A DNA stretch of 64,000 nt from an uncultured Thermoleophilia bacterium. GTDB taxonomy: Bacteria > Actinomycetota > Thermoleophilia > UBA2241. Position numbers and translations under genes: made by a program. Where the stretch lies: the NCBI GenBank assembly GCA_963709845.1, contig CAVPXV010000006.1, positions 229,837 through 293,836 on the forward strand, written 5' to 3'. Position 1 is the stretch's first letter, and the number at the start of each line of letters is the position of its first letter. Below the pieces are notes generated by a model. It was not told where the DNA came from. It worked only from the letters and a program-made list of their open reading frames with translations, and did no database searches. Positions 1 through 64,000 of this stretch are shown one piece after another.

Positions 1-1
1 G

Positions 2-244
2 CGCGACCTGCTGACCACGGAGCCGGACAAGAGGGTGCGCGACTTCATGACCGAGAACCCGGTCGCCGTGAACACACTGACCAGCGAAGAAGAGATCACC
101 GAGGTCATCGCCAAGTACAACCTGCTCGCCCTGCCCGTGGTCGACGAGGAGGGCGAGCTCCACGGCATCATCACCATCGACGACGCCATCGACCTGGTGC
201 TGCCGCTGGCGTGGAAGAAGCGCCTGCCGAGGATCTTCCGTTGA
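2..244 (+). CDS. CBS-domain protein, C-terminal fragment (MgtE-type cytosolic CBS pair without membrane domain); 5' end outside window
   Basis: Frame open from window edge (RDLLTTEPDKRVRDFMTENPVAV...); NLLALPVVDEEGELHGIITIDDAIDLV is a typical CBS unit; stop 242-244, 10 nt before the NRAMP start. Confidence 0.6.
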   Translation, partial: RDLLTTEPDKRVRDFMTENPVAVNTLTSEEEITEVIAKYNLLALPVVDEEGELHGIITIDDAIDLVLPLAWKKRLPRIFR

Positions 245-254
245 GGAGGCCTCG

Positions 255-1529
255 ATGGCGCAGGTGCCTCGTCACGTAGGCCGCAGGCTCGTCGGCCGCA
301 TCGGCCGCAGCCGCCTGATGATCGTCCTGGCCCTTCTGGGGCCGGGCCTCATCTCCGCCGCCTCCGACAACGACGCCGGCGGCGTCACCACCTGGTCGGT
401 GATCGGCGCGCGTTACGGCTACAGCATGCTGTGGCTGCTGCTGCTTATCACGCCCATCCTCGGCGTCACCCAGGAGATGGGCGCGCGCATGGGCGCCGTC
501 ACCGGCAAGGGGCTGGCGGCGCTCATCCGCGAGAAGTTCAGCCTGAGGGTGACGGCCTTCGCCATGCTCGCCCTGCTCGTCGCCAACTTCGGTACGACGG
601 TGGCGGAGTTCTCGGGCGTGGCGGCCGCCTTCGGCCTCGCGCACGTCCCCGCCTGGCTGGCGGTGCCGCCCGTGGCGGTCGGCGTGTGGCTCCTCGTGAC
701 ACGCGGCAACTACCGCAAGGTCGAGCGCGTGTTCCTCGTGCTGACGGCGATCTACGTGGCGTACTTCATCGCCGGGTTCCTGGCGCGCCCCGACTGGGCA
801 GCCGCCGTGCACGGCACGGTGGTGCCGCACGCGCAGCTCAACAGCCTCTGGCTGCTCACCGCCATCGCCGCCATCGGCACCACGATCACGCCCTGGGGCC
901 AGTTCTTCATCCAGGCCTACGTGGTGGACAAGCGCATCGGGATCCGCGACTACATCTACACGAAGTGGGAGGTCTACGGCGGCGCGGTCTTCACGGACGC
1001 GGTCGACCTGTTCATCGTCCTGGCGTGCGCCGCGACCCTCTACGAGCACGGCATCGTCGTGGACACGGCGCAGGACGCGGCGCGGGCACTGGAACCGCTG
1101 GCCGGCCAGGCCGCGTCGCTGCTCTTCGGCTTCGGCCTGCTCAACGTCTCGATCCTCGGCGCCTGCATCCTGCCGCTGACGACGGCCTACGCGGTCACCG
1201 AGGCGTTCGGGTTCGAGAGCGGGCTCGACAAGAAGCGGGCCGAGGCGCCGGCGTTCCACGGGCTGATCACGGCGTTCATCCTCGTGCCGGCGCTGGTCGC
1301 GATCATCCCGGGCCTGCCGCTCGTCAAGGTCATCGTCCTCAGCCAGGACGTCAACGGCATCCTGCTGCCCATCATCCTCATCTACGTCCTCAAGATCATC
1401 AACGATCCGGGCGTGATGGGCGATCACGTGAACGGTCGAGTCTACAACGTCGTCGCGTGGGCCTTCTCCGTGGCGCTGATCGGCCTCTCGGTGACGCTGG
1501 TCGCGTCGACGTTCCTGTTCCGCGGCTGA
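255..1529 (+). CDS. mntH: NRAMP-family divalent metal cation (Mn2+/Fe2+) transporter
   Basis: 424-aa multi-TM ORF; Nramp signature regions GPGLISAASDNDAGGVTTWS, ILGVTQEMGARMGAVTGKGL, TITPWGQFFIQAYVVDK. Confidence 0.85.
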   Translation: MAQVPRHVGRRLVGRIGRSRLMIVLALLGPGLISAASDNDAGGVTTWSVIGARYGYSMLWLLLLITPILGVTQEMGARMGAVTGKGLAALIREKFSLRVTAFAMLALLVANFGTTVAEFSGVAAAFGLAHVPAWLAVPPVAVGVWLLVTRGNYRKVERVFLVLTAIYVAYFIAGFLARPDWAAAVHGTVVPHAQLNSLWLLTAIAAIGTTITPWGQFFIQAYVVDKRIGIRDYIYTKWEVYGGAVFTDAVDLFIVLACAATLYEHGIVVDTAQDAARALEPLAGQAASLLFGFGLLNVSILGACILPLTTAYAVTEAFGFESGLDKKRAEAPAFHGLITAFILVPALVAIIPGLPLVKVIVLSQDVNGILLPIILIYVLKIINDPGVMGDHVNGRVYNVVAWAFSVALIGLSVTLVASTFLFRG

Positions 1530-1537
1530 CGGGCGCG

Positions 1538-2473
1538 CTAGCTGCCGTCGACGCGGTCGTGCGAGCGCGGCTCGATGTGCACGAGCACGTCGGCGTTGGG
1601 CACGCAGGCCCTGATGTCGGAGGCGATGTGCTCGGCCGTCTCGTGCGCCGCGGCCACCGTCAGCGTCTCGTCCACGGTGACGTGCAGGTCGATGTGGCGG
1701 CGGCTGCCCGCCTGCCGCGCACGCAGCTTGTGGTAGCCCCAGATGAGGTCGCCGCGGTGGGCGACGACGCACTGGCGGATCATCTCGAGCTCCTCCTCCG
1801 GCAGCGTCTGGTCGAGCAGGACGCGCGTCGACTGGATCACGAGCAGATAGCCGGTGCGGATGATGAGCAGGGCGACGGCGATGGCGATGATCGGGTCGAA
1901 GTAGGCCCACCCCGTGATCTGCACGAGCAGGAGGCCGCCGGCCACGCCGAACGACGTGTACACGTCGGTGAGCAGGTGGGCGGCGTCCGCCTCGAGCGCA
2001 GCCGACTCCGTGCGCCGCGCCACCGGGTAGAGCACCCTGCGCGACACGAGAAGGTTGACGATGCCCGAGAGCACCATCACGCCGATGCCCAGCCAGATGT
2101 GGTCGAGGTGCGGGCCGTGGATGATCTTGAGCACGCCCTCGTAGATGATCACGCCGGCGGCGGCGATGATGAGCAGCGCCTCGATGACGCCGCTCAGGTT
2201 CTCGACCTTCTCGTGCCCGTAGTGGTGGCGCGCGTCCGGCGGCTCGGAGGCCTTGCGCACGGAGTAGAAGGCGATGATCGCCGCCACGAGGTCGGAGCCC
2301 GAGTGCAGCGCCTCGGAGATGATCGCGATGGACCCCGAGAGGATGCCGACCGCGAGCTTGAAGGCGATGAGCGCCGAGTTGGAGGCGATCGAGATCGCCG
2401 CGGCGCGCGACTTCTCGTGCCGGTCTTTCAGGGGGTCGTAGGGGACCTCGGGCTCACGATCGTCCGTCACCAC
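1538..2473 (-). CDS. cation diffusion facilitator (CDF) family metal efflux transporter
   Basis: Frame of ORF 1538..2626; SNSALIAFKLAVGILSGSIAIISEALHSGSDL and HHYGHEKVE motifs, 6 TM plus cytoplasmic C-domain; start trimmed to GTG 2473 because the upstream part is Arg/Pro-rich and runs through rdgB. Confidence 0.85.
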   Translation of the reverse strand: MVTDDREPEVPYDPLKDRHEKSRAAAISIASNSALIAFKLAVGILSGSIAIISEALHSGSDLVAAIIAFYSVRKASEPPDARHHYGHEKVENLSGVIEALLIIAAAGVIIYEGVLKIIHGPHLDHIWLGIGVMVLSGIVNLLVSRRVLYPVARRTESAALEADAAHLLTDVYTSFGVAGGLLLVQITGWAYFDPIIAIAVALLIIRTGYLLVIQSTRVLLDQTLPEEELEMIRQCVVAHRGDLIWGYHKLRARQAGSRRHIDLHVTVDETLTVAAAHETAEHIASDIRACVPNADVLVHIEPRSHDRVDGS

Positions 2474-3134
2474 GCAGCACGCCCTCCTGTCGCAACCGTT
2501 CGAGGAGGGCCCTACCGGCCAGTGCGCGGTGGCTGGCCTGGTCCTTGGCTTCCTGCGGCCACTCGGCCACAGTGAGGTCTGACCCCTCCGGGACGAAGAC
2601 GGGGTCGTATCCGAACCCGCCTTCACCGCGCGGCGCCTCGGCGATGGCGCCCCACCAGCATCCCGTCGCAGGGTAGTGTGCCATACGCGGCGTCACGGCC
2701 ACAACTGAGCAGATGAAGCGCGCCCGGCGCGCGAGCGGGCCGGCGTGGCCGGCGAGCTCGCGCAGAAGGCGCGCCACGTTGGCGGCGTCGGCGCCGGGCC
2801 CGTCCACGCCCGCGTAGCGGGCGCTGGTGACGCCCGGCGCCCAGCCCAGCGCCTCCACCTCGAGCCCCGAGTCGTCGGCGATGGACAGCAGCTCCTCCTC
2901 CCCGCCGGCCGGATCCTCGATCTCCCGCCTCAGAGCGGAGTCGCCCGCCAGGCGCGCCGCCAGCCACGTGGCCTTGGCGAGCGCGTTGTCGGCGAACGAC
3001 TCGACGCCCTCGGGCGGAAGCCTGAGCCCCTCCGGCATGGCCACGACCGCGTGCGGCCGAAGGATGCCGCGGAACTCGCGGAGCTTGTGACTGTTGCCGG
3101 TGGCGAGGACGAAGCGCACGCCGGGGCCGCTCAC
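2454..3134 (-). CDS. rdgB: dITP/XTP pyrophosphatase (RdgB/HAM1 family)
   Basis: 226-aa ORF; FVLATGNSHKLREF N-terminus, IADDSGLEVEAL, GFGYDPVFVPEG motifs; 4-nt overlap with rph. Confidence 0.9.
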   Translation of the reverse strand: MSGPGVRFVLATGNSHKLREFRGILRPHAVVAMPEGLRLPPEGVESFADNALAKATWLAARLAGDSALRREIEDPAGGEEELLSIADDSGLEVEALGWAPGVTSARYAGVDGPGADAANVARLLRELAGHAGPLARRARFICSVVAVTPRMAHYPATGCWWGAIAEAPRGEGGFGYDPVFVPEGSDLTVAEWPQEAKDQASHRALAGRALLERLRQEGVLRGDGRS

Positions 3135-3880
3135 TCGAGCGCCGCGACCGCCGCCGCCTGCGCGGCGCTGATCGCCGCTCCGCCGGCCACGGCCAGGTCG
3201 AGCATCTCGTCCAGGGTCGCGCGAGCGTAGGGCTCGCCCTCGGCGGTCGCCTGGACCTCGACGAGCCTGCCCTCGCCGGTGAGGACGACGTTCATGTCCA
3301 CCGCCGCCGCCGAGTCCTCCTGGTAGTCGAGGTCGAGGAGCACCTGGCCGTCCACGACGCCGACCGAGACGGCACAGAGGCTGTCGAACAGCGGCAGCTC
3401 GTGCAGCCCCAGCATGTCCTTGAGCTTGAGGGCGACCTCGTAGACGGCGACGTAGGCGCCGGTGATGCCCGCGGTGCGCGTCCCGCCGTCGGCCTGCAGC
3501 ACGTCGCAGTCGACGGTCACGGTGCGCTCGCCGATGATGCCCAGATCGACGACGCCGCGCAGGCTGCGGCCGATGAGGCGCTGGATCTCCATCGTGCGCC
3601 CGGACTGGCGCCCGCGCACCGCCTCACGCGCGCCGCGCGTCGGCGTGGCGCCGGGCAGCATGCTGTACTCGGCCGTGAGCCAGCCGCGGCCGGACCCGCG
3701 CAGCCAGCCCGGCACGCCCTCGGCGAGCGACGCCGTGCAGAGCACGTGCGTGTCCCCGAGCTCGATGCGCGCCGAGCCGGCGGCGAACTTGGCGACCGCC
3801 GGCTCGATGCGCAGCGGCCGGGCCTCGTCGGCTCCGCGTCCTGTCCTCACGGGATCCTCCTCCGGCCGCCGTGCGGCCAT
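3131..3880 (-). CDS. rph: ribonuclease PH
   Basis: 249-aa ORF; GSARIELGDTHVLC, MEIQRLIGRSLR, DCDVLQADGGTRTAGITGAYVA motifs. Confidence 0.92.
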   Translation of the reverse strand: MAARRPEEDPVRTGRGADEARPLRIEPAVAKFAAGSARIELGDTHVLCTASLAEGVPGWLRGSGRGWLTAEYSMLPGATPTRGAREAVRGRQSGRTMEIQRLIGRSLRGVVDLGIIGERTVTVDCDVLQADGGTRTAGITGAYVAVYEVALKLKDMLGLHELPLFDSLCAVSVGVVDGQVLLDLDYQEDSAAAVDMNVVLTGEGRLVEVQATAEGEPYARATLDEMLDLAVAGGAAISAAQAAAVAALE

Positions 3881-3890
3881 GCGGCGGCTT

Positions 3891-4373
3891 CTAGGCCGCC
3901 GGTCGCGTCAGTCCCAACCATCCGCCGCGGCGCCTGACGAGCACCAGCAGCGCCGCGCCGGCCGTGGCCATCACGGCCGCCTCGCCCGCGGCGACCCAGA
4001 CGGCGCTCGCCCAGAAGGGCAGGTCGAGCACCACGGCGAGCATCGCCGCCACGCCCAGGCCGTTGACCACGACGGGCACCACCAGCGCCGGCCAGCGCGG
4101 CCCGATGCGGTACATCATGGCGGCCGTCACGAGCGTGAGCAGCGACCCGAACACGATGTCCACGACGAACATCGGGCTGCCGAGATTGCCCATCGCCGTC
4201 CCCACCGTGAGGCCGACGACGGCCGCCGGGTCGACGCAGGCGAAGACGAGGAGCGCCTCCGCCAAGCGGAACTGGATCTGCCCGTAGGCCAGCGCGTTCA
4301 GGCCGGGCGCCAGGGTGAGCGCCGCATACAGCGCGGCGTACACCGCCGCGCGCGTCAGGTACCGGCTGCTCAC
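3891..4373 (-). CDS. queT: QueT-family (queuosine precursor) transporter-like membrane protein
   Basis: 160-aa, about 5 TM; AYGQIQFRLAEALLVF and DIVFGSLLTLVTAAMMY resemble QueT; start overlaps murI stop by 4 nt. Confidence 0.6.
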   Translation of the reverse strand: MSSRYLTRAAVYAALYAALTLAPGLNALAYGQIQFRLAEALLVFACVDPAAVVGLTVGTAMGNLGSPMFVVDIVFGSLLTLVTAAMMYRIGPRWPALVVPVVVNGLGVAAMLAVVLDLPFWASAVWVAAGEAAVMATAGAALLVLVRRRGGWLGLTRPAA

Positions 4374-5224
4374 GGGGCGACGAGAGCGTCCAGCGTCTCC
4401 AGCGACAGGGGACGCACGCGAGTGAGCGGCATCTGCAGGAAGCGGGCGCCGACGGCGCGGAAGGCCTCGGCGTCGCCCGTCGTATAGAAGCGATAGGACC
4501 CCACCCGGTCATCGGTGCGCGCCAGCCCCTGCCGGCGCAGCGTCTCCTCGACCTCGCGGGCGATCTCGGCCGCCGGGTTGACCAGGGTGACGTCCCGGCC
4601 GAAGAAGCGCTGCAGCATCGGCGCCACGAGCGGGTAGTGCGTGCAGCCCATGATCACCACGTCTGGGCGGCGCGCCTTCAGCGGCTCCGTGAACGCGCGC
4701 ACCGCGTCGGCGAGCTGCTGGCTGGCGACATCGCCTTCCTCGATGAACTGCACGAGACCAGGCGCCGCCTGCTGGATCACCTCGGCGCCCTCGTCGAGGC
4801 TCCTGATGGCGCGCGGATAGGCGCCGCTCGCCACGGTGGCCTCGGTGGCCAGCACGCCGATGCGCCGGTAGCGCGAGCTCTGCACGGCGGCCCGTGCCCC
4901 GGGCATGATCACGCCCACGATCGGCGTGGCGAAGCGCTCCTGGAGCAGCGGCAGAGCCGCCGACGTCGCCGAGTAGCAGGCCACGATGACCAGCTTGACC
5001 GGGACGGTCTCGAGGAACGCGGTGATCTGGCGGGCGTACAGCTCGAGCTCGGGAGCGGACTTCTCTCCGTAGGGGAATCGCGCCGTGTCGCCCACGTAGG
5101 CGAAGTTCTCGTTCGGCAGCCGGACCAGGCACTCGTGCAGCACGGTGAGCCCGCCCAGGCCTGAGTCGAACATGCCGATGGGCAGCGAGGCGGCGTCGTG
5201 GATGTCGGCGGAGGGATCGGTCAT
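4370..5224 (-). CDS. murI: glutamate racemase
   Basis: Frame of ORF 4370..5569; IGMFDSGLGGLTVLHE, VIVACYSATSAAL, MGCTHYPL motifs; start set to ATG 5224 (MTDPSADIHD...), upstream extension is junk. Confidence 0.9.
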   Translation of the reverse strand: MTDPSADIHDAASLPIGMFDSGLGGLTVLHECLVRLPNENFAYVGDTARFPYGEKSAPELELYARQITAFLETVPVKLVIVACYSATSAALPLLQERFATPIVGVIMPGARAAVQSSRYRRIGVLATEATVASGAYPRAIRSLDEGAEVIQQAAPGLVQFIEEGDVASQQLADAVRAFTEPLKARRPDVVIMGCTHYPLVAPMLQRFFGRDVTLVNPAAEIAREVEETLRRQGLARTDDRVGSYRFYTTGDAEAFRAVGARFLQMPLTRVRPLSLETLDALVAP

Positions 5225-5410
5225 GGGGGCCACGCGCCTGGTAGGCGCCTGAGTAGTATCCCCCACGCCCCGCGACAGTGTCCAGACGGGGCCCCCGCAG
5301 GGCCGCGTTGCCCGGACTGTCAACGGCATTCCGGCGCCCGCCGAGGGCGAGCGATAAAGCGCCGCGCACGCGGTTCCGATAGGGAGGGTGAGAGGAGGGG
5401 CCCCGAGCCA

Positions 5411-5891
5411 ATGGCCGGGGCGACGCGGATGGCCGATGACGAGAGGATCGAGCTCTTCATCTTCCCGGACGGGACTGCGGTCGAGATGATCGTGTTCGAG
5501 CACGCCGGCGCCCCCGTCGCCGAGCAGCTCGGCACCCCGGCGCCTCCCCGAGCGCGGCGCCGCCCCCACATGCGCGGCGCCGCCACCGCAGCTGGCCGGC
5601 GACGAGGCGCGCCAGTGCCCCGTGTGCGGCAGCCGCCTCGTCTACCCCGTCGACTGGGACCGCCGCGACCACGCCACGTGGATACTGAGCCTGCGCTGCC
5701 CGGAGTGCGAGACGCAGCGCCACGTGCTGCTGGACCGCGCCGGCGTCGAGGAGTTCAACCGGGAGCTTTACTTCGGGACCCAGGCCCTCGCGCGCGAGGC
5801 CGACCTCATGTCGCGGCGCAACTTCGAGGAAGAGGCGGCCAAGATCGTCGCCGCCCTCGGACGGGACCTCATCCTGCCGATGGACTTCTAG
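5411..5891 (+). pseudogene. small zinc-ribbon protein, frame-disrupted in this sequence
   Basis: N-terminus MAGATRMADDERIELFIFPDGTAVEMIVFEHAGAPVAEQLG in the frame of ORF 5198..5959. C-terminal part ...ARQCPVCGSRLVYPVDWDRRDHATWILSLRCPECETQRH... in the frame of ORF 5622..5891. The first Cys pair lies upstream of any ATG/GTG/TTG in its frame. Confidence 0.45.
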
Positions 5892-6777
5892 CGGCAGCAG
5901 CGCTCCCCGTGTTCGTCAGCCAGACCCCCGCGACCACCACCGCCGCCGCCACCGCCTGACCGGCGCTGAAGCGTTCGCCCAGCACGACGAAGGCGAACGC
6001 CACACCGACGATCGGCGTGAGGTTGATGAACACGCTCAATCGGCTCGCCTCGATGAAGCGGAAGGCGTAGTTGAGCAGCAGGTAGGCGAGCACCGAGCAC
6101 ACCACCGTGAGGAAGAGGACGCCGCCGACGGCGTCGGGGCGTGGCTGGCGCACGCCGACCACAGCCGCTTCGATCAAGGCCAGCGGCAGCATGAAGGCCG
6201 CCCCGAAGAGGTTCTGGAAGGTCGTGACGTACAGCGCGGAGCGGTGCGCGAGCAGGCTCCGCGCCATGATGCTGTACACGCCGGCCGAGAGCGAGGCGGC
6301 GAGCACGAGCAGGTTGCCGAGGACGCCGCCCCCGCCGCCCGAGCCGCCGAGCAGGACGAGCGCCGCGATGCCGGCGAACGAGAGCCCGATGCCCACCCAC
6401 TGCCGCGCGGCGTTGCGCTCGTGCAGCGTGAACTCGTTGAGCACGGCGACGAAGATCGGGATGGTGGCGATGAGGATCGCCGCCGCCGAGGCGCTCGTGT
6501 GCGCGATGCCGATGTTCTCGAAGCTGAAGTAGATGGTCAGGGAGACGAACCCCATGAGCGCGAGGCGGCCGGCGTCGGCGCGCGTGAGGCGCTCGCGGGT
6601 GGGGCGCAGCCGCCACAGCGCCCAGAGGATGCCGCCCGCCAGCGTGAAGCGAAGGAGCGCGATGAGCAGCGGCTCGAAGCCGCGCAGGGCGATCTTGGTG
6701 GCCACGAACGACATGCCGAAGGCCAGGGGCATGCCGAGAGCGGCGGCGTAGGCGGAAGCGGGAGGGCGGGCGCTCAT
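5869..6777 (-). CDS. EamA/DMT-family transporter
   Basis: 302-aa, 10 TM, two EamA-like halves (VATKIALRGFEPLLIALLRF...; LLNYAFRFIEASRLSVFINLTPIVGV). Confidence 0.8.
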   Translation of the reverse strand: MSARPPASAYAAALGMPLAFGMSFVATKIALRGFEPLLIALLRFTLAGGILWALWRLRPTRERLTRADAGRLALMGFVSLTIYFSFENIGIAHTSASAAAILIATIPIFVAVLNEFTLHERNAARQWVGIGLSFAGIAALVLLGGSGGGGGVLGNLLVLAASLSAGVYSIMARSLLAHRSALYVTTFQNLFGAAFMLPLALIEAAVVGVRQPRPDAVGGVLFLTVVCSVLAYLLLNYAFRFIEASRLSVFINLTPIVGVAFAFVVLGERFSAGQAVAAAVVVAGVWLTNTGSAAAARSPSAG

Positions 6778-7059
6778 GGGGGAAGCCTATCGCAGGGCCA
6801 AGCCGCGGCGCGGGCTCCTCCCAACGTGCCCGTCGCCGATGAGTCGACGGTCCTGCGCAGGGCAGGCAGGACGCGGTGGAGTCCTCTGCTCCCCGTACGG
6901 GTAGAGCTAGCGCGATGTGATGCTCGGTCGACCGTCATCGGTCGCGGGAGGGGCGGCGACACCAGCCGACACCCCGAAACGCACCTTGCGACGGACCTTC
7001 GAGGAAGTGGCCGATGAGACACCTGGCAAGGGTGTTCGAGTCTTCAAGGAGGCATAGCT

Positions 7060-8100
7060 ATGCGTGCTGCTGTCTTCGCCGGACCTCGCGCAATCGAGGT
7101 CGCCGAGCGGCCTGACCCCATGATCGAAGCGCCCACCGACGCCGTCGTCCGCGTCGTCATGGGGAGCGTCTGCGGCTCCGACCTCTGGTACTACCGCGGG
7201 GAATCCCCCCATGCGCTGGGCCCGATCGGCCACGAGTTCATCGGCGTGGTCGAGCAGGTCGGGTCAGAGGTGCACGGTGTGGCGCAGGGTGACCTTGTCG
7301 TCGCCCCCTTCACGTACAGCGACGGCACGTGCCCTCACTGCCGCGCCGGGTGGCCGTCCCAGTGCGTCGCCGGCGGCTCGTTCGGCAACCACGGGATCGA
7401 CGGCGGCCAGGGGGAGGCTGTGCGGGTCCCGTTCGCGGGCAGCACTCTCGTCCCGGTCCCCGGGTCCGGCCATTCGGACGAGACCATGCGCTCGCTGGTG
7501 ACGCTCTCGGACGTGATGTGCACGGGCCACCACGCCGCCGTGAGCGCCAACGTCAGGGCGGGCGGCGTGGTCGCGGTCGTCGGGGACGGCGCGGTCGGTC
7601 TCTGCGCCGTCATCGCCGCCCGGCGTCTCGGCGCGGAGCGGGTGATCGCTCTCAGCCGCAACCCGGCTCGCCAGGCGCTGGCCCGCTCGTTCGGCGCCAC
7701 CGACATCCTCGCCGAGCGCGGCGACGCCGCGGCCGAAGCGGTGCTCGAGCTGACGGATGGCGTCGGCGTCGACGCCGCCCTCGAGTGCGTCGGTACGGGA
7801 CAGTCGATGGGCACGGCGTTCGCCATCGCGCGCCCCGGCTCAATCGTCGGCGCCGTCGGCGCCCCCCACGGCGTCGTGGTGCCCATCGAGACCGTGATCT
7901 TCCGCGACATCGGCCTGCGCGGAGGCGTGGCACCGGTGCGGAGGTACATCCCTGAGCTCCTCCCCGACGTCCTGGAGGGCCGCATCGACCCCGGGCGCGT
8001 CTTCGACTTCGAGACCGACCTCGAGGGGGTCGCGGAGGGGTACGCGGCCATGGACGAGCGCCGGGCGATCAAGTCGCTCGTGCGCGTGGGGGCTATCTGA
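7060..8100 (+). CDS. zinc-dependent alcohol dehydrogenase family (MDR) oxidoreductase
   Basis: 346 aa; GHEFIGVVEQVGSEV zinc signature, CPHC structural-zinc region, VVGDGAVGL Rossmann motif; AAGGAGG upstream. Confidence 0.85.
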   Translation: MRAAVFAGPRAIEVAERPDPMIEAPTDAVVRVVMGSVCGSDLWYYRGESPHALGPIGHEFIGVVEQVGSEVHGVAQGDLVVAPFTYSDGTCPHCRAGWPSQCVAGGSFGNHGIDGGQGEAVRVPFAGSTLVPVPGSGHSDETMRSLVTLSDVMCTGHHAAVSANVRAGGVVAVVGDGAVGLCAVIAARRLGAERVIALSRNPARQALARSFGATDILAERGDAAAEAVLELTDGVGVDAALECVGTGQSMGTAFAIARPGSIVGAVGAPHGVVVPIETVIFRDIGLRGGVAPVRRYIPELLPDVLEGRIDPGRVFDFETDLEGVAEGYAAMDERRAIKSLVRVGAI

Positions 8101-8101
8101 G

Positions 8102-8944
8102 ATGACACCGCGCACATGGCTCATCACCGGCGTCAGCAGCGGGTTCGGCCGCGAGCTGACCGGGCAACTCCTCGAGCGCGGCGACCTCGTCGTCGGCACC
8201 GTCCGCCGACTGGGCACCGTCGCCGACCTCGTCGAGCAGTACCCGGACAGGTTCCGCCCGGAGCTGCTCGACGTGACCGAGACTGCGGCGATCCGCGACG
8301 TCGTGGACCGGAGCTTCGCCAAGCTCGGACGCATCGACGTCATCGTGAGCAACGCAGGTTACGGCCTCTTCGGCGCCGCCGAGGAGCTCTCCGACGAGCA
8401 GATCGATCACGTCATCGCCACGAACCTGGTCGGCTCGATTCAGCTGATCCGTGCGGTGCTGCCGCATTTGCGTGCGCAGGGCGGCGGGCGCATCGTCCAG
8501 ATGTCTACCTACGGTGGACAGGTCGCGTACCCGGGCAACTCCATGTACCACGCCACGAAGTGGGGCATCGAGGGCTTCGTGGAGTCGGTAGCGCAGGAGG
8601 TCGTTCCGTTCGGGATCGGGATGACGCTCGTCGAGCCCGGAGGAGCCCGCACCGAGTTCCGCTACGGGAGCGCGCGAGTGGCCAAGCTCATGCCCGCCTA
8701 CGACGACAATCCGGCACACGGCTTCCTGCGGATGCTCGATCCCGCGAACGGCCTCGCCCCCGGCGACCCCGCCCGCATGGCAGCCGCTATCATCGCGAGC
8801 GTCGACCAGGAGCCCGCTCCCTTGCGCATGATGCTGGGGTCAGAAGCACTCCGGAACACACTTACGGTGCTCAGAGAGCGAATCGCCGGCTTCGAGGCGC
8901 AGGCGGACCTCGCCAGCTCGACGGATTTCCCGGCCGGGGAGTAA
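8102..8944 (+). CDS. short-chain dehydrogenase/reductase (SDR)
   Basis: 280 aa; TGVSSGFG cofactor motif, NAG, YHATKWG (YxxxK); starts 1 nt after ADH stop. Confidence 0.85.
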   Translation: MTPRTWLITGVSSGFGRELTGQLLERGDLVVGTVRRLGTVADLVEQYPDRFRPELLDVTETAAIRDVVDRSFAKLGRIDVIVSNAGYGLFGAAEELSDEQIDHVIATNLVGSIQLIRAVLPHLRAQGGGRIVQMSTYGGQVAYPGNSMYHATKWGIEGFVESVAQEVVPFGIGMTLVEPGGARTEFRYGSARVAKLMPAYDDNPAHGFLRMLDPANGLAPGDPARMAAAIIASVDQEPAPLRMMLGSEALRNTLTVLRERIAGFEAQADLASSTDFPAGE

Positions 8945-9020
8945 CGGACACGGGAGTGCCGCAGCGCACAGCCTGACACCCGCGTACGTCGCATGGTCAG
9001 CAGACTCATAAGAGAGGAGC

Positions 9021-9183
9021 GACCGGGTAGGCGACCGGGCAGGGACGGAGACAGCACCATGCTGTTTGCAGGAAGAGACGCTGTCGAATTGACAACATTG
9101 GCGCACCTTCAGTGGACAACTCTCGAACCTTCGCCACGAATTGAGGTCGTTGTTCGACGCTCTGTAGCCCGGATGCCAGGGGC
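9021..9183 (-). repeat. decayed copy of tRNA-Arg plus its 3' flank (copy A of a diverged direct duplication; partner 20401..20546)
   Basis: 22-mer GACCGGGTAGGCGACCGGGCAG (9021-9042) matches 20401-20422 at 21/22. Flank is about 65-70% similar by eye with a 10-nt indel. GACAACATTGGCGCACC vs GACAACGATTGGTGCCCC. T-arm TCGAACCTTCG identical (9123-9133 vs 20488-20498). CGCTCTGTAGCCC vs CGCTCTAATCCCC at matching spacing. Anticodon arm not recognisable. Confidence 0.45.
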
Positions 9184-9204
9184 TTGAGTCGCCCGCTCGA
9201 GCTA

Positions 9205-9465
9205 TCAACTTCGGCTCGCCAGGTCGAGCCGGCTCGGCGAGCGCAGGTGGCGGCGCAGGCTTGCGAGGTCGATGCGCGTCGAGTCGCTGAACAGCAGGAA
9301 GACAAGGGCGAGCTCTCAGAACCGCTCGGCGGCGACGGTCTCGACCTTCACGTTCGCGAGACCGAGACCGGCCGTCCCGACGGCGAGGCCGGCGGCCGTG
9401 AAGATCATCGCGGACATGACGCCTTTTGTGCCAAGCGGGTTGGGGAGCACGCCGTAGACTGTCAA
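9205..9465 (-). pseudogene. N-terminal remnant of a cation/H+ (Na+/H+) antiporter: in-frame TGA and 3' truncation
   Basis: Minus-strand reading ...GVMSAMIFTAAGLAVGTAGLGLANVKVETVAAERF-TGA(9316-9318)-ELALVFLLFSDSTRIDLASLRRHLRSPSRL... matches the first about 90 aa of CPA-type exchangers; homology ends near 9220 next to the tRNA-like remnant. Confidence 0.5.
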
Positions 9466-9489
9466 CCTCGGGCGAGGGCGAGGATCCGA

Positions 9490-10026
9490 CTAGCGCTGCC
9501 CGCGAGACAGCCCGGAGCGCGCCGCTGTGACGAGGAGCCGGACCACCGCGCCGATGAGCACGAGGTCGAGCAGCATCTGCACGCCGACGACGACGCGCGC
9601 CAGGTCGGTCCGCGGTGTGATGTCGCCGAAGCCCACGGTGGAGAAGATCGTGATCGCGAAGTAGAGGGCGCCCGTGTGGTCGAGCGGCTCGCTGAACGCG
9701 GCGGCCGAGGCGTGCGACATCGCGAGATACAGGTTCGCGAAGAGGCAGAGGAAGAGCGGCACGATGATGGCAAGGACCTCGATGGCGCGCAGCTCGGGCA
9801 GATCCGCCTGGACGATCCGGCGCACCAGCCAGACGAGGATGAGGAGGAAGACCAGGAAGCTCACCAGCAATCGCAGCAGGGGAGCGCCGGCCACGAGCCT
9901 CGCGGGGGGGAGCGCGTAGTACGCGACGAGCAGGATCACGACGATCGCGGTCACGCTGAGGACGAGTCGCGCGATCACCCGCCGGCGCTCGCGGCGTTCC
10001 AGGTCCGTGAGGCGGCGGGGACTCAC
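9490..10026 (-). CDS. two-TM potassium channel (ion transport 2 family)
   Basis: C-terminal 178 codons of ORF 9490..11058; selectivity filter FSTVGFGDITP; GTG start 10026 overlaps upstream stop (GTGA). Confidence 0.8.
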   Translation of the reverse strand: MSPRRLTDLERRERRRVIARLVLSVTAIVVILLVAYYALPPARLVAGAPLLRLLVSFLVFLLILVWLVRRIVQADLPELRAIEVLAIIVPLFLCLFANLYLAMSHASAAAFSEPLDHTGALYFAITIFSTVGFGDITPRTDLARVVVGVQMLLDLVLIGAVVRLLVTAARSGLSRGQR

Positions 10027-11147
10027 GGCGCCGCCTCCGGCGCGTGCACCGCCGACCCGGCGGAGCCGGCACCGTCCACGTCGGGCTTGTCCTTCGGCCA
10101 GAGCAGGTACATCGAGGCGAGCGCGAGAGCGCAGCCCAGAGCGGTGTCGAGCAGGCGGTGCGCGGCCCAGACGCCGATAGCCCCGGACGGCGCCCCGACG
10201 AGCAGGATGGCGCCGGCGGCGGTGAGGCCGCCCGCGACGAAGGGATAGGTGCGCCGGAAGGTGACCCCGAACAGGATCACCACCACGGCGAGGATGAGCA
10301 GCGCGTTGGCGTGCAGCGCGGAGACGGGCAGTGCGAGGGCGAACAAGCCGAGGACCACAGCGCCGACGATAGTCGAGATGACCCTCGCGAGGGCAACGCT
10401 CATGGGGCTCTTGCCCGTCGGCATGAGGACGACGAAGGCCGACAAGAACACCCACAGGGCGTCGTGGCTGCCGGAGCGCTCGAACAGGTACACGCCGATC
10501 GCCAGCGGGATCGCCCGGCGCACTCCGTCGCGGGCGTGTTCGTCGAAGGAGCGCAGCGAGGCCAGCAGCGCCGGCCACGGCGAGGGCAGGCGCGGCGCCG
10601 CAGCGGCAGCTTCGCGGTCGCGGCGGTCGCGGAGCCGCGCCGCGACCGCCACGACCGCGAGTCCACCCGCCGCGCCGAGGACGATGCGCAGCACGCCGGA
10701 GGCCAGCGGCACGTCGGTGAGGTGCACGGTCGAGCCGACGACCATGGCGAGCACGTAGATCAGCAGGCCGAGCTGGGCGAGGCCGGCCCCGACCGGGCCC
10801 GCCCCGGCCAGCGCCGACGTGGCGATCGCCACCGCCGCGATCGCAGCCGCCGCCCACCACGGGTGACCGGCGACCAGGAAAGCGACGAGCACGAAGACGA
10901 CCGCCGTCACGGTGGCGAAGCCGGCCACCCGCAGAGCGACCCGCGAGGGACCATGCGATCCGGCCGCCGCGATGAGCGCACCCGTCAGTGCCGCCAACAC
11001 GGCACCCTTCTGCGGGAGAAAGATGACCCCGAGGGCGGCCCCCGCGGCCGCGCCGCACACCAGGTACGCCACGAGCCGCGTCTGCGGAGGCGCGCCTGTG
11101 GAGGCAAAGAGGCGGCGGAAGCGAGCAGTCTGTTCGGATGGTGCCAT
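10023..11147 (-). CDS. FUSC/ArAE-like integral membrane protein (putative exporter)
   Basis: Frame of ORF 10023..11324, ATG 11147 (MAPSEQTARFRRLF...); two blocks of 4-5 TM separated by a charged loop, as in fusaric-acid-resistance-like proteins; family call tentative. Confidence 0.5.
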   Translation of the reverse strand: MAPSEQTARFRRLFASTGAPPQTRLVAYLVCGAAAGAALGVIFLPQKGAVLAALTGALIAAAGSHGPSRVALRVAGFATVTAVVFVLVAFLVAGHPWWAAAAIAAVAIATSALAGAGPVGAGLAQLGLLIYVLAMVVGSTVHLTDVPLASGVLRIVLGAAGGLAVVAVAARLRDRRDREAAAAAPRLPSPWPALLASLRSFDEHARDGVRRAIPLAIGVYLFERSGSHDALWVFLSAFVVLMPTGKSPMSVALARVISTIVGAVVLGLFALALPVSALHANALLILAVVVILFGVTFRRTYPFVAGGLTAAGAILLVGAPSGAIGVWAAHRLLDTALGCALALASMYLLWPKDKPDVDGAGSAGSAVHAPEAAP

Positions 11148-11157
11148 GCCCGTCGTT

Positions 11158-11390
11158 CCTGCTAGGCGCGCGAGCGGTCCGGGAGCAAGAGCACGATGAT
11201 GATGGCGATCAGCGGCAGGAAGCAGGCGATGATGCCCCAGAGGAGCCCGCTGCGACCCTTGCTGCGCGCGATGGTGATCGTGATGAACAGGAACACGGCC
11301 CACGCCAGCACGAAGATCAGCCACCAGAAGAACGCCAACGCTGCGACGATCACTGCGACCATTTCCAGACCTCCTTGAGGATTGACACCT
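11158..11390 (-). repeat. 233-bp direct repeat, copy 1 (partner 17766..17997)
   Basis: Read base by base: identical except one synonymous substitution (11274) and a 1-nt indel in the 5' leader; spans the stop, CDS, AAGGAGG and 28 nt of leader of the 66-aa gene. Confidence 0.95.
11162..11362 (-). CDS. 66-aa two-TM membrane protein, copy 1
   Basis: MVAVIVAALAFFWWLIFVLAWAVFLFITITIARSKGRSGLLWGIIACFLPLIAIIIVLLLPDRSRA; strong SD AAGGAGG 7 nt upstream; 40 nt downstream of the MFS gene. Confidence 0.65.
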   Translation of the reverse strand: MVAVIVAALAFFWWLIFVLAWAVFLFITITIARSKGRSGLLWGIIACFLPLIAIIIVLLLPDRSRA

Positions 11391-11401
11391 GTGGCCGGCG
11401 T

Positions 11402-13042
11402 CTACGCCGGCGCCGGCTCCGAGCCGGGTTCCTTCTTGGGTATGCGTCCCGTGAAGAACAGGGCGATGACGCCCATGATGGCGAGCACCGAGAGCGCCGC
11501 GCGCAGGCCGTCGATCTGCGAGGCGTCGTTCTGCTTGACGGCGGCATCGATCTCCTGCTGGGAGCGGCCGGCCGCGGACATGCGCGCCTCGATGTCCTTG
11601 TCGGAGATGAAGGGCGCGCCCGCGGCGAGCTTCGTGCTCGCCTGCGCCTTCGCCTCCTGCGGCACGCTCGGGTTGTTCTGGATGCCGGTCAGGAACGAGG
11701 CGGTGAGGACGGCGATGAGGATCGAGCCGGCGAGCGCCGTGCCGAGCGAGGCGCCGAGCTGGGTGGCGGTGTTCTGCAGGCCGCCGACCTCGGAGCTCTT
11801 CTCGGTGGGCACGGCGGAGACGGTCACGGCGCCGAGCTGGCTCGCCAGGGCGCCGATGCCGAAGCCGACGATGAGCAGGGGGACGATGACGATCGAGGCA
11901 TCGGCGCCCTGCTCGAGGCTCGCGATCAGCACGACGATGCCGCCGATGAGCGCCAGCAGGCCGATGCGCACGACGCGGCGCGGATTGGCATGAGGGCGCA
12001 GGCGCGGGATGCCGACGGCGGCGAGGAGCAGCGAGAGCGAGAGCGGCAGCAGGCGCACGCCGGTCGCGATCGGCGAGAGGCCGACGACCACCGAGAGGAA
12101 CAGCGGCACGATGAAGAAGATGCCGGACTGGATCAGGAACATGAACAGGAAGCTGATGAGTCCGCCGGTCAGCTGGCGGTTCTTCAGCAGCGATGGCGCG
12201 ATGAGCGGCTCCTTGCCGTTGCGCTCGAGCCGCTGCTGGTAGCGGTAGAACAGCCAGAGGATGAAGAGGCCGGCGAGCATGAACCAGATGGTCAGCGAAA
12301 GGCCGAAGAGCGAGGGTGCGCCGGCCTTGGGCAGGATCCAGCCCCAGGTCGACGACTTGAGCACGCCGATCACGAAGAGCGCGAGCCCGGCCGACGAGAC
12401 CACGACGCCGATGAGGTCGAGGTGCGGGCGATGCGCGACCGGTGAGTCGGCGGCGCGCCGCGCCAGCAGGAGGATGGCGATGTCGATGACGACCTCGCCG
12501 GCGAAGACGTAGCGCCAGGAGAAGTAGGTGGTCATGAAGCCGCCGATCACGGGCCCGACGGCGACGGCGATCGCCGCCGCGGCGAAGACGAGGCCGTAGG
12601 CCTTGGGCCGCGCCGCGGGCGGGAAGTTGCTGGCCACGAGGGCGACGATGGCCGGCATGATGAGCACGGCGCCGATGCCCTCGAGGAACGACCAGCCGAT
12701 GATCAGCACCGTGAGGTTGGGCGCGAGCGCCGTGGTCGCCGAGCCGCAGCCGTAGATGATGCAGCCGATCGTGAAGGCGCGCTTGAAGCCGATGATGCTG
12801 CCGATCTTGCCGCCGAGCACCATGAGGCTGGCCATGACCAGCGTGTAGAGGGTGATCGCCGTCTGGATGCCGGTGACCGTGGTGCCGACGTCCTTGGCGA
12901 CGGTGGCGATGGAGACGTTCATCACCGACATGTCGAGGGCCATGAGGAACTGGCCGGCGGCGAGCGTGAAGAGGATGAGGCCGGCGCCGGCAGCCGCCGC
13001 GGTGGCCGCCTTCGACCCTGATGTGCTCTGAGTAGCCATCAC
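11402..13042 (-). CDS. MFS transporter, DHA2 (EmrB/QacA, 14-TM) drug:H+ antiporter family
   Basis: 546 aa; LFTLAAGQFLMALDMSVMNVSIATVAKDVG and GGKIGSIIGFKRAF motifs typical of DHA2. Confidence 0.85.
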   Translation of the reverse strand: MMATQSTSGSKAATAAAAGAGLILFTLAAGQFLMALDMSVMNVSIATVAKDVGTTVTGIQTAITLYTLVMASLMVLGGKIGSIIGFKRAFTIGCIIYGCGSATTALAPNLTVLIIGWSFLEGIGAVLIMPAIVALVASNFPPAARPKAYGLVFAAAAIAVAVGPVIGGFMTTYFSWRYVFAGEVVIDIAILLLARRAADSPVAHRPHLDLIGVVVSSAGLALFVIGVLKSSTWGWILPKAGAPSLFGLSLTIWFMLAGLFILWLFYRYQQRLERNGKEPLIAPSLLKNRQLTGGLISFLFMFLIQSGIFFIVPLFLSVVVGLSPIATGVRLLPLSLSLLLAAVGIPRLRPHANPRRVVRIGLLALIGGIVVLIASLEQGADASIVIVPLLIVGFGIGALASQLGAVTVSAVPTEKSSEVGGLQNTATQLGASLGTALAGSILIAVLTASFLTGIQNNPSVPQEAKAQASTKLAAGAPFISDKDIEARMSAAGRSQQEIDAAVKQNDASQIDGLRAALSVLAIMGVIALFFTGRIPKKEPGSEPAPA

Positions 13043-13136
13043 TCCCCCTTGCCCGGTCTGCCGACCGTTCGGTGATGCCCGCCGTCGCCGTTCATCAGGA
13101 GTCCTCCGTGAGTGAGTTGGTGTCGCACTGCGACGG

Positions 13137-13982
13137 TCAGGTCGCGAGCGCCTCGTCTGCTTCCCTGCGTTCGAGCGGGATGAAGCAGACGGCGAGGCCG
13201 GCCGGTTTGACCGAGACGATGGCCACGGTGGGCCAGTCGTCCTCTTCGTGCGGGGCGCTGGCGCTGCCGGGGTTCAGGAACAGCGTGCCTTCGACCCATG
13301 CGGCCGCAGGGATGTGATCGTGGCCGTAGACCACGAGGTCGGGAGTCGCGCCCTCCGGGTTGCCCTCGACCTTGCCCTCGGCGAGGCGCTTCAGCAGACG
13401 CTTGCGTTTGTGACCGAGAGCGAAGCGCACCCCGGCGACCTCGCCCGCCACTTCGCGGGGCAGCCCTGCGAGAGGACCGCCGGAGTCCATGTTGCCCGCC
13501 ACGGCGGTCACCGGCGCCACGGTCTCGAGCGCGGCCAGGATCTCCGGGTCGATGATGTCTCCAGCGTGGATGATGTGGACGACGCCGGCGAAGTGCTCGA
13601 GGACCGCGGGGTCGAGATAGCCGTGGTTGTCGCTGATCACGCCGATGCTGATCGCGGCGGGCGCCCCCGTGGCCCTGTCTTCTGCCGGCGAGGGGTGGGG
13701 CGATCGCGAGGCGGCGGCGCGCGACGCCGGTGAGGCCTTGGCGCCCGTGGCAGTGCGCTTCGGGGTCCGCGACTCGCTCGCCCGTGGGGCGCTAGGCGAC
13801 GCGGCCGAAGCGGCCGCAGGCGCAAGAGCGGAGATTCGGGGCCGGCCGGCGCGTTCGGTCAGTCGCAGGTCGCTCTCGCGCCGCCGCAGGGCAAACGACG
13901 CTTCTCTGAGCGGCTCCGCCCCGGCTGCGCGGAACGGAGGCCGTTCCGTCGACGTGGTTGCTCTAGGGTCGTTTCCGGTCAT
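13137..13982 (-). CDS. YfcE/MJ0936-type metallophosphoesterase with about 110-aa low-complexity N-terminal extension
   Basis: C-terminal 281 codons of ORF 13137..15632; VISDNHG, HAGDI, GNMD, GHDH metallophosphatase motifs. The only start in frame is ATG 13982, 1 nt after the rhodanese-frame TGA (TGAgATG). Confidence 0.7.
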   Translation of the reverse strand: MTGNDPRATTSTERPPFRAAGAEPLREASFALRRRESDLRLTERAGRPRISALAPAAASAASPSAPRASESRTPKRTATGAKASPASRAAASRSPHPSPAEDRATGAPAAISIGVISDNHGYLDPAVLEHFAGVVHIIHAGDIIDPEILAALETVAPVTAVAGNMDSGGPLAGLPREVAGEVAGVRFALGHKRKRLLKRLAEGKVEGNPEGATPDLVVYGHDHIPAAAWVEGTLFLNPGSASAPHEEDDWPTVAIVSVKPAGLAVCFIPLERREADEALAT

Positions 13983-13983
13983 C

Positions 13984-15673
13984 TCAGAGCGTCGCGAAGA
14001 TCTCGTGCGAGAGCATGCCGCCGGCGACGGTCCTGGCCTTGAACCCGTTCTGCACGAGGATGCGCGTCGCGTAGTAGGCGCGCTGGCCGGAGCGGCAGAT
14101 GACGAGGATCTCGCGGTCGCGCGGCAGCTCGTCCAGGCGGCCGCGCAGCTCGTCGACCGGGATGTTGACCACGCCCTCGCAGCTGCTCCACGGCGAGCTC
14201 CTCGGGGTGGCGCACGTCCAGAAGGAAGCCGTCTCCCAGGGAGTCCCAGTGGACGAGGCCCACGTCTCCGCGGAGGAGGTTGGCCCCGACCATGCCGGCG
14301 AAGTTGGGCGGCGACTTCGCCATGCCGAACTGCGGCGCATAGCAGAGCTCGCACTCCTCGAGGTCGTAGACGGTGCCGCCCAGCTGGATCGCCATGGCGA
14401 GCGCGTCGATGCGCTTGTCGACGCCCTCCCGGCCCACGGCCTGCGCCCCGAGGAGGCGCCCGTCGGACTTGCGGAAGATCACCTTCATGGCGAGCAGGGT
14501 GGCGCCGGGGTAGTAGCCCGCGTGCGAGTTCGGGTAGAGGTAGATCTTCTCGAAGTCGTCGTCGCCCATGCGCAGGAGGGTCTTCTCGTTGAGTCCGGTC
14601 CAGGCGACGGCGCCGCCGAAGGCGCCGAGGATCGCGGTGCCCTGCGTGCCGCGGAAGCGCGAGTCGCGTCCGCAGATCACGTCGGCGACGATGCGGCCCT
14701 GACGGTTGGCCGGCCCGGCGAGGGCGACGAGGCACGACTCGCCGGTCAGGCAATCGATCTTCTCCACGGCGTCGCCGACGGCGAAGATGTCCGGGTCGCT
14801 GGTGCGGCACTGGTCGTCGACGCGGATGCCGCCGAGCTTGCCGACCTCGACGCCGGCCATCTCCGCGAGCGCCGTCTCGGGCTTCACGCCGATGCCGAGG
14901 ATCACGATGTCGGCCGGGTAGACCTCGCCGGACGCGGTGAGCACCTCGAGCGATCCGCCCTCCGCCTGCCGGAACTCCGACGCGGCGGCGTTGAGCTTGA
15001 CCTGCACCCCGTGCTTGTCCAGGTGCCGCTCCAGGTAGCGCGCCATCTCGGGGTCGAGCGGCGCCATGATCTGCCCGCCGCGCTGCAGCAGCGTGACCTC
15101 GAAGCCGAGGCCGACCAGGTTCTCGGCCGTCTCGATGCCGATGAAGCCGCCGCCGACGACGACGGCGCGCAGCTGCCTCTTGAGCGTCTGGAACCCCGTG
15201 TAGGTGTCCATGCCGCTCGCCCTGCCGCGCCGCTCGTCGATCCAGGCGCGGATCTGGCCGGCGTCCGGCACCGTCCGCACGCCGAAGATGCCGGGCAGGT
15301 CGATGCCCGGCAGCGGCGGGCGGATGGGAGCGGCTCCGGGCGAGAGCACGAGCTTGTCGTAGTGCTCGGTGGTCACCTCGCCGGAGAGGCGGTCTTTGAG
15401 CTGGACCGTCTTGGCCGCGGCGTCGATGCCCACCACCTCGCAGTCGATGCGGGCGTCCACGTTGAACATGTCGCGAAACGTGTCCGCGGTCGCGACCAGG
15501 AGGCTCGACTGCTGCTCGATCACGCCGCCGATGTAGTAGGGCAGGCCGCAGTTCGCGTAGGAGACGTAGGGCCCGCGCTCCACCATGAGGATCTCGGCGT
15601 TCTCGTCGAGCCGGCGCAGGCGCGCCGCGCACGAGGCGCCGCCGGCGACGCCGCCAACGATGATGACTTTCAT
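13984..15673 (-). pseudogene. CoA-disulfide reductase / NADH-dependent persulfide reductase with C-terminal rhodanese domain, single frame break at about 14179
   Basis: MKVIIVGGVAGGASCAARL..., redox Cys in SYANCGLPYY, second Rossmann VVVGGGFIGIE (frame of ORF 13979..15718). Rhodanese end EGVVNIPVDELRGRL...ILVICRSGQRA in ORF 13984..14340. One extra nt between ...AVEQL and EGVV... Confidence 0.8.
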
Positions 15674-15724
15674 GCTGAAGCCTTTCGGTTGGGGTGCTCC
15701 GCTGACTCGGGGCGACACTTGGCC

Positions 15725-16179
15725 TCAGCGGCCCCTGCGCCGCTGGCGCCGGTTGATGCCGGCCAGCGAGACCGGCGAGAGCGGCCGGCCGAAGGGGTCG
15801 ATGAACACGGAGACGAGCTCGCCCTTGGCCGGCAGGCTGCCCTCGAGCATGTCCACCGTGTAGGTGAGCTGGTCGCCCTCGAGCTGCGGGTCCTTGAGCA
15901 CCACGATGGCGTCCTCGGGCTTCTCGTCGCCCTTCTCGACGAACGAGATCACGGCGTTCGGCGGGTCTCGGCGAAGCTGTTCTCGCCCTCGCCCCACTCC
16001 TCGACGAACTTCTGCGTGGTGAGGTGCCCGACCACGCGCTGCGGGCGGTCGGAGAAGTAGAGCGTGGCGGGCGAGGTGCCGTGGAAGGTGACCTTGTCGC
16101 CGGCGCTGGTCATCTCGCGGGCGGTCTGCGCGAACAGGGCTTCGATGTCTTCGAGGGTCTGCTCGATGTCGTCTGTCAT
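15725..16179 (-). pseudogene. conserved hypothetical protein (about 150 aa), frame break at about 15965
   Basis: N-half MTDDIEQTLEDIEALF...ATLYFSDRPQRVVGHLTTQKFVEEWGEGENSFAE (ORF 15949..16179) continues as DPPNAVISFVEKGDEKPEDAIVVLKDPQLEGDQLTYTVDMLEG... in ORF 15725..15997. Confidence 0.5.
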
Positions 16180-16270
16180 GACTGCCTCTCTCGTGAAGGA
16201 TGGAAGGGTCGTGGTGGTCGCTGGTCGTTGCCCACTATCGGTCGTGTCGCCGCCGGTCTCCCCAAGAGCG

Positions 16271-17711
16271 TCAGACGCCCTCGACCGCCGTCAGCCGTCC
16301 GGACTTGACCGCCTTGGCGAAGGCCTCGTAGTCGCGCTCGTTCTGGTCCGCGTAGCGCTCCGAGAAGTCGGTCATCGACTGCTCGAACGCGTCGCTCTTG
16401 CCGAGGTACGCGGCGATCGCGATCGGGTCGCCCGAGCGCGCATGCGCGCGGGCCAGCGTCCAGCCGCACTGGCGCGCGTAGAAGGCGAGGGCCAAGGGCA
16501 CCATGGCCTCGACCACGACCGAGCCCTTCATGTCGCGCAGCTGGCGCCAGTAGAGGTAGCGGCCGGCCTGCACGCCCTTGGTCCAGCCCAGGTAGATGTC
16601 GCTCGCGGCCTGCATCATGCGCTGCCCGTGCACGACGCGCGAGCCGGGCTGGTGGCGGCTCCTCGGGCAGGTGGTCCTCGAGCACCGAGGTGGTCGCCTC
16701 CTTGACCTGCAGGAACAGCGGGTCCTCCTCGTCGCGCCCCTGGAGGAGGACGATGAAGGCGCGCGTGCCGACGCTGCCGACGCCGACGACCTTGCGCGCC
16801 ACGTCGACGATCTCGAACTTCTCGAGCAGGTGGCGGCGGTCGCTCTGCAGCGTCGCCCGGTAGGCGCGGAACTCGGCGTGGATGTAGTGCTCGAGCTGGT
16901 CGGGGGCGATGCCGTAGCTGGCTGAAGTCGATCTCGCGGAACGGCACGACGATCGGCGGCTGGCTGACGATGCGGTGCTTGCCGCCGACGACCTCGGCGA
17001 GCTTGGAGAGCGCCTGCAGGCTGTCGCGGGTGTGCGCCTTGGCGGCGATCTGCTTGGCGCGCCCTGCCGCCTGCTTGGCCGTCTTCTTCTTCGCCTTGCC
17101 CTTCTGGGCGCTCTCCGCCGTCTTGATGGCCGCCATGCAGCTCGTCCTCGGAGAGGTGGGCGTACCAGATGTCCATGGTGTCCATCGCCGCGAACTCGGC
17201 CATGGCGCTGCGGTAGGCGCTCACCGAGGCGAGCGTCGCGTCCCGCGCGTCGGCCTTGCTGAAGCCGTTGTTGCGCGCCGCGATGGTGAAGCTCGCGGCC
17301 ATGCGCGCGACGTCGTACTCGAACGGGCCGGGCAGCGTCTCGTCGAAGTCGTTGAGGTCGAAGAGCAGGGTGCGCTCGGGCGAGGCGAAGACGCCGAAGT
17401 TGGAGAGGTGCGCGTCGCCGCAGAGCTGCGTCGTGAGGCCGGCCCGGGGCGTGTCCTTGAGGTCGGCGGCCATGATCCGCGCCGCCCCGCGGTAGAAGGT
17501 GAACGGCGAGACCAGCATGCGCCCGTGGCGCACGGGCACCAGGTCGGGCTCGCGTCTGGCGTCCTGTTCTTCCAGCAGCGCGACCGGATCGGGGCGGTCC
17601 GCCGCCGGCTTCCAGCTTGGCGTGGCTGGACGGCGGCGTCTGCTTGCGCAGCTCCTTGCCCAGCGCCCGGCGTTCTTTGACGCTCGGGTGGGCTACTCGT
17701 TGTGCGTCCAT
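16271..17711 (-). pseudogene. DUF2252-family protein with four frame breaks (about 17600, 17137, 16920, 16660)
   Basis: Consecutive family-typical segments lie in alternating frames: MDAQRVAHPSVKERRALGKELRKQTPPSSHAK / ADRPDPVALLEEQ..VPVRHGRMLVSPFTFYRGAA...WYAHLSEDEL / MAAIKTAESAQKGK...IVSQPPIVVPFREIDFS / APDQLEHYIHAEFRAY...VGVGSVGTRAFIVLLQG / SRVVHGQRMMQAASDIYLGW... Confidence 0.75.
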
Positions 17712-17765
17712 GAATCCTCAACCCCGCTTTCAGTCCTGCCTGGATGGTGGGGCGCTGCAGGTGCC

Positions 17766-17997
17766 CCTGCTAGGCGCGCGAGCGGTCCGGGAGCAAGAGC
17801 ACGATGATGATGGCGATCAGCGGCAGGAAGCAGGCGATGATGCCCCAGAGGAGCCCGCTGCGACCCTTGCTCCGCGCGATGGTGATCGTGATGAACAGGA
17901 ACACGGCCCACGCCAGCACGAAGATCAGCCACCAGAAGAACGCCAACGCTGCGACGATCACTGCGACCATTTCCAGCCTCCTTGAGGATTGACACCT
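17766..17997 (-). repeat. 233-bp direct repeat, copy 2 (partner 11158..11390)
   Basis: See copy 1; lies immediately 3' of the TetR gene. Confidence 0.95.
17770..17970 (-). CDS. 66-aa two-TM membrane protein, copy 2 (identical protein)
   Basis: Last 66 codons of ORF 17770..18636 are identical to 11162..11362; same SD. Confidence 0.65.
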   Translation of the reverse strand: MVAVIVAALAFFWWLIFVLAWAVFLFITITIARSKGRSGLLWGIIACFLPLIAIIIVLLLPDRSRA

Positions 17998-18704
17998 ATG
18001 AGCGATGATTCGTTGGTGGCGAGGACGCAGCCGCCTCCGCTGACGGCGGGAACGCCAGACCCGCGACCTGCGGGAGCAGCTCGACGAGCCGGCTGCGCAG
18101 ATCGGCGGGGTCCTCGTCCATGAGGTCGTAGAACTGGACCAGCCAGTCCTCCATCGCCACCCAGCCGTAGACCAGCGCCGTCGCCGCTGCGAGCGCGAAC
18201 CGCGGGTCGATGGGGGCGGCGGCCGGCGGCCGGTGCGCGCCCTCGTCGAGCGCCTTCCTCGCCAGGGCGAGCAGCATCTCTCCGCTGCGGATGCGGTCCT
18301 CCAGCGCCTCGTACCTGCGGTCGTCCATCGCCGCGCGCACGACCGAGCGCGAGTGCACCCGTCGCTCCAGCACGTCCCCTGAGACGAGCGGCAGGGCCTC
18401 GAAGAACTCGGGGTGCTCGAGTCATCAGCTGCTGGCGCCGGGGGGCGCCGCGCGCGATGACCGCGGCCACGATCTCCGCCTTCGAGCCCACGTACTCGTG
18501 GACCACGGGATGCGTGACGCCCGCCTTCGCGGCGATCTCGCGGACCGTCACCTTGTCGGGGTCTCGCCGCGAGAACAGGTCCTCGGCGGCGTCGAGGATC
18601 CGCTCGGTCGTCTCGGCGCGCGGGTGACGGGTCCATCTGGGCTCACGGCCGTCCTTCCCCGCGACCGCGGCGCCCTCGTTCGCGTCGTCGCTCTTGCCGC
18701 GCAT
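17996..18704 (-). pseudogene. TetR/AcrR-family transcriptional regulator, frame break at about 18419
   Basis: HTH part TTERILDAAEDLFSRRDPDKVTVREIAAKAGVTHPVVHEYVGSK (ORF 17958..18743, ATG 18704 with GAGGAG SD). Ligand domain EHPEFFEALPLVSGDVLERRVHSRS...VYGWVAMEDWLVQF in the frame of ORF 17996..18373. Confidence 0.75.
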
Positions 18705-18864
18705 AGAAGCTCCTCTGCTTGCTGCCGGCGCGCTGACGACCAAACGCCTTCTCGTCTCGCGCTCAGCCGAATGTTTAGCATCCTACCCAACGGTAGATTA
18801 TTGAAGCATCGTCAGTCCAGTCCGGACTGTTCGCGTTCAGCAGGCATCGATCTAGGGAGGAACC

Positions 18865-19377
18865 ATGAGCGACGCACCACTCGACCTGTACATCGCCGGC
18901 TACAACGACCCCGCGGCGGCCAAGGCCGACTTCGACGCCCTCAAGAAGGCGCAGCGCCAGGGCATCGTCTTCATCGACGGGGCGGTGCTCGTCAGCCGCG
19001 ACGCCGACGGCACGATGCACGTCAAGGAGAGCGGCGACCACGACGTCTTCAAGGGCGCGACGATCGGCGTCGCCGGCGGCCTGGTCGTCGGCCTCTTCGC
19101 GCCGCCGCTGCTCGGCGCCATGGTCGTCGGCGGGCTCATCGGCGGCCTGGTCGGCAAGCTCAAGAAGCACCACGAGGAGAAGGGCATCGCCAAGGACGTC
19201 GAGGACGTCGTCCCGCCCGGCACCTCGGGCGTGGTCGCGGTCTTCGAGGAGATCTGGGTGGACGAGGTCGAGCGCCAGCTGGCCAAGGCCGACAAGAAGG
19301 CGCTCAAGAAGGCCGACAAGGAGACCGCCAACGAGGTCAAGAAGGGCCTCGCGGAGACCAAGAAGCAGGAGCTTTAG
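18865..19377 (+). CDS. DUF1269-like membrane protein (glycine-zipper TM, Lys-rich tail)
   Basis: 170 aa; LYIAGYNDPAAAKADFDALKK..., GATIGVAGGLVVGLFAPPLLGAMVVGGLIGGLVG; GGGAGG SD. Confidence 0.5.
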   Translation: MSDAPLDLYIAGYNDPAAAKADFDALKKAQRQGIVFIDGAVLVSRDADGTMHVKESGDHDVFKGATIGVAGGLVVGLFAPPLLGAMVVGGLIGGLVGKLKKHHEEKGIAKDVEDVVPPGTSGVVAVFEEIWVDEVERQLAKADKKALKKADKETANEVKKGLAETKKQEL

Positions 19378-19419
19378 TCCCCGTACCGGCTGCCCGTCAG
19401 CGCGAGTCCCTGAGCCCTG

Positions 19420-19462
19420 CCCCGCCTGCTCGCCCACCTGAGTGGAGGGCGAGCAGGCGGGG
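19420..19462 (+). terminator. GC-rich hairpin, probable intrinsic terminator after the DUF1269 gene
   Basis: Perfect 16-bp stem CCCCGCCTGCTCGCCC / GGGCGAGCAGGCGGGG with 11-nt loop, 43 nt after the stop; no U-tract. Confidence 0.5.
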
Positions 19463-19684
19463 CGACGTGCCGCATGTCGTGCGCGGCATGACCCCACTGT
19501 CAGTCCTCGGCTGCTCACCGGGCTCGCGCGACCGGCCGGCCAAATGCCATGTAGGGCCGATCGTCGGCGGCCGGGGCAGCAGATCGGCGCGCCGGGCCGC
19601 CCCGTCTCGGCGAGCGGGTACCATAGAGCGTCGGACCGCCTCGCACCAAGCTGGCGAGCGGCCGCCGGAAAGGAGAGGCCGCAA

Positions 19685-20357
19685 GTGAGCGACGAGCCCG
19701 GTCCGCTTCCCGCAGAAGACAGCACGTCAGAGCGCGAGAGGCGCTCTCCTCCCCCTCGACCGCTTCAACGCCTTCTCCGACGGCGTCTTCGCCATCGCCA
19801 TCACGCTGCTGGTGCTCGAGATCGCCGTTCCGCACGCGGGCGTCCCCGTGCTGCCGGCGCTGCGCGAGCAGTGGCCCGAGTTCCTCGGCTACTACATCAG
19901 CTTCGCCTTCATCGGCGGCATCTGGATCGCGCACTCCGGCGTGACCAAGTTCATGAAGAGCGGGGACGCAGAGTCGTTCTCGCTGAACCTGCTGCTGCTG
20001 CTCTTCGTCGGCCTGCTGCCCTTCAGCACGGCGCTCATGGTCACGCACCTGACCGGGGCTGACGCCAAGCCCGCCGTGCTGTTCTACGGCGTCAACCTGC
20101 TGCTCGCCTCGATCGTGCTCAGCCTGCTCATCCGCTACCTCGCGCGGGAGCCGTCGCTGCTCGTCGACGAGATCGCTGAAGGCACGCTGCGGCGCATCAC
20201 CCGGCAGCGCTGGACCTCTCTCGGGCTGAACGTGCTCGCGATCGCCGTGGCGCTCGTCGCCCCGAAGGTCGCGGTCGGCCTCTACCTCGTCGAGACCACG
20301 CTGCTGCTGATCATCCCGTTCCTCGGTCTGCGCCGGCATCGCCGGGCAAGCCAGTGA
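19685..20357 (+). pseudogene. TMEM175/DUF1211-family potassium channel, frame break at about 19740
   Basis: The conserved first helix LDRFNAFSDGVFAIAITLLVLEI is in the frame of ORF 19812..20357, but upstream of its GTG with no start codon back to the TGA at 19686. The only upstream start (GTG 19685, VSDEPGPLPAEDSTSERER) is in another frame. Confidence 0.7.
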
Positions 20358-20400
20358 CCAAGCGTCGTCCCGGTCAGCTGAAGCGAATCCCAGTCCGACC

Positions 20401-20546
20401 GACCGGGTAGGCGACCGGACAGCAGAAGCGGCTCATTTACAGGGAGAACGTTGTAATAGTGACAACGATTGGTGCCCCCGGAAGGATTCGAACCTTCGAC
20501 CTCGCGCTCCGGAGGCGCGCGCTCTAATCCCCTGAGCTACGAGGGC
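20401..20546 (-). repeat. tRNA-Arg plus 3' flank (copy B of the diverged duplication; partner 9021..9183)
   Basis: See 9021..9183. Confidence 0.45.
20470..20546 (-). tRNA. tRNA-Arg (anticodon CCG), CCA encoded
   Basis: Manual fold: acceptor GCCCTCG/CGGGGGC, D arm GCTC-AGGGGATTA-GAGC, anticodon arm CGCGC-CTCCGGA-GCGCG, T arm GAAGG-TTCGAAT-CCTTC, discriminator A, CCA; 77 nt. Confidence 0.9.
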
Positions 20547-20627
20547 ACGGATGCGGATTGTAGCACGGCGCCGGCCGCGGCCTCGGGCTGGCGGCGCGCG
20601 CGGGGCGCCGCGGGCCGCGCGCCGCCC

Positions 20628-20904
20628 TCACACCAGGTGGTCGATGGCCTTCGGCGAGATCGACGTCGCGGGTGGTGACGCCGCCGGCGCTGTGCGTGCT
20701 CAGGCGCAGGGTCACCTTGTTGTAGCGGATGTCGATGTCCGGATGGTGCTGCCGCTCCTCCGCGACCTCGGCCAGGTGCTCGACGAAGTCGACGGCGTGC
20801 ACGAAGTCGGCGAAGCGCAGCGTGCGCGTGAGCGCCTCGTCCTTGAAGCCCCACTCCGTCAGCTCGTTGAGCGCCGCCCCGATCTGCTCCTGGTTCAGCG
20901 TGTC
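20628..20904 (-). pseudogene. pterin-4a-carbinolamine dehydratase (PCD/DCoH), frame break at about 20646 near the 3' end
   Basis: [21 protein letters not shown]...ERQHHPDIDIRYNKVTLRLSTHSAGGVTTRDVDLAE, then the expected end AIDHLV-TGA (stop 20628-20630) is in another frame. The uncorrected ORF (20524..20970) reads through into the tRNA. Confidence 0.75.
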
Positions 20905-20935
20905 CATGCGCACCTCCCGGAGAGCACCTGGCCCG

Positions 20936-21425
20936 TCACCGCGTGTCTTCCCGCCGCCCGCGCAAGGCACGCTCCACGTCGCGTTTGGCGTCGCGGTCGG
21001 CCATGTCGTGGCGCTTGTCGTAGAGCTTCTTGCCGCGCCCCAGGCCGATCTCCACCTTGGCGCGCCCGTCCTTGAAGTACACCTTGGTGGGGACCACGGT
21101 GAAGCCGCGCTCGCGCACGCGCTGGGCGATGCGCTCGATCTCGTGCCGGTGGAGGAGGAGCTTGCGCGCGCCGCAGCGGGTCGTGGTTCCAGATGTTGCC
21201 CTGCTCGAACGGGCTGATGTGCGCGCCGACCAGGTAGAGCTCCGGCGCGTGCAGCGATCCTTTGACCTCGACGTAGCTGTCGCGCAGGCTGATGCGCCCC
21301 TCGCGCAGCGACTTCACCTCGGTACCGACGAGGGCGATGCCCGCCTCGTAGGTGTCGTCGATGAAGAAGTCGTGGTAGGCCTTGCGGTTGTCCGCGACCC
21401 GTTTGATGCCCTTCTCGCGCGCCAT
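20936..21425 (-). pseudogene. smpB: SsrA-binding protein SmpB, frame break at about 21164
   Basis: [43 protein letters not shown]...[11 protein letters not shown] (ORF 20895..21827), then [52 protein letters not shown] (ORF 20936..21118); break inside CTGCGGCGCGCGCAAG. Confidence 0.85.
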
Positions 21426-21430
21426 GCCCG

Positions 21431-23420
21431 CTAGGTTACCCCATGGCGCGCCGCCGCGGTCAGCGGCCGCGCCGGCGCGGCTGGTGGCCGGGCGGGCGCC
21501 GGCGCGGCGGCCGGGCGCCGGTCGAGCGGCGCACCGGCGCGCGGTCCGGGGCCGCTGACCGTGTGGCCCTGGCCCTCGTGGGCCGGCGCCAGATCGACGC
21601 GCCCGCGCAGCCGGTCGACGCGCTCCACCGTGACCTCCACGGCGTCGCCGAGGCGGTAGCGGCGGCCCGTCGCCTCGCCGACCAGCGCCGTCTCGTGCTC
21701 GCTCACCTCGAAGCGCTCGCCGCCGAGACGACGCGCCGAGAGGAAGCCCTCGAAGACGCCGCCGAAGCGCACGAAGAGACCGCCGCCGACGAGGCCGACG
21801 ACCTCGCCGCCGAAGCGCTGTTCCCACCCTTCGGCGCGCAGGCGCTCCTCCAGCAGGAAGCTCAGCGCGACGTCGTCGGCGCGCAGCTCCAGGCGCGCGA
21901 TCTCGCGCTCGCGAGTGGAGCAGTCCTCGGCGGCGGCGGCCAGCTCGGCTTCGCCGAGCTCCGCGCCGCCCTCCCCCAGGTGCTGGAGCAGACTGCGGTG
22001 CGTCACGAGGTCGGGGTAGCGGCGGATCGGCGAGGTGAAGTGCAGATAGGCCGCACTCGCGAGCCCGAAATGGCCGAGGTTCGCGGCGCTGTAGCGCGCC
22101 TGCTTGAGCGAGCGCAGGAGCAGCGTCGACCAGGCGAAGGCGCCGCGCCCCTCGCGGGCGCTCGTCTCGGCCACGGTCCGGCTGAGGCGCCCGTAGGCCT
22201 CGGCGAGCTGCGCCGCCGGCACGGCGTCTCCGGCCGGGAACGGCGGGGTCGGCACGCCGAGCTCCTCGAGCTGGTCGAGGAGCTCGCGCACGCTGGCCGG
22301 CTCGGGCGGCTCGTGCACGCGGTAGAGCGTGCGTCCCTTCTTGCGCAGCAGGAACTCGGCCACCGCCTCGTTGGCGGCCAGCATGTACTCCTCCACGAGG
22401 GCGTGCGACGGCGTCTCGGGGCGCGCCACCGCGCCCGCGAGGATGCCGGCGCGGTCGAAGGCGTACTCGGGCTCGAACGACCCCAGCGTGAGGGCGCCGC
22501 GCGCCTGCCGCCGGCCGCGCAGCAGGCCGGCGACCTCGTGGGCGAGGCGCAGCTGGGTCGTGAGCTCCTCGTCGGCCGCGGTGGTCGCGCCGGGGACCTC
22601 GTGCGGCGCCTCGACCGCAGCGGGCCCTGCCGGATCGCCGCCCTCACCGATGATGCCGTCCACGAACCCGTAGGTCAGGCGGTGGTCGCTGCTGATCAGG
22701 GACCGGTAGAACTGTGCCGACGTGCGCCGCCCGTCGGCCGAGAAGCTGAGCTCGACGGTGAGGCACTTGCGCGGCTGCCGCGGCACGAGGCTGCAGAGGT
22801 CGCTGCTCAGCGCCGCCGGCAGCATGGGCTCGGCGAACAGCGGCAGGTACACGCTCGAGGTCCGGCGGCGCGCCTCCCTCTCGATGTCGCCGTCGGGATC
22901 GACGAAGTAGGAGACGTCGGCGATGTGCACGTGCGCGCGGTAGCCCTGCGCCTCGCGCCGCACCGAGATGGCGTCGTCGAAGTCGCGGGCCGTGTCCGGA
23001 TCGATGGTGAAGGTCGGCAGCTCCGTGACGTCGCGGCGGCCGCGGTCCGGGCGCGCGGCGCGCCCGCCGACCGCCGCCGCCTCCTCCAGCACCGCCTCGG
23101 AGAAACCCTGCGGCAGGCCCTCGGCGTAGAGCATCGCCCGCAGCACGCTGCGCAGATCGTCGGCGGGGCCGAGGACCTCGACGATGCGCCGCCGGTCGCC
23201 GTGCACCGGCACCGCGAGGACGAGCTCGTCCAGCCTCGGCGGCGCGCCGCCCTTGGCCACGAGGTAGGAGCGCGTGTCGGCGAAGAGAGGCTCCAGCGAC
23301 CAGAACTTGCCCCAGCGGGCGACGCGGTACGGGAGCGGGCGCGCCGGCGTGCCTCCCGGGGGCCGGCCGCCGCGCGGCGGCCGGGCGCCGCGGCCGGAGT
23401 CGCCGCCGCGGCGCGCTCAC
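21431..23420 (-). pseudogene. rnr: ribonuclease R / RNase II-family exoribonuclease (RNB + C-terminal S1 + basic tail), frame break at about 23402 just after the start
   Basis: ORF 21431..23260: [42 protein letters not shown] (RNB motifs), S1-like [15 protein letters not shown]. The same frame stays open upstream (GGDSGRGARPPRGG...YRVARWGKFWSLEPLF) to a TGA overlapping GTG 23420, which is in another frame. Confidence 0.8.
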
Positions 23421-23426
23421 GCCGCC

Positions 23427-24607
23427 CTACTTCTGCCGCGCGATGTACTTCAGCGCGGCCTGCAGCTGCTCGTCCTTCTTGGTCTTGGGCTGGTCCACGA
23501 CCACGATGTTCGGCTGGATCCCCTTGTGGTTGATGTCGGTGCCGTTGGGCGTGAGGTACACCGCCGTCGTGAGCTTGAGCGCGGAGCCGTCGCCCAGCTG
23601 GATGATGGTCTGCACGAGCCCCTTGCCGAAGGTGCGCGTGCCGATGATCTCGGCGCGCTTGTGATCCTGGAGCGCGCCCGTCACGATCTCGGAGGCGCTG
23701 GCCGAGTCGCCGTTGACGAGCACGACCATCGGCTTGGTCGTCGTCACCGGGTCTTTGGCCTGGTAGACGTCGAGCGGCGAGTGCAGGCCCTTGGTCGAGG
23801 TCACGACGCCCTGCGTGAAGATGTTGGTGACGCCGACCGCCTGATCGATGAAGCCGCCGGGGTCGTAGCGCAGATCGAGGATGAACCACTGCGCGCCCTT
23901 GGCGGCGAGCGCCTGCACGCTGCGCGTCACGTCGCGCGTCGCGTAGTCGCCGAACTGCGTCAGGTAGATGTAGCCGACCTTCGTGCCCTTGTCCATGATG
24001 ATGCGGCTGGTCGTCTCGGGGACCTCGATGCGCCGGCGCGTGACGATGACCTGCTTCTCCGGCGGCTTGCCCGCGGGCAGCACGCCGAGTACGGACCTGG
24101 GTGCCTTCCTTGCCCTTGATGAGGGCGATGCTCGTGGCTGCCGGGAGGCCGGCGATCGGCTTGCCGTCGACGCTCACGATGGTGTCGCCGCCCTTGATGC
24201 CGGCCTTGCGGGCGGGACTCCCCGGCATCACCGACGTGATCGGTCAGCCCTTTGGCGGTCTTGTGCAGGTAGGCGCCGATGCCGTAGAACTGCCCGCTGA
24301 TCTGCTCCTCGAACGCCCCAAGATGCTTCGCGTCGATGTACACCGTGTAGGGGTCGTTGAGCGACTTGAGCGTGCCGTCGACGCCGGCGGTGCTGAGCTT
24401 CTGGGCGTCGACCGGCCTGTAGTACCGGCCCTGCAGCTCCTCGATGATGCGCTGCTGCAGGTCGCCGGCCTTCTTGGCGGCGCTGCGCTGTCCGCCGCTC
24501 AGGATGCCGACGTTCTCGCCGTGGAGGTACCAGCCCACGAAGTAGCCTCCGAGGAAGCCGAGAGAGACGAGGAGCACGACGATGATGGTCCGCAGGGCGC
24601 GCATCAA
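23427..24607 (-). pseudogene. S41 carboxy-terminal processing protease (Ctp/Prc family) with PDZ domain, two frame breaks (about 24240 and 24090)
   Basis: Signal-anchor plus N-domain MMRALRTIIVVLLVSLGF...FYGIGAYLHKTAKGLT (ORF 23960..24607). PDZ MPGSPARKAGIKGGDTIVSVDGKPIAG (start of ORF 22807..24231). Catalytic part FILDLRYDPGGF, VVLVNGDSASASEI, GTRTFGKGLVQ (ORF 23427..24083). Confidence 0.8.
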
Positions 24608-24653
24608 CGTTGCATGCTAGCCGGTCCGGCGAACGGCTTCAAACGAGGCCGGG

Positions 24654-25829
24654 TCAGGGCAGGTAGGCGAGCGGGTCGACGGGGTTGCCGTTGAGACGCA
24701 CCTCGAAGTGCAGGTGCGGCCCCGTGGAGAAGCCCGTCGACCCGACGTAGCCGATCACCTGGCCGCGCCCTACGCGGACGCCGTTGCCCGCCGCCAGCGA
24801 GGACTGGTGCGCGTACAGCGTCGAGATCCCGCCGCCGTGGTCGATGATCGTGACGTTCCCGTAGCCGCTCATCCAGGTCGCGTAGATCACGGTGCCGCTG
24901 TCGGCGGCGTGGATGGGCGTGCCGTAGCCGGCGCCGATGTCGATGCCGGTGTGGAACTTCCTGACGTGCAGGATGGGATGGACGCGCCAGCCGAACCCCG
25001 ACGTGACCGGGCCGCTGACCGGCCAGGCGAGGCTGCCCGTCCCTCCCCCGCCTCCGGACGAGCCGTTGATGACGCCCGAGAGGGCGTTGCTCTCGGCGAT
25101 GAGCTGGTCCTCCTGGCGGGCGAGCTGAGCCAGGTTGTCGTTGACGTGCGCGAGCGCGCCGGCCTTGTCCTTGCGCGCCGCCAGCGCCGCGCTCTGCTGC
25201 GCGGCCTCCGCGGCGCGCAGCGCCACGAGGCGCGCGCTCTGCGCCGCGAGCTCAGCGACGGCCTGGTGGACCTCGCTCTCCTTGGCCGCTATCTCGCGCT
25301 GCTCCCGGCGCACGTCGTCGCGCGCTACCTGCAGGCGCCCCACCAACTGGTTGTCGCCGCTCACGAAGCTGTGCACCACGTCGACGCGGCTCACGAGATC
25401 CTCGAAGCTCGTGGAGGCCAGGATCACGTCGAGATAGGTCAAGTCGGAGGTCTTGTACGCGAGAGCGACGCGCAGACCGAAGTCGTGCTCCTCCGTTGTC
25501 AGCCGACGCTGGGCGGCGGCCAGCTCCTCGCGCTTGAGGCGCAGCTGCTCCTCGACGACCTGAAGCTTGGCGCGGGTGGCGCCGAGCCGCTGCTCGACCG
25601 CGCCGATCTTGTCGCCCAGGCGCTTGACCTGGGCGTCGAGCGCCGTGAGGCGACCGTCGAGGGCGGCGATCTGCTCGGTGAGGGAGGCCTTGTGCTGCTT
25701 GGCCGCGGCGATCTTGTCCCGGGTCTTGGCCAGCTGCCCGGGAGCGCCCGCCGAGGCCGCCGCCGGCGCGAGGCCGAGGGCGACCGCCACAAGGAGGGCG
25801 GCGACGATGAGCTTGCGCAGAGAGATCAT
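24654..25829 (-). CDS. M23 peptidase with N-terminal coiled coil (EnvC/murein hydrolase activator-like)
   Basis: Frame of ORF 24654..26000, ATG 25829 (MISLRKLIVAALLVAVALGLAPAAASA signal); long heptad-rich region; HTGIDIGAGYGTPI and STGPHLHFEV M23 motifs. Confidence 0.85.
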   Translation of the reverse strand: MISLRKLIVAALLVAVALGLAPAAASAGAPGQLAKTRDKIAAAKQHKASLTEQIAALDGRLTALDAQVKRLGDKIGAVEQRLGATRAKLQVVEEQLRLKREELAAAQRRLTTEEHDFGLRVALAYKTSDLTYLDVILASTSFEDLVSRVDVVHSFVSGDNQLVGRLQVARDDVRREQREIAAKESEVHQAVAELAAQSARLVALRAAEAAQQSAALAARKDKAGALAHVNDNLAQLARQEDQLIAESNALSGVINGSSGGGGGTGSLAWPVSGPVTSGFGWRVHPILHVRKFHTGIDIGAGYGTPIHAADSGTVIYATWMSGYGNVTIIDHGGGISTLYAHQSSLAAGNGVRVGRGQVIGYVGSTGFSTGPHLHFEVRLNGNPVDPLAYLP

Positions 25830-25885
25830 GGCAACCTCAGGTGTTCTGTGCGCGGCGGCCCGAATCCTGTCGGCCGCCGCCCCGG

Positions 25886-26797
25886 TCACGTCCTGAGGTG
25901 GCGGCGCAGGGCCACGACGCTGCCCAGCGCGCCCAGCAGGGCGCCGAGGATGGCCATCGTGGGGATCAACCCGAGCGGCCACGAGCCGCCCTGCCACCAC
26001 ACGCTATAGATGCGCACGCTGAGGAAGTCGATCTGCGTGCTCTTGATCCAGTTGGAGACACCCCAGTTGGCGACCCACACGAAGAGGCCGGCGAAGATGG
26101 CGCCGAGCAGGCCGGTGATGAAGCCCTCGAAGACGAAAGGCCAGCGGATGAACCAGTTGGTGGCGCCGACGAGGCGCATGATCTCGACCTCGCGGCGCCG
26201 CGCGAAGATGGAGAGCCGCACCGTCGTGCTGATGAGGAGGACGGCGGCGGCCGCGAAGATCACGGTGACCACCCACATGCCCTTCTCGATGAGGCTGATG
26301 GTGCCGAGCATCTTGCGCACCGTCTCCTTGGCGTACTTGACGCCGTTGTGCGTGCCGGGGTCGTTGTCGACGGTCGGGTCCTTGAAGAACCGCGCCGCCA
26401 CCTGGTCGACCCGGTCGGCGTTCTTGACCTGGATCTGGTAGGAGGCGGGCAACGGGTTGATCGGCAGGTTCGCGACGATGCGTTCGCCGAAGCGCTTGCG
26501 GAAGAGGTCCAGCGCCTGCTGCTTGGAGATGTACTTGTAGCTCTTGACGTCGGGGAGGGCGCGGATCTTGTTCTCGAGCGCCTGGACCTGCGTCGGCGTG
26601 GCGGTGTCCTTGATGAACACCTCGATCATGACGCGGTTCTTGAGGCTCGTGGCGCCCTGGTTGAGGTTGTCGCGCGTCACCAGCACCGCGCCGAGGATGG
26701 CCGTGCTGATGAACACGGTGATCACGGCCGCCATCGCCATCACCCAGTTGCGGCGCATCGAACCGAGGGCCTCGCCGAGGAAGAAGCTAAAACGCAT
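25886..26797 (-). CDS. ftsX: cell division ABC transporter permease FtsX
   Basis: Frame of ORF 25886..26905, ATG 26797 (MRFSFFLGEALGSMRRNWVMAMAAVITV); large extracytoplasmic loop then 3 TM; overlaps ftsE end. Confidence 0.85.
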   Translation of the reverse strand: MRFSFFLGEALGSMRRNWVMAMAAVITVFISTAILGAVLVTRDNLNQGATSLKNRVMIEVFIKDTATPTQVQALENKIRALPDVKSYKYISKQQALDLFRKRFGERIVANLPINPLPASYQIQVKNADRVDQVAARFFKDPTVDNDPGTHNGVKYAKETVRKMLGTISLIEKGMWVVTVIFAAAAVLLISTTVRLSIFARRREVEIMRLVGATNWFIRWPFVFEGFITGLLGAIFAGLFVWVANWGVSNWIKSTQIDFLSVRIYSVWWQGGSWPLGLIPTMAILGALLGALGSVVALRRHLRT

Positions 26798-27494
26798 GCT
26801 CCACCTCCTCCACGACCTGGTCGTAGCTGCCGCGGCGCTCGTCGCGCACGAGGCGGCCGGCCTCGAGCTGCAGGACGCGGCGGCGCATGCGGTTGACCAT
26901 GTCACGGTCGTGCGTGGCGACCACCACGGTAGTGCCCGTGCGGTTGATGCGCACCAGCAGCTGCATGATGCCCACGGCGGTCTCGGGGTCGATGTTCCCG
27001 GTGGGCTCGTCGGCGAGCAGCAGCGGCGGATGGTTGACGAAGGCGCGGGCCACCGATACGCGCTGCTGCTCCCCTCCCGAGATCTCGTGCGGGAGGCTGT
27101 TGGTCTTGTCCGCCAGGCCGACGAGGCTGAGGATCTCCGGCACCTTGCGCCGGATGCTGCGGCGCGGCTCCCCGACGACCTCGAGGGCGTAGGCGACGTT
27201 GTCGTACACGGACTTGTTGGGGAGCAGCTTGAAGTCCTGGAAGACGCAGCCGATGTTGCGGCGCAGCAAGGGGACCTTGCTGCTGCGCAGGGTGCCGAGG
27301 TTGCGGCCGGCCACGAGGATGCGGCCTGTTTCGGGCCTCAGCTCCTTGAGCACCAGCTTGATGAGGGTCGACTTCCCCGAACCGGAGGGACCGACCAGGA
27401 ACACGAACTCGCCCTTGCCGATGTGGCAGGTGAAGTCCTGGAGGCCGACAACGTCGGGGTCGTAGACCTTGGTGACGTCTTCGAACACGATCAT
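26787..27494 (-). CDS. ftsE: cell division ATP-binding protein FtsE
   Basis: 235 aa; Walker A GPSGSGKST, signature ISGGEQQRV, Walker B LLLADEPTG; directly upstream of ftsX. Confidence 0.9.
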   Translation of the reverse strand: MIVFEDVTKVYDPDVVGLQDFTCHIGKGEFVFLVGPSGSGKSTLIKLVLKELRPETGRILVAGRNLGTLRSSKVPLLRRNIGCVFQDFKLLPNKSVYDNVAYALEVVGEPRRSIRRKVPEILSLVGLADKTNSLPHEISGGEQQRVSVARAFVNHPPLLLADEPTGNIDPETAVGIMQLLVRINRTGTTVVVATHDRDMVNRMRRRVLQLEAGRLVRDERRGSYDQVVEEVEHAF

Positions 27495-27733
27495 GGGACG
27501 CGCTCTCCCTTGCAGCCGTCAGAAGGCCAGTGCCCGATTATGGGGGTCTGGCCGGCCTAGCTCAACCCGCACCCCTTATTCGGCGCCTCCCCGGTGGAGG
27601 CCTTTGGAGTGGCCGCGCCCGGTCGTGGCCCCGCGGAACGCCCGGACGGCAGGGCCTCCGGTCGCGGTACGAGCAGACAACGCGCCGCCCGGCTGATACG
27701 GTGACGGCGAATCGACTTCATGGAGGCTCCCGG

Positions 27734-27997
27734 ATGGTCGTGTTCCTCATCATCGTCGCACTCGTGCTCGTGGCCGGGCTGGGCATCCTCATCTTCAAGC
27801 TCATGCGCCGCACTCAGGACGTCGTGCCGCGCGCCGCCGACCACGCCGAGGCGCGCGGCGATCGGGTGGTGGCCGTGGACGACGCCGGGAGGCCCGTCAC
27901 CGAGAGTGAGGCCGGCGAGCCCGCCGAGGCGCGCGACGACGCGCCGTTCGAGGCGGTCCTCCACGAGGAGCTCAAGGACCTCGGCCGCGACGAGTGA
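27734..27997 (+). CDS. small N-terminally anchored membrane protein, acidic tail (hypothetical)
   Basis: MVVFLIIVALVLVAGLGILIFKLMRRTQD... inside ORF 27530..27997; GGAGG 7 nt upstream of ATG 27734. Confidence 0.4.
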   Translation: MVVFLIIVALVLVAGLGILIFKLMRRTQDVVPRAADHAEARGDRVVAVDDAGRPVTESEAGEPAEARDDAPFEAVLHEELKDLGRDE

Positions 27998-28181
27998 CGC
28001 GTGCCCGACGGCCCGGCACCCTTCCACGACGAGGTGAGGGTTCCGGCGAGACCGACATCGGCATCCTCGACGCGGGCGCCATGGCCCGCCGCCAGCCGGA
28101 CCGTCGCAGTCGCCGACGACGCCAGAGCCGCCCCGCCGGCGTCCAGCTCCCAGGGCCCGCGGCGAGTCCGCGCCCGGTCGC

Positions 28182-29510
28182 CTAGATGAAGCTCGCGAAG
28201 AGGACGGTCGCCAGGACGAGGAACGCAGTGAAGGCGCCGGCGACGACCCAGCGCCTCACGGGCCTCGCCGCCAGCGCCGCGGCGAGCGCGATGAACAGCG
28301 GGAACACGACCACGAGGAAGCGCGGCAGGCTGGACAGCGGCCGCACCGTCGTCGGGTACAACAGCGGGAAGAGCAAGGCGGCGGCGGCGTAGAGCGTGTA
28401 CGCCGCCCGCAAGCGGCGCCAGCACAGCATGAGCAGCACCACGGCGACGATGAGGGCCAGGAATTCGAGGGGGTTCGCGACGACGTCGCTCTGCAGGCCG
28501 CCAGAAGCCGTGTGCGGCCCGTGCAGGACCGCACCGACGCCGTGCGCCACCAGCCAGCGCAGCCCGTCGTACGCGGCCACCGCCCCGTGCCAGACGGCCA
28601 CCGGCGGCAGGCTCGCCGCGTCTCGGCCCCAGTAGCCCTGGACCTGGCTGAACAACCACGGGTCGCTGAACGCGCGCCAGAGGAAGCCCATGTAGATCCC
28701 GAGGCCGGCGGGCACCAGCAGCAGCCAGGCCGCCGCGAGCCACGAAGCGCCGCGGGCGGCAGGAGGCGGCACGCTGACCGGCCCACCCGGCAGGCGCACG
28801 GCCACGCCCCTGTGCTGCTCCCACCAGAAGACGGCGAGCGGCAGCACGAGGAGCACGCCGGCGCTGCGCGTGAGCGCGGCGCCGAGCCCCGCGAGGCCGG
28901 CGAGCCACCAGCGGCCCTGGCGGCCGGCGGCGAAGCTCACGAGCGTGAGCAGCAGGAACAACGACTCGCTGTACACCGCCTGGAAGAAGAAGGCGGTCGG
29001 GAAGATGCTGATGAACACCACGCTCCAGAGGGCGACGCGCGAGCCGCACTCGTCCCGGGCCAGGCGGTACAGCACCACCATCGCGCCGGCGTAGCAGGCC
29101 AGCGAGAACGCGATGCCGGCGACCACGTAGAGGCCGCCGGCGAGGGGCGTGAGGACGCGGAGCGCGAGCGGGTAGAGCGGGAAGAAGGCCTCGCTGAAGG
29201 GGTTCGCGCGATAGCCGCCCGAGGCGACGCGGACGAACCAGACGCCGTCCCAGTTGGCCCACGGCTGCAGCAACCGCCGGGCGGCCCCGGTGAGGACCTC
29301 GACGTGGGCCGGGTCGCGCATCCACACGGGGCGGGCGCGCATCCCCACGGTGAACGTCGTCACCAGGGCGACGAGCGCCAGGAACACGCGGCTCCCGGCC
29401 ACGGCGACGGTGGCCAGCCAAGCATCGCGCGAGAGGCCGAGCGCGTCGTCTGCGCCGGCGATCTCCGCCGCAGCCGGCGCGGCTATCTCGTTCGAGGAGG
29501 GATCTGCCAT
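28182..29510 (-). CDS. polytopic membrane glycosyltransferase-like protein (PIG-V/mannosyltransferase-like)
   Basis: Frame of ORF 28182..29579, ATG 29510; PWANWDGVWFVRVASGGYRANPFSEAFFPLYPL resembles the PIG-V-type motif; more than 10 TM. Confidence 0.5.
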   Translation of the reverse strand: MADPSSNEIAAPAAAEIAGADDALGLSRDAWLATVAVAGSRVFLALVALVTTFTVGMRARPVWMRDPAHVEVLTGAARRLLQPWANWDGVWFVRVASGGYRANPFSEAFFPLYPLALRVLTPLAGGLYVVAGIAFSLACYAGAMVVLYRLARDECGSRVALWSVVFISIFPTAFFFQAVYSESLFLLLTLVSFAAGRQGRWWLAGLAGLGAALTRSAGVLLVLPLAVFWWEQHRGVAVRLPGGPVSVPPPAARGASWLAAAWLLLVPAGLGIYMGFLWRAFSDPWLFSQVQGYWGRDAASLPPVAVWHGAVAAYDGLRWLVAHGVGAVLHGPHTASGGLQSDVVANPLEFLALIVAVVLLMLCWRRLRAAYTLYAAAALLFPLLYPTTVRPLSSLPRFLVVVFPLFIALAAALAARPVRRWVVAGAFTAFLVLATVLFASFI

Positions 29511-29630
29511 GAGAGGTGTCGTGTCATGCGCGGACGTATGAGTGCCGGGACGCGCGGCTGATGAGCACCGCCCAAGCATACACGCTGCGCGAAAGGCACG
29601 GCCAGGACGGCCGCCCCTGAGACGAGCGCG

Positions 29631-29657
29631 GCCGGGGCGCCCGTGAGGCGCCCCGGC
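29631..29657 (-). terminator. GC hairpin after the amino-acid ABC operon
   Basis: Perfect 11-bp stem GCCGGGGCGCC / GGCGCCCCGGC, 5-nt loop, 23 nt 3' of the ATPase stop on the minus strand. Confidence 0.45.
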
Positions 29658-29679
29658 CGCGGTGCGGCTCCGTCTGACC

Positions 29680-30435
<756 letters not shown>

Positions 30436-30490
30436 GGGCTCGCCGTGGGTGTCCGTCGCGAAGACGGACGCGTCGAGGAGATGGCCCGGC

Positions 30491-31462
30491 TCAGGCGTGT
30501 CCACGGGCCCTCCTCTCCGTCCGCGACGCCGCGCGCTTCTCGGCGGCCTCCGTCTCCTGCATGCCGCCGAAGCCCTTGCCGAAGTAGGCCTCAAGTCGCG
30601 CCTGGCCTAAGGTGAGGATCGACGTGATGATCAGGTACCAGAGGCACGCCACGACGAGCAGCGGGATGATCTGGAACGTCTGCGCGTAGATGTTCTGCAG
30701 CCTGCCGAACATCTCGACGCCGCCGCCGATCACCGCGAGCAGCGACGTCGTCTTGAGCATGCTGATCGTCTCGTTGCCGAACGTCGGGATGATGACGCGC
30801 ATCGCCTGCGGTAGCACGATCCGCTGCATCGTGAGCGTCGGCGACATGCCGAGCGAGGATGCCGCCTCCATCTGGCCGGCATCCACGGAGATGATGCCGG
30901 CGCGCACGAGCTCGGCGGCGTACGCGGCCTCGTTGAGGCCGAGAGCCAGGATGGCGACCACGAAGAGGTTGTTCACCAGCGTCCCGCTCGAGGTGGAGCC
31001 GATGACGAGGCCGGTGAACGGCAGGCCCGCGTAGAACTTCGTCCAGAGGACGCCGATATTGGCCCAGAGGATGATCTGCACGTACACCGGGGTGCCGCGG
31101 AAGAACCAGATGTAGCCCCAGGCGATCCACGAGAGCACCGGGTTGTCCGAGAGCCGCATGACGGCGAGCATCACGCCGCCGGCGGCGCCGACGGCCATGC
31201 AGACGAACGTGAGCTCGATGGTGCGCGCCAGGCCGATGAGCGTCAGCGGCTTGAACATGTAGCTCCACACCGTCGCCCAGTCCACATTGGGACTGCGGAT
31301 GAACGAGTAGAGGAGCGCCACCAGGAGGTAGAGGACGATCGCTGCGCTGATCCAGCGACCCCAGTGGCGGACGGGGATGGCCTTTATGGCTTCGGGCCGG
31401 GCGGCGGCGGCCGGCATCCCGGCCGCCGCCCACCGCACCTGATCAGGGCTGGCCATGCTCAT
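30491..31462 (-). CDS. amino acid ABC transporter permease (HisM/GlnP family)
   Basis: Last 323 codons of ORF 30491..32347 ([11 protein letters not shown]...); EAA-loop region [33 protein letters not shown]. Confidence 0.85.
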
Positions 31463-31509
31463 CCCGTCGCGAAGACTCGTGAGTCGCGCTGGGGCTCGCC
31501 GGGTCGGCT

Positions 31510-32508
31510 TCAAGCCGGGCCCTGGTTGACCATCGCCGAGGTCACGGGGAGCAGGCCGCAGCTGGCCACGATCTTCTGGTAGGCGCCCTCGTCGATCAGG
31601 TCCTGAAGCGCCTTCTGCACGGTATTGATGAGCTGGGTGTTCTTGGCCACGATGCCGATGCCGACGAGCTGCGGGTAATACCCGTTGGGCGCGCTCGGGT
31701 CGGCGACCACTTCGAACTAGTTGCCGTTGTTGGTGGTCTTGGCGATATACGAAGCCGTGGAGTGGTCGGTGAGGTCGCCCACGGCGCGGCCGCTCGTGAC
31801 CGCCAGCAGAGCGGCTGGCTGGTTCGGGAGCGCGAGGATCGTCATGGTCGGCTTGCCGGCGGCCTTGAAGGCGGTGTTCTGCTTCTGGAGGAACGCCTGC
31901 TGCGTCGTCCCGCTCTCGCAGGCCACGGTCTTCCCTTCCAGGCTGTCGAGATTCGTGATGCCCTGCGGGTTGCCCTTCTTGACGAGGACTGGAGGTCCCG
32001 TCGCTAGGCGTAGTCGACGAAGCTGACGCCCTGCTGCTCGCGCTCGCAGGTTGTCGTACATGTCCGACATGATCATGTCGTTCTTGCCGCCCTTGATCGA
32101 CAGGATGATGCTGTCGAACGGGGTCTCGTTGAACGACGTCGGGATGCCGATCTTCTTGCCGATCGCCTGCGACAGGTCGAAGTCGAAGCCGGCAGGGTTC
32201 TTGCTGGTCGCCGGATTGTAGTACTCCCAAGGCGGATAGGGGATGTCGCTCGCGACCTTGAGGTTGTTGGCGCTCGAGATACTGCTGGGCAGCATCGCCT
32301 TGAGCGCCGGGTCGGTCTGGAGCGCAGCCAGATCGGCCGCGGTCCACGCCGCGGCGCTAGCACTCGCGCTGGGACTCATGCTGGGTGTCGGGCTGCCGCT
32401 CGCCGTCGTAGTGCTGCTGCCGCAGCCCGCGGCGATGAGCGCCATGGCCAGGACCGCGAGCGCGACGAGCGCCACGGCCACAAGGCCCCATCTCCTGGTC
32501 GTTCTCAT
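31510..32508 (-). pseudogene. amino acid ABC transporter substrate-binding lipoprotein with in-frame TAG (31717-31719) and a compensated double frameshift (about 32005-32049)
   Basis: Lipobox LIAAGCGS. ORFs 31717..32508 and 31510..31710 are the same frame separated by one TAG (...AKTTNNGN*FEVVADPSAPNGYY...). DMYDN-LRARAAGRQLRRLRL-ATGPPVLVKKGNP reads EREQQGVSFVDYA in the +1 frame. Confidence 0.75.
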
Positions 32509-32639
32509 GCAAACCCCCTTGTCTGGCGACGCGCCCCCCGGCCCGCCGCTCCTTCACCGTCCGTACAGCTTAGCCTCCCGCGCGTGCCAAGAACAGTGTA
32601 CGGCCCTATTCGTAGCCAGCGCGGCTCCGCGCCCGCGCG

Positions 32640-33260
32640 TCAGCCGGACACGCCCAGAAGGCGACGCAGGGCCGCCTTGGGGTCGTCGACGAGCGGCGCT
32701 CCGTGATCGAAGCAGAGCACGCGGAACGGCAGGCCGAGCAGCTCCTCGACGCTGCGGCGGGTCACGGCCGGGTTCTCGTGGTACTCGGGCGGGACGAAGC
32801 GCAGCGTCCCCGCACCGTCGTGGGAGATCAGGTCGGAACAGAACACCAGCCCGGGCTCACCTTCGAGCAGGAGGGAGTAGTGCGGCCACTCGGGGCCCGG
32901 CGTGCGCACGGCCGTGAGCTCGCCGGGCAGCGTGTCGCCGTCCGCATAGACGCAGTCGGGTTCCTCGTCCGCCGCGCTGGCGTCGGCCGGGAGCCACACC
33001 TCGGCCGCGAACAGGCGGCGATACCGCCACGCCGCCCGCTGGTGGCAGCGCGCCGTGAGGATGACCGCCTCTGGCCGCGGCAGTGAGGCCAGAGCGTCGT
33101 CGGCCAGGCGCACCGGGTCGATGAACACGCAAGCGGTGCCGGTGAGCACCGCGTGCGAACTCGAGACGGCGCCGCCGATGTTGGCGTTGTGGATGCGCCA
33201 GTGATACACGCCGGGGACGACCTCTTCCGCCAGAGTGGCGACTTCCTTGGGCTCGGCCAT
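32640..33260 (-). CDS. MBL-fold metallo-hydrolase-like protein
   Basis: 206 aa; beta-lactamase-fold-like order of His/Asp residues (LTARCHQRAAW..., SDLISHDG, CFDHG); weak call. Confidence 0.45.
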   Translation of the reverse strand: MAEPKEVATLAEEVVPGVYHWRIHNANIGGAVSSSHAVLTGTACVFIDPVRLADDALASLPRPEAVILTARCHQRAAWRYRRLFAAEVWLPADASAADEEPDCVYADGDTLPGELTAVRTPGPEWPHYSLLLEGEPGLVFCSDLISHDGAGTLRFVPPEYHENPAVTRRSVEELLGLPFRVLCFDHGAPLVDDPKAALRRLLGVSG

Positions 33261-33291
33261 TCCTCCTCCTCAGATCCCGGGCGAGTGCCGC

Positions 33292-33801
33292 TCACCAGCG
33301 CTCGTACTTGACGAGCTCCGCGAGCGGCCGGCGGCTGGTGCCCGCGGCCTCCTTGGCGGGGTGCCCGAGGGGCGTGAAGGCGATGGGCTCGACGTCGTCG
33401 GGAAGGCCGAGCACCTCCCGCGCCGCCGCGGGGTCGAAGGCCGCCACCCAGCAGGTCCCCAGCCCCAGGCTGGTGGCGGCGAGGACGAGGTGGTCCATGA
33501 CGATGCTGGCATCGACTTCGTCATAGGGCTTGTCGTCCATGCGCCGCCACGCCTCCGCGGGCACGGCGATCACACCCACGACGAGCGGAGCCGCGACGAA
33601 CCAGCGGCGCCCGTAGATGCGCATCAGCTCTTCCTCGCGCCCGGCGGTGTGGACGACGACGAGGCGGAACGGCTGCCGGTTGGCGGCGGTGGGCGCCTGC
33701 CGCGCCGCCTCCAGCACCTGCGCCAATGTGGCGTCGTCCACCGGGTCCGGGCGATACCCGCGCACGCTGTAGCGGGCCCTGATCGTCTCCAGAGTATCCA
33801 C
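33292..33801 (-). CDS. nitroreductase-family protein
   Basis: 169 aa; RYSVRGYRPDPV, APTAANRQPFRLVVV, LGLGTCWV motifs. Confidence 0.8.
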   Translation of the reverse strand: MDTLETIRARYSVRGYRPDPVDDATLAQVLEAARQAPTAANRQPFRLVVVHTAGREEELMRIYGRRWFVAAPLVVGVIAVPAEAWRRMDDKPYDEVDASIVMDHLVLAATSLGLGTCWVAAFDPAAAREVLGLPDDVEPIAFTPLGHPAKEAAGTSRRPLAELVKYERW

Positions 33802-33999
33802 GGCCCCTCCTTGCCGGCCCCACGGCGGGCTCGCCGCCGCGGCTTGCGAGTCACCCGCATGCTAGCACGCGGCGGGCGTCCCGAAGGAGCGTTCGCGCGG
33901 ACCACTCATCTTCGCCGAGGGGCATGGCGCCTTAACACGCACCTAACGCGCCGTGGGTACCCTGCCTCGTGACCGGCGGCACAAGGAGAGAGACGGACG

Positions 34000-34848
34000 G
34001 TGGACCAGCAGACACAGACCCGCATCGCGCTCGACCCCTCGGAGGACATGATCCGCGAGGCATGGCGCATCGTCGACGAGGCGCGGGAGCGCGGCGTCAC
34101 CTTGCGCCTTCTGGGCGGGATGGCCGTGCGAAGTCACCGCACCGACCAGCAGTTCTGCGCACGACCGCACGCCGATATCGACATGGCGGGGCTCTTTCGC
34201 CAGGCCGGCGAGATCACCGAGCTGATGCAGGAGATCGGCTATCGCGAGAACGCCGATGTGCGCCTCGCGACGGACTACCGGCAACGACAGTTCGTGCGCC
34301 CGTGCCGCCACGTCCACGCGGAGACCGGGCGGCCCATCCACGACGACGACCACGTGGACGTGTTCCTCGACGCGCTGCGCATGGACCACGACATCCCGCT
34401 CAAGGACAGGCTGGGACTCAATGAGTTCACCATCCCGCTCAGCGATCTGCTGCTCACCAAGCTCCAGGTACATCGGCGCACGGACAAGGACGTGCGTGAC
34501 ATCCTGGCGCTGCTCAAGGACAACGACGTGGGCTACGAAGAGCGGCCGGGCGTCGTGGACGCCACCTACATCGCCCGGCGTTGCGCCGACGAGTGGGGCC
34601 TCTTCCACGACGTGGTCACGAGCCTCGACGTCTGCGAGAGGATGGCGGCCGACTACGAGCTGAGCGAGGCCGACCGCGAGCGCGTCGTTCTCAACGGCGC
34701 GCGCCTCGTGGGCGCGCTCGACTCCGCACCCAAGAGCCTGAGCTGGCGGCTGCGCGCCCGCGTGGGCACGCGCATCCGCTGGCACCAGATCGTCGAGGAT
34801 CAGGACTCGGCGCCGCCGCGAGCGACGAGCGGGCCGCCCCTGGCATAG
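34000..34848 (+). CDS. Pol-beta-superfamily nucleotidyltransferase-like protein (uncharacterised; NTP_transf_5/AbiEii-like fold guess)
   Basis: 282 aa; LRLLGGMAVRSH...HADIDMA...HVDVF (G[GS]-x-DxD-x-D pattern) plus helical C-domain; clear paralog of residues about 385-675 of ORF 38443..40470. Confidence 0.55.
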   Translation: MDQQTQTRIALDPSEDMIREAWRIVDEARERGVTLRLLGGMAVRSHRTDQQFCARPHADIDMAGLFRQAGEITELMQEIGYRENADVRLATDYRQRQFVRPCRHVHAETGRPIHDDDHVDVFLDALRMDHDIPLKDRLGLNEFTIPLSDLLLTKLQVHRRTDKDVRDILALLKDNDVGYEERPGVVDATYIARRCADEWGLFHDVVTSLDVCERMAADYELSEADRERVVLNGARLVGALDSAPKSLSWRLRARVGTRIRWHQIVEDQDSAPPRATSGPPLA

Positions 34849-34857
34849 ACTCTGGGG

Positions 34858-35793
34858 GTGGCCCGCCACGGGCCGCTCTCTCGGGAGGTGACCGTGTCGC
34901 GCAAGGGCTGGACGTTGTTCGCGGCCCTGTGCCTCATCTGGGGGATCCCCTACCTGCTCATCCGCGTCGCCGTGCGCGACTTCTCGCCGCCGGCGCTGGT
35001 GTTCTTCCGCACGGCGCCGGCGGCGCTCATCCTGGCGCCGTTCGCGCTCCGGCGCGGCGCGCTGCGGCCGTTGTTATCGCGTTGGCGCTGGGTGCTCGGC
35101 TACACGCTCGTGGAGCTCGCCGTCCCCTGGCTGCTCCTCTTCCACGCGGAAGAGCGCCTCACGAGCTCGATGGCGGGCCTGCTCATCGCCGCGGTGCCCC
35201 TCATCGCGGCGGTTCTCTACCGGCTCGCGGGCGCCCACGACCCGGTGGACGCGCGCCGCGTCACGGGTCTCATCATCGGCTTCGTGGGCGTGGCGGCGCT
35301 GGTCGGCATCGACCTCAGCGGCTCGGCGCCTCTGGCCGTGGTCGAGGTCCTGCTGGTCGCGGTCTGCTACGCGACCGGCCCGCTGGTGATCAGCCGCAAG
35401 CTCGCCGATCTCCCGAGTCTGCAGGTGATCACCGCCTCGCTGGTCATCGCGGCGGCCCTGTACGCCGTGCCGGCGCTCGCCACCCTGCCCACCTCCGTGT
35501 CCGCGCAGAGCCTTGCCGCGGTCGCCGGCCTCAGCGTGGTGTGCACGGCGGTCGCCTTCGTCGTGTTCTTCGCGCTCATCCGCGAGGTCGGGCCCTCGCG
35601 CTCCACGGTCATCACCTACGTCAACCCGCTGGTGGCCGTGCTGCTCGGAGTCGCGGTACTCAGCGAACCCTTCACGCTCGGCATCGCCGTGGGCATGCCG
35701 TTGATCCTCGCCGGCTCGGTACTGGGCACGGCGCCTTCGCTCAGGCGCATTCCGGAAGAGGCCGGAGCGACCTCCGGCCCGCCGTCTCCTTAG
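34858..35793 (+). CDS. EamA/DMT-family transporter
   Basis: 311 aa, 10 TM, LCLIWGIPYLLIRVAV and two EamA repeats. Confidence 0.8.
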   Translation: MARHGPLSREVTVSRKGWTLFAALCLIWGIPYLLIRVAVRDFSPPALVFFRTAPAALILAPFALRRGALRPLLSRWRWVLGYTLVELAVPWLLLFHAEERLTSSMAGLLIAAVPLIAAVLYRLAGAHDPVDARRVTGLIIGFVGVAALVGIDLSGSAPLAVVEVLLVAVCYATGPLVISRKLADLPSLQVITASLVIAAALYAVPALATLPTSVSAQSLAAVAGLSVVCTAVAFVVFFALIREVGPSRSTVITYVNPLVAVLLGVAVLSEPFTLGIAVGMPLILAGSVLGTAPSLRRIPEEAGATSGPPSP

Positions 35794-35827
35794 GCGCGCG
35801 TATCCGGCTCGGCGATGGGGTCCCCCA

Positions 35828-36151
35828 TCAGTCGCCCGCGGTCAGCACTTCGTCGATCCATGCGCTCCCCGCCATCGCCGCCGGGAACCCGCAGGTCGTG
35901 ATGGCGAGCAGCGCCACCTGTCGGACCTCGTCCGGGGTGGCACCAGCAGCCACCGCCTTGCGCGCGTTGGAGCGCACGGAGCCCTCGGCCGATGCGCCGA
36001 CCGCCAGGCCGAGCTTCACCAGGCGCGCGGTGCGCTCGTCGAGGGGGCCGGCGGTATCGACGGCCTCGCCCAGCCCGTCGAGCGCGGAGGCCACGGCGGG
36101 GAAGCCGCCGCGGAACTTGAGATAGATCTCAGGAAGATGCTCGGCGCCCAT
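35828..36151 (-). CDS. carboxymuconolactone decarboxylase (AhpD-like) family protein
   Basis: Last 107 codons of ORF 35828..36397 (MGAEHLPEIYLKF...); LDERTARLVKLGLAVG...GATPDEVRQVALLAITTCGFPA. Confidence 0.7.
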   Translation of the reverse strand: MGAEHLPEIYLKFRGGFPAVASALDGLGEAVDTAGPLDERTARLVKLGLAVGASAEGSVRSNARKAVAAGATPDEVRQVALLAITTCGFPAAMAGSAWIDEVLTAGD

Positions 36152-36326
36152 GGTTCCCTCCACGTCCCGCGCGTTCGCGGCCCGATGCCGCAGTGACGGG
36201 GTAGTCATTTCCCGCCGGGCCGCCGCACAAACGGAGCGCCAGGCGGCGGTAGACAAGTCGCGATCAAGGCAACACTCCCGCAGTAAGACGAGATTATCGA
36301 CCGACTCTCGAGCGAATGGAGCAGTC

Positions 36327-36749
36327 ATGAGCACGAGCACCGCGACGGGCAGCGGCACGCGCGAGGATCCCTGGGTGCTGAGCACCCCGCCAGGCACATC
36401 CCAGTACCAGGCCTACCGTGACGAGGGGGCGGACCCCCCGGCCCTGGTCGTCACCGTCGGCAAGACGGAGCTGCGCTATCAGCTGCGCTGCCTCGACGAC
36501 CTGAGCGCCATGCTCGCTGCTCGCGGCGACTGGGTGCCGCTCGGCAGCGCCGACGAGCAGAAGCCCGCTGCCGAGGGCACGGTCGAGGCGTGGGCACGCG
36601 CGGCCGACAACCCGGTCGGCGGCTGGTACGGGCTCAAGAAGGGCTTGCGCGGGCGCTTCGCCAACTACGTGCCGCCGGTGATGGAAGCCCTGGGCCTCGC
36701 CGAGGTCGAGCACGAGGCCCGCAACAACCGCATGCGGACGCGGGGCTGA
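36327..36749 (+). CDS. conserved hypothetical protein (about 140 aa)
   Basis: MSTSTATGSGTREDPWVLSTPPGTSQYQAYRDE...GTVEAWARAADNPVGGWYGLKKGLRGRFANYVPPVMEALGLAEVEHEARNNRMR; recurring bacterial family of unknown function from memory. Confidence 0.5.
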   Translation: MSTSTATGSGTREDPWVLSTPPGTSQYQAYRDEGADPPALVVTVGKTELRYQLRCLDDLSAMLAARGDWVPLGSADEQKPAAEGTVEAWARAADNPVGGWYGLKKGLRGRFANYVPPVMEALGLAEVEHEARNNRMRTRG

Positions 36750-36783
36750 CCTCGCCGTCGAGCTGGAGCCGGCGCGCCCGTCG

Positions 36784-37611
36784 CTAGAGCAGATCCTCCA
36801 GCTCGGGAGTCTCCGCCGGCGGCGCGATTGTGAGCGACTCCCCGGGGTCGAGGAGACGCACGTCTACCTCCGGCGCCATCTCGGCCGCCAGCGCCGCGAA
36901 CGCCTCGGGCCGCTTCCGCGTCTTCTGGAACCACGCGTAGGTCGCCTGCCTGCCCGCGTAGGCCGATCCGGGCACGTAGAGAGTGCCCCAATGGATGGGG
37001 ACCGCCATGCGCGGGCGCAGAAGCTTGAGGGCGCTGGCCGCGGAGCGCGGGCTCAGGTGCCGTCCCTCCGGCGGGCGCACGCCCCACGTCTCGATGGGCA
37101 GCAGCGCGAGGTCGATGCGCTCGTGCAGCGTCTCCATGCCGTGGAACAGAGCGGTGTCGCCGGCGAAATACACTGTGGACGAGCCCTGGATGATGAAGCC
37201 CAGTGGCTCGGTCGCCGGCGAGAGCACCCAGCGCCGTTTCGTGTGCTTGGCGTGCACCGTGAGGATCTCGACGTCTCCGACGTGCAGCAGGGCGTCGCGG
37301 CGCGTCTCGATCACCGTCTTGAACCCGAGTCTGTGGACGGTGCGCCCCACGAGCGGCGGACCGATGACCACGGCCGACTTGGGCACCATCTTGAGCGACG
37401 ACGTGTCCAGGTGGTCGAGGTGCAGGTGCGAGATGAGCACGGCGTCGATGCGATGAGCGGTGGACGGATCGGGCAGATCGCCATAGCGGCGCAGCGCGCC
37501 GGTCCATCGTTTGAGCGACGGATCGGTGAGGATCCTGGCGCCGTCCATCTCCACGAGGACCGTCCCGTGGCCCACGTAGGTCACGCGCGCCGGCTGGGTC
37601 GCCACAAGCAC
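36784..37611 (-). CDS. MBL-fold metallo-hydrolase
   Basis: 275 aa; VLISHLHLDHLD (HxHxDH), later His/Asp ligands (HAKHT, AGDTALF, PIHWG). Confidence 0.8.
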   Translation of the reverse strand: MLVATQPARVTYVGHGTVLVEMDGARILTDPSLKRWTGALRRYGDLPDPSTAHRIDAVLISHLHLDHLDTSSLKMVPKSAVVIGPPLVGRTVHRLGFKTVIETRRDALLHVGDVEILTVHAKHTKRRWVLSPATEPLGFIIQGSSTVYFAGDTALFHGMETLHERIDLALLPIETWGVRPPEGRHLSPRSAASALKLLRPRMAVPIHWGTLYVPGSAYAGRQATYAWFQKTRKRPEAFAALAAEMAPEVDVRLLDPGESLTIAPPAETPELEDLL

Positions 37612-37757
37612 CTCCCTCTCTCGCGTTCGCGCCGGTGACGCTGTGAGGCGATTCTACCCCGCGGGACGATTCCCGCGAGAGACCTGGGCGTCGCACCCCC
37701 GTGCGTGGCCTGTAGCGGCTCGCCGGCCGGCGGCCAAGGGCGAGCGGACGCGCGACC

Positions 37758-38423
37758 CTAGGGTTTGAGGGGGCAGTCGCGCCAGGCGGGGGGCGAGAGG
37801 CTGTCGTCCTCGAGGAGGGCCAGGGCCGCCTCCAGCACCGCGCGTTGCGCGCGCGGCTCGTCCGGCGGCCCAAGCGCGTAGCCGTGGAGGAAGGGCGCCC
37901 ACAGTGTCCGCGGCGCCGGCTCCTCCCCGCCCGCGGTGTGCAGGAGCGACAGCGCGACAGTGGCAACGCCGCAGCGTTCAAGCTCACGCGCCACCAGCCC
38001 GACGGGCCGGCTGCACAGCGGTCAAGTGGGGATCAGCAGCGCGGCGTCGGCGCGGTCGGCGAGAAGCGTGACGGCCGCCGCGGCGGCGGCGCGCCCGACC
38101 GCGCGCCGGCTCGCCGCCATGGGCCCGCCGAGCCCAAGGTGCCGCGGCGCGAGCTCGCCCAGGCGCCCGTCGCCGACGGCGTCGCGCAGGCGGTCCAGGC
38201 CCATGGCAAGGTTGCGGTCGAGGTTGGCGGAGCCCGGGTCGGCCGCTCCCGCCGAGGGCCGCCAGAGCGACCTGGTGTCCACGTCGGCCGGCACCTGGCG
38301 CCACTCGGGCTTGCCTGTGGTCACCCCGGGCTGCCGGCCGCGGCCGCGCGTGAAGCAGACGGAGACCGCGATCAGCGCCAGACGCGACTCGGCGAGCGGC
38401 CGGCGCAGGCGCGACCACGGCAT
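37758..38423 (-). CDS. GrdB-like (glycine/sarcosine/betaine/D-proline reductase selenoprotein B family) protein with in-frame TGA at 38022-38024: candidate selenoprotein or nonsense pseudogene
   Basis: ORFs 38022..38450 and 37758..37994 are one frame split by a single TGA: ...DRADAALLIPT-TGA-PLCSRPVGLVARELERCGVATVALSLL...; ATG 38423 (alternative TTG 38450, overlapping the Fic stop). Confidence 0.55.
37995..38013 (-). promoter_or_regulatory. SECIS-like hairpin 8 nt 3' of the in-frame UGA
   Basis: mRNA UGA-CCGCUGUG-CAGCC-GGCCCGUCG-GGCUG: 5 GC-rich bp, 9-nt loop starting GG, loop begins 16 nt after the U of UGA (alternative fold 7 bp with one bulge). Confidence 0.3.
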
Positions 38424-38442
38424 GGGCTCGCGCCCGGTGCCG

Positions 38443-40470
38443 CTAGCCAAGGTCGCGCCGCCAGTCCCACTCGGGCGCGATGATCTGCGTGCCCTCGGTC
38501 TCTTCGACCTCGCGCCGCCAGGCCATGCGCTGGCCTACGCTGGCGCGCAGCCGCCAGCGCAGCGTCTTGCTCTCTTCGGCGATCGCCTCCTGCATGCCGG
38601 CGAGCCGACCATACGCGCGCGCCAGCTCCTCCTCGGAGAGCCCGTAGTCGTCCAGACGCGCGATGACCACGGCGAGGTTGTCGGAGATGTCGTGGTACAG
38701 GCCCCAGCTGCGCGAGCAGACGTCGGCCAGGTACGGCACGTCGATCGAGAGGTCGTCGTCGACTTCGCCCAGAGGTACATCCTTGACCAGGGCGATCACG
38801 TCGTGGACGTCCTTCTGGTTGATCTTGCCGATCTGCAACTTGGCGATGAGCGCGTCCACCGGCGAGATCGCGTACTCGTCGATGTCGAGCCGCCCGCGCA
38901 CGTCCACGTCGTGGTCCATACGCATGACGTCCATGAAGATGTCGAGGTGGTCGACGAGGGGCGGCTCGCGCCCGGCCTGGTCACCGCCGGCGTGAGCTTG
39001 CGCGGCGGCCTCCTCGAGCGCCTCCGTCTTGAGGTACTGCAGCTGCCCCGCGTCCGTCGATTGGGTGACGTAGCGGTTCTCCGTGTAGCCCTTGCCGACC
39101 AGTACCTCGTGCAGCTCGCGGCTCTGTGAGGAGAGGGCGACGAGATCGATGTCGGAGTACTCGCGGTCCATGAACGCGAGGTCGACGCAGTGCCGGCGGA
39201 CGGCGAGACCGCCGATGAGGCGCAGCTGCACGCCCTGCAGGCGCGCCGCGTCGATGATGTCCATGGCCTCCGCCATGAGGAGGTCGGCGCGCCGCGTGGG
39301 CGCCTCCCTCGCGCCCGCCCCCGACTTCACGGTGGCGCCCCGGGGCTCGGCGCCCGGCCCCCGCCGCAGTTCCTCGAGCGGGTGCATGACGGCGTCGAGC
39401 ACGTGGCGCGCCAGGTACACGCGCGGCCAGCGTTTCTCCGACCACTCCGCCAGCAGTCCGTTCGCCTCGAGCTCGCGCACGGCGCGGCGGGCGGTGGGGT
39501 TGGTGACACCGAGCACGCGCTGGGCCTCGGGCACCGTCATGCACGGCGTGCGGAAGAGCTCGTCGGCCAGGCGCAGCGCCTGGCCCTTGACCGTGGCGCG
39601 GTCGCGCGCGTAGTGGCTGATCAGCGCGCGCGCCTGGCGAGTGGCGCGGTCCGCCGTCTCGCGCACGCCGTTTGCGAAGAAGACGAGCCACGGCTCCCAC
39701 TCCCCTTGGGTCCGCGCGCGCTGCAGACGCAGGTAGTACTCGTCGCGGTGGCCCTCGAGGTAGGCCGACAGGTAGAGCAAGGGCCGCGCGAGCCGCCGGC
39801 GTTCGATGAGGAACAGCGTGATGAGCAGGCGGCCGAGACGGCCGTTGCCGCCCACAAACGGGTGGATGGCCTCGAACTGGGCGTGCAGGACGGCGCACTG
39901 CACGAGGTCGGGCAAATCGCCGCGGTGCTGCAGGAACCGTTCCCAATCGGCCAGCGCCTCGTGCATCTGCGGCACCGGCGGAGGCACGTAGGTGGCCGTC
40001 GCCAAGGTGGCCCCGGGCGTACCCATCCAGTTCTGGCCGGTGCGGAACTCGCCGGGTGTGCGCGCGCTCCCGAGCTCGCCGCGAAGCAGGCGCTCGTGCA
40101 GGGCGCGCACGAAGTCGAGTGAGAGCTGCTCCTCGCGCAGCCGCTCCACGCCGAAGCGCAGGGTGGCGATGCAGCTGCGTACCTCGCGCAGATGATCGCG
40201 CGGCACGGTGAGCCTGGCGGCCGCGACCTGGTCGAGGAGAAGGTCTGAGAGGCTGACCTCGGCGCCCTCGATGCGCGACGAGCAGAGCGCCTCCTGGCGC
40301 TTGAACGGCGCGTCCAGCAGGTCAGGGTCGGGCAGCTGGCCGTCGACGCCGCTGAGCTCGCCGAGGGCGGCGTCGGCGCGGGACAGGGCCAGCACGAGCT
40401 CGGGAGTGTACGAAAGCCTGGGCGGCAGCGGCGCCGGAACGAAGGCCGCGTAGCCGCCGGGCGTCTCCAC
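38443..40470 (-). CDS. Fic/DOC-family protein (N-terminal inhibitory helix, Fic core, winged-helix) fused to a C-terminal nucleotidyltransferase-like module
   Basis: 675-aa uninterrupted ORF; AFVPAPLPPRL Fic_N-type start, SSRIEG inhibitory motif, Fic motif HPFVGGNGRLGR, wHTH VLGVTNPTARRAVRELEANGLL, then LIGGLAVRRH...SDIDLV...HLDIF module. Confidence 0.8.
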   Translation of the reverse strand: METPGGYAAFVPAPLPPRLSYTPELVLALSRADAALGELSGVDGQLPDPDLLDAPFKRQEALCSSRIEGAEVSLSDLLLDQVAAARLTVPRDHLREVRSCIATLRFGVERLREEQLSLDFVRALHERLLRGELGSARTPGEFRTGQNWMGTPGATLATATYVPPPVPQMHEALADWERFLQHRGDLPDLVQCAVLHAQFEAIHPFVGGNGRLGRLLITLFLIERRRLARPLLYLSAYLEGHRDEYYLRLQRARTQGEWEPWLVFFANGVRETADRATRQARALISHYARDRATVKGQALRLADELFRTPCMTVPEAQRVLGVTNPTARRAVRELEANGLLAEWSEKRWPRVYLARHVLDAVMHPLEELRRGPGAEPRGATVKSGAGAREAPTRRADLLMAEAMDIIDAARLQGVQLRLIGGLAVRRHCVDLAFMDREYSDIDLVALSSQSRELHEVLVGKGYTENRYVTQSTDAGQLQYLKTEALEEAAAQAHAGGDQAGREPPLVDHLDIFMDVMRMDHDVDVRGRLDIDEYAISPVDALIAKLQIGKINQKDVHDVIALVKDVPLGEVDDDLSIDVPYLADVCSRSWGLYHDISDNLAVVIARLDDYGLSEEELARAYGRLAGMQEAIAEESKTLRWRLRASVGQRMAWRREVEETEGTQIIAPEWDWRRDLG

Positions 40471-40552
40471 GATCTCGCCCGCCGCGCCCTCACGGAACTC
40501 GCTGGGATCTATGGCACAGCCCTCGATCGGTCAGATGCCGCGACGCCGATGC

Positions 40553-40594
40553 GCCGACTTTGCAAGCATCTGCCATGAATCTTACAAAGTCGGC
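40553..40594. promoter_or_regulatory. 14-bp inverted repeat (13/14) with 14-nt spacer in the Fic/tatA divergent intergenic region: candidate operator
   Basis: GCCGACTTTGCAAG-catctgccatgaat-CTTACAAAGTCGGC, 83 nt upstream of the Fic start, in a locally AT-richer stretch. Confidence 0.35.
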
Positions 40595-40732
40595 AGCCGG
40601 GCGCAAGCCGGAGCCGGCGCTTCCCGCCCGCGAAATGAACATCGGCGGGCCGCGAGTTGACCGGCGCGGCGGCGGCGCGCACTATCACATCGACTAGCGT
40701 CGTCGCGTCCACCGTGTCTCGGAGGTCCGCCC

Positions 40733-41107
40733 ATGGGCGAAGGTCTGCTCAGCCCGCTCCATCTGCTCATCATCCTCGTCATCGCGTTCGTCTTCTTCGG
40801 GGCCAAGCGCCTGCCCGAGATGGGCAGATCGCTGGGCGGCGGCCTGCGCGAGTTCAAGCGCGGCCTCTCCGGGGTGACCGACGAACTCGACGACACCGCG
40901 CGACTCGCCGGCGCTCAGCCGCCCGCCCAGATAGCGGCACCGACGGCCCCGATCGCGGCACCGACGGCCCCGATCGCTCCGCCCGCGGCCCAGATCGTCG
41001 CGCCGGCGGTCCCCGTCGCTCCGCCCACCGTCACCGTCGTGGAGCCGGCGGTTGACGACCGGCCCGCGACGCAGGCGAGCGGCGCCCAGGAGCCGTCTAC
41101 GGAGTAG
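40733..41107 (+). CDS. tatA: twin-arginine translocase subunit TatA/E with Pro/Ala-rich repeat tail
   Basis: LLIILVIAFVFFGAKRLPEMGRSLGGGLREFKRG is the TatA TM plus amphipathic helix signature; GGAGG SD. Confidence 0.85.
   Translation: MGEGLLSPLHLLIILVIAFVFFGAKRLPEMGRSLGGGLREFKRGLSGVTDELDDTARLAGAQPPAQIAAPTAPIAAPTAPIAPPAAQIVAPAVPVAPPTVTVVEPAVDDRPATQASGAQEPSTE
40931..41056 (+). repeat. six tandem 21-nt (7-aa) repeats inside tatA
   Basis: IAAPTAP-IAAPTAP-IAPPAAQ-IVAPAVP-VAPPTVT-VVEPAVD; the first two units are nearly identical at DNA level. Confidence 0.8.
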
Positions 41108-43985
41108 TCCTTAGCTGCGTCAGCGTCCGGCCCAGGGCCTGGATGTCGCGCGCGAAGGTGGCGAGGTCACCGGCGCGCAGCGCAGCTTGGGCAGCCGCGT
41201 ACTGAGCGTTGGCGCGAGCGATGAGCTTTGCGGCGGCGCTGCTCACCCGGGCCGGCGACGGCGTCGTGGTGCTCCCGCCCTGCGTGCCGGCCGGGGGCGC
41301 GCCTCCGAAGATCTCGCTGAGCGCCTGGCCCAGGGTCGGCGCCATCACCACGTTCTGCTGCTGCCCGGTCGGGAGGTTAGGCGACGCGGACGGCGAGCGG
41401 TAGAAGACGATCACCCGCTGGATCTGCGGCAGCTGCGTCGTCGAGGACTGCAGGTAGAGCGGTTGCACGTAGAGCAACGAATCGGCGATCGGCACGGTCA
41501 GCAGATTGCCGAAGATGACGTGCGAGCCCTGCTGCCCCCACAGCGTGCGCTGCGCGGAGATCACCGGGTCCTGGTTGATCGCCGCCTCCACCTGGGCCGG
41601 GCCGTACACGTTCACGCTGGACGGGAACCCGAAGCTCACGGCTCGGCCGTAGTGAGGGGCATCAGACTCCGCCCCCAGCCAGGAGATCATGTTGGGCCGG
41701 CCGTTGGGGACGAACGGCAGGATGAGCACGAACTCCTCCCTGGTCTGGCCGGGCAGGCGCATGATCATGTAGTAGGCGCTCATCGGGCCCGCGCCCGAGA
41801 TCGAGATGTTGCTCGGGATCTCCCACTGGTTGCCCTTGTTGTAGAGGAGCCCCGGGTCGGTCACGTGATAGGTGGCGAAGACCTGCGCCTGGGTGCGGAA
41901 CAGGTCTTCGGGGTAGCGCACGTGCTGGCGCAGCATGCTCGGCATCGCGGACGCCGGCTGGAAGATGCCCGGGAAGATCTTCTCGTAGGTGCGCAGCATC
42001 GGGTCGCGGGGGTCGAAGACGTAGAAGCGCATCGTGCCGTTGTATGCGTCGATCACGACCTTCACGGAGTTGCGGATGTAGTTGAGGCCGCCGTTTGGAG
42101 CGGAATACGGGATGCGGCTTGTGGTGGTGTAGGCGTCGGCGATCCAGTACAGGCGGCCGCCGGCGATGACCATGTACGGATTGGCGTCGTACTGCAGGAA
42201 GGGCGCCGCCGCCGCAAGCCTGGCGCGGATGTTGTCGTAGATGATCACCCGGCTCTGGCTCGTGATCGCCGAGGTCGTGATGAAGCGCAGGTCACCGAAG
42301 CGGACCACGAACGCCAGGCGGTTGAGGAGCGATCCGATGGGGATGCCGCCGCTGCCGGTGTACTGCGCGTACACGTCGCCGCCGGGGCCAGGGTAGTCGA
42401 AGGCCGGGTCCTTGGTCTTGACGAGCACGTAGTTCGTGCCCAACAGGCCGTAGTAGATGCCAGGCTGGGTCACGGCGAGCGACGGGGCGGATGAGACGCT
42501 GGGCACGTTCTGGACGAGGAAGTCCGGCGCGCCGCCGGAGGCCACCTGATTGACCGCCGACAGCGCCACGCCGTAGCCGTGCGTGTACGTGATGTGCTGG
42601 TTCACCCAGGTCTGCGCCTGAGGCGGCAGGCCCGCCAGGCGCAGCTCGCGCGGGGCCAACATCGTCTGCGTGTACACGCCGTTGACCGGGTAGCGGTCGA
42701 CGCTCACCGTGGTGAACGAGTAGTAGGGACGCAGCTCCTGCAGCTGGCTGTAGCTGCGCAGCAGCACCTGGGGGTCCCACAAGCGGATGTTGCGCACCGT
42801 GACGTTGTTCGTCTGCAACTTGGCGGCCGAGAGGTCGCCGCGCAGCGGGTAGGGCGTCTCGTTGATGGCCGTGAGGCCGTAGGCGGCGCGCGTGGCGGCG
42901 ATGTCGTAGGCGATATACGGCTTCTCCTTGGAGAGCTGGTTGGGGTTCACGACGAGCGCCTGGAACAACGCCGGCACGATTCCGAGCAGGACGACGAGGG
43001 CGGCGAGCCAGATGCCGAAGGCGGCCGGCGGCCACCAGGCGCGGCGGCGGCGCGCGGCGTTGAAGAAGAGGGCGCCGCCGAGCGCGAGGGTGAGCACCAT
43101 CAGCACGCGGATCATGGGCAGGCGCACGTGGACGTCGGTGTAGCCGGCGCCGAACACCGCCCCTGCCGTGGAGTACAGCAGGTCCCACGCCGAGAACAAA
43201 TAGCCGATCCCCCCGACGACGAAGAGCGCGCCGACGAGGGCGGAGAGGTGCGCCACCGCACGCGGCTCGACGTGGAACCCGGTGACGCGCGACATGCTCT
43301 CGGCCACGCGCACCGGCGGCGGGATGCTCGCCCACTCCTGCGCCGTGCGCTGGACGGTGGGCGGCCTGCTGCGCACCTCGAGCCCGCCCAGCGTGAAGTG
43401 GGCGGCGATCGAGATGATGAGCGCGACGATCAGCGTGGCGAACAGGAACGAGACCACGTACTGCCACGCCGGCAGCGTGAAGACGTAGAAGGACAGATCG
43501 TGGTGGAAGATGGGGTCGCGGACGCCGAACGGCACGCCGTTCAGCGCGCGCGCGAACAGGAGCCAGGCGCCGGCGGCGGCGGAGCCCGCGATCACGGCGC
43601 CCACCAACGCCACGACCAGCCCGACGCGCCGCACCCAGCGATAGGCCTCCTCGTGCACGACCTCGATCACGTCGACGCCTTCGACAGGCCGGTACCGTGG
43701 CGCGAGCCGCCGCGCCACCTCGATGTTCCCGAAGACGAGGGCGAAGAAGGCGGCGGCGAACAGCGGCCACACGACGAGTCCGATGGCGAGGCGCTTCCAG
43801 AACACGGTGCGCAGGCCCACCTCGCCGAACCACAGCCACGAGACGTAGAGGCGGGCGACCACGACGACGATGACGATGAGGACGAGGCCGATGGCCACGG
43901 CGAGGAAGACGCGGCGCATGCGTCGCCGGCGGCGGTGCGGCGGGCGGTCCTCCTCGGGTGCGTCGATCACAGTGACCACGCTCAT
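41097..43985 (-). CDS. UPF0182-family large membrane protein
   Basis: 962-aa uninterrupted ORF; N-terminal ARLYVSWLWFGEVGLRTVFWKRL and 7 TM followed by a large extracytoplasmic domain, as in actinobacterial UPF0182 proteins. Confidence 0.8.
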   Translation of the reverse strand: MSVVTVIDAPEEDRPPHRRRRRMRRVFLAVAIGLVLIVIVVVVARLYVSWLWFGEVGLRTVFWKRLAIGLVVWPLFAAAFFALVFGNIEVARRLAPRYRPVEGVDVIEVVHEEAYRWVRRVGLVVALVGAVIAGSAAAGAWLLFARALNGVPFGVRDPIFHHDLSFYVFTLPAWQYVVSFLFATLIVALIISIAAHFTLGGLEVRSRPPTVQRTAQEWASIPPPVRVAESMSRVTGFHVEPRAVAHLSALVGALFVVGGIGYLFSAWDLLYSTAGAVFGAGYTDVHVRLPMIRVLMVLTLALGGALFFNAARRRRAWWPPAAFGIWLAALVVLLGIVPALFQALVVNPNQLSKEKPYIAYDIAATRAAYGLTAINETPYPLRGDLSAAKLQTNNVTVRNIRLWDPQVLLRSYSQLQELRPYYSFTTVSVDRYPVNGVYTQTMLAPRELRLAGLPPQAQTWVNQHITYTHGYGVALSAVNQVASGGAPDFLVQNVPSVSSAPSLAVTQPGIYYGLLGTNYVLVKTKDPAFDYPGPGGDVYAQYTGSGGIPIGSLLNRLAFVVRFGDLRFITTSAITSQSRVIIYDNIRARLAAAAPFLQYDANPYMVIAGGRLYWIADAYTTTSRIPYSAPNGGLNYIRNSVKVVIDAYNGTMRFYVFDPRDPMLRTYEKIFPGIFQPASAMPSMLRQHVRYPEDLFRTQAQVFATYHVTDPGLLYNKGNQWEIPSNISISGAGPMSAYYMIMRLPGQTREEFVLILPFVPNGRPNMISWLGAESDAPHYGRAVSFGFPSSVNVYGPAQVEAAINQDPVISAQRTLWGQQGSHVIFGNLLTVPIADSLLYVQPLYLQSSTTQLPQIQRVIVFYRSPSASPNLPTGQQQNVVMAPTLGQALSEIFGGAPPAGTQGGSTTTPSPARVSSAAAKLIARANAQYAAAQAALRAGDLATFARDIQALGRTLTQLRTTP

Positions 43986-44139
43986 GGCGCAAGTATTCCC
44001 GCAGAGGAGGTGAACGAGCGGTCCGCCTGCCGGCCGCCACTTCTAGCTCAGGCCGGCCAGGGGACGCCGCCGGAAGACCCGCCATACACGGGGCCTGGCA
44101 GCCACCCCGCGCCGCCGCGGCCGGCGCCGCGGAAGTGAG

Positions 44140-44472
44140 TCAGGCGGCCTCGTGCTGCCGCACCCCGCAGTAGCCCTGGATGTGCGCGAGGTGCGCCCTG
44201 ATGATCCGCCGCAGACTCGCCTCGTCGCCGCCGTCCTTGCGCAGCTCATCGGCGTCGTAGCTCACCTTCACCGTGAGCCGCGTCCCCCCGTCGTCCGTCG
44301 CCGCAAACTCGAACTCGCCGTCCAACAGGACGTCGTCGCTGGGGTTCCACTCGATACCGGTGTCCGGGGCCTCGTACTGCCCCAGGGCGCGCCGGAAGAA
44401 GTAGGTGTCAAGGTCGCGTTCGGTCACATCGACCGGGCAACCGATCTTCGCGCTCTCCTCGATGGTAGCCAT
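44140..44472 (-). CDS. hypothetical protein (110 aa)
   Basis: MATIEESAKIGCPVDVTERDLDTYFF... within ORF 44140..44514; compositionally protein-like, no family recognised. Confidence 0.4.
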   Translation of the reverse strand: MATIEESAKIGCPVDVTERDLDTYFFRRALGQYEAPDTGIEWNPSDDVLLDGEFEFAATDDGGTRLTVKVSYDADELRKDGGDEASLRRIIRAHLAHIQGYCGVRQHEAA

Positions 44473-44644
44473 CGCTACTCCCTGGTCGGCTCTCCACAGG
44501 ATGTCTGCGCACATTCTTCCCCCTCGCCGGCAAATCCAAGAGCAGCGCGGTCCGACAACGCCGCCGTGGCAGGGGCCGGCCTTGTGGCCACGGGGCCGGC
44601 GGCCGTATCATCGGCCCCGGCCACCCCCTCCCAAGGGAGAGCGC

Positions 44645-45706
44645 ATGGAACGCATCCGCTTCGAGCGCAGCCTCGAGACAGCGGCCTTCTTCAGCCCACT
44701 CGCCGGCATGGAGTTCGCCGAACAGACGATCGAGGTGCGCCGGGACCCGCTGCTCGGCACCACCGCCATGGTCACTTCCGAACTCGCCACCAAGGAGGAG
44801 ATGTTCTTCGGCACGACCGACTGGGCGCACGCCGAGGCGGTCGCCCGCAGCTCGCGCGAGGGATGCTTCTTCTGCCCCGAGAAGGTGATGCAGACGACCC
44901 CGCGCTACCCGGAGGAGATGCTCACCGGCGGGCGCCTGGCGCGCGGCCGCGCGCTGGTCTTCCCCAACCTCTTCCCGCTGGCGGCGCTCCACGCGGTCGT
45001 GACCTACCCGGGACTGCACTTCCTGCGGCCGTCGGACTTCACCGCGGACCTTCTCGCGGAGGGTCTCGGCGCGGCGGTGGACTTCGCGCGCCGCGCCGAG
45101 GAGACCGTGGCCGATCTGGAGCACCTCGAGGTCTGCTGCAACTACATGCTGCCCGCCGGTGCCAGCCTGGCCCATCCTCACCTCCAGGTGTTCGGCGGAC
45201 GCGCCGTGCCGTGGCTCGTACGGGAGGCGTGGGAGCGCTCCGACGCGTTCCTGCAGAGACACGGCGTGTCCTACTGGCAGACCCTGATCGACGAGGAGCG
45301 GGAGCGCGGGGAACGGTTTGTGGCCGGGCGCGCCGGCGTCGCCTGGCTGACGCCGTTCGCCCCCAACGGCGGGCGCGAGGTCGTCGCCGTCGTGCCCGGG
45401 AGGGCGCGCGTCGCCGCGCTTGGCGACGAGGAGGTCAGCGAGCTGGCCGCGGGGCTCTCCAGGGTGATCGGCTGGTACGAGCGCGAAGGGCTCTCGGCCT
45501 TCAACTTCGCGCTCTCCGGCGGGCCGCGCCGGGAGGACGCGCCACGGGCGCACCCCGTGGTGCTCCGCATCATCGCCCGCTCGGCCTTCCGGCCCGACTA
45601 CCGCGCCGACGACTTCTTCCTGCAGAAGCAGCTCGGCGGCGAGGTGATGTTCGACACGCCCGAGGCTATCGCCGCGACCCTGCGCGAGGAGTTCGGGGTG
45701 CGCTGA
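44645..45706 (+). CDS. galactose-1-phosphate uridylyltransferase-like (GalT/HIT superfamily) nucleotidyltransferase
   Basis: Frame of ORF 44405..45706, ATG 44645 with GGGAG SD; zinc CFFCPEK, active-site SLAHPHLQVFGG (HxHxQ). Confidence 0.7.
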   Translation: MERIRFERSLETAAFFSPLAGMEFAEQTIEVRRDPLLGTTAMVTSELATKEEMFFGTTDWAHAEAVARSSREGCFFCPEKVMQTTPRYPEEMLTGGRLARGRALVFPNLFPLAALHAVVTYPGLHFLRPSDFTADLLAEGLGAAVDFARRAEETVADLEHLEVCCNYMLPAGASLAHPHLQVFGGRAVPWLVREAWERSDAFLQRHGVSYWQTLIDEERERGERFVAGRAGVAWLTPFAPNGGREVVAVVPGRARVAALGDEEVSELAAGLSRVIGWYEREGLSAFNFALSGGPRREDAPRAHPVVLRIIARSAFRPDYRADDFFLQKQLGGEVMFDTPEAIAATLREEFGVR

Positions 45707-45763
45707 CCGGGCGCCGGCGCGACCGGCGCGGTGGTGCGCCCCCGTCCAGCCGGGCGCCGCGCG

Positions 45764-47158
45764 TCAACGGCGGGCGCGCGTGCGCTTGCTCGCGTACATG
45801 CGCCGGTCGGCCTCGCGCAGCAGGTCGCCGATGTCGGCCGCGCCGGCCGTGTGCATGCCCATGCTGGCCGACACGCGCGCCGGGCCGGCGGCCGTCGCGT
45901 TGTGGCGCGCCAGCGCGGCGTCGAGCTTGAGCGCGACCTGCCGGGCGCCCTCAGCGCCAGTGCCCGGCATGAGCACGACAAACTCGTCGCCGCCGTAGCG
46001 CGCCACGACGTCGTACTCGCGGCAGCTCTGCCGCAGGAGCGTGGCCAGATCGATGAGGAGGCGGTCGCCGGCCTGATGTCCCGAGGTGTCGTTGACCGCC
46101 TTCATGCCGTCCACGTCGAGGAAGAGGACGCTCACGGCGCCGCCGTTGCGGCGCAGGTCTTTGGCGGCTCGCTCCAGCGCCAGCTCCAGGTAGCTCCGGT
46201 TGTAGACTCCGGTCAGGCCGTCACGCACCGCCATCTGGTCCTTCTCCTGCATGAGTCGCCGGTTGTCGAGCGCGATGGCGGCCTGGATCGCGAAGGTCCG
46301 CAAGGTCGTCTTCTCGTGCTCGGCGAAGTGTCGCGGCTGCTCGTAGAAGAGGGCGAGGACCCCGTAGGTCGCGCGCTGGCTGCGAAGCGGCGCCGCGAGC
46401 ATCGCTCTGTACTCGCCGGCGCAGAGCGGCTCCGCGTCGGTCCCGGCCGCGCCGACGTCGTCGACGGCCGCCATCTCGTCGTTGAGGATCGCCCGTCCGA
46501 ACACCGAGCCCTCGAGCGGCGCCACGAAGAGCCGCCGGCACCGTTCACTGAGCCCCAGCGTCGTCTGGGCGACGAGCACGTCGCCGTGCACCACGAGCAG
46601 CGCCGCTTTGCGGGCGCCGGCGAGGCGCGCGGCCTCGGCCAGGATCGTCGTCTCCAGCGCCGTCGAGTCGAGGCTGGAGTTGATCGTCTCGGCAGCCTCG
46701 AGCAGGAGCCGTGCGCGGTCGGCCTGACTTTGTCCGCCGCCCGCGAAGGAACGCTCGATCGCGGCGACGACTTGCGCGCCGGCCACCGCGACCGCATAGA
46801 CGTCGCGTGCGCCGAAGGCATGTGGTCGGCTCGCCCGCACGACGAGCACGCCCAATGGGCGGTCAGTCGGTCCGAGAGGGACTCCGAGCAAGGAGCAGGT
46901 CTCGTCGTCGACGATGGTCAGCCGCTCTTCCCAATGGGCCTCGTCCAGCAGATCCTTCGGGAGGGTGTCGGCCCTCGTGCCGTCGTCACCCGGGACCGCA
47001 GGGCAGTGCAGCACCCGCACATCGGACTCGCTACGGTAGGCGATCCAGCCCTCGTCCGCCGCGACGGTCTCCACCACACCGCGCAGCATGGCCCTCAGCG
47101 CGTCGCTCACGTCGCGCGCGAAGTCGGTGGGGGGCAAGCGGTCCTCGGGAGCCGGCAT
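45764..47158 (-). CDS. GAF-GAF-GGDEF diguanylate cyclase
   Basis: 464 aa; two GAF-like regions then DGLTGVYNRSY, LFLDVDGMKAVND, RYGGDEFVVL (GGDEF). Confidence 0.85.
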   Translation of the reverse strand: MPAPEDRLPPTDFARDVSDALRAMLRGVVETVAADEGWIAYRSESDVRVLHCPAVPGDDGTRADTLPKDLLDEAHWEERLTIVDDETCSLLGVPLGPTDRPLGVLVVRASRPHAFGARDVYAVAVAGAQVVAAIERSFAGGGQSQADRARLLLEAAETINSSLDSTALETTILAEAARLAGARKAALLVVHGDVLVAQTTLGLSERCRRLFVAPLEGSVFGRAILNDEMAAVDDVGAAGTDAEPLCAGEYRAMLAAPLRSQRATYGVLALFYEQPRHFAEHEKTTLRTFAIQAAIALDNRRLMQEKDQMAVRDGLTGVYNRSYLELALERAAKDLRRNGGAVSVLFLDVDGMKAVNDTSGHQAGDRLLIDLATLLRQSCREYDVVARYGGDEFVVLMPGTGAEGARQVALKLDAALARHNATAAGPARVSASMGMHTAGAADIGDLLREADRRMYASKRTRARR

Positions 47159-47219
47159 TGTGACTCAGCGGGACTTCTTGGATCTCGCCTGTCCGGGGCT
47201 CCGACGCTTCGCCTTGGGC

Positions 47220-48833
47220 TCATGCCGGGCCTTCCCGGCGTGGGCTTTGCCGGTGCGATGCGCTTGGGCGCCGTGGCCGGCGCCGGATGAGGCATGGCGG
47301 TGGGCGCCTTGGTGGGCCCAGGTCGAGGCATGGCGCTGGGCGCCTCGGCGGCCGGGTCGAGACGGGCGGTAGGCGCCTCGGTCGGCCCGGGTCGAGACGT
47401 GGCGCTAGGCGCCTCGGTCGGCCAGCCGAGACGTGGCGGTGGGCGCTCGGCCGGGTCGGGCCGAGGCATGGCGCTAGGCGCGCGCGACAGACCCGAGCGT
47501 CCTGTCGGCAGCCTGCGGTACGCCGTGAGACTCGCCATGGCCGGCCGCAGCAGGGCTTGGCCCAGCACGGCCGGCCGCAGTGGCATGGCCGGCCGATGTG
47601 GCGCGGCGCCGGTCGCCCGCGCGGCCTGCCGGTCGGCCGTGCCCGCAGCTGCTTCAGTGGCCGCCACGACGTGACCTCGGGGCCGGCTGCGCTGGTCGGC
47701 GACCCGCCGCCCGACACGCTGCGCTGAGTCGCCGGCGTCTCCGCCGCCTCGGCGGTGGGGCGGCGCGGGCGGCGCGGGCGGTCGCCGGGTGGGTGGTGCG
47801 CGGCGCGGGCTGCGCCAGAATACGTACGGGTGAGGCGGTGGACGGCAAGATGGCGAAGCTGATATGCCGCCGACGACAGCTGCGCGACCAGGCCGACGGA
47901 CACCGCGAGGCAGACCGCCGCCAGAGCGTACGCGGCCGCCCTTCCGGTGAGCGAGCGGCCGATCCGCGCAAGCACGCCCGTGGCGGCTACCGAGGCGGCA
48001 GCGCTGCGGCCGTCCCGCGGCGAACGCACGACGCCGGACACGGGGATGGTCTCCAGCAGTTCGGGAAGCGGCGCGTCCTCGAGGAACAGGGCCAAGCCGA
48101 TCGCGGCCGCGCCCCAAGGCTGCATGGTCCGCCGGCAGTGCCGGCAGTAGGCCGCATGCTCCTTGAGCCTGCGGGTCTCGTCGTCCGACAGGCCCCGGCC
48201 CACGGCACCGGCGGCCGCCCGCTCGGCCAGCCTGCAAGGGGCGCCGCGCCTGCCGGCCGAAAGCTCATCGAACGCGCGGCGGAAGCTCTCGCGGGCGCGG
48301 AACAGGAGGGCGCGCGCCGCCTCCTCCGTGACACCGAAGACGACCGCCATCTGGGCGGGTCGCAGCTCCTGCAGATCGTGGAGGAGCAGCGCGGCGTGCT
48401 GGCGGACGTCCAGCGTCTCGAGCGCCTGCGTGAAGCGGCGCCCGAGGTCGCTGGGCTCGCGCCAGCCGGTCTGGGCGGCCAGACCCGACGTCGCGCCCTC
48501 GACACTGGCGCCCGCCGTGCGCTCGTCAAGGCGCTCGCGGCACTCCACGAGCGCCGCGCGGTAGGTCCACGCGCTCAGGTCCAGGCTGCCGTCGTGCAGG
48601 AGGATCTGCCGATAGGCCGCCGCGAACGCTGCCTGCACGGCCGCGCCCGCCGCCGGCGCGTCGCGCAGCAGGCGGAAAGCGAGGTTGTAGACCGGACCGC
48701 GGTACAGCTCGTAGTAGTGTGCAAACGCGTCGAGATCGCCGCTTCGCAGATCGCGGAGCAGCGCGTCCGGGCGGGCTTCCATGCCGGCACCTCCAGGCGG
48801 GGGCTCACTGGTGGGCGTGCTGGATTCGAGCAT
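47220..48833 (-). CDS. ECF-type sigma factor fused to a zf-HC2 anti-sigma segment, TM helix and Pro-rich repeat tail (3' frame uncertain)
   Basis: Region 2 DAFAHYYELYRGPVYNLAFRLL, region 4 LRPAQMAVVFGVTEEAARALLFRARESF, then HAAYCRHCRR (Hx3Cx2C), TM AAAYALAAVCLAVSVGLVAQL. The tail repeat reads best (PTEAPSA...) in the frame of ORF 47107..48237. Confidence 0.6.
   Translation of the reverse strand: MLESSTPTSEPPPGGAGMEARPDALLRDLRSGDLDAFAHYYELYRGPVYNLAFRLLRDAPAAGAAVQAAFAAAYRQILLHDGSLDLSAWTYRAALVECRERLDERTAGASVEGATSGLAAQTGWREPSDLGRRFTQALETLDVRQHAALLLHDLQELRPAQMAVVFGVTEEAARALLFRARESFRRAFDELSAGRRGAPCRLAERAAAGAVGRGLSDDETRRLKEHAAYCRHCRRTMQPWGAAAIGLALFLEDAPLPELLETIPVSGVVRSPRDGRSAAASVAATGVLARIGRSLTGRAAAYALAAVCLAVSVGLVAQLSSAAYQLRHLAVHRLTRTYSGAARAAHHPPGDRPRRPRRPTAEAAETPATQRSVSGGGSPTSAAGPEVTSWRPLKQLRARPTGRPRGRPAPRHIGRPCHCGRPCWAKPCCGRPWRVSRRTAGCRQDARVCRARLAPCLGPTRPSAHRHVSAGRPRRLAPRLDPGRPRRLPPVSTRPPRRPAPCLDLGPPRRPPPCLIRRRPRRPSASHRQSPRREGPA
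47289..47482. repeat. about 5.5 imperfect tandem repeats of 34-36 nt in the anti-sigma tail
   Basis: Units GAGGCATGGCGGTGGGCGCCTTGGTGGGCCCAGGTC / GAGGCATGGCGCTGGGCGCCTCGGCGGCCGGGTC / GAGACGGGCGGTAGGCGCCTCGGTCGGCCCGGGTC ...; first five units sum to 174 nt. Confidence 0.8.
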
Positions 48834-48923
48834 CTACTCCCCCTATCGGCAGAGTTCGCCGCTCCTGAAGCGAATTCCCGTTCGGGAACGGCGTCATCGA
48901 CGAAAACCGGGGCGGAGCGAGTG

Positions 48924-49143
48924 CTAGCCCGAGGCGCGACCGCCGCCGTTGCCGCGGCTGAGGCCGCGGATGTACTCGTCGAGGTCTACCTCGCGCACGC
49001 GCCAAATCCTGCCGCCCGGCTTGACTCCGGGCAGCTGCTCGGAGCGCAGCCAGGCACGCACGGTCAGCACGCTCAGACCGAGACGATCGGCGACTTGTTC
49101 GGGGGTCAGCAGACGCTCAGGTGCCGCCAGCTTGCTCGCTCAT
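48924..49143 (-). pseudogene. excisionase-type (MerR-like) helix-turn-helix DNA-binding protein, frame break at about 49118 just after the ATG
   Basis: ATG 49143 (MSEQAGGT-stop), while the +1 frame reads ...APERLLTPEQVADRLGLSVLTVRAWLRSEQLPGVKPGGRIWRVREVDLDEYIRGL... to TAG 48924; that frame has no start codon. Confidence 0.6.
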
Positions 49144-49427
49144 TGGGCCGCCCTTGGATGTCGGGCACAGCCAGCTCGAGGGAAAAGCTCGCCGGGCAGG
49201 TTTGGCCGTTGACCGCCGTCGCTGACGGGACATAAACGGCTCTCTATCAGTCTTTCCATCCTACTCCGCGCGTAACCGGATACCAGCGCTCCTTCCCGCC
49301 GGTGCGCGCAGCCACGCGCCAGGCGAGGCTGCGCTTTCAACGAACTTCCATGTTCTGTGGCGGTGCGCGTATCTGAACGTTGTCTAAGGGCGTTCGTGAC
49401 GTTCATTCGTTGTTCCGCGTGCAACGC

Positions 49428-49455
49428 TTGCCTTTGAAGTCGCTGGGCGTACTAT
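49428..49455 (+). promoter_or_regulatory. candidate sigma-70-type promoter upstream of the radical SAM gene
   Basis: TTGCCT-N16-TACTAT in a locally AT-richer stretch, about 100 nt upstream of the small ORF. Confidence 0.3.
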
Positions 49456-49556
49456 GTGAGTCCTACCCACGTTTCGAGGGAATCCGGGCCCGCGGACCGC
49501 GCCACGTCGCACCTGCAGCCATCCCGGCGGCGCTTCCGCCCAACGAGGTCCGCATC

Positions 49557-49637
49557 ATGCTCCCCGCAGCTTCGCCACGAGTCGCCCGAGGCATGTACGA
49601 CGCGCCCGCCCTGTCGCACCGCCGTGGTGCCGCATGA
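49557..49637 (+). CDS. 26-codon upstream ORF translationally coupled to the radical SAM gene (speculative leader or precursor peptide)
   Basis: MLPAASPRVARGMYDAPALSHRRGAA; GAGG 8 nt upstream of ATG 49557; its TGA overlaps the radical SAM ATG (ATGA at 49634-49637). Confidence 0.3.
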   Translation: MLPAASPRVARGMYDAPALSHRRGAA

Positions 49638-51040
49638 AGGTCCGCCTCATCGAGCCGGCCCCCGCCCACATCAACATGTGGTCGTACACGTTCTTCCCGC
49701 GCCTCGGACTCCCGATGATCGGCGCGGCCCTCAAGGCGGCCGGCCACGACGTGCTCATCTACTGCCCGCAGCTCGCGCCGATCGACTGGGACGACGTGCT
49801 GGCGGCGGACCTCGCCGGCATCTCGAGCACGACGTCGACGGCCCCGGCCGCCTACGAGATGGCCGACCGGCTGCGCCGGCACGGCGTACCGACGGCCATC
49901 GGCGGCTCGCACGTGACCTTCATGGCCGACGAGGCCCTCGCGCACGCCGACTACGTGGCGCGCGGGGAGGGCGGCGAGGCCCTGATGCTCGAGCTCATCG
50001 ACGCACTGGAGGGCCGCCGCGAGCTTGCGTCGATCCCCGGCCTCTCGTTCACGCGCGAGGGCGCGGCCGTGCACAACCCGGCGCGCCCGCGCTGCGCGGA
50101 CCTGGACACGCTCCCCGTGCCCGACCTGTCGCTGATCGTCGGAGCCGAGGACATGCGCGCGACGACCCCGATCATGACGAGCTGGGGCTGCCCGTTCGCC
50201 TGCAACTTCTGCTCGGTGACCGCGATGTTCGGGCGCAAGTACCGCTATCGCCGCCCGGAGCGCGTGATGGCCGAGATCGAGGAGAAGCAGCCGACGTCGA
50301 TCTTCTTCTACGACGACAACTTCGCCGCCGACAGGCGACGGCTCAAGACGCTGCTGCGCCTGATGATCGCGAGCGGGCGCCTCGTGCCCTGGTCCGCCCA
50401 GGTCCGCACCGACGTCGTCGACGACCCCGAGCTGCTCGACCTGATGCAACGCTCCGGATGCGAGCGACTGGCGCTCGGCCTCGAGTCGGTGAGCCAGGCC
50501 ACGCTCGACAGCTACGACAAGTCGCAGAGCCTCGACGACATCGCGCGAGCCATCGACACACTGCACGCCTACGGGATCAAGAGCCACGGCATGTTCGTGC
50601 TCGGCGCCGACACCGACACGCGCGAGACCGTCCGCGAGACTGCCAGGTTCGCGCGCAGGCACGACATCGACACGCTCATGCTCAACATCCTCACCCCCCT
50701 GCCCGGCACGAAGCAGTTCGCCGATATGCAGGCCGAGGACCGCATCTTCGAGCGGGGCTGGGACCTCTACGACGGCCAGCATGTGGTGTTCACGCCGGCC
50801 CGCATGAGCGCCGCCGAGCTGCAGGCGGAGGTCATGCGCGCCTTCGCGCGCTTCTACTCGCCCGGCCAGTGGCTCAAGTACCTCGCCACATTCCGTTACG
50901 GGACGATGGCGCTGTACAGCTGGTACTGGTGGTTCCAGCGCAAGCGGCGCAGCGAGCGAGGCCACCGCGCCTACCTCGAGATGCTGAGACAGCTGCGCCC
51001 CGGCACGGCTACGCCCTCCACGGCGCGCGGACGCGGCTAG
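49634..51040 (+). CDS. B12-binding-domain radical SAM protein (class B)
   Basis: 468 aa; N-terminal B12-binding-like Rossmann (MKVRLIEP...GLPMIGAALKAAGHDV), SWGCPFACNFCS (Cx3Cx2C), C-terminal DUF4070-like region. Confidence 0.85.
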   Translation: MKVRLIEPAPAHINMWSYTFFPRLGLPMIGAALKAAGHDVLIYCPQLAPIDWDDVLAADLAGISSTTSTAPAAYEMADRLRRHGVPTAIGGSHVTFMADEALAHADYVARGEGGEALMLELIDALEGRRELASIPGLSFTREGAAVHNPARPRCADLDTLPVPDLSLIVGAEDMRATTPIMTSWGCPFACNFCSVTAMFGRKYRYRRPERVMAEIEEKQPTSIFFYDDNFAADRRRLKTLLRLMIASGRLVPWSAQVRTDVVDDPELLDLMQRSGCERLALGLESVSQATLDSYDKSQSLDDIARAIDTLHAYGIKSHGMFVLGADTDTRETVRETARFARRHDIDTLMLNILTPLPGTKQFADMQAEDRIFERGWDLYDGQHVVFTPARMSAAELQAEVMRAFARFYSPGQWLKYLATFRYGTMALYSWYWWFQRKRRSERGHRAYLEMLRQLRPGTATPSTARGRG

Positions 51041-51066
51041 CGCGTCGCCGGGCCGCGCGGCCGCCG

Positions 51067-52317
51067 TCAGGGCGCGGCGCGAGGCTGACCGTGCTCGGTG
51101 CCGGCGAGCACGAACCAGACGAGCGCCGCGCCGGCGACGCACAGCCCCGCGGCGCCCGCGAACAGCACCGGCGCCCCGAGGCGCGAGAACACGAACCCGC
51201 CTATCGACGGGCCGACGATGGCGCCGAGGCTCCAGCCGAAGGTCTGCGACACGGCCTGCCCGGTCGATTGCAGCCGGCGTGGGACGAGGCGTCCGATGAT
51301 CATCACGACGCCCACGTAGACGAGCGCGAACGCGACGCCGTCGCCGGTGGCCACGAGCGAAAGCACGAGCGGCGACTTGGCAAGCGTCCAGGCGAGGAAC
51401 ACGAGGGCGTAGACGAGGGCTCCGGCGACGTACACCGAGCGCAAGCCGAAGCGCCGCGCCAGGCTGCCGCTCCAGCGCATCACGGGGATCTCGATCAGGG
51501 CCGCGAGACCGGCCGCGAGACCCACGAGGAACGGCCCGCCACCCGTCCCCACGATCTGCAGGCTCACGAACGTCAGGGCGGCGAAGGTCCCGATGCTGAC
51601 GATGACCATGCCCACCATGAACGGGGCGAGGTGCGGTGAGGCGCGGAACACGTCGCCGAGCGCCCCGAAGCGGGATTCGGCGCGCATCGGCAGCGGCGCG
51701 CCGGGCGGCAGCCGCAGCGTCCAGAGCCCGAACCCGACGGTCCCGAGCGCATACAGGGGGAGCACGGGGGCGAGACCCACCCGCTGGTACAGCGCGCCGA
51801 AGAGGATGACCGCCACCCCCCAGCCGACGCTCGCCCAGAGCCTGATGCGCCCGTAGTCGCCGAGGCGCTCTTCGCCGAGGTGGGCCACAGCGAGCGCGTC
51901 AGAGAGGGGCGCGCCCGGCGACGAGCAGATCGTCATCAGCACGGCCACGATCAGGATGGGCCAGAACGCCGAACCGGTGGCTGCGAGCGCCAGCGCGAAG
52001 ACGGCGGTCGCGAGCGACGAGACGACGAGCACGCGCACCGCCCCGAAGCGCGTGTCCGCGAGGTGGCTCCAGTAGGGCACGGTGACCGCCCCGACGAGGG
52101 CGGTCACGGCGAAGAGGATGCCGATATCCTCGGGCGACAGGCCGCGGTCCTTGAGCAGCAGGGCGAAGAAGGGGATGAACGCCGAGCCGCTGGCGCCGGC
52201 GATGAGGAAGAGCGTGCGCAGCGACCAAAGGCCGTCTCCCCTACGCCCGGTCGCCGAACCACGCCGGGCACGACCTGCTCCGCTGCTCTGGCCGGCAGGG
52301 TCGCTCATCGGAGGCAT
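51067..52317 (-). CDS. MFS transporter (12 TM)
   Basis: 416-aa uninterrupted ORF, 12 hydrophobic helices with a central loop. Confidence 0.75.
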   Translation of the reverse strand: MPPMSDPAGQSSGAGRARRGSATGRRGDGLWSLRTLFLIAGASGSAFIPFFALLLKDRGLSPEDIGILFAVTALVGAVTVPYWSHLADTRFGAVRVLVVSSLATAVFALALAATGSAFWPILIVAVLMTICSSPGAPLSDALAVAHLGEERLGDYGRIRLWASVGWGVAVILFGALYQRVGLAPVLPLYALGTVGFGLWTLRLPPGAPLPMRAESRFGALGDVFRASPHLAPFMVGMVIVSIGTFAALTFVSLQIVGTGGGPFLVGLAAGLAALIEIPVMRWSGSLARRFGLRSVYVAGALVYALVFLAWTLAKSPLVLSLVATGDGVAFALVYVGVVMIIGRLVPRRLQSTGQAVSQTFGWSLGAIVGPSIGGFVFSRLGAPVLFAGAAGLCVAGAALVWFVLAGTEHGQPRAAP

Positions 52318-52374
52318 CCTACCAGCCCGCGACGAGCCCTCGACCGCGGACCGGAGGCGGGTCCGGCGCGGCGC

Positions 52375-53348
52375 TCAGGGGTCGCGGCGCGGGCGGCGGG
52401 CCTGCACGTAGCTCACGAGCAGCTCGTCGCGGAGGGCGGTCAGCTCCTCGGTACGACCGGCCAGCCTTCTCCGCTTCGAGCCCCTCGGCGAGGAGGTCGG
52501 ACGTCGCCGCCGGGAACTCGGTCCACGCGGCCAGGTCGCGCAGCATCCCCTCCTTGACGGCGGACAGGTGCTCGAGGTGACCGCGGATGCCATGCGCGCC
52601 TCCGCCCAGGTCGTAGAGCAGGTGGGGTCCCATCGCCGCCCAGCGCAGACCTGGGCCGAAGCTGACGGCGCGGTCGACGTCGTCGACAGTGGCGATGCCC
52701 CGCGCGACCAGGTCGACCGCCTCCCGCCACAGGGCGGCCGAGAGGCGATTGGCGATGTATCCGGGCAGGTCGCGAGTGAGCAGCACCGGCTCCTTGCCGA
52801 CGGCGATGTAGAAGGCGCGCGCGCGCCGCATCGCCTCCGGCGCGGTGAGCTCACCGGGGGCGAGCTCCACGAGGGGCACCAGGTGCGGCGGGTTGTACGG
52901 GTGCGCGGCGAGGCAGCGCTGCGGCCGCCGCGCCGCCGTCTGGATGTCGCTGATGGAGAGGCCCGAGGAGCTCGTGCAGATGAGCGCCTCGGGCGGCACG
53001 GCGGCGTCGACGGCGGCGAAGACCTCCCGCTTGAGCGCCAGATCCTCGCGGACGCACTCCTGGACGTGGCACGCACCGGAGAGCGCCTCCTCCAGGTCGG
53101 CCGTGGCCCGAAGCAGGGCGATGCCCCTCTCGGCGGCGCCGGTCTCCGCCAGGCCGTGCGCCGCCAGGAAGCGCGCCGCCGCCGCGGCGCCGTCCCTGGC
53201 CGCCGGTCAGGCGGCCCTCGTCGACGTCGTGGATGCGCACTTCGAGGCCGGCGGCGGCGAAGAGCCCCGCCCAGCTGCCGCCGGTAAGACCGGCCCCGAC
53301 GACCGCCACCGGACCGTCCGGAGGCCACGCTCGCCGAGACTCCTCCAT
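52375..53348 (-). pseudogene. 3-hydroxyacyl-CoA dehydrogenase family (L-carnitine/L-gulonate 3-dehydrogenase-like), two frame breaks (about 53205 and 52455)
   Basis: MEESRRAWPPDGPVAVVGAGLTGGSWAGLFAAAGLEVRIHDVDEG (ORF 52851..53606). Middle ...ALKREVFAAVDAAVPPEALICTSSSGLSISD...HPYNPPHLVPLVEL... (frame of ORF 52319..52999). Tail TEELTALRDELLVSYVQ in ORF 52375..53376. Confidence 0.75.
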
Positions 53349-53430
53349 GCGCTCGACCCTCCTCCACGACTCCCACGGGCCGCGCCGGGCGCTCAGCGCC
53401 CGCGCGCCGCAGGGCCGCGCTCTGGTCCTG

Positions 53431-53745
53431 CTACTCGTCCTCCGGCGCTTCGTTGGGCCACGTCGCCAGGGCCGTGGCCACCAGGTGCCGGCAGAGCCGC
53501 TCCGCGGCTGCGCCGCAGGGGCAAGCCCACGCGAGCCTGCCGCCGTCCACGCGCAGCTCGGTCTCGTAGATCTGCGTGTCCTCGACCTGGGCGCGCAGCA
53601 CCTCATCGTCGTGGCGCAGGATGCGCACCGACCCGTGCTCGGCGGCGGCCGCGCCGTCGATGAAGTCCTTGGGCGCGGCCAGGTCCATCAGCGTCTTCTC
53701 GTCCAGGAACTCGTCGATCGAGGTCATCCCTCTCCTCTCGTCCAT
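53431..53745 (-). CDS. SWIM zinc-finger protein
   Basis: 104 aa; WACPCGAAAERLCRHLVA = CxCx(n)CxH SWIM motif. Confidence 0.6.
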   Translation of the reverse strand: MDERRGMTSIDEFLDEKTLMDLAAPKDFIDGAAAAEHGSVRILRHDDEVLRAQVEDTQIYETELRVDGGRLAWACPCGAAAERLCRHLVATALATWPNEAPEDE

Positions 53746-53850
53746 TCGGCATCCCCTGTACCCGGCGCGCGCCGGGGACTACCATCGCCGTCCGCCGCGA
53801 GAAGCCGAGCAGTCGTCCGCGGGCCCGCCGCCGGCGCCGCGGCCCGCGCC

Positions 53851-54465
53851 TCAGGCGGCGCGACGCCGGCGCCGGCGCACGACGACCCACACGATGAAGG
53901 CCAACAGCGCGACGGCGACGGCGTAGTCCAGCCACTTGAAGTCCTGCTCGAGCCGCTGCCAGTTGGCGCCGACTTTGACGCCCAGCCACGTGAGGAAGGC
54001 GACGAACGGCACGCAACCGAGAGCGGTGTACAACGTGAACTTCCACATCGACATCCTGGCGACGCCGGCGGGCAGCGAGACGAAGCTGCGCACACCCGGG
54101 ATCATGCGGCAGAAGAACACGGCGATGGGGCCGTATCTGGCGAACCAGCGTTCGGTGAGCTCGATGTGCTCGTGCCGCAGGAACACGTACTTGCCGTAGC
54201 GGTCGATGAACGGCCGTCCGCCGTAGAGCCCGATGTAGTAGACGATCCACGCGCCGACGACGTTGCCGGCGACGCCCGCGGTGATCGCCGCCGCCAGGCC
54301 CATCCTGCCCTGGCTCACGGCGAAGCCGGCGAACATCATCGTCGTCTCGGCCGGGATGGGGATGCAGGCGCTTTCGAGGAGCATGAGGACGAACACGCCC
54401 GGGAGGCCAAACGTGGCGATGACGTTGGTGCACCAGTTGACGATGTCGTTGACGATGCTCTGCAC
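53851..54465 (-). CDS. DedA-family (VTT domain) membrane protein
   Basis: 204 aa; FGLPGVFVLMLLESACIPIPAE and RMIPGVRSFVSLPAGVARM motifs. Confidence 0.85.
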   Translation of the reverse strand: MQSIVNDIVNWCTNVIATFGLPGVFVLMLLESACIPIPAETTMMFAGFAVSQGRMGLAAAITAGVAGNVVGAWIVYYIGLYGGRPFIDRYGKYVFLRHEHIELTERWFARYGPIAVFFCRMIPGVRSFVSLPAGVARMSMWKFTLYTALGCVPFVAFLTWLGVKVGANWQRLEQDFKWLDYAVAVALLAFIVWVVVRRRRRRAA

Positions 54466-54527
54466 GCCGCGAAGCGTAAACGACGGCGCCGGCGGGAGCT
54501 AACCGGCCCTGGCCACCTCGTGCCCGC

Positions 54528-55940
54528 TCACGTCTGCGCAGACCGGCCTCGCCCGTCCTCGGGCGCCTCCGTGGCGGCCTGCCACGCCGGCTCGTCGGCG
54601 GGCGCGAGGGCGAGCTCGTCCCCCGGCTCCACGGCCCACCCGGCGGCGGGCTCGAGTGCAGGCTCGTCGGAAGACGCCGGGAGGTCCAGCACCAGCTCAG
54701 CCTCGTCCTCGGGGAGCTGCTCCACGGCCCGCAGCTTGCGCTCCATGGCGCGCGTGCGCACGCCGGTCTGGTCGATGGTGCGGCTCGCCGTATCGAGCTG
54801 CCGCTTGACCTTCGCGAGCACGTCCTCGAACTTGGCGAACTCGCTCTTCACCCCGCCCAGCACGCGCCACACCTCGGCCGCCTGCTGCTCGATGGCGAGC
54901 GTCTGGAAGCCCATGCGCAGGCTGCTGAGCAGAGCCGCGAGCGTGGTGGGCCCGGCTACGACGACGCGCGAACGCCGCTGCAGCTCGTCGAGCAGGGCCG
55001 GCTGGCGCACGACCTCGGCGTAGAGCCCCTCGGTGGCCAGGAACATGAGCGCGAAGTCGGTCGTGTGCGGCGGCTTTACGTACTTGGCGTGGATGTCCTG
55101 CGCCGCCAGCCTGATCGCCCGCGCCAGGGCGTCGCCGGCGCGCCGCGTCGCCTCGGCGTCACCCACATCTGCCGCCTCCTGGATGCGCAGGTAGTCCTCC
55201 TGCGGGAACTTGGAGTCGATCGGCAGCCAGACGCAACTGCCCGGCTCGTCCCTCGGTCCCGGGAGGCGCACGGCGTACTCGACGACCTCGCCGGCGCCCG
55301 GCTCGACGTGCACGTTCTTCTCGTACTGCCCCGGCGCCAGGATCTCCTCGAGCAGCGCGCCGAGCTGGACCTCGGCCCAGGTCCCGCGCGCCTTGACGTT
55401 CGTGAGCACGCGCTTGAGGTCGCCTACGCCGGTGGCCAGGTTCTGCATCTCCCCGAGCCCCTTCTGCACGGATTCGAGCTGGGTGCTCACCAGCCGGAAC
55501 GACTCCCCGAGCCGCCTCTCGAGGGTGGACTGGAGCTTCTCGTCCACCGTCCGGCGCATCTCCTCGAGCTTCTTCTCGTTGCCCTCCTGGAGCTCGCGCA
55601 CGCGTGCGTCCACGGTGACGCGGATGTGGTCGAGCGACGCCCGGTTGGACTCGCTCAGCTGCGTGAGACTCGCGGACAGGCCGTCGAGCTGGGCGCGCTG
55701 GACCGCGCCCCCGCTCGAAAGGGTCGCCGCAAGGGTCTCGTTGGCGGCGGCGAGACCCCCCGCGAGCTCGGCGCGCGACTCGCGCGCGGCGCGGGCGGCC
55801 TCCTCCCTGCCGGCGCGCAGGTCCTCGCGCAGCGACCCCGTGCGCTCGCGACCGCGAGCCGAGCGCGCCAGTAGCGCCCATAGGAGGACGGCGTCGAGCG
55901 CCGCCAGGGCGACGAGCAGCCACATGACGGCCTGGTTCAC
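54528..55940 (-). CDS. rmuC: DNA recombination protein RmuC
   Basis: 470 aa; N-terminal TM, long coiled coil, GTWAEVQLGALLE and C-terminal nuclease-like FALMFLATEGLYAE. Confidence 0.85.
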   Translation of the reverse strand: MNQAVMWLLVALAALDAVLLWALLARSARGRERTGSLREDLRAGREEAARAARESRAELAGGLAAANETLAATLSSGGAVQRAQLDGLSASLTQLSESNRASLDHIRVTVDARVRELQEGNEKKLEEMRRTVDEKLQSTLERRLGESFRLVSTQLESVQKGLGEMQNLATGVGDLKRVLTNVKARGTWAEVQLGALLEEILAPGQYEKNVHVEPGAGEVVEYAVRLPGPRDEPGSCVWLPIDSKFPQEDYLRIQEAADVGDAEATRRAGDALARAIRLAAQDIHAKYVKPPHTTDFALMFLATEGLYAEVVRQPALLDELQRRSRVVVAGPTTLAALLSSLRMGFQTLAIEQQAAEVWRVLGGVKSEFAKFEDVLAKVKRQLDTASRTIDQTGVRTRAMERKLRAVEQLPEDEAELVLDLPASSDEPALEPAAGWAVEPGDELALAPADEPAWQAATEAPEDGRGRSAQT

Positions 55941-56108
55941 GGCTCACGCTCCCGCGTAGCTGGCCCGGCGACGGCCGCCGGCCGACAGACCGATCCTAGG
56001 CGGCCACGGGGACGGATGAGGCGCGTCGCCGGGAAGGCACCCGGGAGCTCCGACGCCGCGTGCAGGCGCGCCCGGGCCGCGGTCCCCGGGCACCGCCACC
56101 GGCGGGCG

Positions 56109-56639
56109 TCACATCTGGTTGAGGAACGCCGTCCCGCGCAGACCGAGCCCGGCGTCGGCGGAGAGCTCCATGTCGCGCGGCGCCAGGAGCAGTGTCTCGG
56201 CGCTGATGGACTGGAGGCTGCCCTCGAGGGCATAGGCGAGGCCGCTGCAGAAGTCGGTGAGGCGCTTGGCGAGCTCCGGCTCGCAGCCCTGCAGGTCGAC
56301 GATGACGGGCGCGCCGCCGCGGAAGCGGTCGGCGATCTGCTGGGCCTCGTCGAAGCTCCGGGGCGCGACGAGGCCGAACTCGAGGTGGGGCGGCTGCACG
56401 AGCGCGAGGGGCGCGGGACGTTCCGGTGAAGTCCGGTAGCGCCCCGCGGGTTCCTGCGCGTAGATGTCGTCGAAGTCGGCGCCGTGGGCGCGCGGCACGC
56501 GGCGCACGGCGCGCTCCTGGTAGCCGGTGTCCCAGTCGTCGGGCTCGGCCGAGGTCTCGTCTTCGTACATGTCATAGCCCTCGTCACCGCCGGCGCCGAA
56601 GCGGCCGACGGCGGTGCGGAACGCTCGTGCGACGCTCAT
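56109..56639 (-). CDS. sepF: cell division protein SepF
   Basis: Frame of ORF 56109..56801, ATG 56639 with GGAGG SD; PRSFDEAQQIADRFRGGAPVIVDLQGCEPELAKRLTDFCSGLAYALEGSL. Confidence 0.8.
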   Translation of the reverse strand: MSVARAFRTAVGRFGAGGDEGYDMYEDETSAEPDDWDTGYQERAVRRVPRAHGADFDDIYAQEPAGRYRTSPERPAPLALVQPPHLEFGLVAPRSFDEAQQIADRFRGGAPVIVDLQGCEPELAKRLTDFCSGLAYALEGSLQSISAETLLLAPRDMELSADAGLGLRGTAFLNQM

Positions 56640-56835
56640 GGATCCTCCAAACCTGGTCAGATGACGAGGCGCGGGTACGTCGCCGGCGGCGCCTCGATGC
56701 GCGGCGATGATGACGACCTTAAGGTTCGCCGCGTCAGGGCTCTCCGCCTTCCCAGCGCCTCGCCGGGAGCGCGCGCCCGCGTAGTAGACTGGGCCCGCCA
56801 CGCGGGGAGGGCGATCCCCAGACGTCAGGACGACG

Positions 56836-57672
56836 ATGGCCGACCACCGTCACCACATCTCCATCGGCCGGTTCGCAGGGCTGACCGGCATCTCGGCGAA
56901 CACGCTGCGCCGCTACGACGAGATCGGGCTGCTGTCGCCGGCGTTCACCGACGAGTCCAGCGGCTACCGCCTGTACGCCATCGAGCAGCTCGACGTGGGC
57001 GTCACGATCAGGCTGCTGCGCGACCTCGACGTGCCGCTGAACGAGGTGCGGGACCTCGTCGCCGCCGGCGGCGCGCCCGAGGTGGAGGCGGTCCTCACGC
57101 ATCACCGCGAGCGCATCGTCGAGCGGCATGCGGATCTCGAACGCATCCTCGCGCGCATCGATGCGGCGCTCGACGAGGAACGCGGCCTGCTGCCCTACGA
57201 GGTGGAGACCGTGGCCCTGCAGGCGGCATGGGTCGTGAGCCGCCGAGCCACGACGACGCGCCCGCACCTCGACGAGACCATCGACCGCTGCCTGGCCGAA
57301 CTGGAAGGCGAGCTCGCGGCGGCTGGGGCCCACGCCCTCGGCCGCGAGCTCGTGCTCTACCACAACGCCCTGCAGTGGTACCAGGGACTCGACATGGAGG
57401 TCTGCCTTCGCGTCGAGGCGGCCGTGGCAGAGGCTCACGGCGGCCGCCGGCTGCCCGCCGGCGCCGCCATGCACACGGTGTACCGCGGGCCGTGGGACGA
57501 CATCTGGCAGGCATATGCGGCGATGCTCGCGCAGATCGCGCGCCGGGGGTACGAGGTGTGCGGCCCGGTGTGCGAGTTCTACCTCGTCGACGAACGCGAC
57601 ACCGCGGACCCGCAGCGCTACGTCACCGAGATCACGTGGCCGGTGCAGCCGCGGGAGACGCACGCCTCATGA
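56836..57672 (+). CDS. MerR-family transcriptional regulator with GyrI-like effector-binding domain
   Basis: ISIGRFAGLTGISANTLRRYDEIGLL HTH, coiled linker, C-terminal GyrI-like (YRGPWDDIWQAYAAM...FYLVDERD). Confidence 0.85.
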   Translation: MADHRHHISIGRFAGLTGISANTLRRYDEIGLLSPAFTDESSGYRLYAIEQLDVGVTIRLLRDLDVPLNEVRDLVAAGGAPEVEAVLTHHRERIVERHADLERILARIDAALDEERGLLPYEVETVALQAAWVVSRRATTTRPHLDETIDRCLAELEGELAAAGAHALGRELVLYHNALQWYQGLDMEVCLRVEAAVAEAHGGRRLPAGAAMHTVYRGPWDDIWQAYAAMLAQIARRGYEVCGPVCEFYLVDERDTADPQRYVTEITWPVQPRETHAS

Positions 57673-57760
57673 AGGCCCCCGGGCGCTCTTGACCTTGGCG
57701 CAGGGCGAAGGTTCAGTCTGTGGGGCAGACAGCCCGGCGGCACGCGTGGAGAGGGGTCTC

Positions 57761-59174
57761 ATGCCCGACGACCTGCACTACCTGCCGGCGAACGAGGCGC
57801 TCGCCCTGTTCCGCGCCCGCGAGCTCTCGCCCGTCGAACTCATGCAGGCGACGATCGCCAGGATCGAGGCGGTCGACGGCGCGGTGAACGCGCTGCCGAT
57901 CCGCTTCTTCGACGAGGCCCTGGAGGGGGCGCGACGGGCCGAGGCGCGGTACTCCGGCCGGGGGCCGCGGCCGCGCCCCCTGGAGGGCCTCCCCGTCGCC
58001 GTCAAGGACGAAGTCGAGGTCGCGGGCCAGCCCTGCACCGAGGGCTCGCTGATCCTCAAGGACAACGTCGCCGAGCACACGGCGGCGTGCATCCAGCGCA
58101 TCATCGACGCCGGCGGCATCATCCACGCGCGCTCGGCGACGCCCGAGTTCTGCTGCGCGGCCATCACCGACTCGCGCATCTGGGGCGTCACCCGCAACCC
58201 GTGGAACCTCGAGTACAGCCCGGGCGGCTCTTCCGGCGGCTCGGGCGCCGCCCTTGCCGCCGGGATGGCGAGCCTCGCCACCGGCTCCGACATCGGTGGC
58301 TCCATCCGCATCCCGGCGTCGTTCAGCGGCGTCGTCGGGTTCAAGCCGCCCTACGGGCGCGTGCCCCAGGACCCGCCCTTCAACCTCGACCACTACTGCC
58401 ACGACGGCCCCATGGCCCGCTCGGTCGAGGACTGCCGCCTGCTCGAGAACGTCATGGCCGGGCCGCACCGGGACGACATCGTCTCGCTGCGCCCCAAGCT
58501 CACCGTCCCGTCGCGGCTCCCGGGCGTCGAAGGCTGGAAGATCGCGCTCAACCTCGACCTCGGCGGCTTCGAGGTCAGCGCGGAGGTGCGCGCGAACGCG
58601 GCTGAGGCGGCCCGCCTGCTTCAGTTCTCTGGGCGCGGACGTAGAGCAGGTCGGCCTGGAGTTGGACATGGACGGGGTGCGGGAGGCGTCCCGCGCCCAC
58701 TTCGGCACGATCTTCGGCAGCCTCATCAGCCAGTCGCTGCCCGAGTACCGCGAGCTGATGACGCCGTACGCGATCGAGTTCGCCGAGGACGCGGGCCGGC
58801 CCAACGTGGGCTACTACCGCGCCCTCGAGATCGAGAGCGAGGTCTACGCCAGGGTCGCCGCCATCCTTGAGGACCACCGCGTGCTGATCGCGCCGACCTT
58901 CGGCATCCCGGCCCTCAAGGCCGGCCTCGGCGACTACGACCTCGAGGTCATGTACCGCCACGGCATGACCCTGATCTTCAACATATGCAGCCGCTGCCCG
59001 GTGCTCGTCGTGCCCTGCGGGCGCTCGCGCGACGGCGTGCCGCTCGGCGTGCAGATCATCGGCCGCACCTACGACGACGTCAGCGTCTTCCGCGCCGGAG
59101 CGGCCCTGGCCGCGGCGGCGCCCTGGTTCCACACGCCCGCACAGCGCCCAGCACTCGAAAGGAGTCTCGCATGA
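57761..59174 (+). pseudogene. amidase-signature (AS) family amidase, frame break at about 58622
   Basis: GLPVAVKDE, GGSSGGSGAALAAGMASLATGSDIGGSIRIPA (ORF 57515..58870). C-terminal third SLGADVEQVGLELD...PVLVVPCGRSRDGVPLGVQIIG in ORF 58254..59174. Confidence 0.8.
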
Positions 59175-61001
59175 GCCTCAGCCCACGCTTCAGGCGTCTC
59201 CTCCTGCCCGCTCTTGCGGCCGCCGTGCTGGCCGCCGTGCTCGCCTTCGGCGCGGCGGCGGCCCTCGCCGCCAGCCCTACGCCTTCGGCTTCGGCCAAGC
59301 CGATCACCCTCCGCATCGGCTGGACGACGGAGCCAGACAACCTGAACCCCTTCATCGGCTGGCAGAACCCTACCTACGAGATCTGGTCGATCAACTACGA
59401 CTTCCTCTTCGGCTACGGCCTCAATGCCGGCGAGGCGACCCTCGACCTCGCGCGCGAGTTCCCGACGCAGCAGAACGGCGGCATCTCCCCCGACGGCAAG
59501 GTGTGGACGATCAAGCTGCGCACCGGCGTGAAGTGGTCGGACGGACAGCCCATGACGGCCAGCGACGTCGCCTTCACCTACAACTACATCGTCAAGAACC
59601 AGATGCTGAACATGGCGATCGCGACGGTAGGCATCACCGGCGCCAAGGCCCTCGCCCCGGACGTCGTGCAGATCACGTGCTCACAGCCCAAAGCCGACAT
59701 GGAGCACATCTTCCTGCCGATCCTGCCCGAGCACATCTGGGCCAAAGTCGACCCCAAGGCGGCTCAGTCCAGCTACGTCAACAAGCCGCCGATCGTCGGC
59801 ACCGGCCCCTTCATCACCACCGAGTTCAAGAAGGGCGGCTACATCAAGATGGACCGCAACCCGTACTACTGGGGCAAGCGGCCGACCGTCGACGAGATCC
59901 TCTTCCTCACCTACACCAACGCCGACTCCATGACCGTGGACCTGAAGTCGGGCAACATCGACGCGGCCTGGGGCATCCCCGAGGCTCAGTTCGGCTCGCT
60001 CAGCTCGGTCGCGGGGCTCAAACCGGTGGCCTACAACTTCTTCAACTGGGACTACCTCGACCTGAACTGCTACCAGGGCAAGTCCCTCGGCAACCCGGTG
60101 CTCAAGGACTGGCACTTCCGCAACGCCCTGAACTACGCGATCGACCGGCAGTCCCTGTGCACCATCGCCTACGACGGCAAGGCCGCGCCGGGCACCACCA
60201 TCCTGCCGCCCGCACACGTGGAAGGACCCCGACTATCACTGGCAGCCGCCGGCGGGTCAGCTCTACACCTTCGACCTAGCCAAGGCCAACCAGCTCCTCG
60301 ACCAGGCCGGGTACCCGCGCGGGACCGGCGGGATCCGCCAGTACAAGGGCAAGCCCATCAGCCTGCGTCTGTGGACGACCACCGAGTCGCCGCAGACGCA
60401 GACGGTGATCAAGCTCATCGACGGCTGGTTCAAGAAGATCGGCATCAAGACGGTCCTCTCGGTGATCGACGCGGGGGCGCTCCAGGCGCGCGTCTGGAAC
60501 TACCAGGGCAACACCTACCTCCCCGACTTCGACATGTACGTCTGGGACTGGGCCGGCTACGGCGACCCGGGCCAGACGCTCTCCGCCGAGACCGGAGCCC
60601 AGATCGGCAACACCAACGAGCCCGCGTGGGCCAACGCCCAGTACGACAAGCTCAACCAGCAGCAAGCGGCCACGCTCGACCCCAACGCGCGCAAGGATCT
60701 CATCTGGAAGATGCAGCAGATCATGTACGAGCAGACGCCCTGGGTGGTGATCACCTACCCGCAGTACCTTCAGGCCTACAACACGGCCAAGTGGACGGGC
60801 TGGACACAGATGAACGACGGCAAGGGGCCGGCGTTCTTCACCACGGGAAGCGTGCAGTCGTACCTCGACCTGCAGCCGACGGCGGTGCAGGCCGCGAGCG
60901 GCGGCAGCGGAATCTGGATCGCCGTGGCGGCGGCCGTGGTGATCGCGCTCGTCCTGATCGTCTGGCTCGTGCGGCGGCGTCCCCGGGCGGAAGAGGGGTA
61001 G
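59171..61001 (+). pseudogene. ABC transporter substrate-binding protein, family 5 (peptide/nickel type) with C-terminal TM helix, frame break at about 60215
   Basis: Signal MSLSPRFRRLLLPALAAAVLA..., TLRIGWTTEPDNLNPF, GTGPFITTEFKKGGYIKMDRNPYYWG (ORF 58985..61066). Continues TWKDPDYHWQPPAGQLYTFDLAKANQLLDQAGY...VIKLIDGWFKKIG in the frame of ORF 60405..61001. ATG overlaps amidase stop (ATGA). Confidence 0.8.
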
Positions 61002-61049
61002 CCGAGGTCCTGCCCCGAGCCGCTCCCCCGCGAGGGGGCGTCTCACCGG

Positions 61050-61298
61050 TCAGCGGGAGCGGATGAAGACCTCGATGTCCTCCCGCCGGTAGAGCCTGCG
61101 GCGCTCGGCCCCGGCCACCGGCACCGGCTGGACGCAGTTCGCGGCCGCCCAGCGCCGGAAGGTCGGGCGGCTGACGCCGCACCTGGTGGCGGCGACCTCT
61201 TCGCTGAGGAGGGCGGGTTCCGGGTCTGGTGTCCTGGTCTGGCTCAAAGGGGCCTCCTGAGGCATGGCGTGTCGCAGCCATACCGTCGAGTCACTCAT
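61050..61298 (-). CDS. excisionase-type helix-turn-helix DNA-binding protein
   Basis: 82 aa; LLSEEVAATRCGVSRPTFRRWAAANCVQPVPVAGAERRRLYRREDIEVFI. Confidence 0.55.
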   Translation of the reverse strand: MSDSTVWLRHAMPQEAPLSQTRTPDPEPALLSEEVAATRCGVSRPTFRRWAAANCVQPVPVAGAERRRLYRREDIEVFIRSR

Positions 61299-61420
61299 GG
61301 GGATGAAGCGGGAGCGCGGCGTGCTTGCCCCAGAGACACTACCCCGTGCCGGAGGAGATGACCACCCGGCGTCGCCCCCCGCTGCGCGCCGGGCGGCGCC
61401 GCTGCTATAGTCGGCTGCGC

Positions 61421-62332
61421 ATGAGCGCCGCGATCCGCACCGAGCAGCTGACCAAGAGCTACGGCAAGAGCCGCGGCATCGTGACCCTCGACCTCGAGGT
61501 GCGGCCGGGCGAGGCCTTCGGCTTCCTCGGCCCCAACGGGGCCGGCAAGACGACCACGATCCGCGTGCTGCTCGACCTCATCCGGCCGACCTCGGGCCGC
61601 GCCCTGGTGCTCGGCCGCGACAGCCGCCGCGAGAGCCTCGAGATCCGCGCGCGCTGCGGCTACCTGCCCGGGGAGCTGAGCCTCTACCCGCGACTCACCG
61701 GGCGCGAGACGCTGCGCTACTTCGCCAACCTGCGCGGCGGCGTCGACTGGGAGTACGTGAGCCAGCTCGGCGAGCGGCTCGACTGCGACCTGAGCCGCCG
61801 CGTGGCCGACCTGTCGAGCGGGAACAAACGCAAGCTCGGTCTCATCCAGGCGTTCATGCACCGCCCGGAGCTGCTCATCCTGGACGAGCCGACGTCGGGA
61901 CTGGACCCGCTCGTGCAGCACGAGTTCTACCATCTCATCGACGAGGCCCGTGAAGCCGGGCAGACAGTGTTCCTCTCATCCCACGTGCTTCCCGAGGTGC
62001 AGCGCGTCTGCGACCGCGTGGCCTTCATCCGCGAAGGGGAGCTCGTGGCCCTCGAGGACGTCTCCGAACTCACCGGGAGGGCGGTGCGTGAGATCGAGGT
62101 CGTGTTCTCCGAGGAGGTGCCCGCCGCACGCTTCGAAGGCGTGCCCGGCGTCACGCAGGTCGCGGTGAACGGCAAGGGCGCGACGACGCTGCGGCTCACG
62201 GTCACGGGGCCCCTCGACGCGGCGATCAAGAAGCTGGCCGAGTTCGCGGTGCTCGACGTCACTATCCGCGAGCCCGACCTCGAGGACGTCTTCCTCACCT
62301 TCTACGCGCAAGGCGGCGGGCATGCTCCGTGA
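61421..62332 (+). CDS. ABC transporter ATP-binding protein (ABC-2 exporter type)
   Basis: Frame of ORF 61325..62332, ATG 61421; GPNGAGKTT, LSSGNKRKLGL, LILDEPTSGLD. Confidence 0.85.
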   Translation: MSAAIRTEQLTKSYGKSRGIVTLDLEVRPGEAFGFLGPNGAGKTTTIRVLLDLIRPTSGRALVLGRDSRRESLEIRARCGYLPGELSLYPRLTGRETLRYFANLRGGVDWEYVSQLGERLDCDLSRRVADLSSGNKRKLGLIQAFMHRPELLILDEPTSGLDPLVQHEFYHLIDEAREAGQTVFLSSHVLPEVQRVCDRVAFIREGELVALEDVSELTGRAVREIEVVFSEEVPAARFEGVPGVTQVAVNGKGATTLRLTVTGPLDAAIKKLAEFAVLDVTIREPDLEDVFLTFYAQGGGHAP

Positions 62333-63125
62333 CGCCTTCCTCAAGAGTCTGCGCGACCAGTCCCGCACCCTGGCGATGTGGGTGGTCGGTGTCGCGTTCT
62401 ACGTGGTACTGCTGATGTCGGTGTACCCGAGCATCCGCCACAGCGCCGGACAGCTGCAGGGCTACATCAAGAGCCTGCCGCTGGCCTTCCGCACCGCCTT
62501 CCTCGGCCCCAACGGCGATTTCAGCTCGCCGGTGGGCTACGTGAACACGGAGCTGCTCTCGTGGCTGGCGCCGGTCGTGCTCATCGCCTTCGCCGTGTCG
62601 AGCGCCGCCCGCGCCCTGGCCGGCGAGGAGGAGGACGGCACCCTGAGCCTCCTGCTGGCGCATCCCGTCGGCCGCCGCCGCCTGGCGCTGCAGAAGTACG
62701 GGGCGACGCTGGTCGCGGTCGCCGTCCTCGGGTTGGCGTTCTGGCTGTCGCTGCTCGTGGCGACAGCGATCGCCGGCACGCCGGTCGGCGCCGGCAAGTT
62801 GGCGCAGGCGATGCTGCGCCTGACGCTGCTGGGCCTCGCGGCCGGCAGCGTCACCTTCGCCGTCAGCAGCGCGACGGGGCGCCGGCAGACCGGCATCGCC
62901 GCGGGCGCCGGCGTCGCCGTGGCCATGTACCTGCTGAACACGCTGGCCGTGATGAACTCCGCGATCCGGCCGTTCCGCTTCCTGTCGCTGTTCCATTACT
63001 CGGGCGGCGCCTCGCCGCTCGGGCAGGGGCTCGGCGCGCCGGACCTGGCGGTCCTTCTCGGCACCTCGGCGGTCCTGCTCGTGGCGGCGGTCGCGCTGTT
63101 CGAGCGGCGCGACGTGCGCGTCTAG
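62322..63125 (+). CDS. ABC-2 type transporter permease
   Basis: 267 aa, 6 TM, overlaps the ATPase gene by 11 nt. Confidence 0.7.
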   Translation: MLRDAFLKSLRDQSRTLAMWVVGVAFYVVLLMSVYPSIRHSAGQLQGYIKSLPLAFRTAFLGPNGDFSSPVGYVNTELLSWLAPVVLIAFAVSSAARALAGEEEDGTLSLLLAHPVGRRRLALQKYGATLVAVAVLGLAFWLSLLVATAIAGTPVGAGKLAQAMLRLTLLGLAAGSVTFAVSSATGRRQTGIAAGAGVAVAMYLLNTLAVMNSAIRPFRFLSLFHYSGGASPLGQGLGAPDLAVLLGTSAVLLVAAVALFERRDVRV

Positions 63126-63203
63126 GCGGCAGCGGCTCCGCCGCGGCCGCGGTGACGAAGCAGGGCTCGCGACCTCGGGTGCGAACCTCGAGCCCCGACG
63201 CTC

Positions 63204-63575
63204 CTAGCCCTGGCGAATGCCGAGCGTGTTCCCGTCCGGGTCGTGGAACCAGGCGCCGCGTGCGGGTCCGATGCGCGCGATGTGGCCGGTCGTTTTCAGC
63301 GGTCCTTCGGTGTAGTCGATGAACGCGACGCCCTTGGCCTCGAGGTCCGCGACGGCGGCCTCGACGTCGGTCACCTCGAAGTGGGCGAGCGTGTGCTCGG
63401 TGACGGTGGGCGGGCGCTGGAAGACGGAGAGCTCGCTGACCGCTCCACAGCGGAAGCGGGCGCTGGCGGGGTTCTCCCACAGGAGGTCCAGCCCCAGCGT
63501 CTCGCCGTAGAAGGCCTTGGCACGTTCCAGGTCGGTGACGGGGATCGTCGCCACCACCATCGTCGCGCTGAGCAT
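63204..63575 (-). CDS. VOC (glyoxalase/bleomycin resistance) family protein
   Basis: Last 123 codons of ORF 63204..63893 (MLSATMVVATIPVTDLERAKAFYGETLGLDLL...AWFHDPDGNTLGI). Confidence 0.75.
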   Translation of the reverse strand: MLSATMVVATIPVTDLERAKAFYGETLGLDLLWENPASARFRCGAVSELSVFQRPPTVTEHTLAHFEVTDVEAAVADLEAKGVAFIDYTEGPLKTTGHIARIGPARGAWFHDPDGNTLGIRQG

Positions 63576-63759
63576 CGCGGACCTCCCGGTCGCAGTATCA
63601 ATCTGCCACCAGGTACGTATCCGGCGGCGGGAAGCGCCACGCCGTTGCGCTCGGCTCGCGGCGCCAAACGGTGGCATCGTTTTGCCGCCAAATCGCGAGG
63701 GAATCCAGCGCTCACATACGGTCCACCGGGACGATCGGGCCCGAGAGGAGAGGATGGTC

Positions 63760-64000
63760 ATGAGGACGCCCCGTGCGCTGGTCTGGAGAAAACGGAATCG
63801 GCAGCGTGCCGAGGAAGAGGAGTCACTCCGACGCCTGTGGGGCGTGGCGGAGTGCGGGGGATGCGGGGCGACGATCGTCCTCGGCGAGCACACGAGTGGC
63901 GGACACCACGGAGAGACGTGTGCGACCTGCCAGGCGCTGCCGTCGGCGGTCGTCGCACCCGCCGCGCTGCGCCTCGAGAGCCTGGGTCTCCACTCGATCT
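63760..64000 (+). CDS. hypothetical zinc-ribbon-like protein, 3' end outside window
   Basis: GAGAGGAGAGGA then ATG (63754 or 63760); MRTPRALVWRKRNRQRAEEEESLRRLWGVAECGGCGATIVLGEH...ETCATCQAL; open to the window edge, so absent from the ORF track. Confidence 0.35.
   Translation, partial: MRTPRALVWRKRNRQRAEEEESLRRLWGVAECGGCGATIVLGEHTSGGHHGETCATCQALPSAVVAPAALRLESLGLHSI

What the first reader, a model, noticed from the sequence alone, without database searches (positions are those of the whole stretch)
37758..38423. In-frame TGA at the U/CxxC position of a GrdB-like protein followed by a SECIS-like hairpin: candidate selenoprotein
ORFs 38022..38450 and 37758..37994 are the same reading frame, interrupted only by TGA 38022-38024. 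The joined product reads ...NLDRNLAMGLDRLRDAVGDGRLGELAPRH...LLADRADAALLIPT-[TGA]-PLCSRPVGLVARELERCGVATVALSLL...PRTLWAPFLHGYALGPPDEPRAQRAVLEAAL. From memory, short glycine/sarcosine/betaine/D-proline reductase selenoprotein B-like proteins (GRDB, PF07355) place the redox U/C-x-x-C motif in exactly this context: hydrophobic-P-x-U/C-P-x-C, then ARxLExxGIxTV. The mRNA 3' of the UGA folds as UGA-CCGCUGUG-CAGCC-GGCCCGUCG-GGCUG. The stem is GC-rich, the loop starts with GG, and the loop begins 16 nt after the UGA, which fits published bacterial SECIS geometry. The alternative is a TGC/TGT to TGA nonsense mutation. That is plausible here because the window has many other lesions.
Basis: partly seen in the sequence, partly recalled or inferred. 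Interest (0 to 1): 0.7.

Follow-up and report, generated by a model that had tools for sequence, protein, structure and literature searches.

The report
PrdB-like selenoprotein gene with SECIS
The in-frame TGA is almost certainly a selenocysteine codon in an intact, unannotated gene of the known PrdB/GrdB-like redox-protein family, not a mutation, so this is a real but ordinary selenoprotein gene.

Summary
On the minus strand, one 221-codon frame (ATG 38423 to TAG 37758) is interrupted only by TGA 38024-38022.

The product is a remote but significant homolog of D-proline reductase PrdB (NCBIfam TIGR04483, E = 6e-18). The Pfam GRDB model ends at the residue just before the TGA.

About 30 distinct homologous genes were examined. 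They come from Thermoleophilia/Actinomycetota MAGs and metagenomes, plus one Gemmatimonadota genome. All carry TGA at this codon and continue in frame for 80-88 conserved codons (dN/dS 0.29). Cys-containing homologs have NCP[IV]C where this protein has T-U-P-L-C.

A hairpin with an 8-bp stem and a GUC loop starts its loop 18 nt after the UGA. It meets every published bacterial SECIS constraint in 28 of 28 sequences and shows compensatory changes.

A nonsense mutation, a split gene and a sequencing error are effectively excluded. Two things remain untested: the Sec machinery (selA/B/C/D), which is absent from this 64-kb window, and actual selenium incorporation.

The gene is not a D-proline or glycine reductase subunit: no PrdA or Grd partners were found and the scores fall far below the equivalog cut-offs. 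It is a new member of a known selenoprotein family, of modest interest.

The parts
38025..38423 (-). First part of the coding sequence, codons 1-133 (MPWSRL...ALLIPT). It holds the N-terminal region with the conserved ANLDRNLA, LDRLR and G.MAA motifs. An alternative TTG start lies at 38450.
   Evidence: It is homologous to the N-terminal fragments P0002-P0060 and to TIGR04483 PrdB model positions 20-143. dN/dS is 0.38.
38022..38024 (-). In-frame UGA, the proposed selenocysteine codon (residue U134).
   Evidence: TGA sits at the same codon in all of about 30 distinct homologous genes. It aligns with the first Cys of NCP[IV]CHQ in Cys homologs. The Pfam GRDB model ends at residue 133.
38013..38024 (-). 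The U-P-L-C redox motif (UxxC), made of the Sec codon plus Pro, Leu and Cys137.
   Evidence: alignment. Leu and Cys are kept through synonymous changes (CTC 12, CTG 11, TTG 2; TGC 24, TGT 2). In the AlphaFold model of Cys homolog P0044, the equivalent Cys167 lies in the loop after a strand and Cys170 in the first turn of a helix.
37761..38021 (-). Second part of the coding sequence, codons 135-221 (PLCSRPVGLVARELERCGVATV...CPLKP).
   Evidence: The in-frame continuation is conserved in all homologs. dN/dS is 0.29. It matches TIGR04483 model positions 151-220.
37758..37760 (-). True stop codon, TAG.
37985..38020 (-). SECIS-like hairpin inside the coding sequence. The upper stem is 38011-38004 paired with 38000-37993 (8 bp). 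The apical loop is GUC at 38003-38001, starting 18 nt after the UGA. The lower stem pairs 38016-38013 with 37991-37988 and 38020-38018 with 37987-37985.
   Evidence: Minimum-energy fold. RNAalifold consensus. 97% of cells paired and 2 compensated pairs in 28 sequences. Core energy is -13.4 kcal/mol, and all published bSECIS constraints are met (constraints from PMC13188914).
38443..40470 (-). Context only: the upstream gene on the same strand. It encodes a 675-aa protein with Fic_N and Fic domains and a C-terminal nucleotidyltransferase-like domain, and ends 19 nt before the ATG.
   Evidence: Pfam. The same adjacency occurs in the closest relatives, L001, L002, L015-L017, L026 and L034. Co-transcription is inferred, not shown.

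Best explanation
This is an intact gene for a 221-residue selenoprotein of the PrdB/GrdB-like family. UGA 38024-38022 is read as selenocysteine (U134).

How recoding would work (inferred): while the ribosome approaches the UGA, the mRNA just downstream folds into a hairpin (38020-37985). Its small apical loop (G-U-C) sits 18 nt after the UGA, which is the geometry that the elongation factor SelB carrying Sec-tRNA(Sec) recognises in bacteria. Sec is then inserted instead of terminating, and translation runs on to TAG 37758.

How the protein would work (inferred): Sec134 and Cys137 form a UxxC redox pair placed just after a beta-strand and at the start of an alpha-helix. This is the arrangement used by thiol/selenol oxidoreductases, with a selenenyl-sulfide formed and then re-reduced. 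In PrdB and GrdB the equivalent Sec attacks the substrate bound by a pyruvoyl partner subunit. No such partner is encoded nearby. The protein therefore most likely acts as a stand-alone selenol/thiol reductase with an unknown substrate.

Shown here: the frame, the conservation of the UGA, the Sec/Cys alignment, purifying selection downstream, the conserved hairpin, and the family relationship.

Inferred: actual Sec insertion, SelB binding and the redox chemistry.
For: (1) One frame is interrupted only by TGA, and it is the only such case in the window.

(2) Family. TIGR04483 PrdB scores E = 6.4e-18 over model positions 20-220 of 238. GrdB-type models score 1e-7 to 1e-9. Pfam GRDB ends (347/347) at residue 133, directly before the TGA. 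The N- and C-terminal fragments map to PrdB model positions 20-143 and 151-220, which puts U at about 148 and Cys137 at 151.

(3) In the protein database nearly all relatives are 134-176 aa and end in ...ALLVP[TVA], meaning gene callers truncated them at the same codon. Among the best 150 representative clusters, at least 105 end exactly there and only 7-9 are Cys forms.

(4) DNA of about 30 distinct homologs has TGA at that codon in every case. These share 45-66% identity in the N-terminal part and sit in different gene neighbourhoods. Each continues in frame as PLCS[RQ][PS]VGLVA.ELER.G[VI][AS]TV... for 80-88 codons. A Gemmatimonadota homolog at 38% identity does the same.

(5) dN/dS is 0.29 downstream of the TGA and 0.38 upstream. 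The six codons after the TGA are kept at the amino-acid level through synonymous changes.

(6) Full-length Cys homologs align C-P-[IV]-C with U-P-L-C.

(7) The hairpin has an 8-bp stem and a loop of GUC, GUG or CGUG, with core energies of -8.8 to -13.4 kcal/mol. It meets the published bSECIS constraints in 28 of 28 sequences (constraints from PMC13188914). It is 97% paired, with compensated pairs C-G to U-A and C-G to U-A. The Gemmatimonadota hairpin ACCAGAC-CGUGA-GUCUGGU sits at the same place.

(8) 'Proline reductase PrdB, pfam07355, UxxC' is an established and abundant environmental selenoprotein family (PMC2398784; PMC1088965). Actinobacteria are a selenoprotein-rich phylum (PMC1794560).
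Against: No selA, selB, selD or tRNA-Sec occurs in the 64-kb window or in the fetched loci. That is expected for a small slice of a genome, but it leaves the essential machinery untested.

The hairpin alone is not statistically exceptional in 71% G+C DNA. Its z-score is -1.4, and 2.6% of random positions do as well.

Its conservation partly reflects the conserved amino-acid sequence it encodes. In 6 of 28 sequences one stem pair is C.C, and an alternative register with a bulged U must be invoked.

The window does carry at least one probable true nonsense lesion elsewhere, TAG 31719 inside a solute-binding protein gene. Lesions do therefore occur in this sequence.

Scores lie below the curated cut-offs of every Grd/Prd model.
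Confidence: 0.88

Rival explanations
1. Pseudogene: a TGC/TGT (Cys) codon mutated to TGA in this genome, so the protein is truncated and non-functional.
For: The window has at least one probable genuine in-frame nonsense lesion, TAG 31719 in an SBP_bac_3 gene. Sec machinery is not seen in the window.
Against: TGA is present at the identical codon in all of about 30 distinct homologs, at 38-66% identity, from different genomes and neighbourhoods. None of them has TGC or TGT. The 87 codons after the TGA are intact, conserved and under purifying selection, with dN/dS of 0.275 for the window against the others.
Confidence: 0.02
2. Split gene: translation really stops at the UGA, and the C-terminal 80-odd residues are made separately from an internal GTG start. 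This is how the gene callers annotated it (134-176 aa plus 81 aa ORFs), and the two polypeptides would then associate.
For: Gene callers predict an 80-81 aa ORF starting at a GTG 18 nt after the TGA in the relatives.
Against: The six codons between the TGA and that GTG encode an invariant P-L-C-S-[RQ]-[PS], maintained through synonymous substitutions. They are therefore translated in this frame. They also contain the second Cys of the redox motif. In the window that Val codon is GTC, not a start codon, so the restart site is not conserved. All Cys homologs are single polypeptides.
Confidence: 0.03
3. UGA read-through without selenocysteine: a near-cognate tRNA such as Cys or Trp, or some other recoding mechanism, inserts a standard amino acid at the UGA. 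The hairpin would act only as a read-through stimulator.
For: Sec machinery was not demonstrated for this organism. The codon context is UGA-C in all homologs. From general knowledge, not tested here, that is a comparatively leaky context.
Against: The codon lies at the catalytic U/C position of a family in which Sec is biochemically established in PrdB and GrdB (reviewed in PMC13188914). The hairpin fits the SelB-type bSECIS model in loop size, G-U loop content and spacing. Strict maintenance of UGA in about 30 lineages rather than TGC is the pattern expected when Sec, not Cys, is the selected residue.
Confidence: 0.05
4. Sequencing or assembly error created the TGA.
For: Related genomes are long-read MAGs, and the window may come from a similar source. 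That origin is inferred.
Against: The same TGA appears in independent assemblies from JGI, ENA, NCBI and Logan.
Confidence: 0.01

Closest known systems
D-proline reductase selenoprotein PrdB (NCBIfam TIGR04483; Clostridium sticklandii / Clostridioides difficile type)
   Same: Size is similar (221 aa against a 238-position model). Homology is colinear over almost the whole length, model positions 20-220, with E = 6e-18. A UxxC Sec motif sits at the corresponding position. Sec is encoded by UGA with a hairpin immediately downstream.
   Different: The score is 65 bits against an equivalog cut-off of 300. No prdA (the pyruvoyl proprotein), prdC or other prd genes were found among the roughly 41 ORFs of the window that were scanned. 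The host is a high-G+C Actinomycetota/Thermoleophilia-type organism rather than a Stickland-fermenting clostridium. The substrate is therefore probably not D-proline.
Selenoprotein B of glycine/sarcosine/betaine reductase (GrdB/GrdF/GrdH; Pfam PF07355 GRDB, TIGR01917/TIGR01918)
   Same: It is homologous to the region around the Sec site, model positions about 264-421 of 431. The Pfam GRDB model ends exactly at the residue before the TGA.
   Different: Those proteins are about 430 aa, while this one has only the part equivalent to their C-terminal 160 residues. Scores of 30-35 bits lie far below cut-offs of 65-800. No grdA, grdC, grdD, grdE or thioredoxin-system genes are nearby.
'Proline reductase PrdB' (pfam07355, UxxC) selenoprotein family of environmental selenoproteomes (Sargasso Sea, GOS; also Anaeromyxobacter and Geobacter)
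   Same: The Pfam assignment is the same, the redox motif is UxxC, Sec forms are abundant alongside Cys forms, and the family occurs in organisms that are not Stickland fermenters (PMC1088965; PMC2398784; PMC1794560). This is the category the gene belongs to.
   Different: The sequences from those studies were not available for direct comparison. The present subfamily comes from soil and peat Thermoleophilia/Actinomycetota and has its own conserved features: the SSVC and ANLDRNLA motifs, and T-U-P-L-C-S.
Cys-containing PrdB-like proteins of Proteobacteria and others (for example P0044; P0121 'glycine reductase [Azoarcus indigens]'; more than 5000 clusters)
   Same: They align over the full length at 28-34% identity, with the CP[IV]C motif aligned to UPLC. 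They are stand-alone genes without prdA.
   Different: They carry Cys instead of Sec and are 290-320 aa, with extra N- and C-terminal segments. The PDB holds no structural relative of the AlphaFold model; the best Foldseek E-value is 0.1.
Escherichia coli fdhF-type bacterial SECIS
   Same: The hairpin lies in the coding sequence directly after the UGA. The apical loop is small and carries G-U. Counting the U of UGA as 1, the loop G and U are at positions 22-23. From memory, the E. coli element has G23/U24. It satisfies the published consensus constraints.
   Different: There is no sequence similarity and no Rfam family match. The loop is only 3 nt (4 nt with a bulged U in one subgroup). SelB binding has not been tested.

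Membership tests
Bacterial selenoprotein gene (Sec-UGA recoding) | An in-frame UGA inside one continuous coding frame that stays conserved and under selection on both sides. | tested here: met
   dN/dS is 0.38 upstream and 0.29 downstream.
Bacterial selenoprotein gene (Sec-UGA recoding) | The UGA aligns with Cys in homologs (a Sec/Cys pair), and with UGA in orthologs. | tested here: met
   Alignment A4 places U opposite the first Cys of NCP[IV]CHQ. TGA is present in about 30 of 30 homologous genes. At least 105 of 150 representative clusters are truncated at this site.
Bacterial selenoprotein gene (Sec-UGA recoding) | A bSECIS hairpin with a 3-9 nt apical loop, a 4-16 bp upper stem, G in the first two loop positions, 16-37 nt between the UGA and the loop, and energy of -7.5 kcal/mol or lower (PMC13188914). 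| tested here: met
   The loop is GUC, the stem is 8 bp, the spacing is 18 nt and the energy is -13.4 kcal/mol. The constraints are met in 28 of 28 homologs. By chance, 16.7% of positions meet the minimal constraints and 2.6% are equally stable.
Bacterial selenoprotein gene (Sec-UGA recoding) | The genome encodes selA, selB, selD and tRNA-Sec (selC). | not testable with these tools
   Only 64 kb is available. None was found in the window or in the fetched loci (ARAGORN; Rfam; tblastn with E. coli SelA/B/D). The source contig could not be looked up.
Bacterial selenoprotein gene (Sec-UGA recoding) | Selenium is actually incorporated at the UGA position. | not testable with these tools
   This needs 75Se labelling or mass spectrometry.
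GrdB/PrdB superfamily (Pfam PF07355 GRDB; TIGR01918 'various_sel_PB') | A score at or above the curated family cut-off. | tested here: not met
   PF07355 scores 11.5 bits against 22. TIGR01918 scores 31.7 against 65.45. Homology is nevertheless significant by E-value: TIGR04483 at 6.4e-18 and TIGR01917 at 7.5e-9. Many subfamily members carry a precomputed PF07355 hit.
GrdB/PrdB superfamily (Pfam PF07355 GRDB; TIGR01918 'various_sel_PB') | A Sec/Cys-x-x-Cys redox motif at the conserved site after the hydrophobic strand. | tested here: met
   The sequence reads LLIPT-U-PLC. The GRDB model ends at residue 133. See also the alignment and the position in the AlphaFold model of a Cys homolog.
D-proline reductase PrdB (TIGR04483 equivalog) | An equivalog score of 300 bits or more. 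| tested here: not met
   The score is 65.1 bits.
D-proline reductase PrdB (TIGR04483 equivalog) | Encoded together with prdA (the pyruvoyl proprotein) and other prd genes. | tested here: not met
   Its neighbours are a Fic/nucleotidyltransferase gene, a metallo-beta-lactamase-fold gene, DUF6855 and EamA. No Prd or Grd component occurs among the roughly 41 window ORFs scanned, nor in relatives' neighbourhoods. A few low-GC3 stretches of the window were not scanned.
Glycine/sarcosine/betaine reductase protein B (GrdB/GrdF/GrdH) | A protein of about 430 aa that reaches the equivalog cut-offs (602-800 bits). | tested here: not met
   The protein is 221 aa. It matches only model positions about 264-421, with 30-35 bits.
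Glycine/sarcosine/betaine reductase protein B (GrdB/GrdF/GrdH) | A grdA/grdE/grdC/grdD and thioredoxin-system gene cluster. | tested here: not met
   None was found in the window survey.

The most novel reading that the evidence does not exclude
The gene may represent a lineage-specific subfamily of short PrdB-like proteins that always uses Sec, found in soil and peat Thermoleophilia/Actinomycetota. No Cys form appeared among about 30 sequences. In current databases it is split everywhere into two 'hypothetical' ORFs. It would work without any PrdA/Grd partner, as a stand-alone selenol/thiol reductase with a new substrate. It might be functionally tied to the Fic/nucleotidyltransferase gene that sits directly upstream in the closest relatives, and whose nucleotidyltransferase-like domain recurs within 2-6 kb in more distant ones. 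It would also document Sec decoding in Thermoleophilia; two full-text paper searches here turned up no report of that.
Probability: 0.35. Interest if true: 0.45.

Novelty: new member of a known kind. Interest (0 to 1): 0.3.

Why it matters
For annotation, two 'hypothetical protein' calls (142 aa and 78 aa) should be merged into one selenoprotein gene with transl_except Sec. The same error affects essentially every database relative: at least 105 of the 150 nearest representative clusters are truncated at the Sec codon.

For biology, the gene implies that this Thermoleophilia-type actinobacterium and its soil and peat relatives decode UGA as Sec. It adds a strictly Sec-retaining branch to the PrdB-like UxxC family, whose function outside Stickland fermenters is still unknown.

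No new mechanism is revealed, and the family and the recoding system are textbook. The value lies mainly in correct annotation and in marking the selenium-utilisation trait in an under-studied class.

Tried and rejected
1. It is paired in only 82% of cells, and one pair is broken in 23 of 28 sequences, against 97% for the 8-bp register.

2. Rfam found nothing at the site. The gathering search of the whole window returned only tRNA-Arg. The permissive search of 37850-38150 returned only a chance miRNA hit at E = 1.9.

3. Sec machinery was not found in the window or loci. ARAGORN found no tRNA-Sec. tblastn with E. coli SelA, SelB and SelD, taken from NC_000913.3, gave nothing. This is uninformative about the rest of the genome.

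4. The window's own ORF product P0001 could not be traced to its source contig; it is 'not on record'. The single genome-contig scan returned relatives but not the source genome.

5. The PDB gave no hits by sequence or by profile. Foldseek of the P0044 model against the PDB gave nothing better than E = 0.1. No solved structure informs the fold.

A Cys homolog was modelled instead.

7. Overlapping same-strand ORF pairs elsewhere in the window were checked as possible frameshift lesions. Most are simply adjacent genes.

8. A functional link to the GGDEF genes that flank some homologs was considered. It is not conserved and was dropped.
Full report
**Observation.** On the minus strand, the frame that starts at ATG 38423 runs for 221 codons to TAG 37760-37758. 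An alternative TTG start lies at 38450, overlapping the end of the upstream gene. The frame contains a single stop, TGA at 38024-38022. The window has about 71% G+C. Both halves show the very high third-position G+C of real genes here, 0.95 and 0.87. A scan of all six frames for coding-like segments separated by one stop found only four cases. Two are ordinary adjacent genes, one is a probable nonsense lesion at TAG 31719 (see 'Noticed in passing'), and the fourth is this TGA.

**Family.** With Cys placed at the TGA position, the joined protein matches NCBIfam TIGR04483 (D-proline reductase PrdB) at E = 6.4e-18. The match covers model positions 20-220 of 238. It matches the GrdB/GrdF/GrdH models more weakly, at 1e-7 to 1e-9 over their positions about 264-421.
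- Pfam GRDB (PF07355) matches only weakly, but the match stops at the last model position (347/347) at residue 133, the residue before the TGA.
- Scanned separately, the two halves map to PrdB model positions 20-143 and 151-220. This puts the TGA at about position 148 and Cys137 at 151.
- All scores are below the curated cut-offs: 65 against 300, 31.7 against 65.45, and 11.5 against 22.
- The protein is therefore a peripheral relative, not an equivalog of any characterised reductase subunit.

**Evidence from protein databases.** A search of the 5.8-billion-protein collection returned 64 relatives.
- Almost all are 134-176 aa, cover only the first 60% of the query, and end in ...ALLVP[T/V/A]. 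Gene callers stopped them at the same codon.
- A minority of 293-315 aa cover the whole query and read ...LLVPN-C-P-[IV]-C-HQ... at that place.
- These Cys forms belong to a very large group of more than 5000 clusters. Sources name them 'D-proline reductase (dithiol) PrdB' or 'glycine/sarcosine/betaine reductase selenoprotein B family protein'.
- An exhaustive HMMER search of 1.84 billion representatives with the N-terminal fragment found 168 relatives. Of the best 150, at least 105 end exactly at the ...LLVPx site and only 7-9 carry an internal C-x-x-C.

**Evidence from DNA of homologs.** I fetched the DNA for relatives in three ways: exact-protein look-ups, a scan of one genome per species and a scan of metagenome contigs.
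- The genome scan returned 9 loci, all Thermoleophilia or Actinomycetota MAGs. The metagenome scan returned 29 loci.
- After removing duplicates there are about 30 distinct genes, with 45-66% amino-acid identity to the window in the N-terminal part.
- Every one has TGA at the homologous codon. Every one continues in the same frame as P-L-C-S-[R/Q]-[P/S]-V-G-L-V-A-x-E-L-E-R-x-G-[V/I]-[A/S]-T-V... for 80-88 codons before a true stop.
- A Gemmatimonadota homolog at 38% identity shows the same pattern: LLVPV-TGA-PMCNQTVSLVAAELERQGITTV.
- Pairwise Nei-Gojobori estimates give a median dN/dS of 0.29 for the 72 codons after the TGA and 0.38 for the 66 codons before it.
- The six codons just after the TGA are conserved as amino acids through synonymous changes: Leu as CTC 12, CTG 11 and TTG 2, and Cys as TGC 24 and TGT 2.

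These facts exclude a nonsense mutation private to this genome and a sequencing error. They also argue strongly against the 'two separate ORFs' annotation. In addition, the GTG that gene callers used as the restart codon in relatives is GTC in the window.

**Hairpin.** RNAfold places a hairpin directly after the UGA.
- The upper stem is 8 bp: GCCGGCCC (38011-38004) paired with GGGCUGGU (38000-37993). The apical loop is GUC (38003-38001).
- A 1x1 internal loop separates it from a 4-bp helix, and a bulged U separates that from a 3-bp helix. These lower helices reach back to 38020 and forward to 37985.
- RNAalifold on 12 sequences gives the same upper stem. It still holds when pairs are counted across 28 sequences.
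- With that structure, 97.1% of cells are paired, against 17-52% when the partner strand is slid by 1-3 columns.
- Two pairs carry changes on both sides. Pro/Ser first base against Gly third base switches between C-G and U-A, and one other pair changes from C-G to U-A.
- Ser-type sequences (UCC) use the Gly codon GGA (or GGG), which restores pairing and is otherwise an unusual choice in high-G+C genes (with the last point from general knowledge). Six Pro-type sequences have a C.C mismatch there. They fold in an alternative register, GGCC-CGUG-GGCC with a bulged U.

The published bacterial SECIS model requires a 3-9 nt loop, a 4-16 bp upper stem, G in the first two loop positions (usually followed by G or U), 16-37 nt between the UGA and the loop, and an energy of -7.5 kcal/mol or lower (PMC13188914). 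All 28 sequences comply. Their loops are GUC, GUG, GUA or CGUG, the spacing is 17-18 nt, and core energies run from -8.8 to -13.4 kcal/mol.

The hairpin by itself is weak evidence in this base composition. Its z-score is -1.4. Of arbitrary positions in the window, 16.7% meet the minimal model and 2.6% have an equally stable perfect hairpin. Its value lies in its conservation at a fixed distance from a conserved UGA, including in a different phylum where several stem positions have changed in a compensated way.

**Protein mechanism (inferred).** The window protein itself could not be modelled because the tool refuses the U-to-C substitution. A Cys homolog, P0044 (32% identical over the full length), was modelled instead.
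- The model is confident, with mean pLDDT 90.8 and pTM 0.90.
- The first Cys (C167, equivalent to U134) lies in the short loop after beta-strand 160-164. The second (C170, equivalent to C137) lies in the first turn of helix 168-183. This is the usual setting of a redox-active CxxC/UxxC pair.
- Neither sequence or profile searches nor Foldseek (best E = 0.1) find a solved relative.
- By analogy with PrdB and GrdB, whose chemistry is reviewed in PMC13188914, Sec would act as the nucleophile and Cys137 would resolve the intermediate into a selenenyl-sulfide.

**Gene context.**
- The upstream gene on the same strand, 19 nt away, encodes a 675-aa protein. It has Fic_N and Fic domains and a C-terminal part weakly like nucleotidyltransferase NTP_transf_5.
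- The downstream gene on the same strand encodes a metallo-beta-lactamase-fold protein. DUF6855, EamA and nitroreductase genes follow.
- A Pfam survey of about 41 ORFs across the window found no PrdA or GrdE-type proprotein, no GrdA, GrdC or GrdD, no thioredoxin system next to the gene, and no SelA, SelB or SelD.
- tblastn with E. coli SelA, SelB and SelD found nothing in the window or loci. The only tRNA in the window is tRNA-Arg.
- The Fic adjacency is shared by the closest relatives. More distant ones are flanked by GGDEF genes instead.
- No conserved operon partner therefore defines a function.

**Comparison with what is known.** 'Proline reductase PrdB' (pfam07355, UxxC) was already among the most abundant selenoprotein families in the Sargasso Sea (42 genes) and GOS (235 Sec and 110 Cys forms) selenoproteomes. 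It is also listed for non-Stickland bacteria such as Anaeromyxobacter and Geobacter (PMC1088965; PMC2398784; PMC1794560). Actinobacteria are one of three selenoprotein-rich phyla, and Rubrobacter xylanophilus has five selenoproteins. Two full-text searches found no paper that deals with selenoproteins in Thermoleophilia or Conexibacter. The gene is therefore a new member of a known selenoprotein family, carried by an under-studied class.

**Verdict.** I put the probability of a genuine Sec-encoding gene at 0.88. What remains open is the presence of selABCD/selC in the genome and direct proof of selenium insertion. Interest is modest (0.3). The result corrects a systematic annotation error and flags the Sec trait in this lineage, but it reveals no new kind of system.

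Noticed in passing
window 31515-32553 (- strand), TAG at 31719-31717: A solute-binding protein gene (Pfam SBP_bac_3) seems to be interrupted by an in-frame TAG...YIAKTTNNGN*FEVVADPSAPNGYYPQLVGIGIVAKNTQL... The family-typical sequence continues for 68 more codons with high GC3. The stretch DNLRARAAGRQLRRLRLATGPP upstream also looks atypical for the family.
   Followed up: partly
window 38443-40470 (- strand); loci L006, L008, L010, L011, L014, L020, L024, L029, L043: The gene upstream of the selenoprotein gene fuses Fic_N and Fic domains to a C-terminal domain of about 280 aa that is weakly like nucleotidyltransferase NTP_transf_5 (E = 0.001). Homologs of that C-terminal domain alone (36-58% identity) lie within about 2-6 kb of the PrdB-like gene in many more distant loci, on either strand. 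This could be retained synteny or a functional link.
   Followed up: partly
window 52322-53206 (- strand): In the 3-hydroxyacyl-CoA dehydrogenase ORF, the 3HCDH_N match starts at model position 45 at residue 10 of the open frame. The N-terminal NAD-binding part seems to be missing or in another frame.
   Followed up: no
window 4373-5641 (- strand): In the Asp/Glu racemase ORF, the Pfam match covers only model positions 50-210 and begins at residue 193 of a 423-codon open frame. This suggests either an unusual N-terminal extension or a frameshift in the 5' part.
   Followed up: no
protein databases (P0002-P0060, P0182-P0328): The family is systematically mis-annotated. At least 105 of the 150 nearest representative clusters are fragments ending exactly at the Sec codon, and the C-terminal 80-88 aa are called as separate small ORFs. 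P0061 and P0064 are post-Sec fragments of longer relatives that carry an extra C-terminal domain of about 170 aa.
   Followed up: partly
window residue 13 of the selenoprotein (codon at about 38387-38385): A Cys that is at least 90% conserved in the Thermoleophilia subfamily (..PLAECRL..) is Ser in the window copy (..PLAESRL..). The invariant Cys of the SSVC motif is kept. The significance is unknown.
   Followed up: no

Follow-up and report, generated by a model that had tools for sequence, protein, structure and literature searches.

The window analyzed here is a 64,000-nt stretch of DNA, to which all coordinates below refer, and it encodes on its minus strand a protein in which a Fic module is fused to a nucleotidyltransferase (NTase) module. 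As judged from sequence and structure modeling, residues 1-361 make up an entire Fic protein of the SoFic type, in which Fic_N and an SSRIEG inhibitory helix are followed by the Fic core and a C-terminal winged helix, and the second module is a catalytically complete Pol-beta-fold NTase that belongs to a large uncharacterized family. For attaching nucleotides to proteins, RNA, and small molecules, cells rely mainly on two unrelated folds, those of Fic domains and of Pol-beta NTases. We know of no case in which the two are joined in one chain, and a search of the literature returned no description of a Fic-NTase fusion and nothing relevant on NTP_transf_5. Drawing on sequence, models, and analogy, we tentatively favor, with a rough probability of 0.35, a reading in which catalysis falls to the NTase, with the impaired and autoinhibited Fic module serving to regulate or target it. 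The fusion may reveal how an NTase, or a Fic enzyme, is controlled by an attached partner; its wider impact is limited by the narrow distribution of the fusion, which is restricted to uncultured Thermoleophilia/Actinomycetota of soil and sediment.

Gene structure and start codon

The preliminary description of this region reported an uninterrupted 675-codon open reading frame (ORF). The ORF is present at 38443..40470, but its strand had been missed: it lies on the minus strand, and a plus-strand reading of the same interval is ruled out by stops on that strand. The motifs quoted in that description are all found in the minus-strand translation, with GGYAAFVPAPLPPRL at residues 5-19, AIHPFVGGNGRLGRLL at residues 201-216, VLGVTNPTARRAVRELEANGLLAEW at residues 319-343, LIGGLAVRRH at residues 418-427, and HLDIF at residues 508-512, the last on a later predicted strand.

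38443..40470, minus strand: Fic-NTase fusion ORF as called, 675 aa, GTG start, stop at 38443-38445
40471..40518, minus strand: probable N-terminal extension (I)DPSEFREGAAGEI, with the ATA at 40518-40516 aligned with the ATG/GTG start of homologs and GAGG 7 nt upstream

The start codon as called is questionable. Homologs start with MDPSEF about 16 codons 5′ of the called GTG, where the window has the codon ATA (40518..40516). A conserved GAGG Shine-Dalgarno sequence precedes this ATA with a spacer of 7 nt, and the peptide encoded upstream of the called start is conserved as well. Since homologs begin upstream and both the Shine-Dalgarno sequence and the upstream peptide are conserved, the true product probably has 691 aa, with a start codon that is either non-canonical or misread.

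Distribution and paralogs of the fusion

The fusion is found in at least 120 protein clusters from independent assemblies, which share 70-81% identity, nearly all over 96-100% of the length, and in 64 full-length ORFs within the fetched loci, all but four of which are labelled Thermoleophilia/Actinomycetota. The projects and sequencing technologies behind these clusters and ORFs differ. Metagenome assemblies also contain several shorter "standalone" near-relatives that resemble frameshifted fusion fragments, as might be expected if assembly or gene calling had joined two separate genes; such an artefact has practically no probability, since one ORF is conserved across assemblies, at 96-100% coverage in more than 120 clusters and in the 64 full-length ORFs. 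The earlier view of a single gene, with no stop or frameshift between the halves, is thus upheld.

At least four paralog clades, a feature overlooked in the preliminary description, can be distinguished, in which the metal position of the Fic motif is Gly (three clades), Glu (the canonical residue), or Arg. The clades are 55-63% identical overall, and both active sites are invariant apart from this Gly/Glu/Arg position. The family is in this sense a natural experiment on the role of the acidic residue, in which the Fic metal ligand varies and the rest is frozen. Genomes often carry two or three copies of the fusion a few kb apart. At one locus (L021), a 659-aa ORF lies between a Gly-type and a Glu-type paralog; it presumably encodes an S9 (prolyl-oligopeptidase-type) peptidase, to judge from a look at its sequence, and has no obvious link to the fusion. 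The orthologs are 70-81% identical across many species and so have the look of vertical inheritance. By its sequences, the family appears vertically inherited and is multi-paralog, and in the scans it was encountered almost only in uncultured Thermoleophilia/Actinomycetota. It is not an already well-annotated family, a case that the preliminary description had left to be checked: although large, it carries no annotation beyond "Fic family protein", and none at all for the C-terminal half.

The Fic module

The N-terminal module was earlier described as a complete Fic protein, and Pfam, PADLOC, and Foldseek agree. Its parts are as follows.

40144..40389, minus strand: Fic_N region, residues 28-109 (Pfam PF13784, 1.2e-14, 54.5 bits, cut-off 26.7)
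40264..40281, minus strand: inhibitory-helix motif SSRIEG, residues 64-69; Glu68 corresponds to SoFic Glu73
39808..40125, minus strand: Fic core domain, residues 116-221 (Pfam PF02661, 2.8e-17, 63.8 bits, cut-off 24; Foldseek SoFic match)
39829..39864, minus strand: Fic motif HPFVGGNGRLGR, residues 203-214, with Gly207 (39850-39852) instead of the Mg2+-binding Asp/Glu
39403..39591, minus strand: predicted winged-helix C-terminal domain, residues ~294-356 (weak HTH Pfam matches at 294-349; Foldseek match over the whole SoFic chain; modeled helices and strands)

The PADLOC SoFic model PDLC03963 matches residues 6-361 (8.5e-100), and SoFic chains are matched at about 1e-35 in a search of PDB sequences. 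With the full model, Foldseek aligns SoFic (3eqx/3zcn) at a TM of 0.77 over 365 columns, including the winged-helix (wHTH) C-terminal domain, and it also matches the Fic module to FICD and others. The score against the NCBIfam SoFic equivalog NF046030 is 142.1 bits, below its cut-off of 550. An (S/T)xxxE(G/N) inhibitory helix and a C-terminal winged helix are the features by which class II SoFic-type proteins are recognized, and both are present. Within the alignment, S64, R66, I67, E68, and G69 are invariant among the orthologs of the Gly-type clade G1.

The acidic residue (Asp/Glu) at position 5 of the Fic motif is absent from the window protein, and Gly207 takes its place in the G1 clade. 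This substitution had been noted before; it is borne out by the alignment with SoFic, where the aligned position reads HPFIDGNGRTGR and has Asp, and by the invariance of Gly207 in 26 orthologs in one alignment and 24 in another. The catalytic His (H203), G208, N209, G210, R211, and R214 of the consensus HxFx(D/E)GN(G/K)RxxR are present and invariant. The acidic residue is a Mg2+ ligand; work on EfFIC describes it as critical for AMPylation and finds deAMPylation abolished by the substitution E115A (PMC6408439). The inhibitory Glu supports deAMPylation in FICD and EfFIC (PMC6408439). BepC has Lys at the acidic position, acts non-enzymatically, and still binds nucleotide (PMC7842960). Against the reading favored above, the perfect conservation of the rest of the Gly-type motif, together with the retained inhibitory Glu, argues for a Fic site that still takes part in catalysis. 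The metal might then be bound by the inhibitory Glu or by a carboxylate of the substrate, or the reaction might be metal-independent.

The nucleotidyltransferase module

The Fic module is followed by a linker, the NTase module, and a short tail.

39292..39360, minus strand: Gly/Ala/Arg-rich linker, residues ~371-393, predicted disordered (pLDDT <50 at 375-389) and variable in alignments
38521..39291, minus strand: predicted Pol-beta-type NTase module with helical subdomain, residues ~394-650 (AF2 model, Foldseek, related clusters)
39193..39222, minus strand: NTase motif I, RLIGGLAVRR, residues 417-426; G420 and G421 invariant, at the beta1-alpha2 junction
39139..39156, minus strand: NTase motif II, SDIDLV, residues 439-444; D440 and D442 invariant, on beta2
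38911..38952, minus strand: NTase motif III and family signature DHLDIFMDVMRMDH, residues 507-520; H508, D510, F512, D514, M516, M518, D519, and H520 invariant
38800..38841, minus strand: family-specific helical motif KLQIGKINQKDVHD, residues 544-557; K544, Q546, K553, D554, H556, and D557 invariant
38446..38520, minus strand: C-terminal tail, residues 651-675, ending in ...IAPEWDWRRDLG, near-invariant in the fusion clades and predicted disordered

The assignment of the C-terminal module to the Pol-beta NTases, put forward in the preliminary description, gains support from the modeled fold, from Foldseek, and from three invariant motifs that lie on the expected elements (beta1-alpha2, beta2, and a later strand). 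The AF2 model of the module has a pLDDT of 86.9 and a pTM of 0.84, and its canonical alpha-beta-alpha-beta topology bears the GG, DxD, and D residues; GG, SDIDLV, and DHLDIF are invariant across 60 sequences. An NTase-fold match, on which the assignment had been made to depend, was obtained with Foldseek: the top 30 matches are NTases throughout, led by MenT1 (E 3e-4, probability 1.0) and followed by ANT(2'')-Ia, LnuA, and poly(A) and CCA-adding enzymes, at TM values of only 0.3-0.6, and such fold matches cannot tell the acceptor class. The viral structures of BFVD give weak, generic NTase-like matches only, the NTase profile finds chance-level matches only among PDB sequences (E >= 0.1), and the C-terminal half matches none of the NCBIfam and PADLOC models, AbiEii included. 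The full-length model has a pTM of 0.75, which hints at a defined arrangement of the domains. In more distant relatives (<=58% identity), the C-terminal tail is replaced by unrelated sequence.

Relatives of the NTase module form 2259 representative clusters, and this wider family is mostly standalone, about 250-300 aa in length, and unannotated. The Pfam family NTP_transf_5 (PF14907) scores 18.3-19.6 bits against the window module, below its gathering threshold of 31.2; it matches 18 of 30 family members, also below threshold (best E 1.3e-6), and a few relatives bear a precomputed match to it. Some members weakly match the Pfam family Aminoglycoside-2''-adenylyltransferase, and some relatives are fused to phosphoribosyltransferase domains. 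Standalone NTase genes are found on long contigs among ordinary chromosomal genes. One relative, in Halobellus limi, lies just 3′ of a metallophosphoesterase gene, a single case. The window itself holds a standalone paralog 3.6 kb from the fusion, not noticed in the preliminary description, which retains the GG, DxD, DHxDxFxD, MDH, and KLQ..KDxRD elements.

34000..34848, plus strand: standalone NTase paralog, 282 aa, 38% identity over 263 aa (E 4e-55)

The family marks an annotation gap, as it spans more than 2000 representative clusters and the members checked are nameless or termed "hypothetical protein".

Genomic context

The flanking genes, which include UPF0182, TatA, a metallo-beta-lactamase-fold protein, CMD, and EamA, are chromosomal and loosely syntenic across species. 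No operon partner is conserved across 78 loci, where CMD occurs in 31, Lactamase_B_3 in 12, and EamA in 12. Neither defense or mobile-element genes nor an antitoxin-like neighbor were found in the examined neighborhood, and the NTase half has no match in the phage collection and one in the plasmid collection. What looks like two small ORFs directly downstream of the fusion is in fact a single gene containing an in-frame TGA, and it is present in no genomes other than the three closest. Neighboring ORFs chosen by length proved by Pfam to be mostly spurious high-GC ORFs, and the stored gene calls of the contig were more informative.

Proposed mechanism and alternative readings

According to the preferred reading, the NTase would be the output enzyme and would transfer an NMP to a hydroxyl acceptor, which may belong to a protein, a small molecule, or the 3′ end of an RNA. 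The Gly-type Fic module would be weak or inactive in canonical Mg-ATP AMP transfer and would serve instead as a nucleotide- and target-binding module with a regulatory or targeting role, and the Glu-type paralogs of related genomes would keep the full Fic chemistry. Coupling would most plausibly rest on nucleotidylation or binding, either in cis or between the partners of a dimer, for which the invariant C-terminal tail and the S439/Y438 hydroxyls beside the DxD motif are candidate sites. Precedents for covalent control are provided by the autophosphorylation of MenT beside its DxD (PMC11375011) and by fused MNT-HEPN proteins (PMC13000451). SoFic functions as a dimer and depends on its C-terminal domain (PMC12249575). 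An independent function of the NTase is favored by the abundance of standalone relatives, by their genes on long contigs, and by the paralog within the window.

Alternatively, along the lines of the two-step modification enzyme suggested in the preliminary description, both modules may be active, as a writer/eraser pair on one target or in two successive nucleotidyl transfers. The two NTase domains of GlnE and the AMPylation/deAMPylation switch of FICD offer comparisons for a writer/eraser pair. Such a dual-catalytic enzyme appears doubtful: the invariance of all NTase residues and of the Fic catalytic residues except the metal ligand speaks for it, as do the retained inhibitory Glu, which supports deAMPylation in FICD and EfFIC, and the fully canonical Fic site of Glu-type paralogs with the same architecture, but the Gly-type copy of the window lacks the acidic residue that EfFIC requires for deAMPylation and that is critical for AMPylation, and no conserved partner or target gene occurs in the neighborhood. 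A self-contained nucleotidylation switch is quite improbable. Here the Fic and NTase modules would modify each other or share a target, within one chain or in homo- or heterodimers of Gly, Glu, and Arg paralogs; the metal-site variants would be catalytic and pseudo-catalytic partners, and the invariant, predicted disordered tail (...APEWDWRRDLG) would be an intramolecular substrate or latch. The 64-kb window holds no Glu-type paralog, so a model that needs a Gly/Glu pair is not supported here. If true, the switch would represent a new regulatory logic uniting two unrelated AMPylation folds.

We also see little likelihood of an anti-phage or toxin-antitoxin system, in which a SoFic-type abortive-infection toxin would be combined with a MenT/AbiEii-like second effector, or a fused toxin and antitoxin would have one module silence the other. 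The chromosomal setting is loosely syntenic, with CMD in 31/78 loci and without defense or mobile-element genes, and orthologs of 70-81% identity in many species look vertically inherited. The phage and plasmid collections yield just the one plasmid match, the C-terminal module matches no PADLOC model, and the SoFic equivalog score stays at 142 against 550 bits. These points stand against the strong match to the PADLOC SoFic model, the toxin MenT1 as best structural match of the NTase, the expansion to two or three paralogs per genome with a varying catalytic residue, the phosphoribosyltransferase fusions of NTase relatives, and the nature of SoFic itself, an AMPylase that is toxic and has a small antitoxin encoded downstream (PMC12249575). 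Equally slight is the likelihood that the Fic module has become a scaffold devoid of catalytic activity and that the protein is a DNA-bound or dimeric NTase, for example an ANT(2'')/Lnu-like small-molecule or antibiotic NTase tethered to a winged-helix regulator. The lost metal ligand, the wHTH domain, the precedent of the non-enzymatic Fic domain of BepC, the Foldseek matches to ANT(2'')-Ia and LnuA, and the weak Aminoglycoside-2''-adenylyltransferase matches of family members fit this view; the invariance of His203, Asn209, Arg211, Arg214, and SSRIEG in clades of paralogs that share only 55-63% overall identity is nevertheless unexpected for a dead site.

Comparison with known systems

SoFic of Shewanella oneidensis (SO_4266; PDB 3EQX/3ZCN) and Sofic of E. 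coli are class II Fic AMPylases of anti-phage defense. The window protein has Fic_N, the inhibitory helix, the Fic core, and the winged helix in the same order as SoFic, at about 26% identity and a TM of 0.77. It differs in having Gly for the Mg2+-binding Asp of HPFIDGNGRTGR, in carrying about 300 extra C-terminal residues that form the predicted NTase, and in scoring 142 bits where the NCBIfam equivalog requires 550. Unlike a defense-island gene, it lies in a chromosomal syntenic setting, where no 47-aa AS1-like antitoxin was identified.

The NTase module shares with MenT1 (Rv0078A) and the MenT/AbiEii proteins a minimal Pol-beta NTase core and a DxD with an adjacent hydroxyl residue, and with MenT a conserved Lys/Asp helical motif downstream. 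However, the likeness to MenT1 amounts to a TM of only 0.31-0.53 and an identity of 12-15%, the module has no Pfam or PADLOC match to DUF1814/AbiEii and no adjacent antitoxin gene, and it is about 100 residues longer, with MRMDH and KLQ..KDxHD signatures of its own. NTP_transf_5 gives the only sequence-level family signal for the module, in an alignment limited to the first ~90 residues; some family members also match Aminoglyc_resit. Among solved structures, ANT(2'')-Ia and LnuA rank near the top by fold, and nothing points to an antibiotic substrate. In HepT-MntA (type VII toxin-antitoxin) and fused MNT-HEPN proteins, the partner is a HEPN RNase rather than a Fic domain and homology is limited to the general NTase fold; the likeness lies in a nucleotidyl-transfer module that covalently controls its partner, a coupling that is hypothetical in the fusion.

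A close parallel to the altered Fic motif is Bartonella BepC (HxFxKGNGRxxR), in which a conserved replacement affects the acidic metal-binding residue alone and leaves the motif otherwise intact. BepC is a secreted host-targeting effector of FIC-OB-BID architecture, whereas the window protein is fused to an NTase and carries Gly, which lacks a side chain that could stand in for Mg2+. To the Arg-type sister clade of the fusion (HPFxRGNGR), BepC is directly analogous.

The gene and its conservation

The preliminary description proposed an uninterrupted 675-codon open reading frame (ORF) at positions 38443 to 40470, which is indeed present, with a GTG start, on the minus strand; a plus-strand reading at these coordinates is ruled out by stops. 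All the peptide motifs that it quoted are found in the minus-strand translation. The G+C content of the window is ~70%, and long ORFs arise by chance on either strand. In a related locus, L021, an antisense stop-free ORF of 2287 codons (4762..11625, minus strand) covers both Fic-nucleotidyltransferase (NTase) paralogs, so that ORF length is unreliable evidence in genomes of ~70% G+C. The 675-codon ORF is identified as a real gene by its matches to Pfam (Fic, 2.8e-17; Fic_N, 1.2e-14), to the PADLOC SoFic model (residues 6-361, 8.5e-100) and to solved SoFic structures (~1e-35).

Features of the window
38443..40470, minus: Fic-NTase fusion, 675 codons as called
40516..40518, minus: putative start codon ATA, aligned with the ATG/GTG start of homologs
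40733..41107, plus: TatA/B-like gene, immediately on the upstream side of the fusion
41097..43985, minus: UPF0182 membrane protein (962 aa; Pfam 4.8e-273), immediately on the upstream side of the fusion
34000..34848, plus: standalone NTase paralog, 38% identity to the fusion NTase, motifs intact

Homologs of the fusion start with MDPSEF. The aligned codon in the window is ATA (40518-40516), which is preceded by a conserved GAGG Shine-Dalgarno sequence with a 7-nt spacer (window upstream to 40535), and the 16 codons from this ATA down to the annotated GTG (40470) encode a conserved N-terminal peptide. The real product is probably 691 aa, made from a non-canonical or mis-read start codon, and the annotated GTG probably lies too far downstream; for the ATA itself, the choice is between a non-canonical start, a recent mutation and an erroneous base call.

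Among 5.8 billion proteins searched, at least 120 clusters match the fusion, nearly all with 96-100% query coverage, 70-81% identity and ~690 aa, and those listed were drawn from ENA, JGI, NCBI and Logan assemblies. Where a cluster is named, which is rare, the name is 'Fic family protein', and the only precomputed Pfam domains are Fic_N and Fic. In an alignment of 26 fusions the two halves are conserved alike (74% mean column identity), with length variation confined to the N-terminus, the linker and one loop of the C-terminal module. This conservation across independent clusters and assemblies rules out both an overlooked stop or frameshift within the linker and an artefact of joined genes; an assembly or gene-calling artefact of any kind is exceedingly improbable. 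Almost no variation is seen among the fusion clades in the final ~16 residues (...IAPEWDWRRDLG), which are disordered in the model; relatives of 58% identity or less carry unrelated sequence in their place.

The preliminary description did not recognise the architecture from earlier work. Literature searches found no publication that describes a Fic-NTase fusion, and the databases say 'Fic family protein'. Since one relative has precomputed matches to both PF14907 and Fic, domain databases may already show the architecture, undiscussed.

Structure of the Fic module

The N-terminal part is a complete Fic protein, as had been suggested. The full-length AF2 model (pLDDT 81.7, pTM 0.75) superposes on SoFic structures 3EQX, 3ZCN and 3ZEC over ~365 columns, including the winged-helix C-terminal domain, with a TM score of 0.77 normalised to SoFic, and also on the Mycobacterium marinum Fic protein 7CB8. 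The inhibitory SSRIEG motif is unchanging in orthologs, and its Glu68 is the counterpart of SoFic Glu73 (PMC12249575). His203, Asn209, Arg211 and Arg214 are invariant across orthologs, as are Tyr245 and Tyr246 in a DEYY segment that aligns with the SoFic segment bearing the ATP-contacting Tyr241 (PMC12249575). The sole departure from the canonical FIC motif is at the acidic position, where the fusion has Gly207, and the protein scores below the NCBIfam SoFic equivalog cut-off. Because HPFIDGNGRTGR of the fusion lies opposite HPFVGGNGRLGR of SoFic in the alignment, the loss of the acidic residue is a true substitution rather than a misalignment, which bears out the claim of a non-canonical motif. 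This residue binds the Mg2+ that stabilises the phosphates and is termed critical for AMPylation, and EfFIC E115A abolishes deAMPylation (PMC6408439). Bartonella BepC has Lys at the same position and works non-enzymatically, though it still binds nucleotide (PMC7842960).

Structure of the NTase module

Residues 386-675 alone reach 19.6 bits against Pfam NTP_transf_5, below its gathering score of 31.2 bits, so that the HMM search proposed earlier gives clear Fic and Fic_N matches and a sub-threshold one here; they have no match in NCBIfam or PADLOC and none in the PDB by sequence profile. Relatives number 358 clusters in a word-indexed search; an exhaustive profile search gave 2259 representative clusters (544 with E <= 1e-30), the majority of them standalone proteins of ~250-300 aa and a few joined to a phosphoribosyltransferase domain. 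Two distant relatives (P0294, P0332) of 527-570 aa combine the module with a Pribosyltran domain in an unannotated architecture. NTP_transf_5 is weakly matched by 18 of 30 aligned members, and Aminoglycoside-2''-adenylyltransferase or DUF6036 by single members. R-L-x-G-G-L-A-x-R, D-x-D within SDIDxx, H-x-D-x-F-x-D, M-x-M-D-H, K-x-Q...K-D-x-H-D and K-D are invariant in these 30 sequences and then in 60.

The AF2 model built from the family alignment is confident (pLDDT 86.9, pTM 0.84), and its order of elements (helix, strand, GG-helix, SDIDLV strand, helix, strands, HLDIF strand) is that of the Pol-beta NTase topology, with the GG, DxD and D motifs on the expected elements. The Foldseek comparison that had been proposed as a check gave only nucleotidyltransferases as top PDB matches, namely MenT1 toxin (E 3e-4), ANT(2'')-Ia, LnuA, then poly(A)/poly(U)/CCA-adding enzymes and FKRP; a viral structure library gave nothing specific. 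By motif and fold, the C-terminal module is thus a member of the Pol-beta NTase superfamily, as first proposed. This predicted fold is a solid assignment, and the low TM scores (0.3-0.6) allow no inference of a specific subfamily or acceptor substrate.

Paralog clades and genomic context

GTDB species genomes were scanned with the family's own peptide patterns; 130 stretches were confirmed, and 76 were retained as distinct loci. The labels are Thermoleophilia, Actinomycetes or Actinomycetota MAGs in every case except four, which are labelled Gemmatimonadales or deltaproteobacterial and may be mis-binned contigs. For clustering, the 64 full-length fusion ORFs read from the fetched loci were joined by the window protein and by five Arg-type sequences from databases (n=70). 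These fall into four groups, ~73-78% identical inside clades and 55-63% across them.

Paralog clades and residue at the FIC metal position
G1 (with the window protein): 46 members; Gly
E/R: 17 members; Glu in 12 locus ORFs (canonical HPFxEGNGR), Arg in 5 database proteins (HPFxRGNGR)
G2: 6 members; Gly
G3: 1 member; Gly

Many Thermoleophilia genomes carry a second full-length HPFLEGNGR paralog (L020, L021, L028, L030, L042, L043, L045 and L052, and also L046/L063 and L036/L065); in L048 the second copy is frameshifted. P0413-P0418 form the HPFxRGNGR sister group, and the two additional Gly-type clades are represented, for example, by L066, L071 and L072, and by L069. Within one genome, Gly-type and Glu-type genes are often separated by 2-7 kb, with a full-length identity of 57-61%, from which we infer that the whole two-module gene was duplicated and that the copies diverged at the metal position. 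The remaining catalytic residues of both modules are fixed in the diverged copies. The 64-kb window holds the G1 copy only.

The standalone NTase paralog (282 aa) lies at a distance of 3.6 kb from the fusion. It shares 38% identity with the NTase module of the fusion across 263 aa (E 4e-55), retains GG, DxD, DHxDxFxD and MDH, and has only weak Pfam matches, to Aminoglyc_resit and NTP_transf_5. In a related genome its homolog (L002, 9055-9879, minus strand) divergently adjoins the fusion.

The fusion lies among chromosomal genes of an ordinary kind: UPF0182, TatA/B, a metallo-beta-lactamase-fold protein, DUF6855, CMD, EamA, a nitroreductase, a sigma-factor-like protein and GAF-GGDEF. They recur loosely around orthologs (CMD at 31/78 loci, Lactamase_B_3 and EamA at 12/78 each), and at least two other genomes also have UPF0182 close to the fusion. 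The contexts of standalone relatives of the NTase module are unremarkable too. Just past the stop codon of the fusion, on its downstream side, ~37758..38423 (minus strand) appears as one gene with an in-frame TGA (...ALLIPT-TGA-PLCSRPVGLVARELE...), split into two ORFs by gene callers and matching no Pfam family. The TGA is kept in frame in three genomes (window, L002/L011, L010), which gives a U-x-x-C motif with a stable hairpin immediately after it (-26.2 kcal/mol, z -2.3); the gene is a candidate for a selenoprotein gene with a SECIS-like element.

Among 50,697 phage records none holds a relative of the NTase module, and among 72,556 plasmid records there is a single distant one, a haloarchaeal megaplasmid protein annotated as 'hypothetical protein'. 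This sole plasmid match (L084; Halobellus limi plasmid NZ_CP031312.1, 387328-388080) is a 250-aa protein, 28% identical to the module, encoded on the same strand as a metallophosphoesterase gene and 47 nt downstream of it; the two could be a writer/eraser pair.

Proposed mechanism and comparison with known systems

The fusion is a real, conserved protein made from two known kinds of module, and the function given here is a proposed one. Two nucleotide-binding catalytic scaffolds stand in one chain, with a complete NTase site and, in the G1 paralog, a Fic site without its metal ligand; both modules are under strong purifying selection. We tentatively favour, at a probability of roughly 0.35, a reading in which the NTase is the active module and the Gly-type Fic module, autoinhibited by Glu68 and lacking the Mg2+ ligand, would bind nucleotide or target and regulate or target the NTase rather than act as a robust AMPylase. 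The chief argument for unconventional catalysis by the Fic module is that all the rest of its site is so strictly conserved. An enzyme in which both modules are active is an unlikely alternative. Less likely still is a dead Fic scaffold on an ANT/Lnu-like small-molecule NTase. A defence system or fused toxin-antitoxin is about equally doubtful: MenT1 is the first structural match, but defence, toxin-antitoxin and mobile-element genes were not seen around the fusion or its orthologs, and context and the phage and plasmid pattern fit a lineage-specific family with vertical inheritance better than a mobile defence gene.

Covalent control is known both for NTases and for their partners. MenT toxins are inactivated when the hydroxyl residue at the second position ahead of DxD is phosphorylated (PMC11375011), and the fusion has the hydroxyls of S439 and Y438 at -1 and -2. 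MntA AMPylates HepT, also in fused MNT-HEPN proteins (PMC13000451). SoFic acts as a dimer and needs its C-terminal domain (PMC12249575), which leaves room for control in trans and mixed paralog dimers. The family is of value chiefly because Gly, Glu and Arg form a natural series at the metal position of the FIC motif and because the two modules may regulate each other. By sequence, the C-terminal module is not a member of AbiEii/MenT (DUF1814) and is only a sub-threshold relative of NTP_transf_5, and the fusion belongs, as a divergent member, to the SoFic-type Fic group and would work like it.
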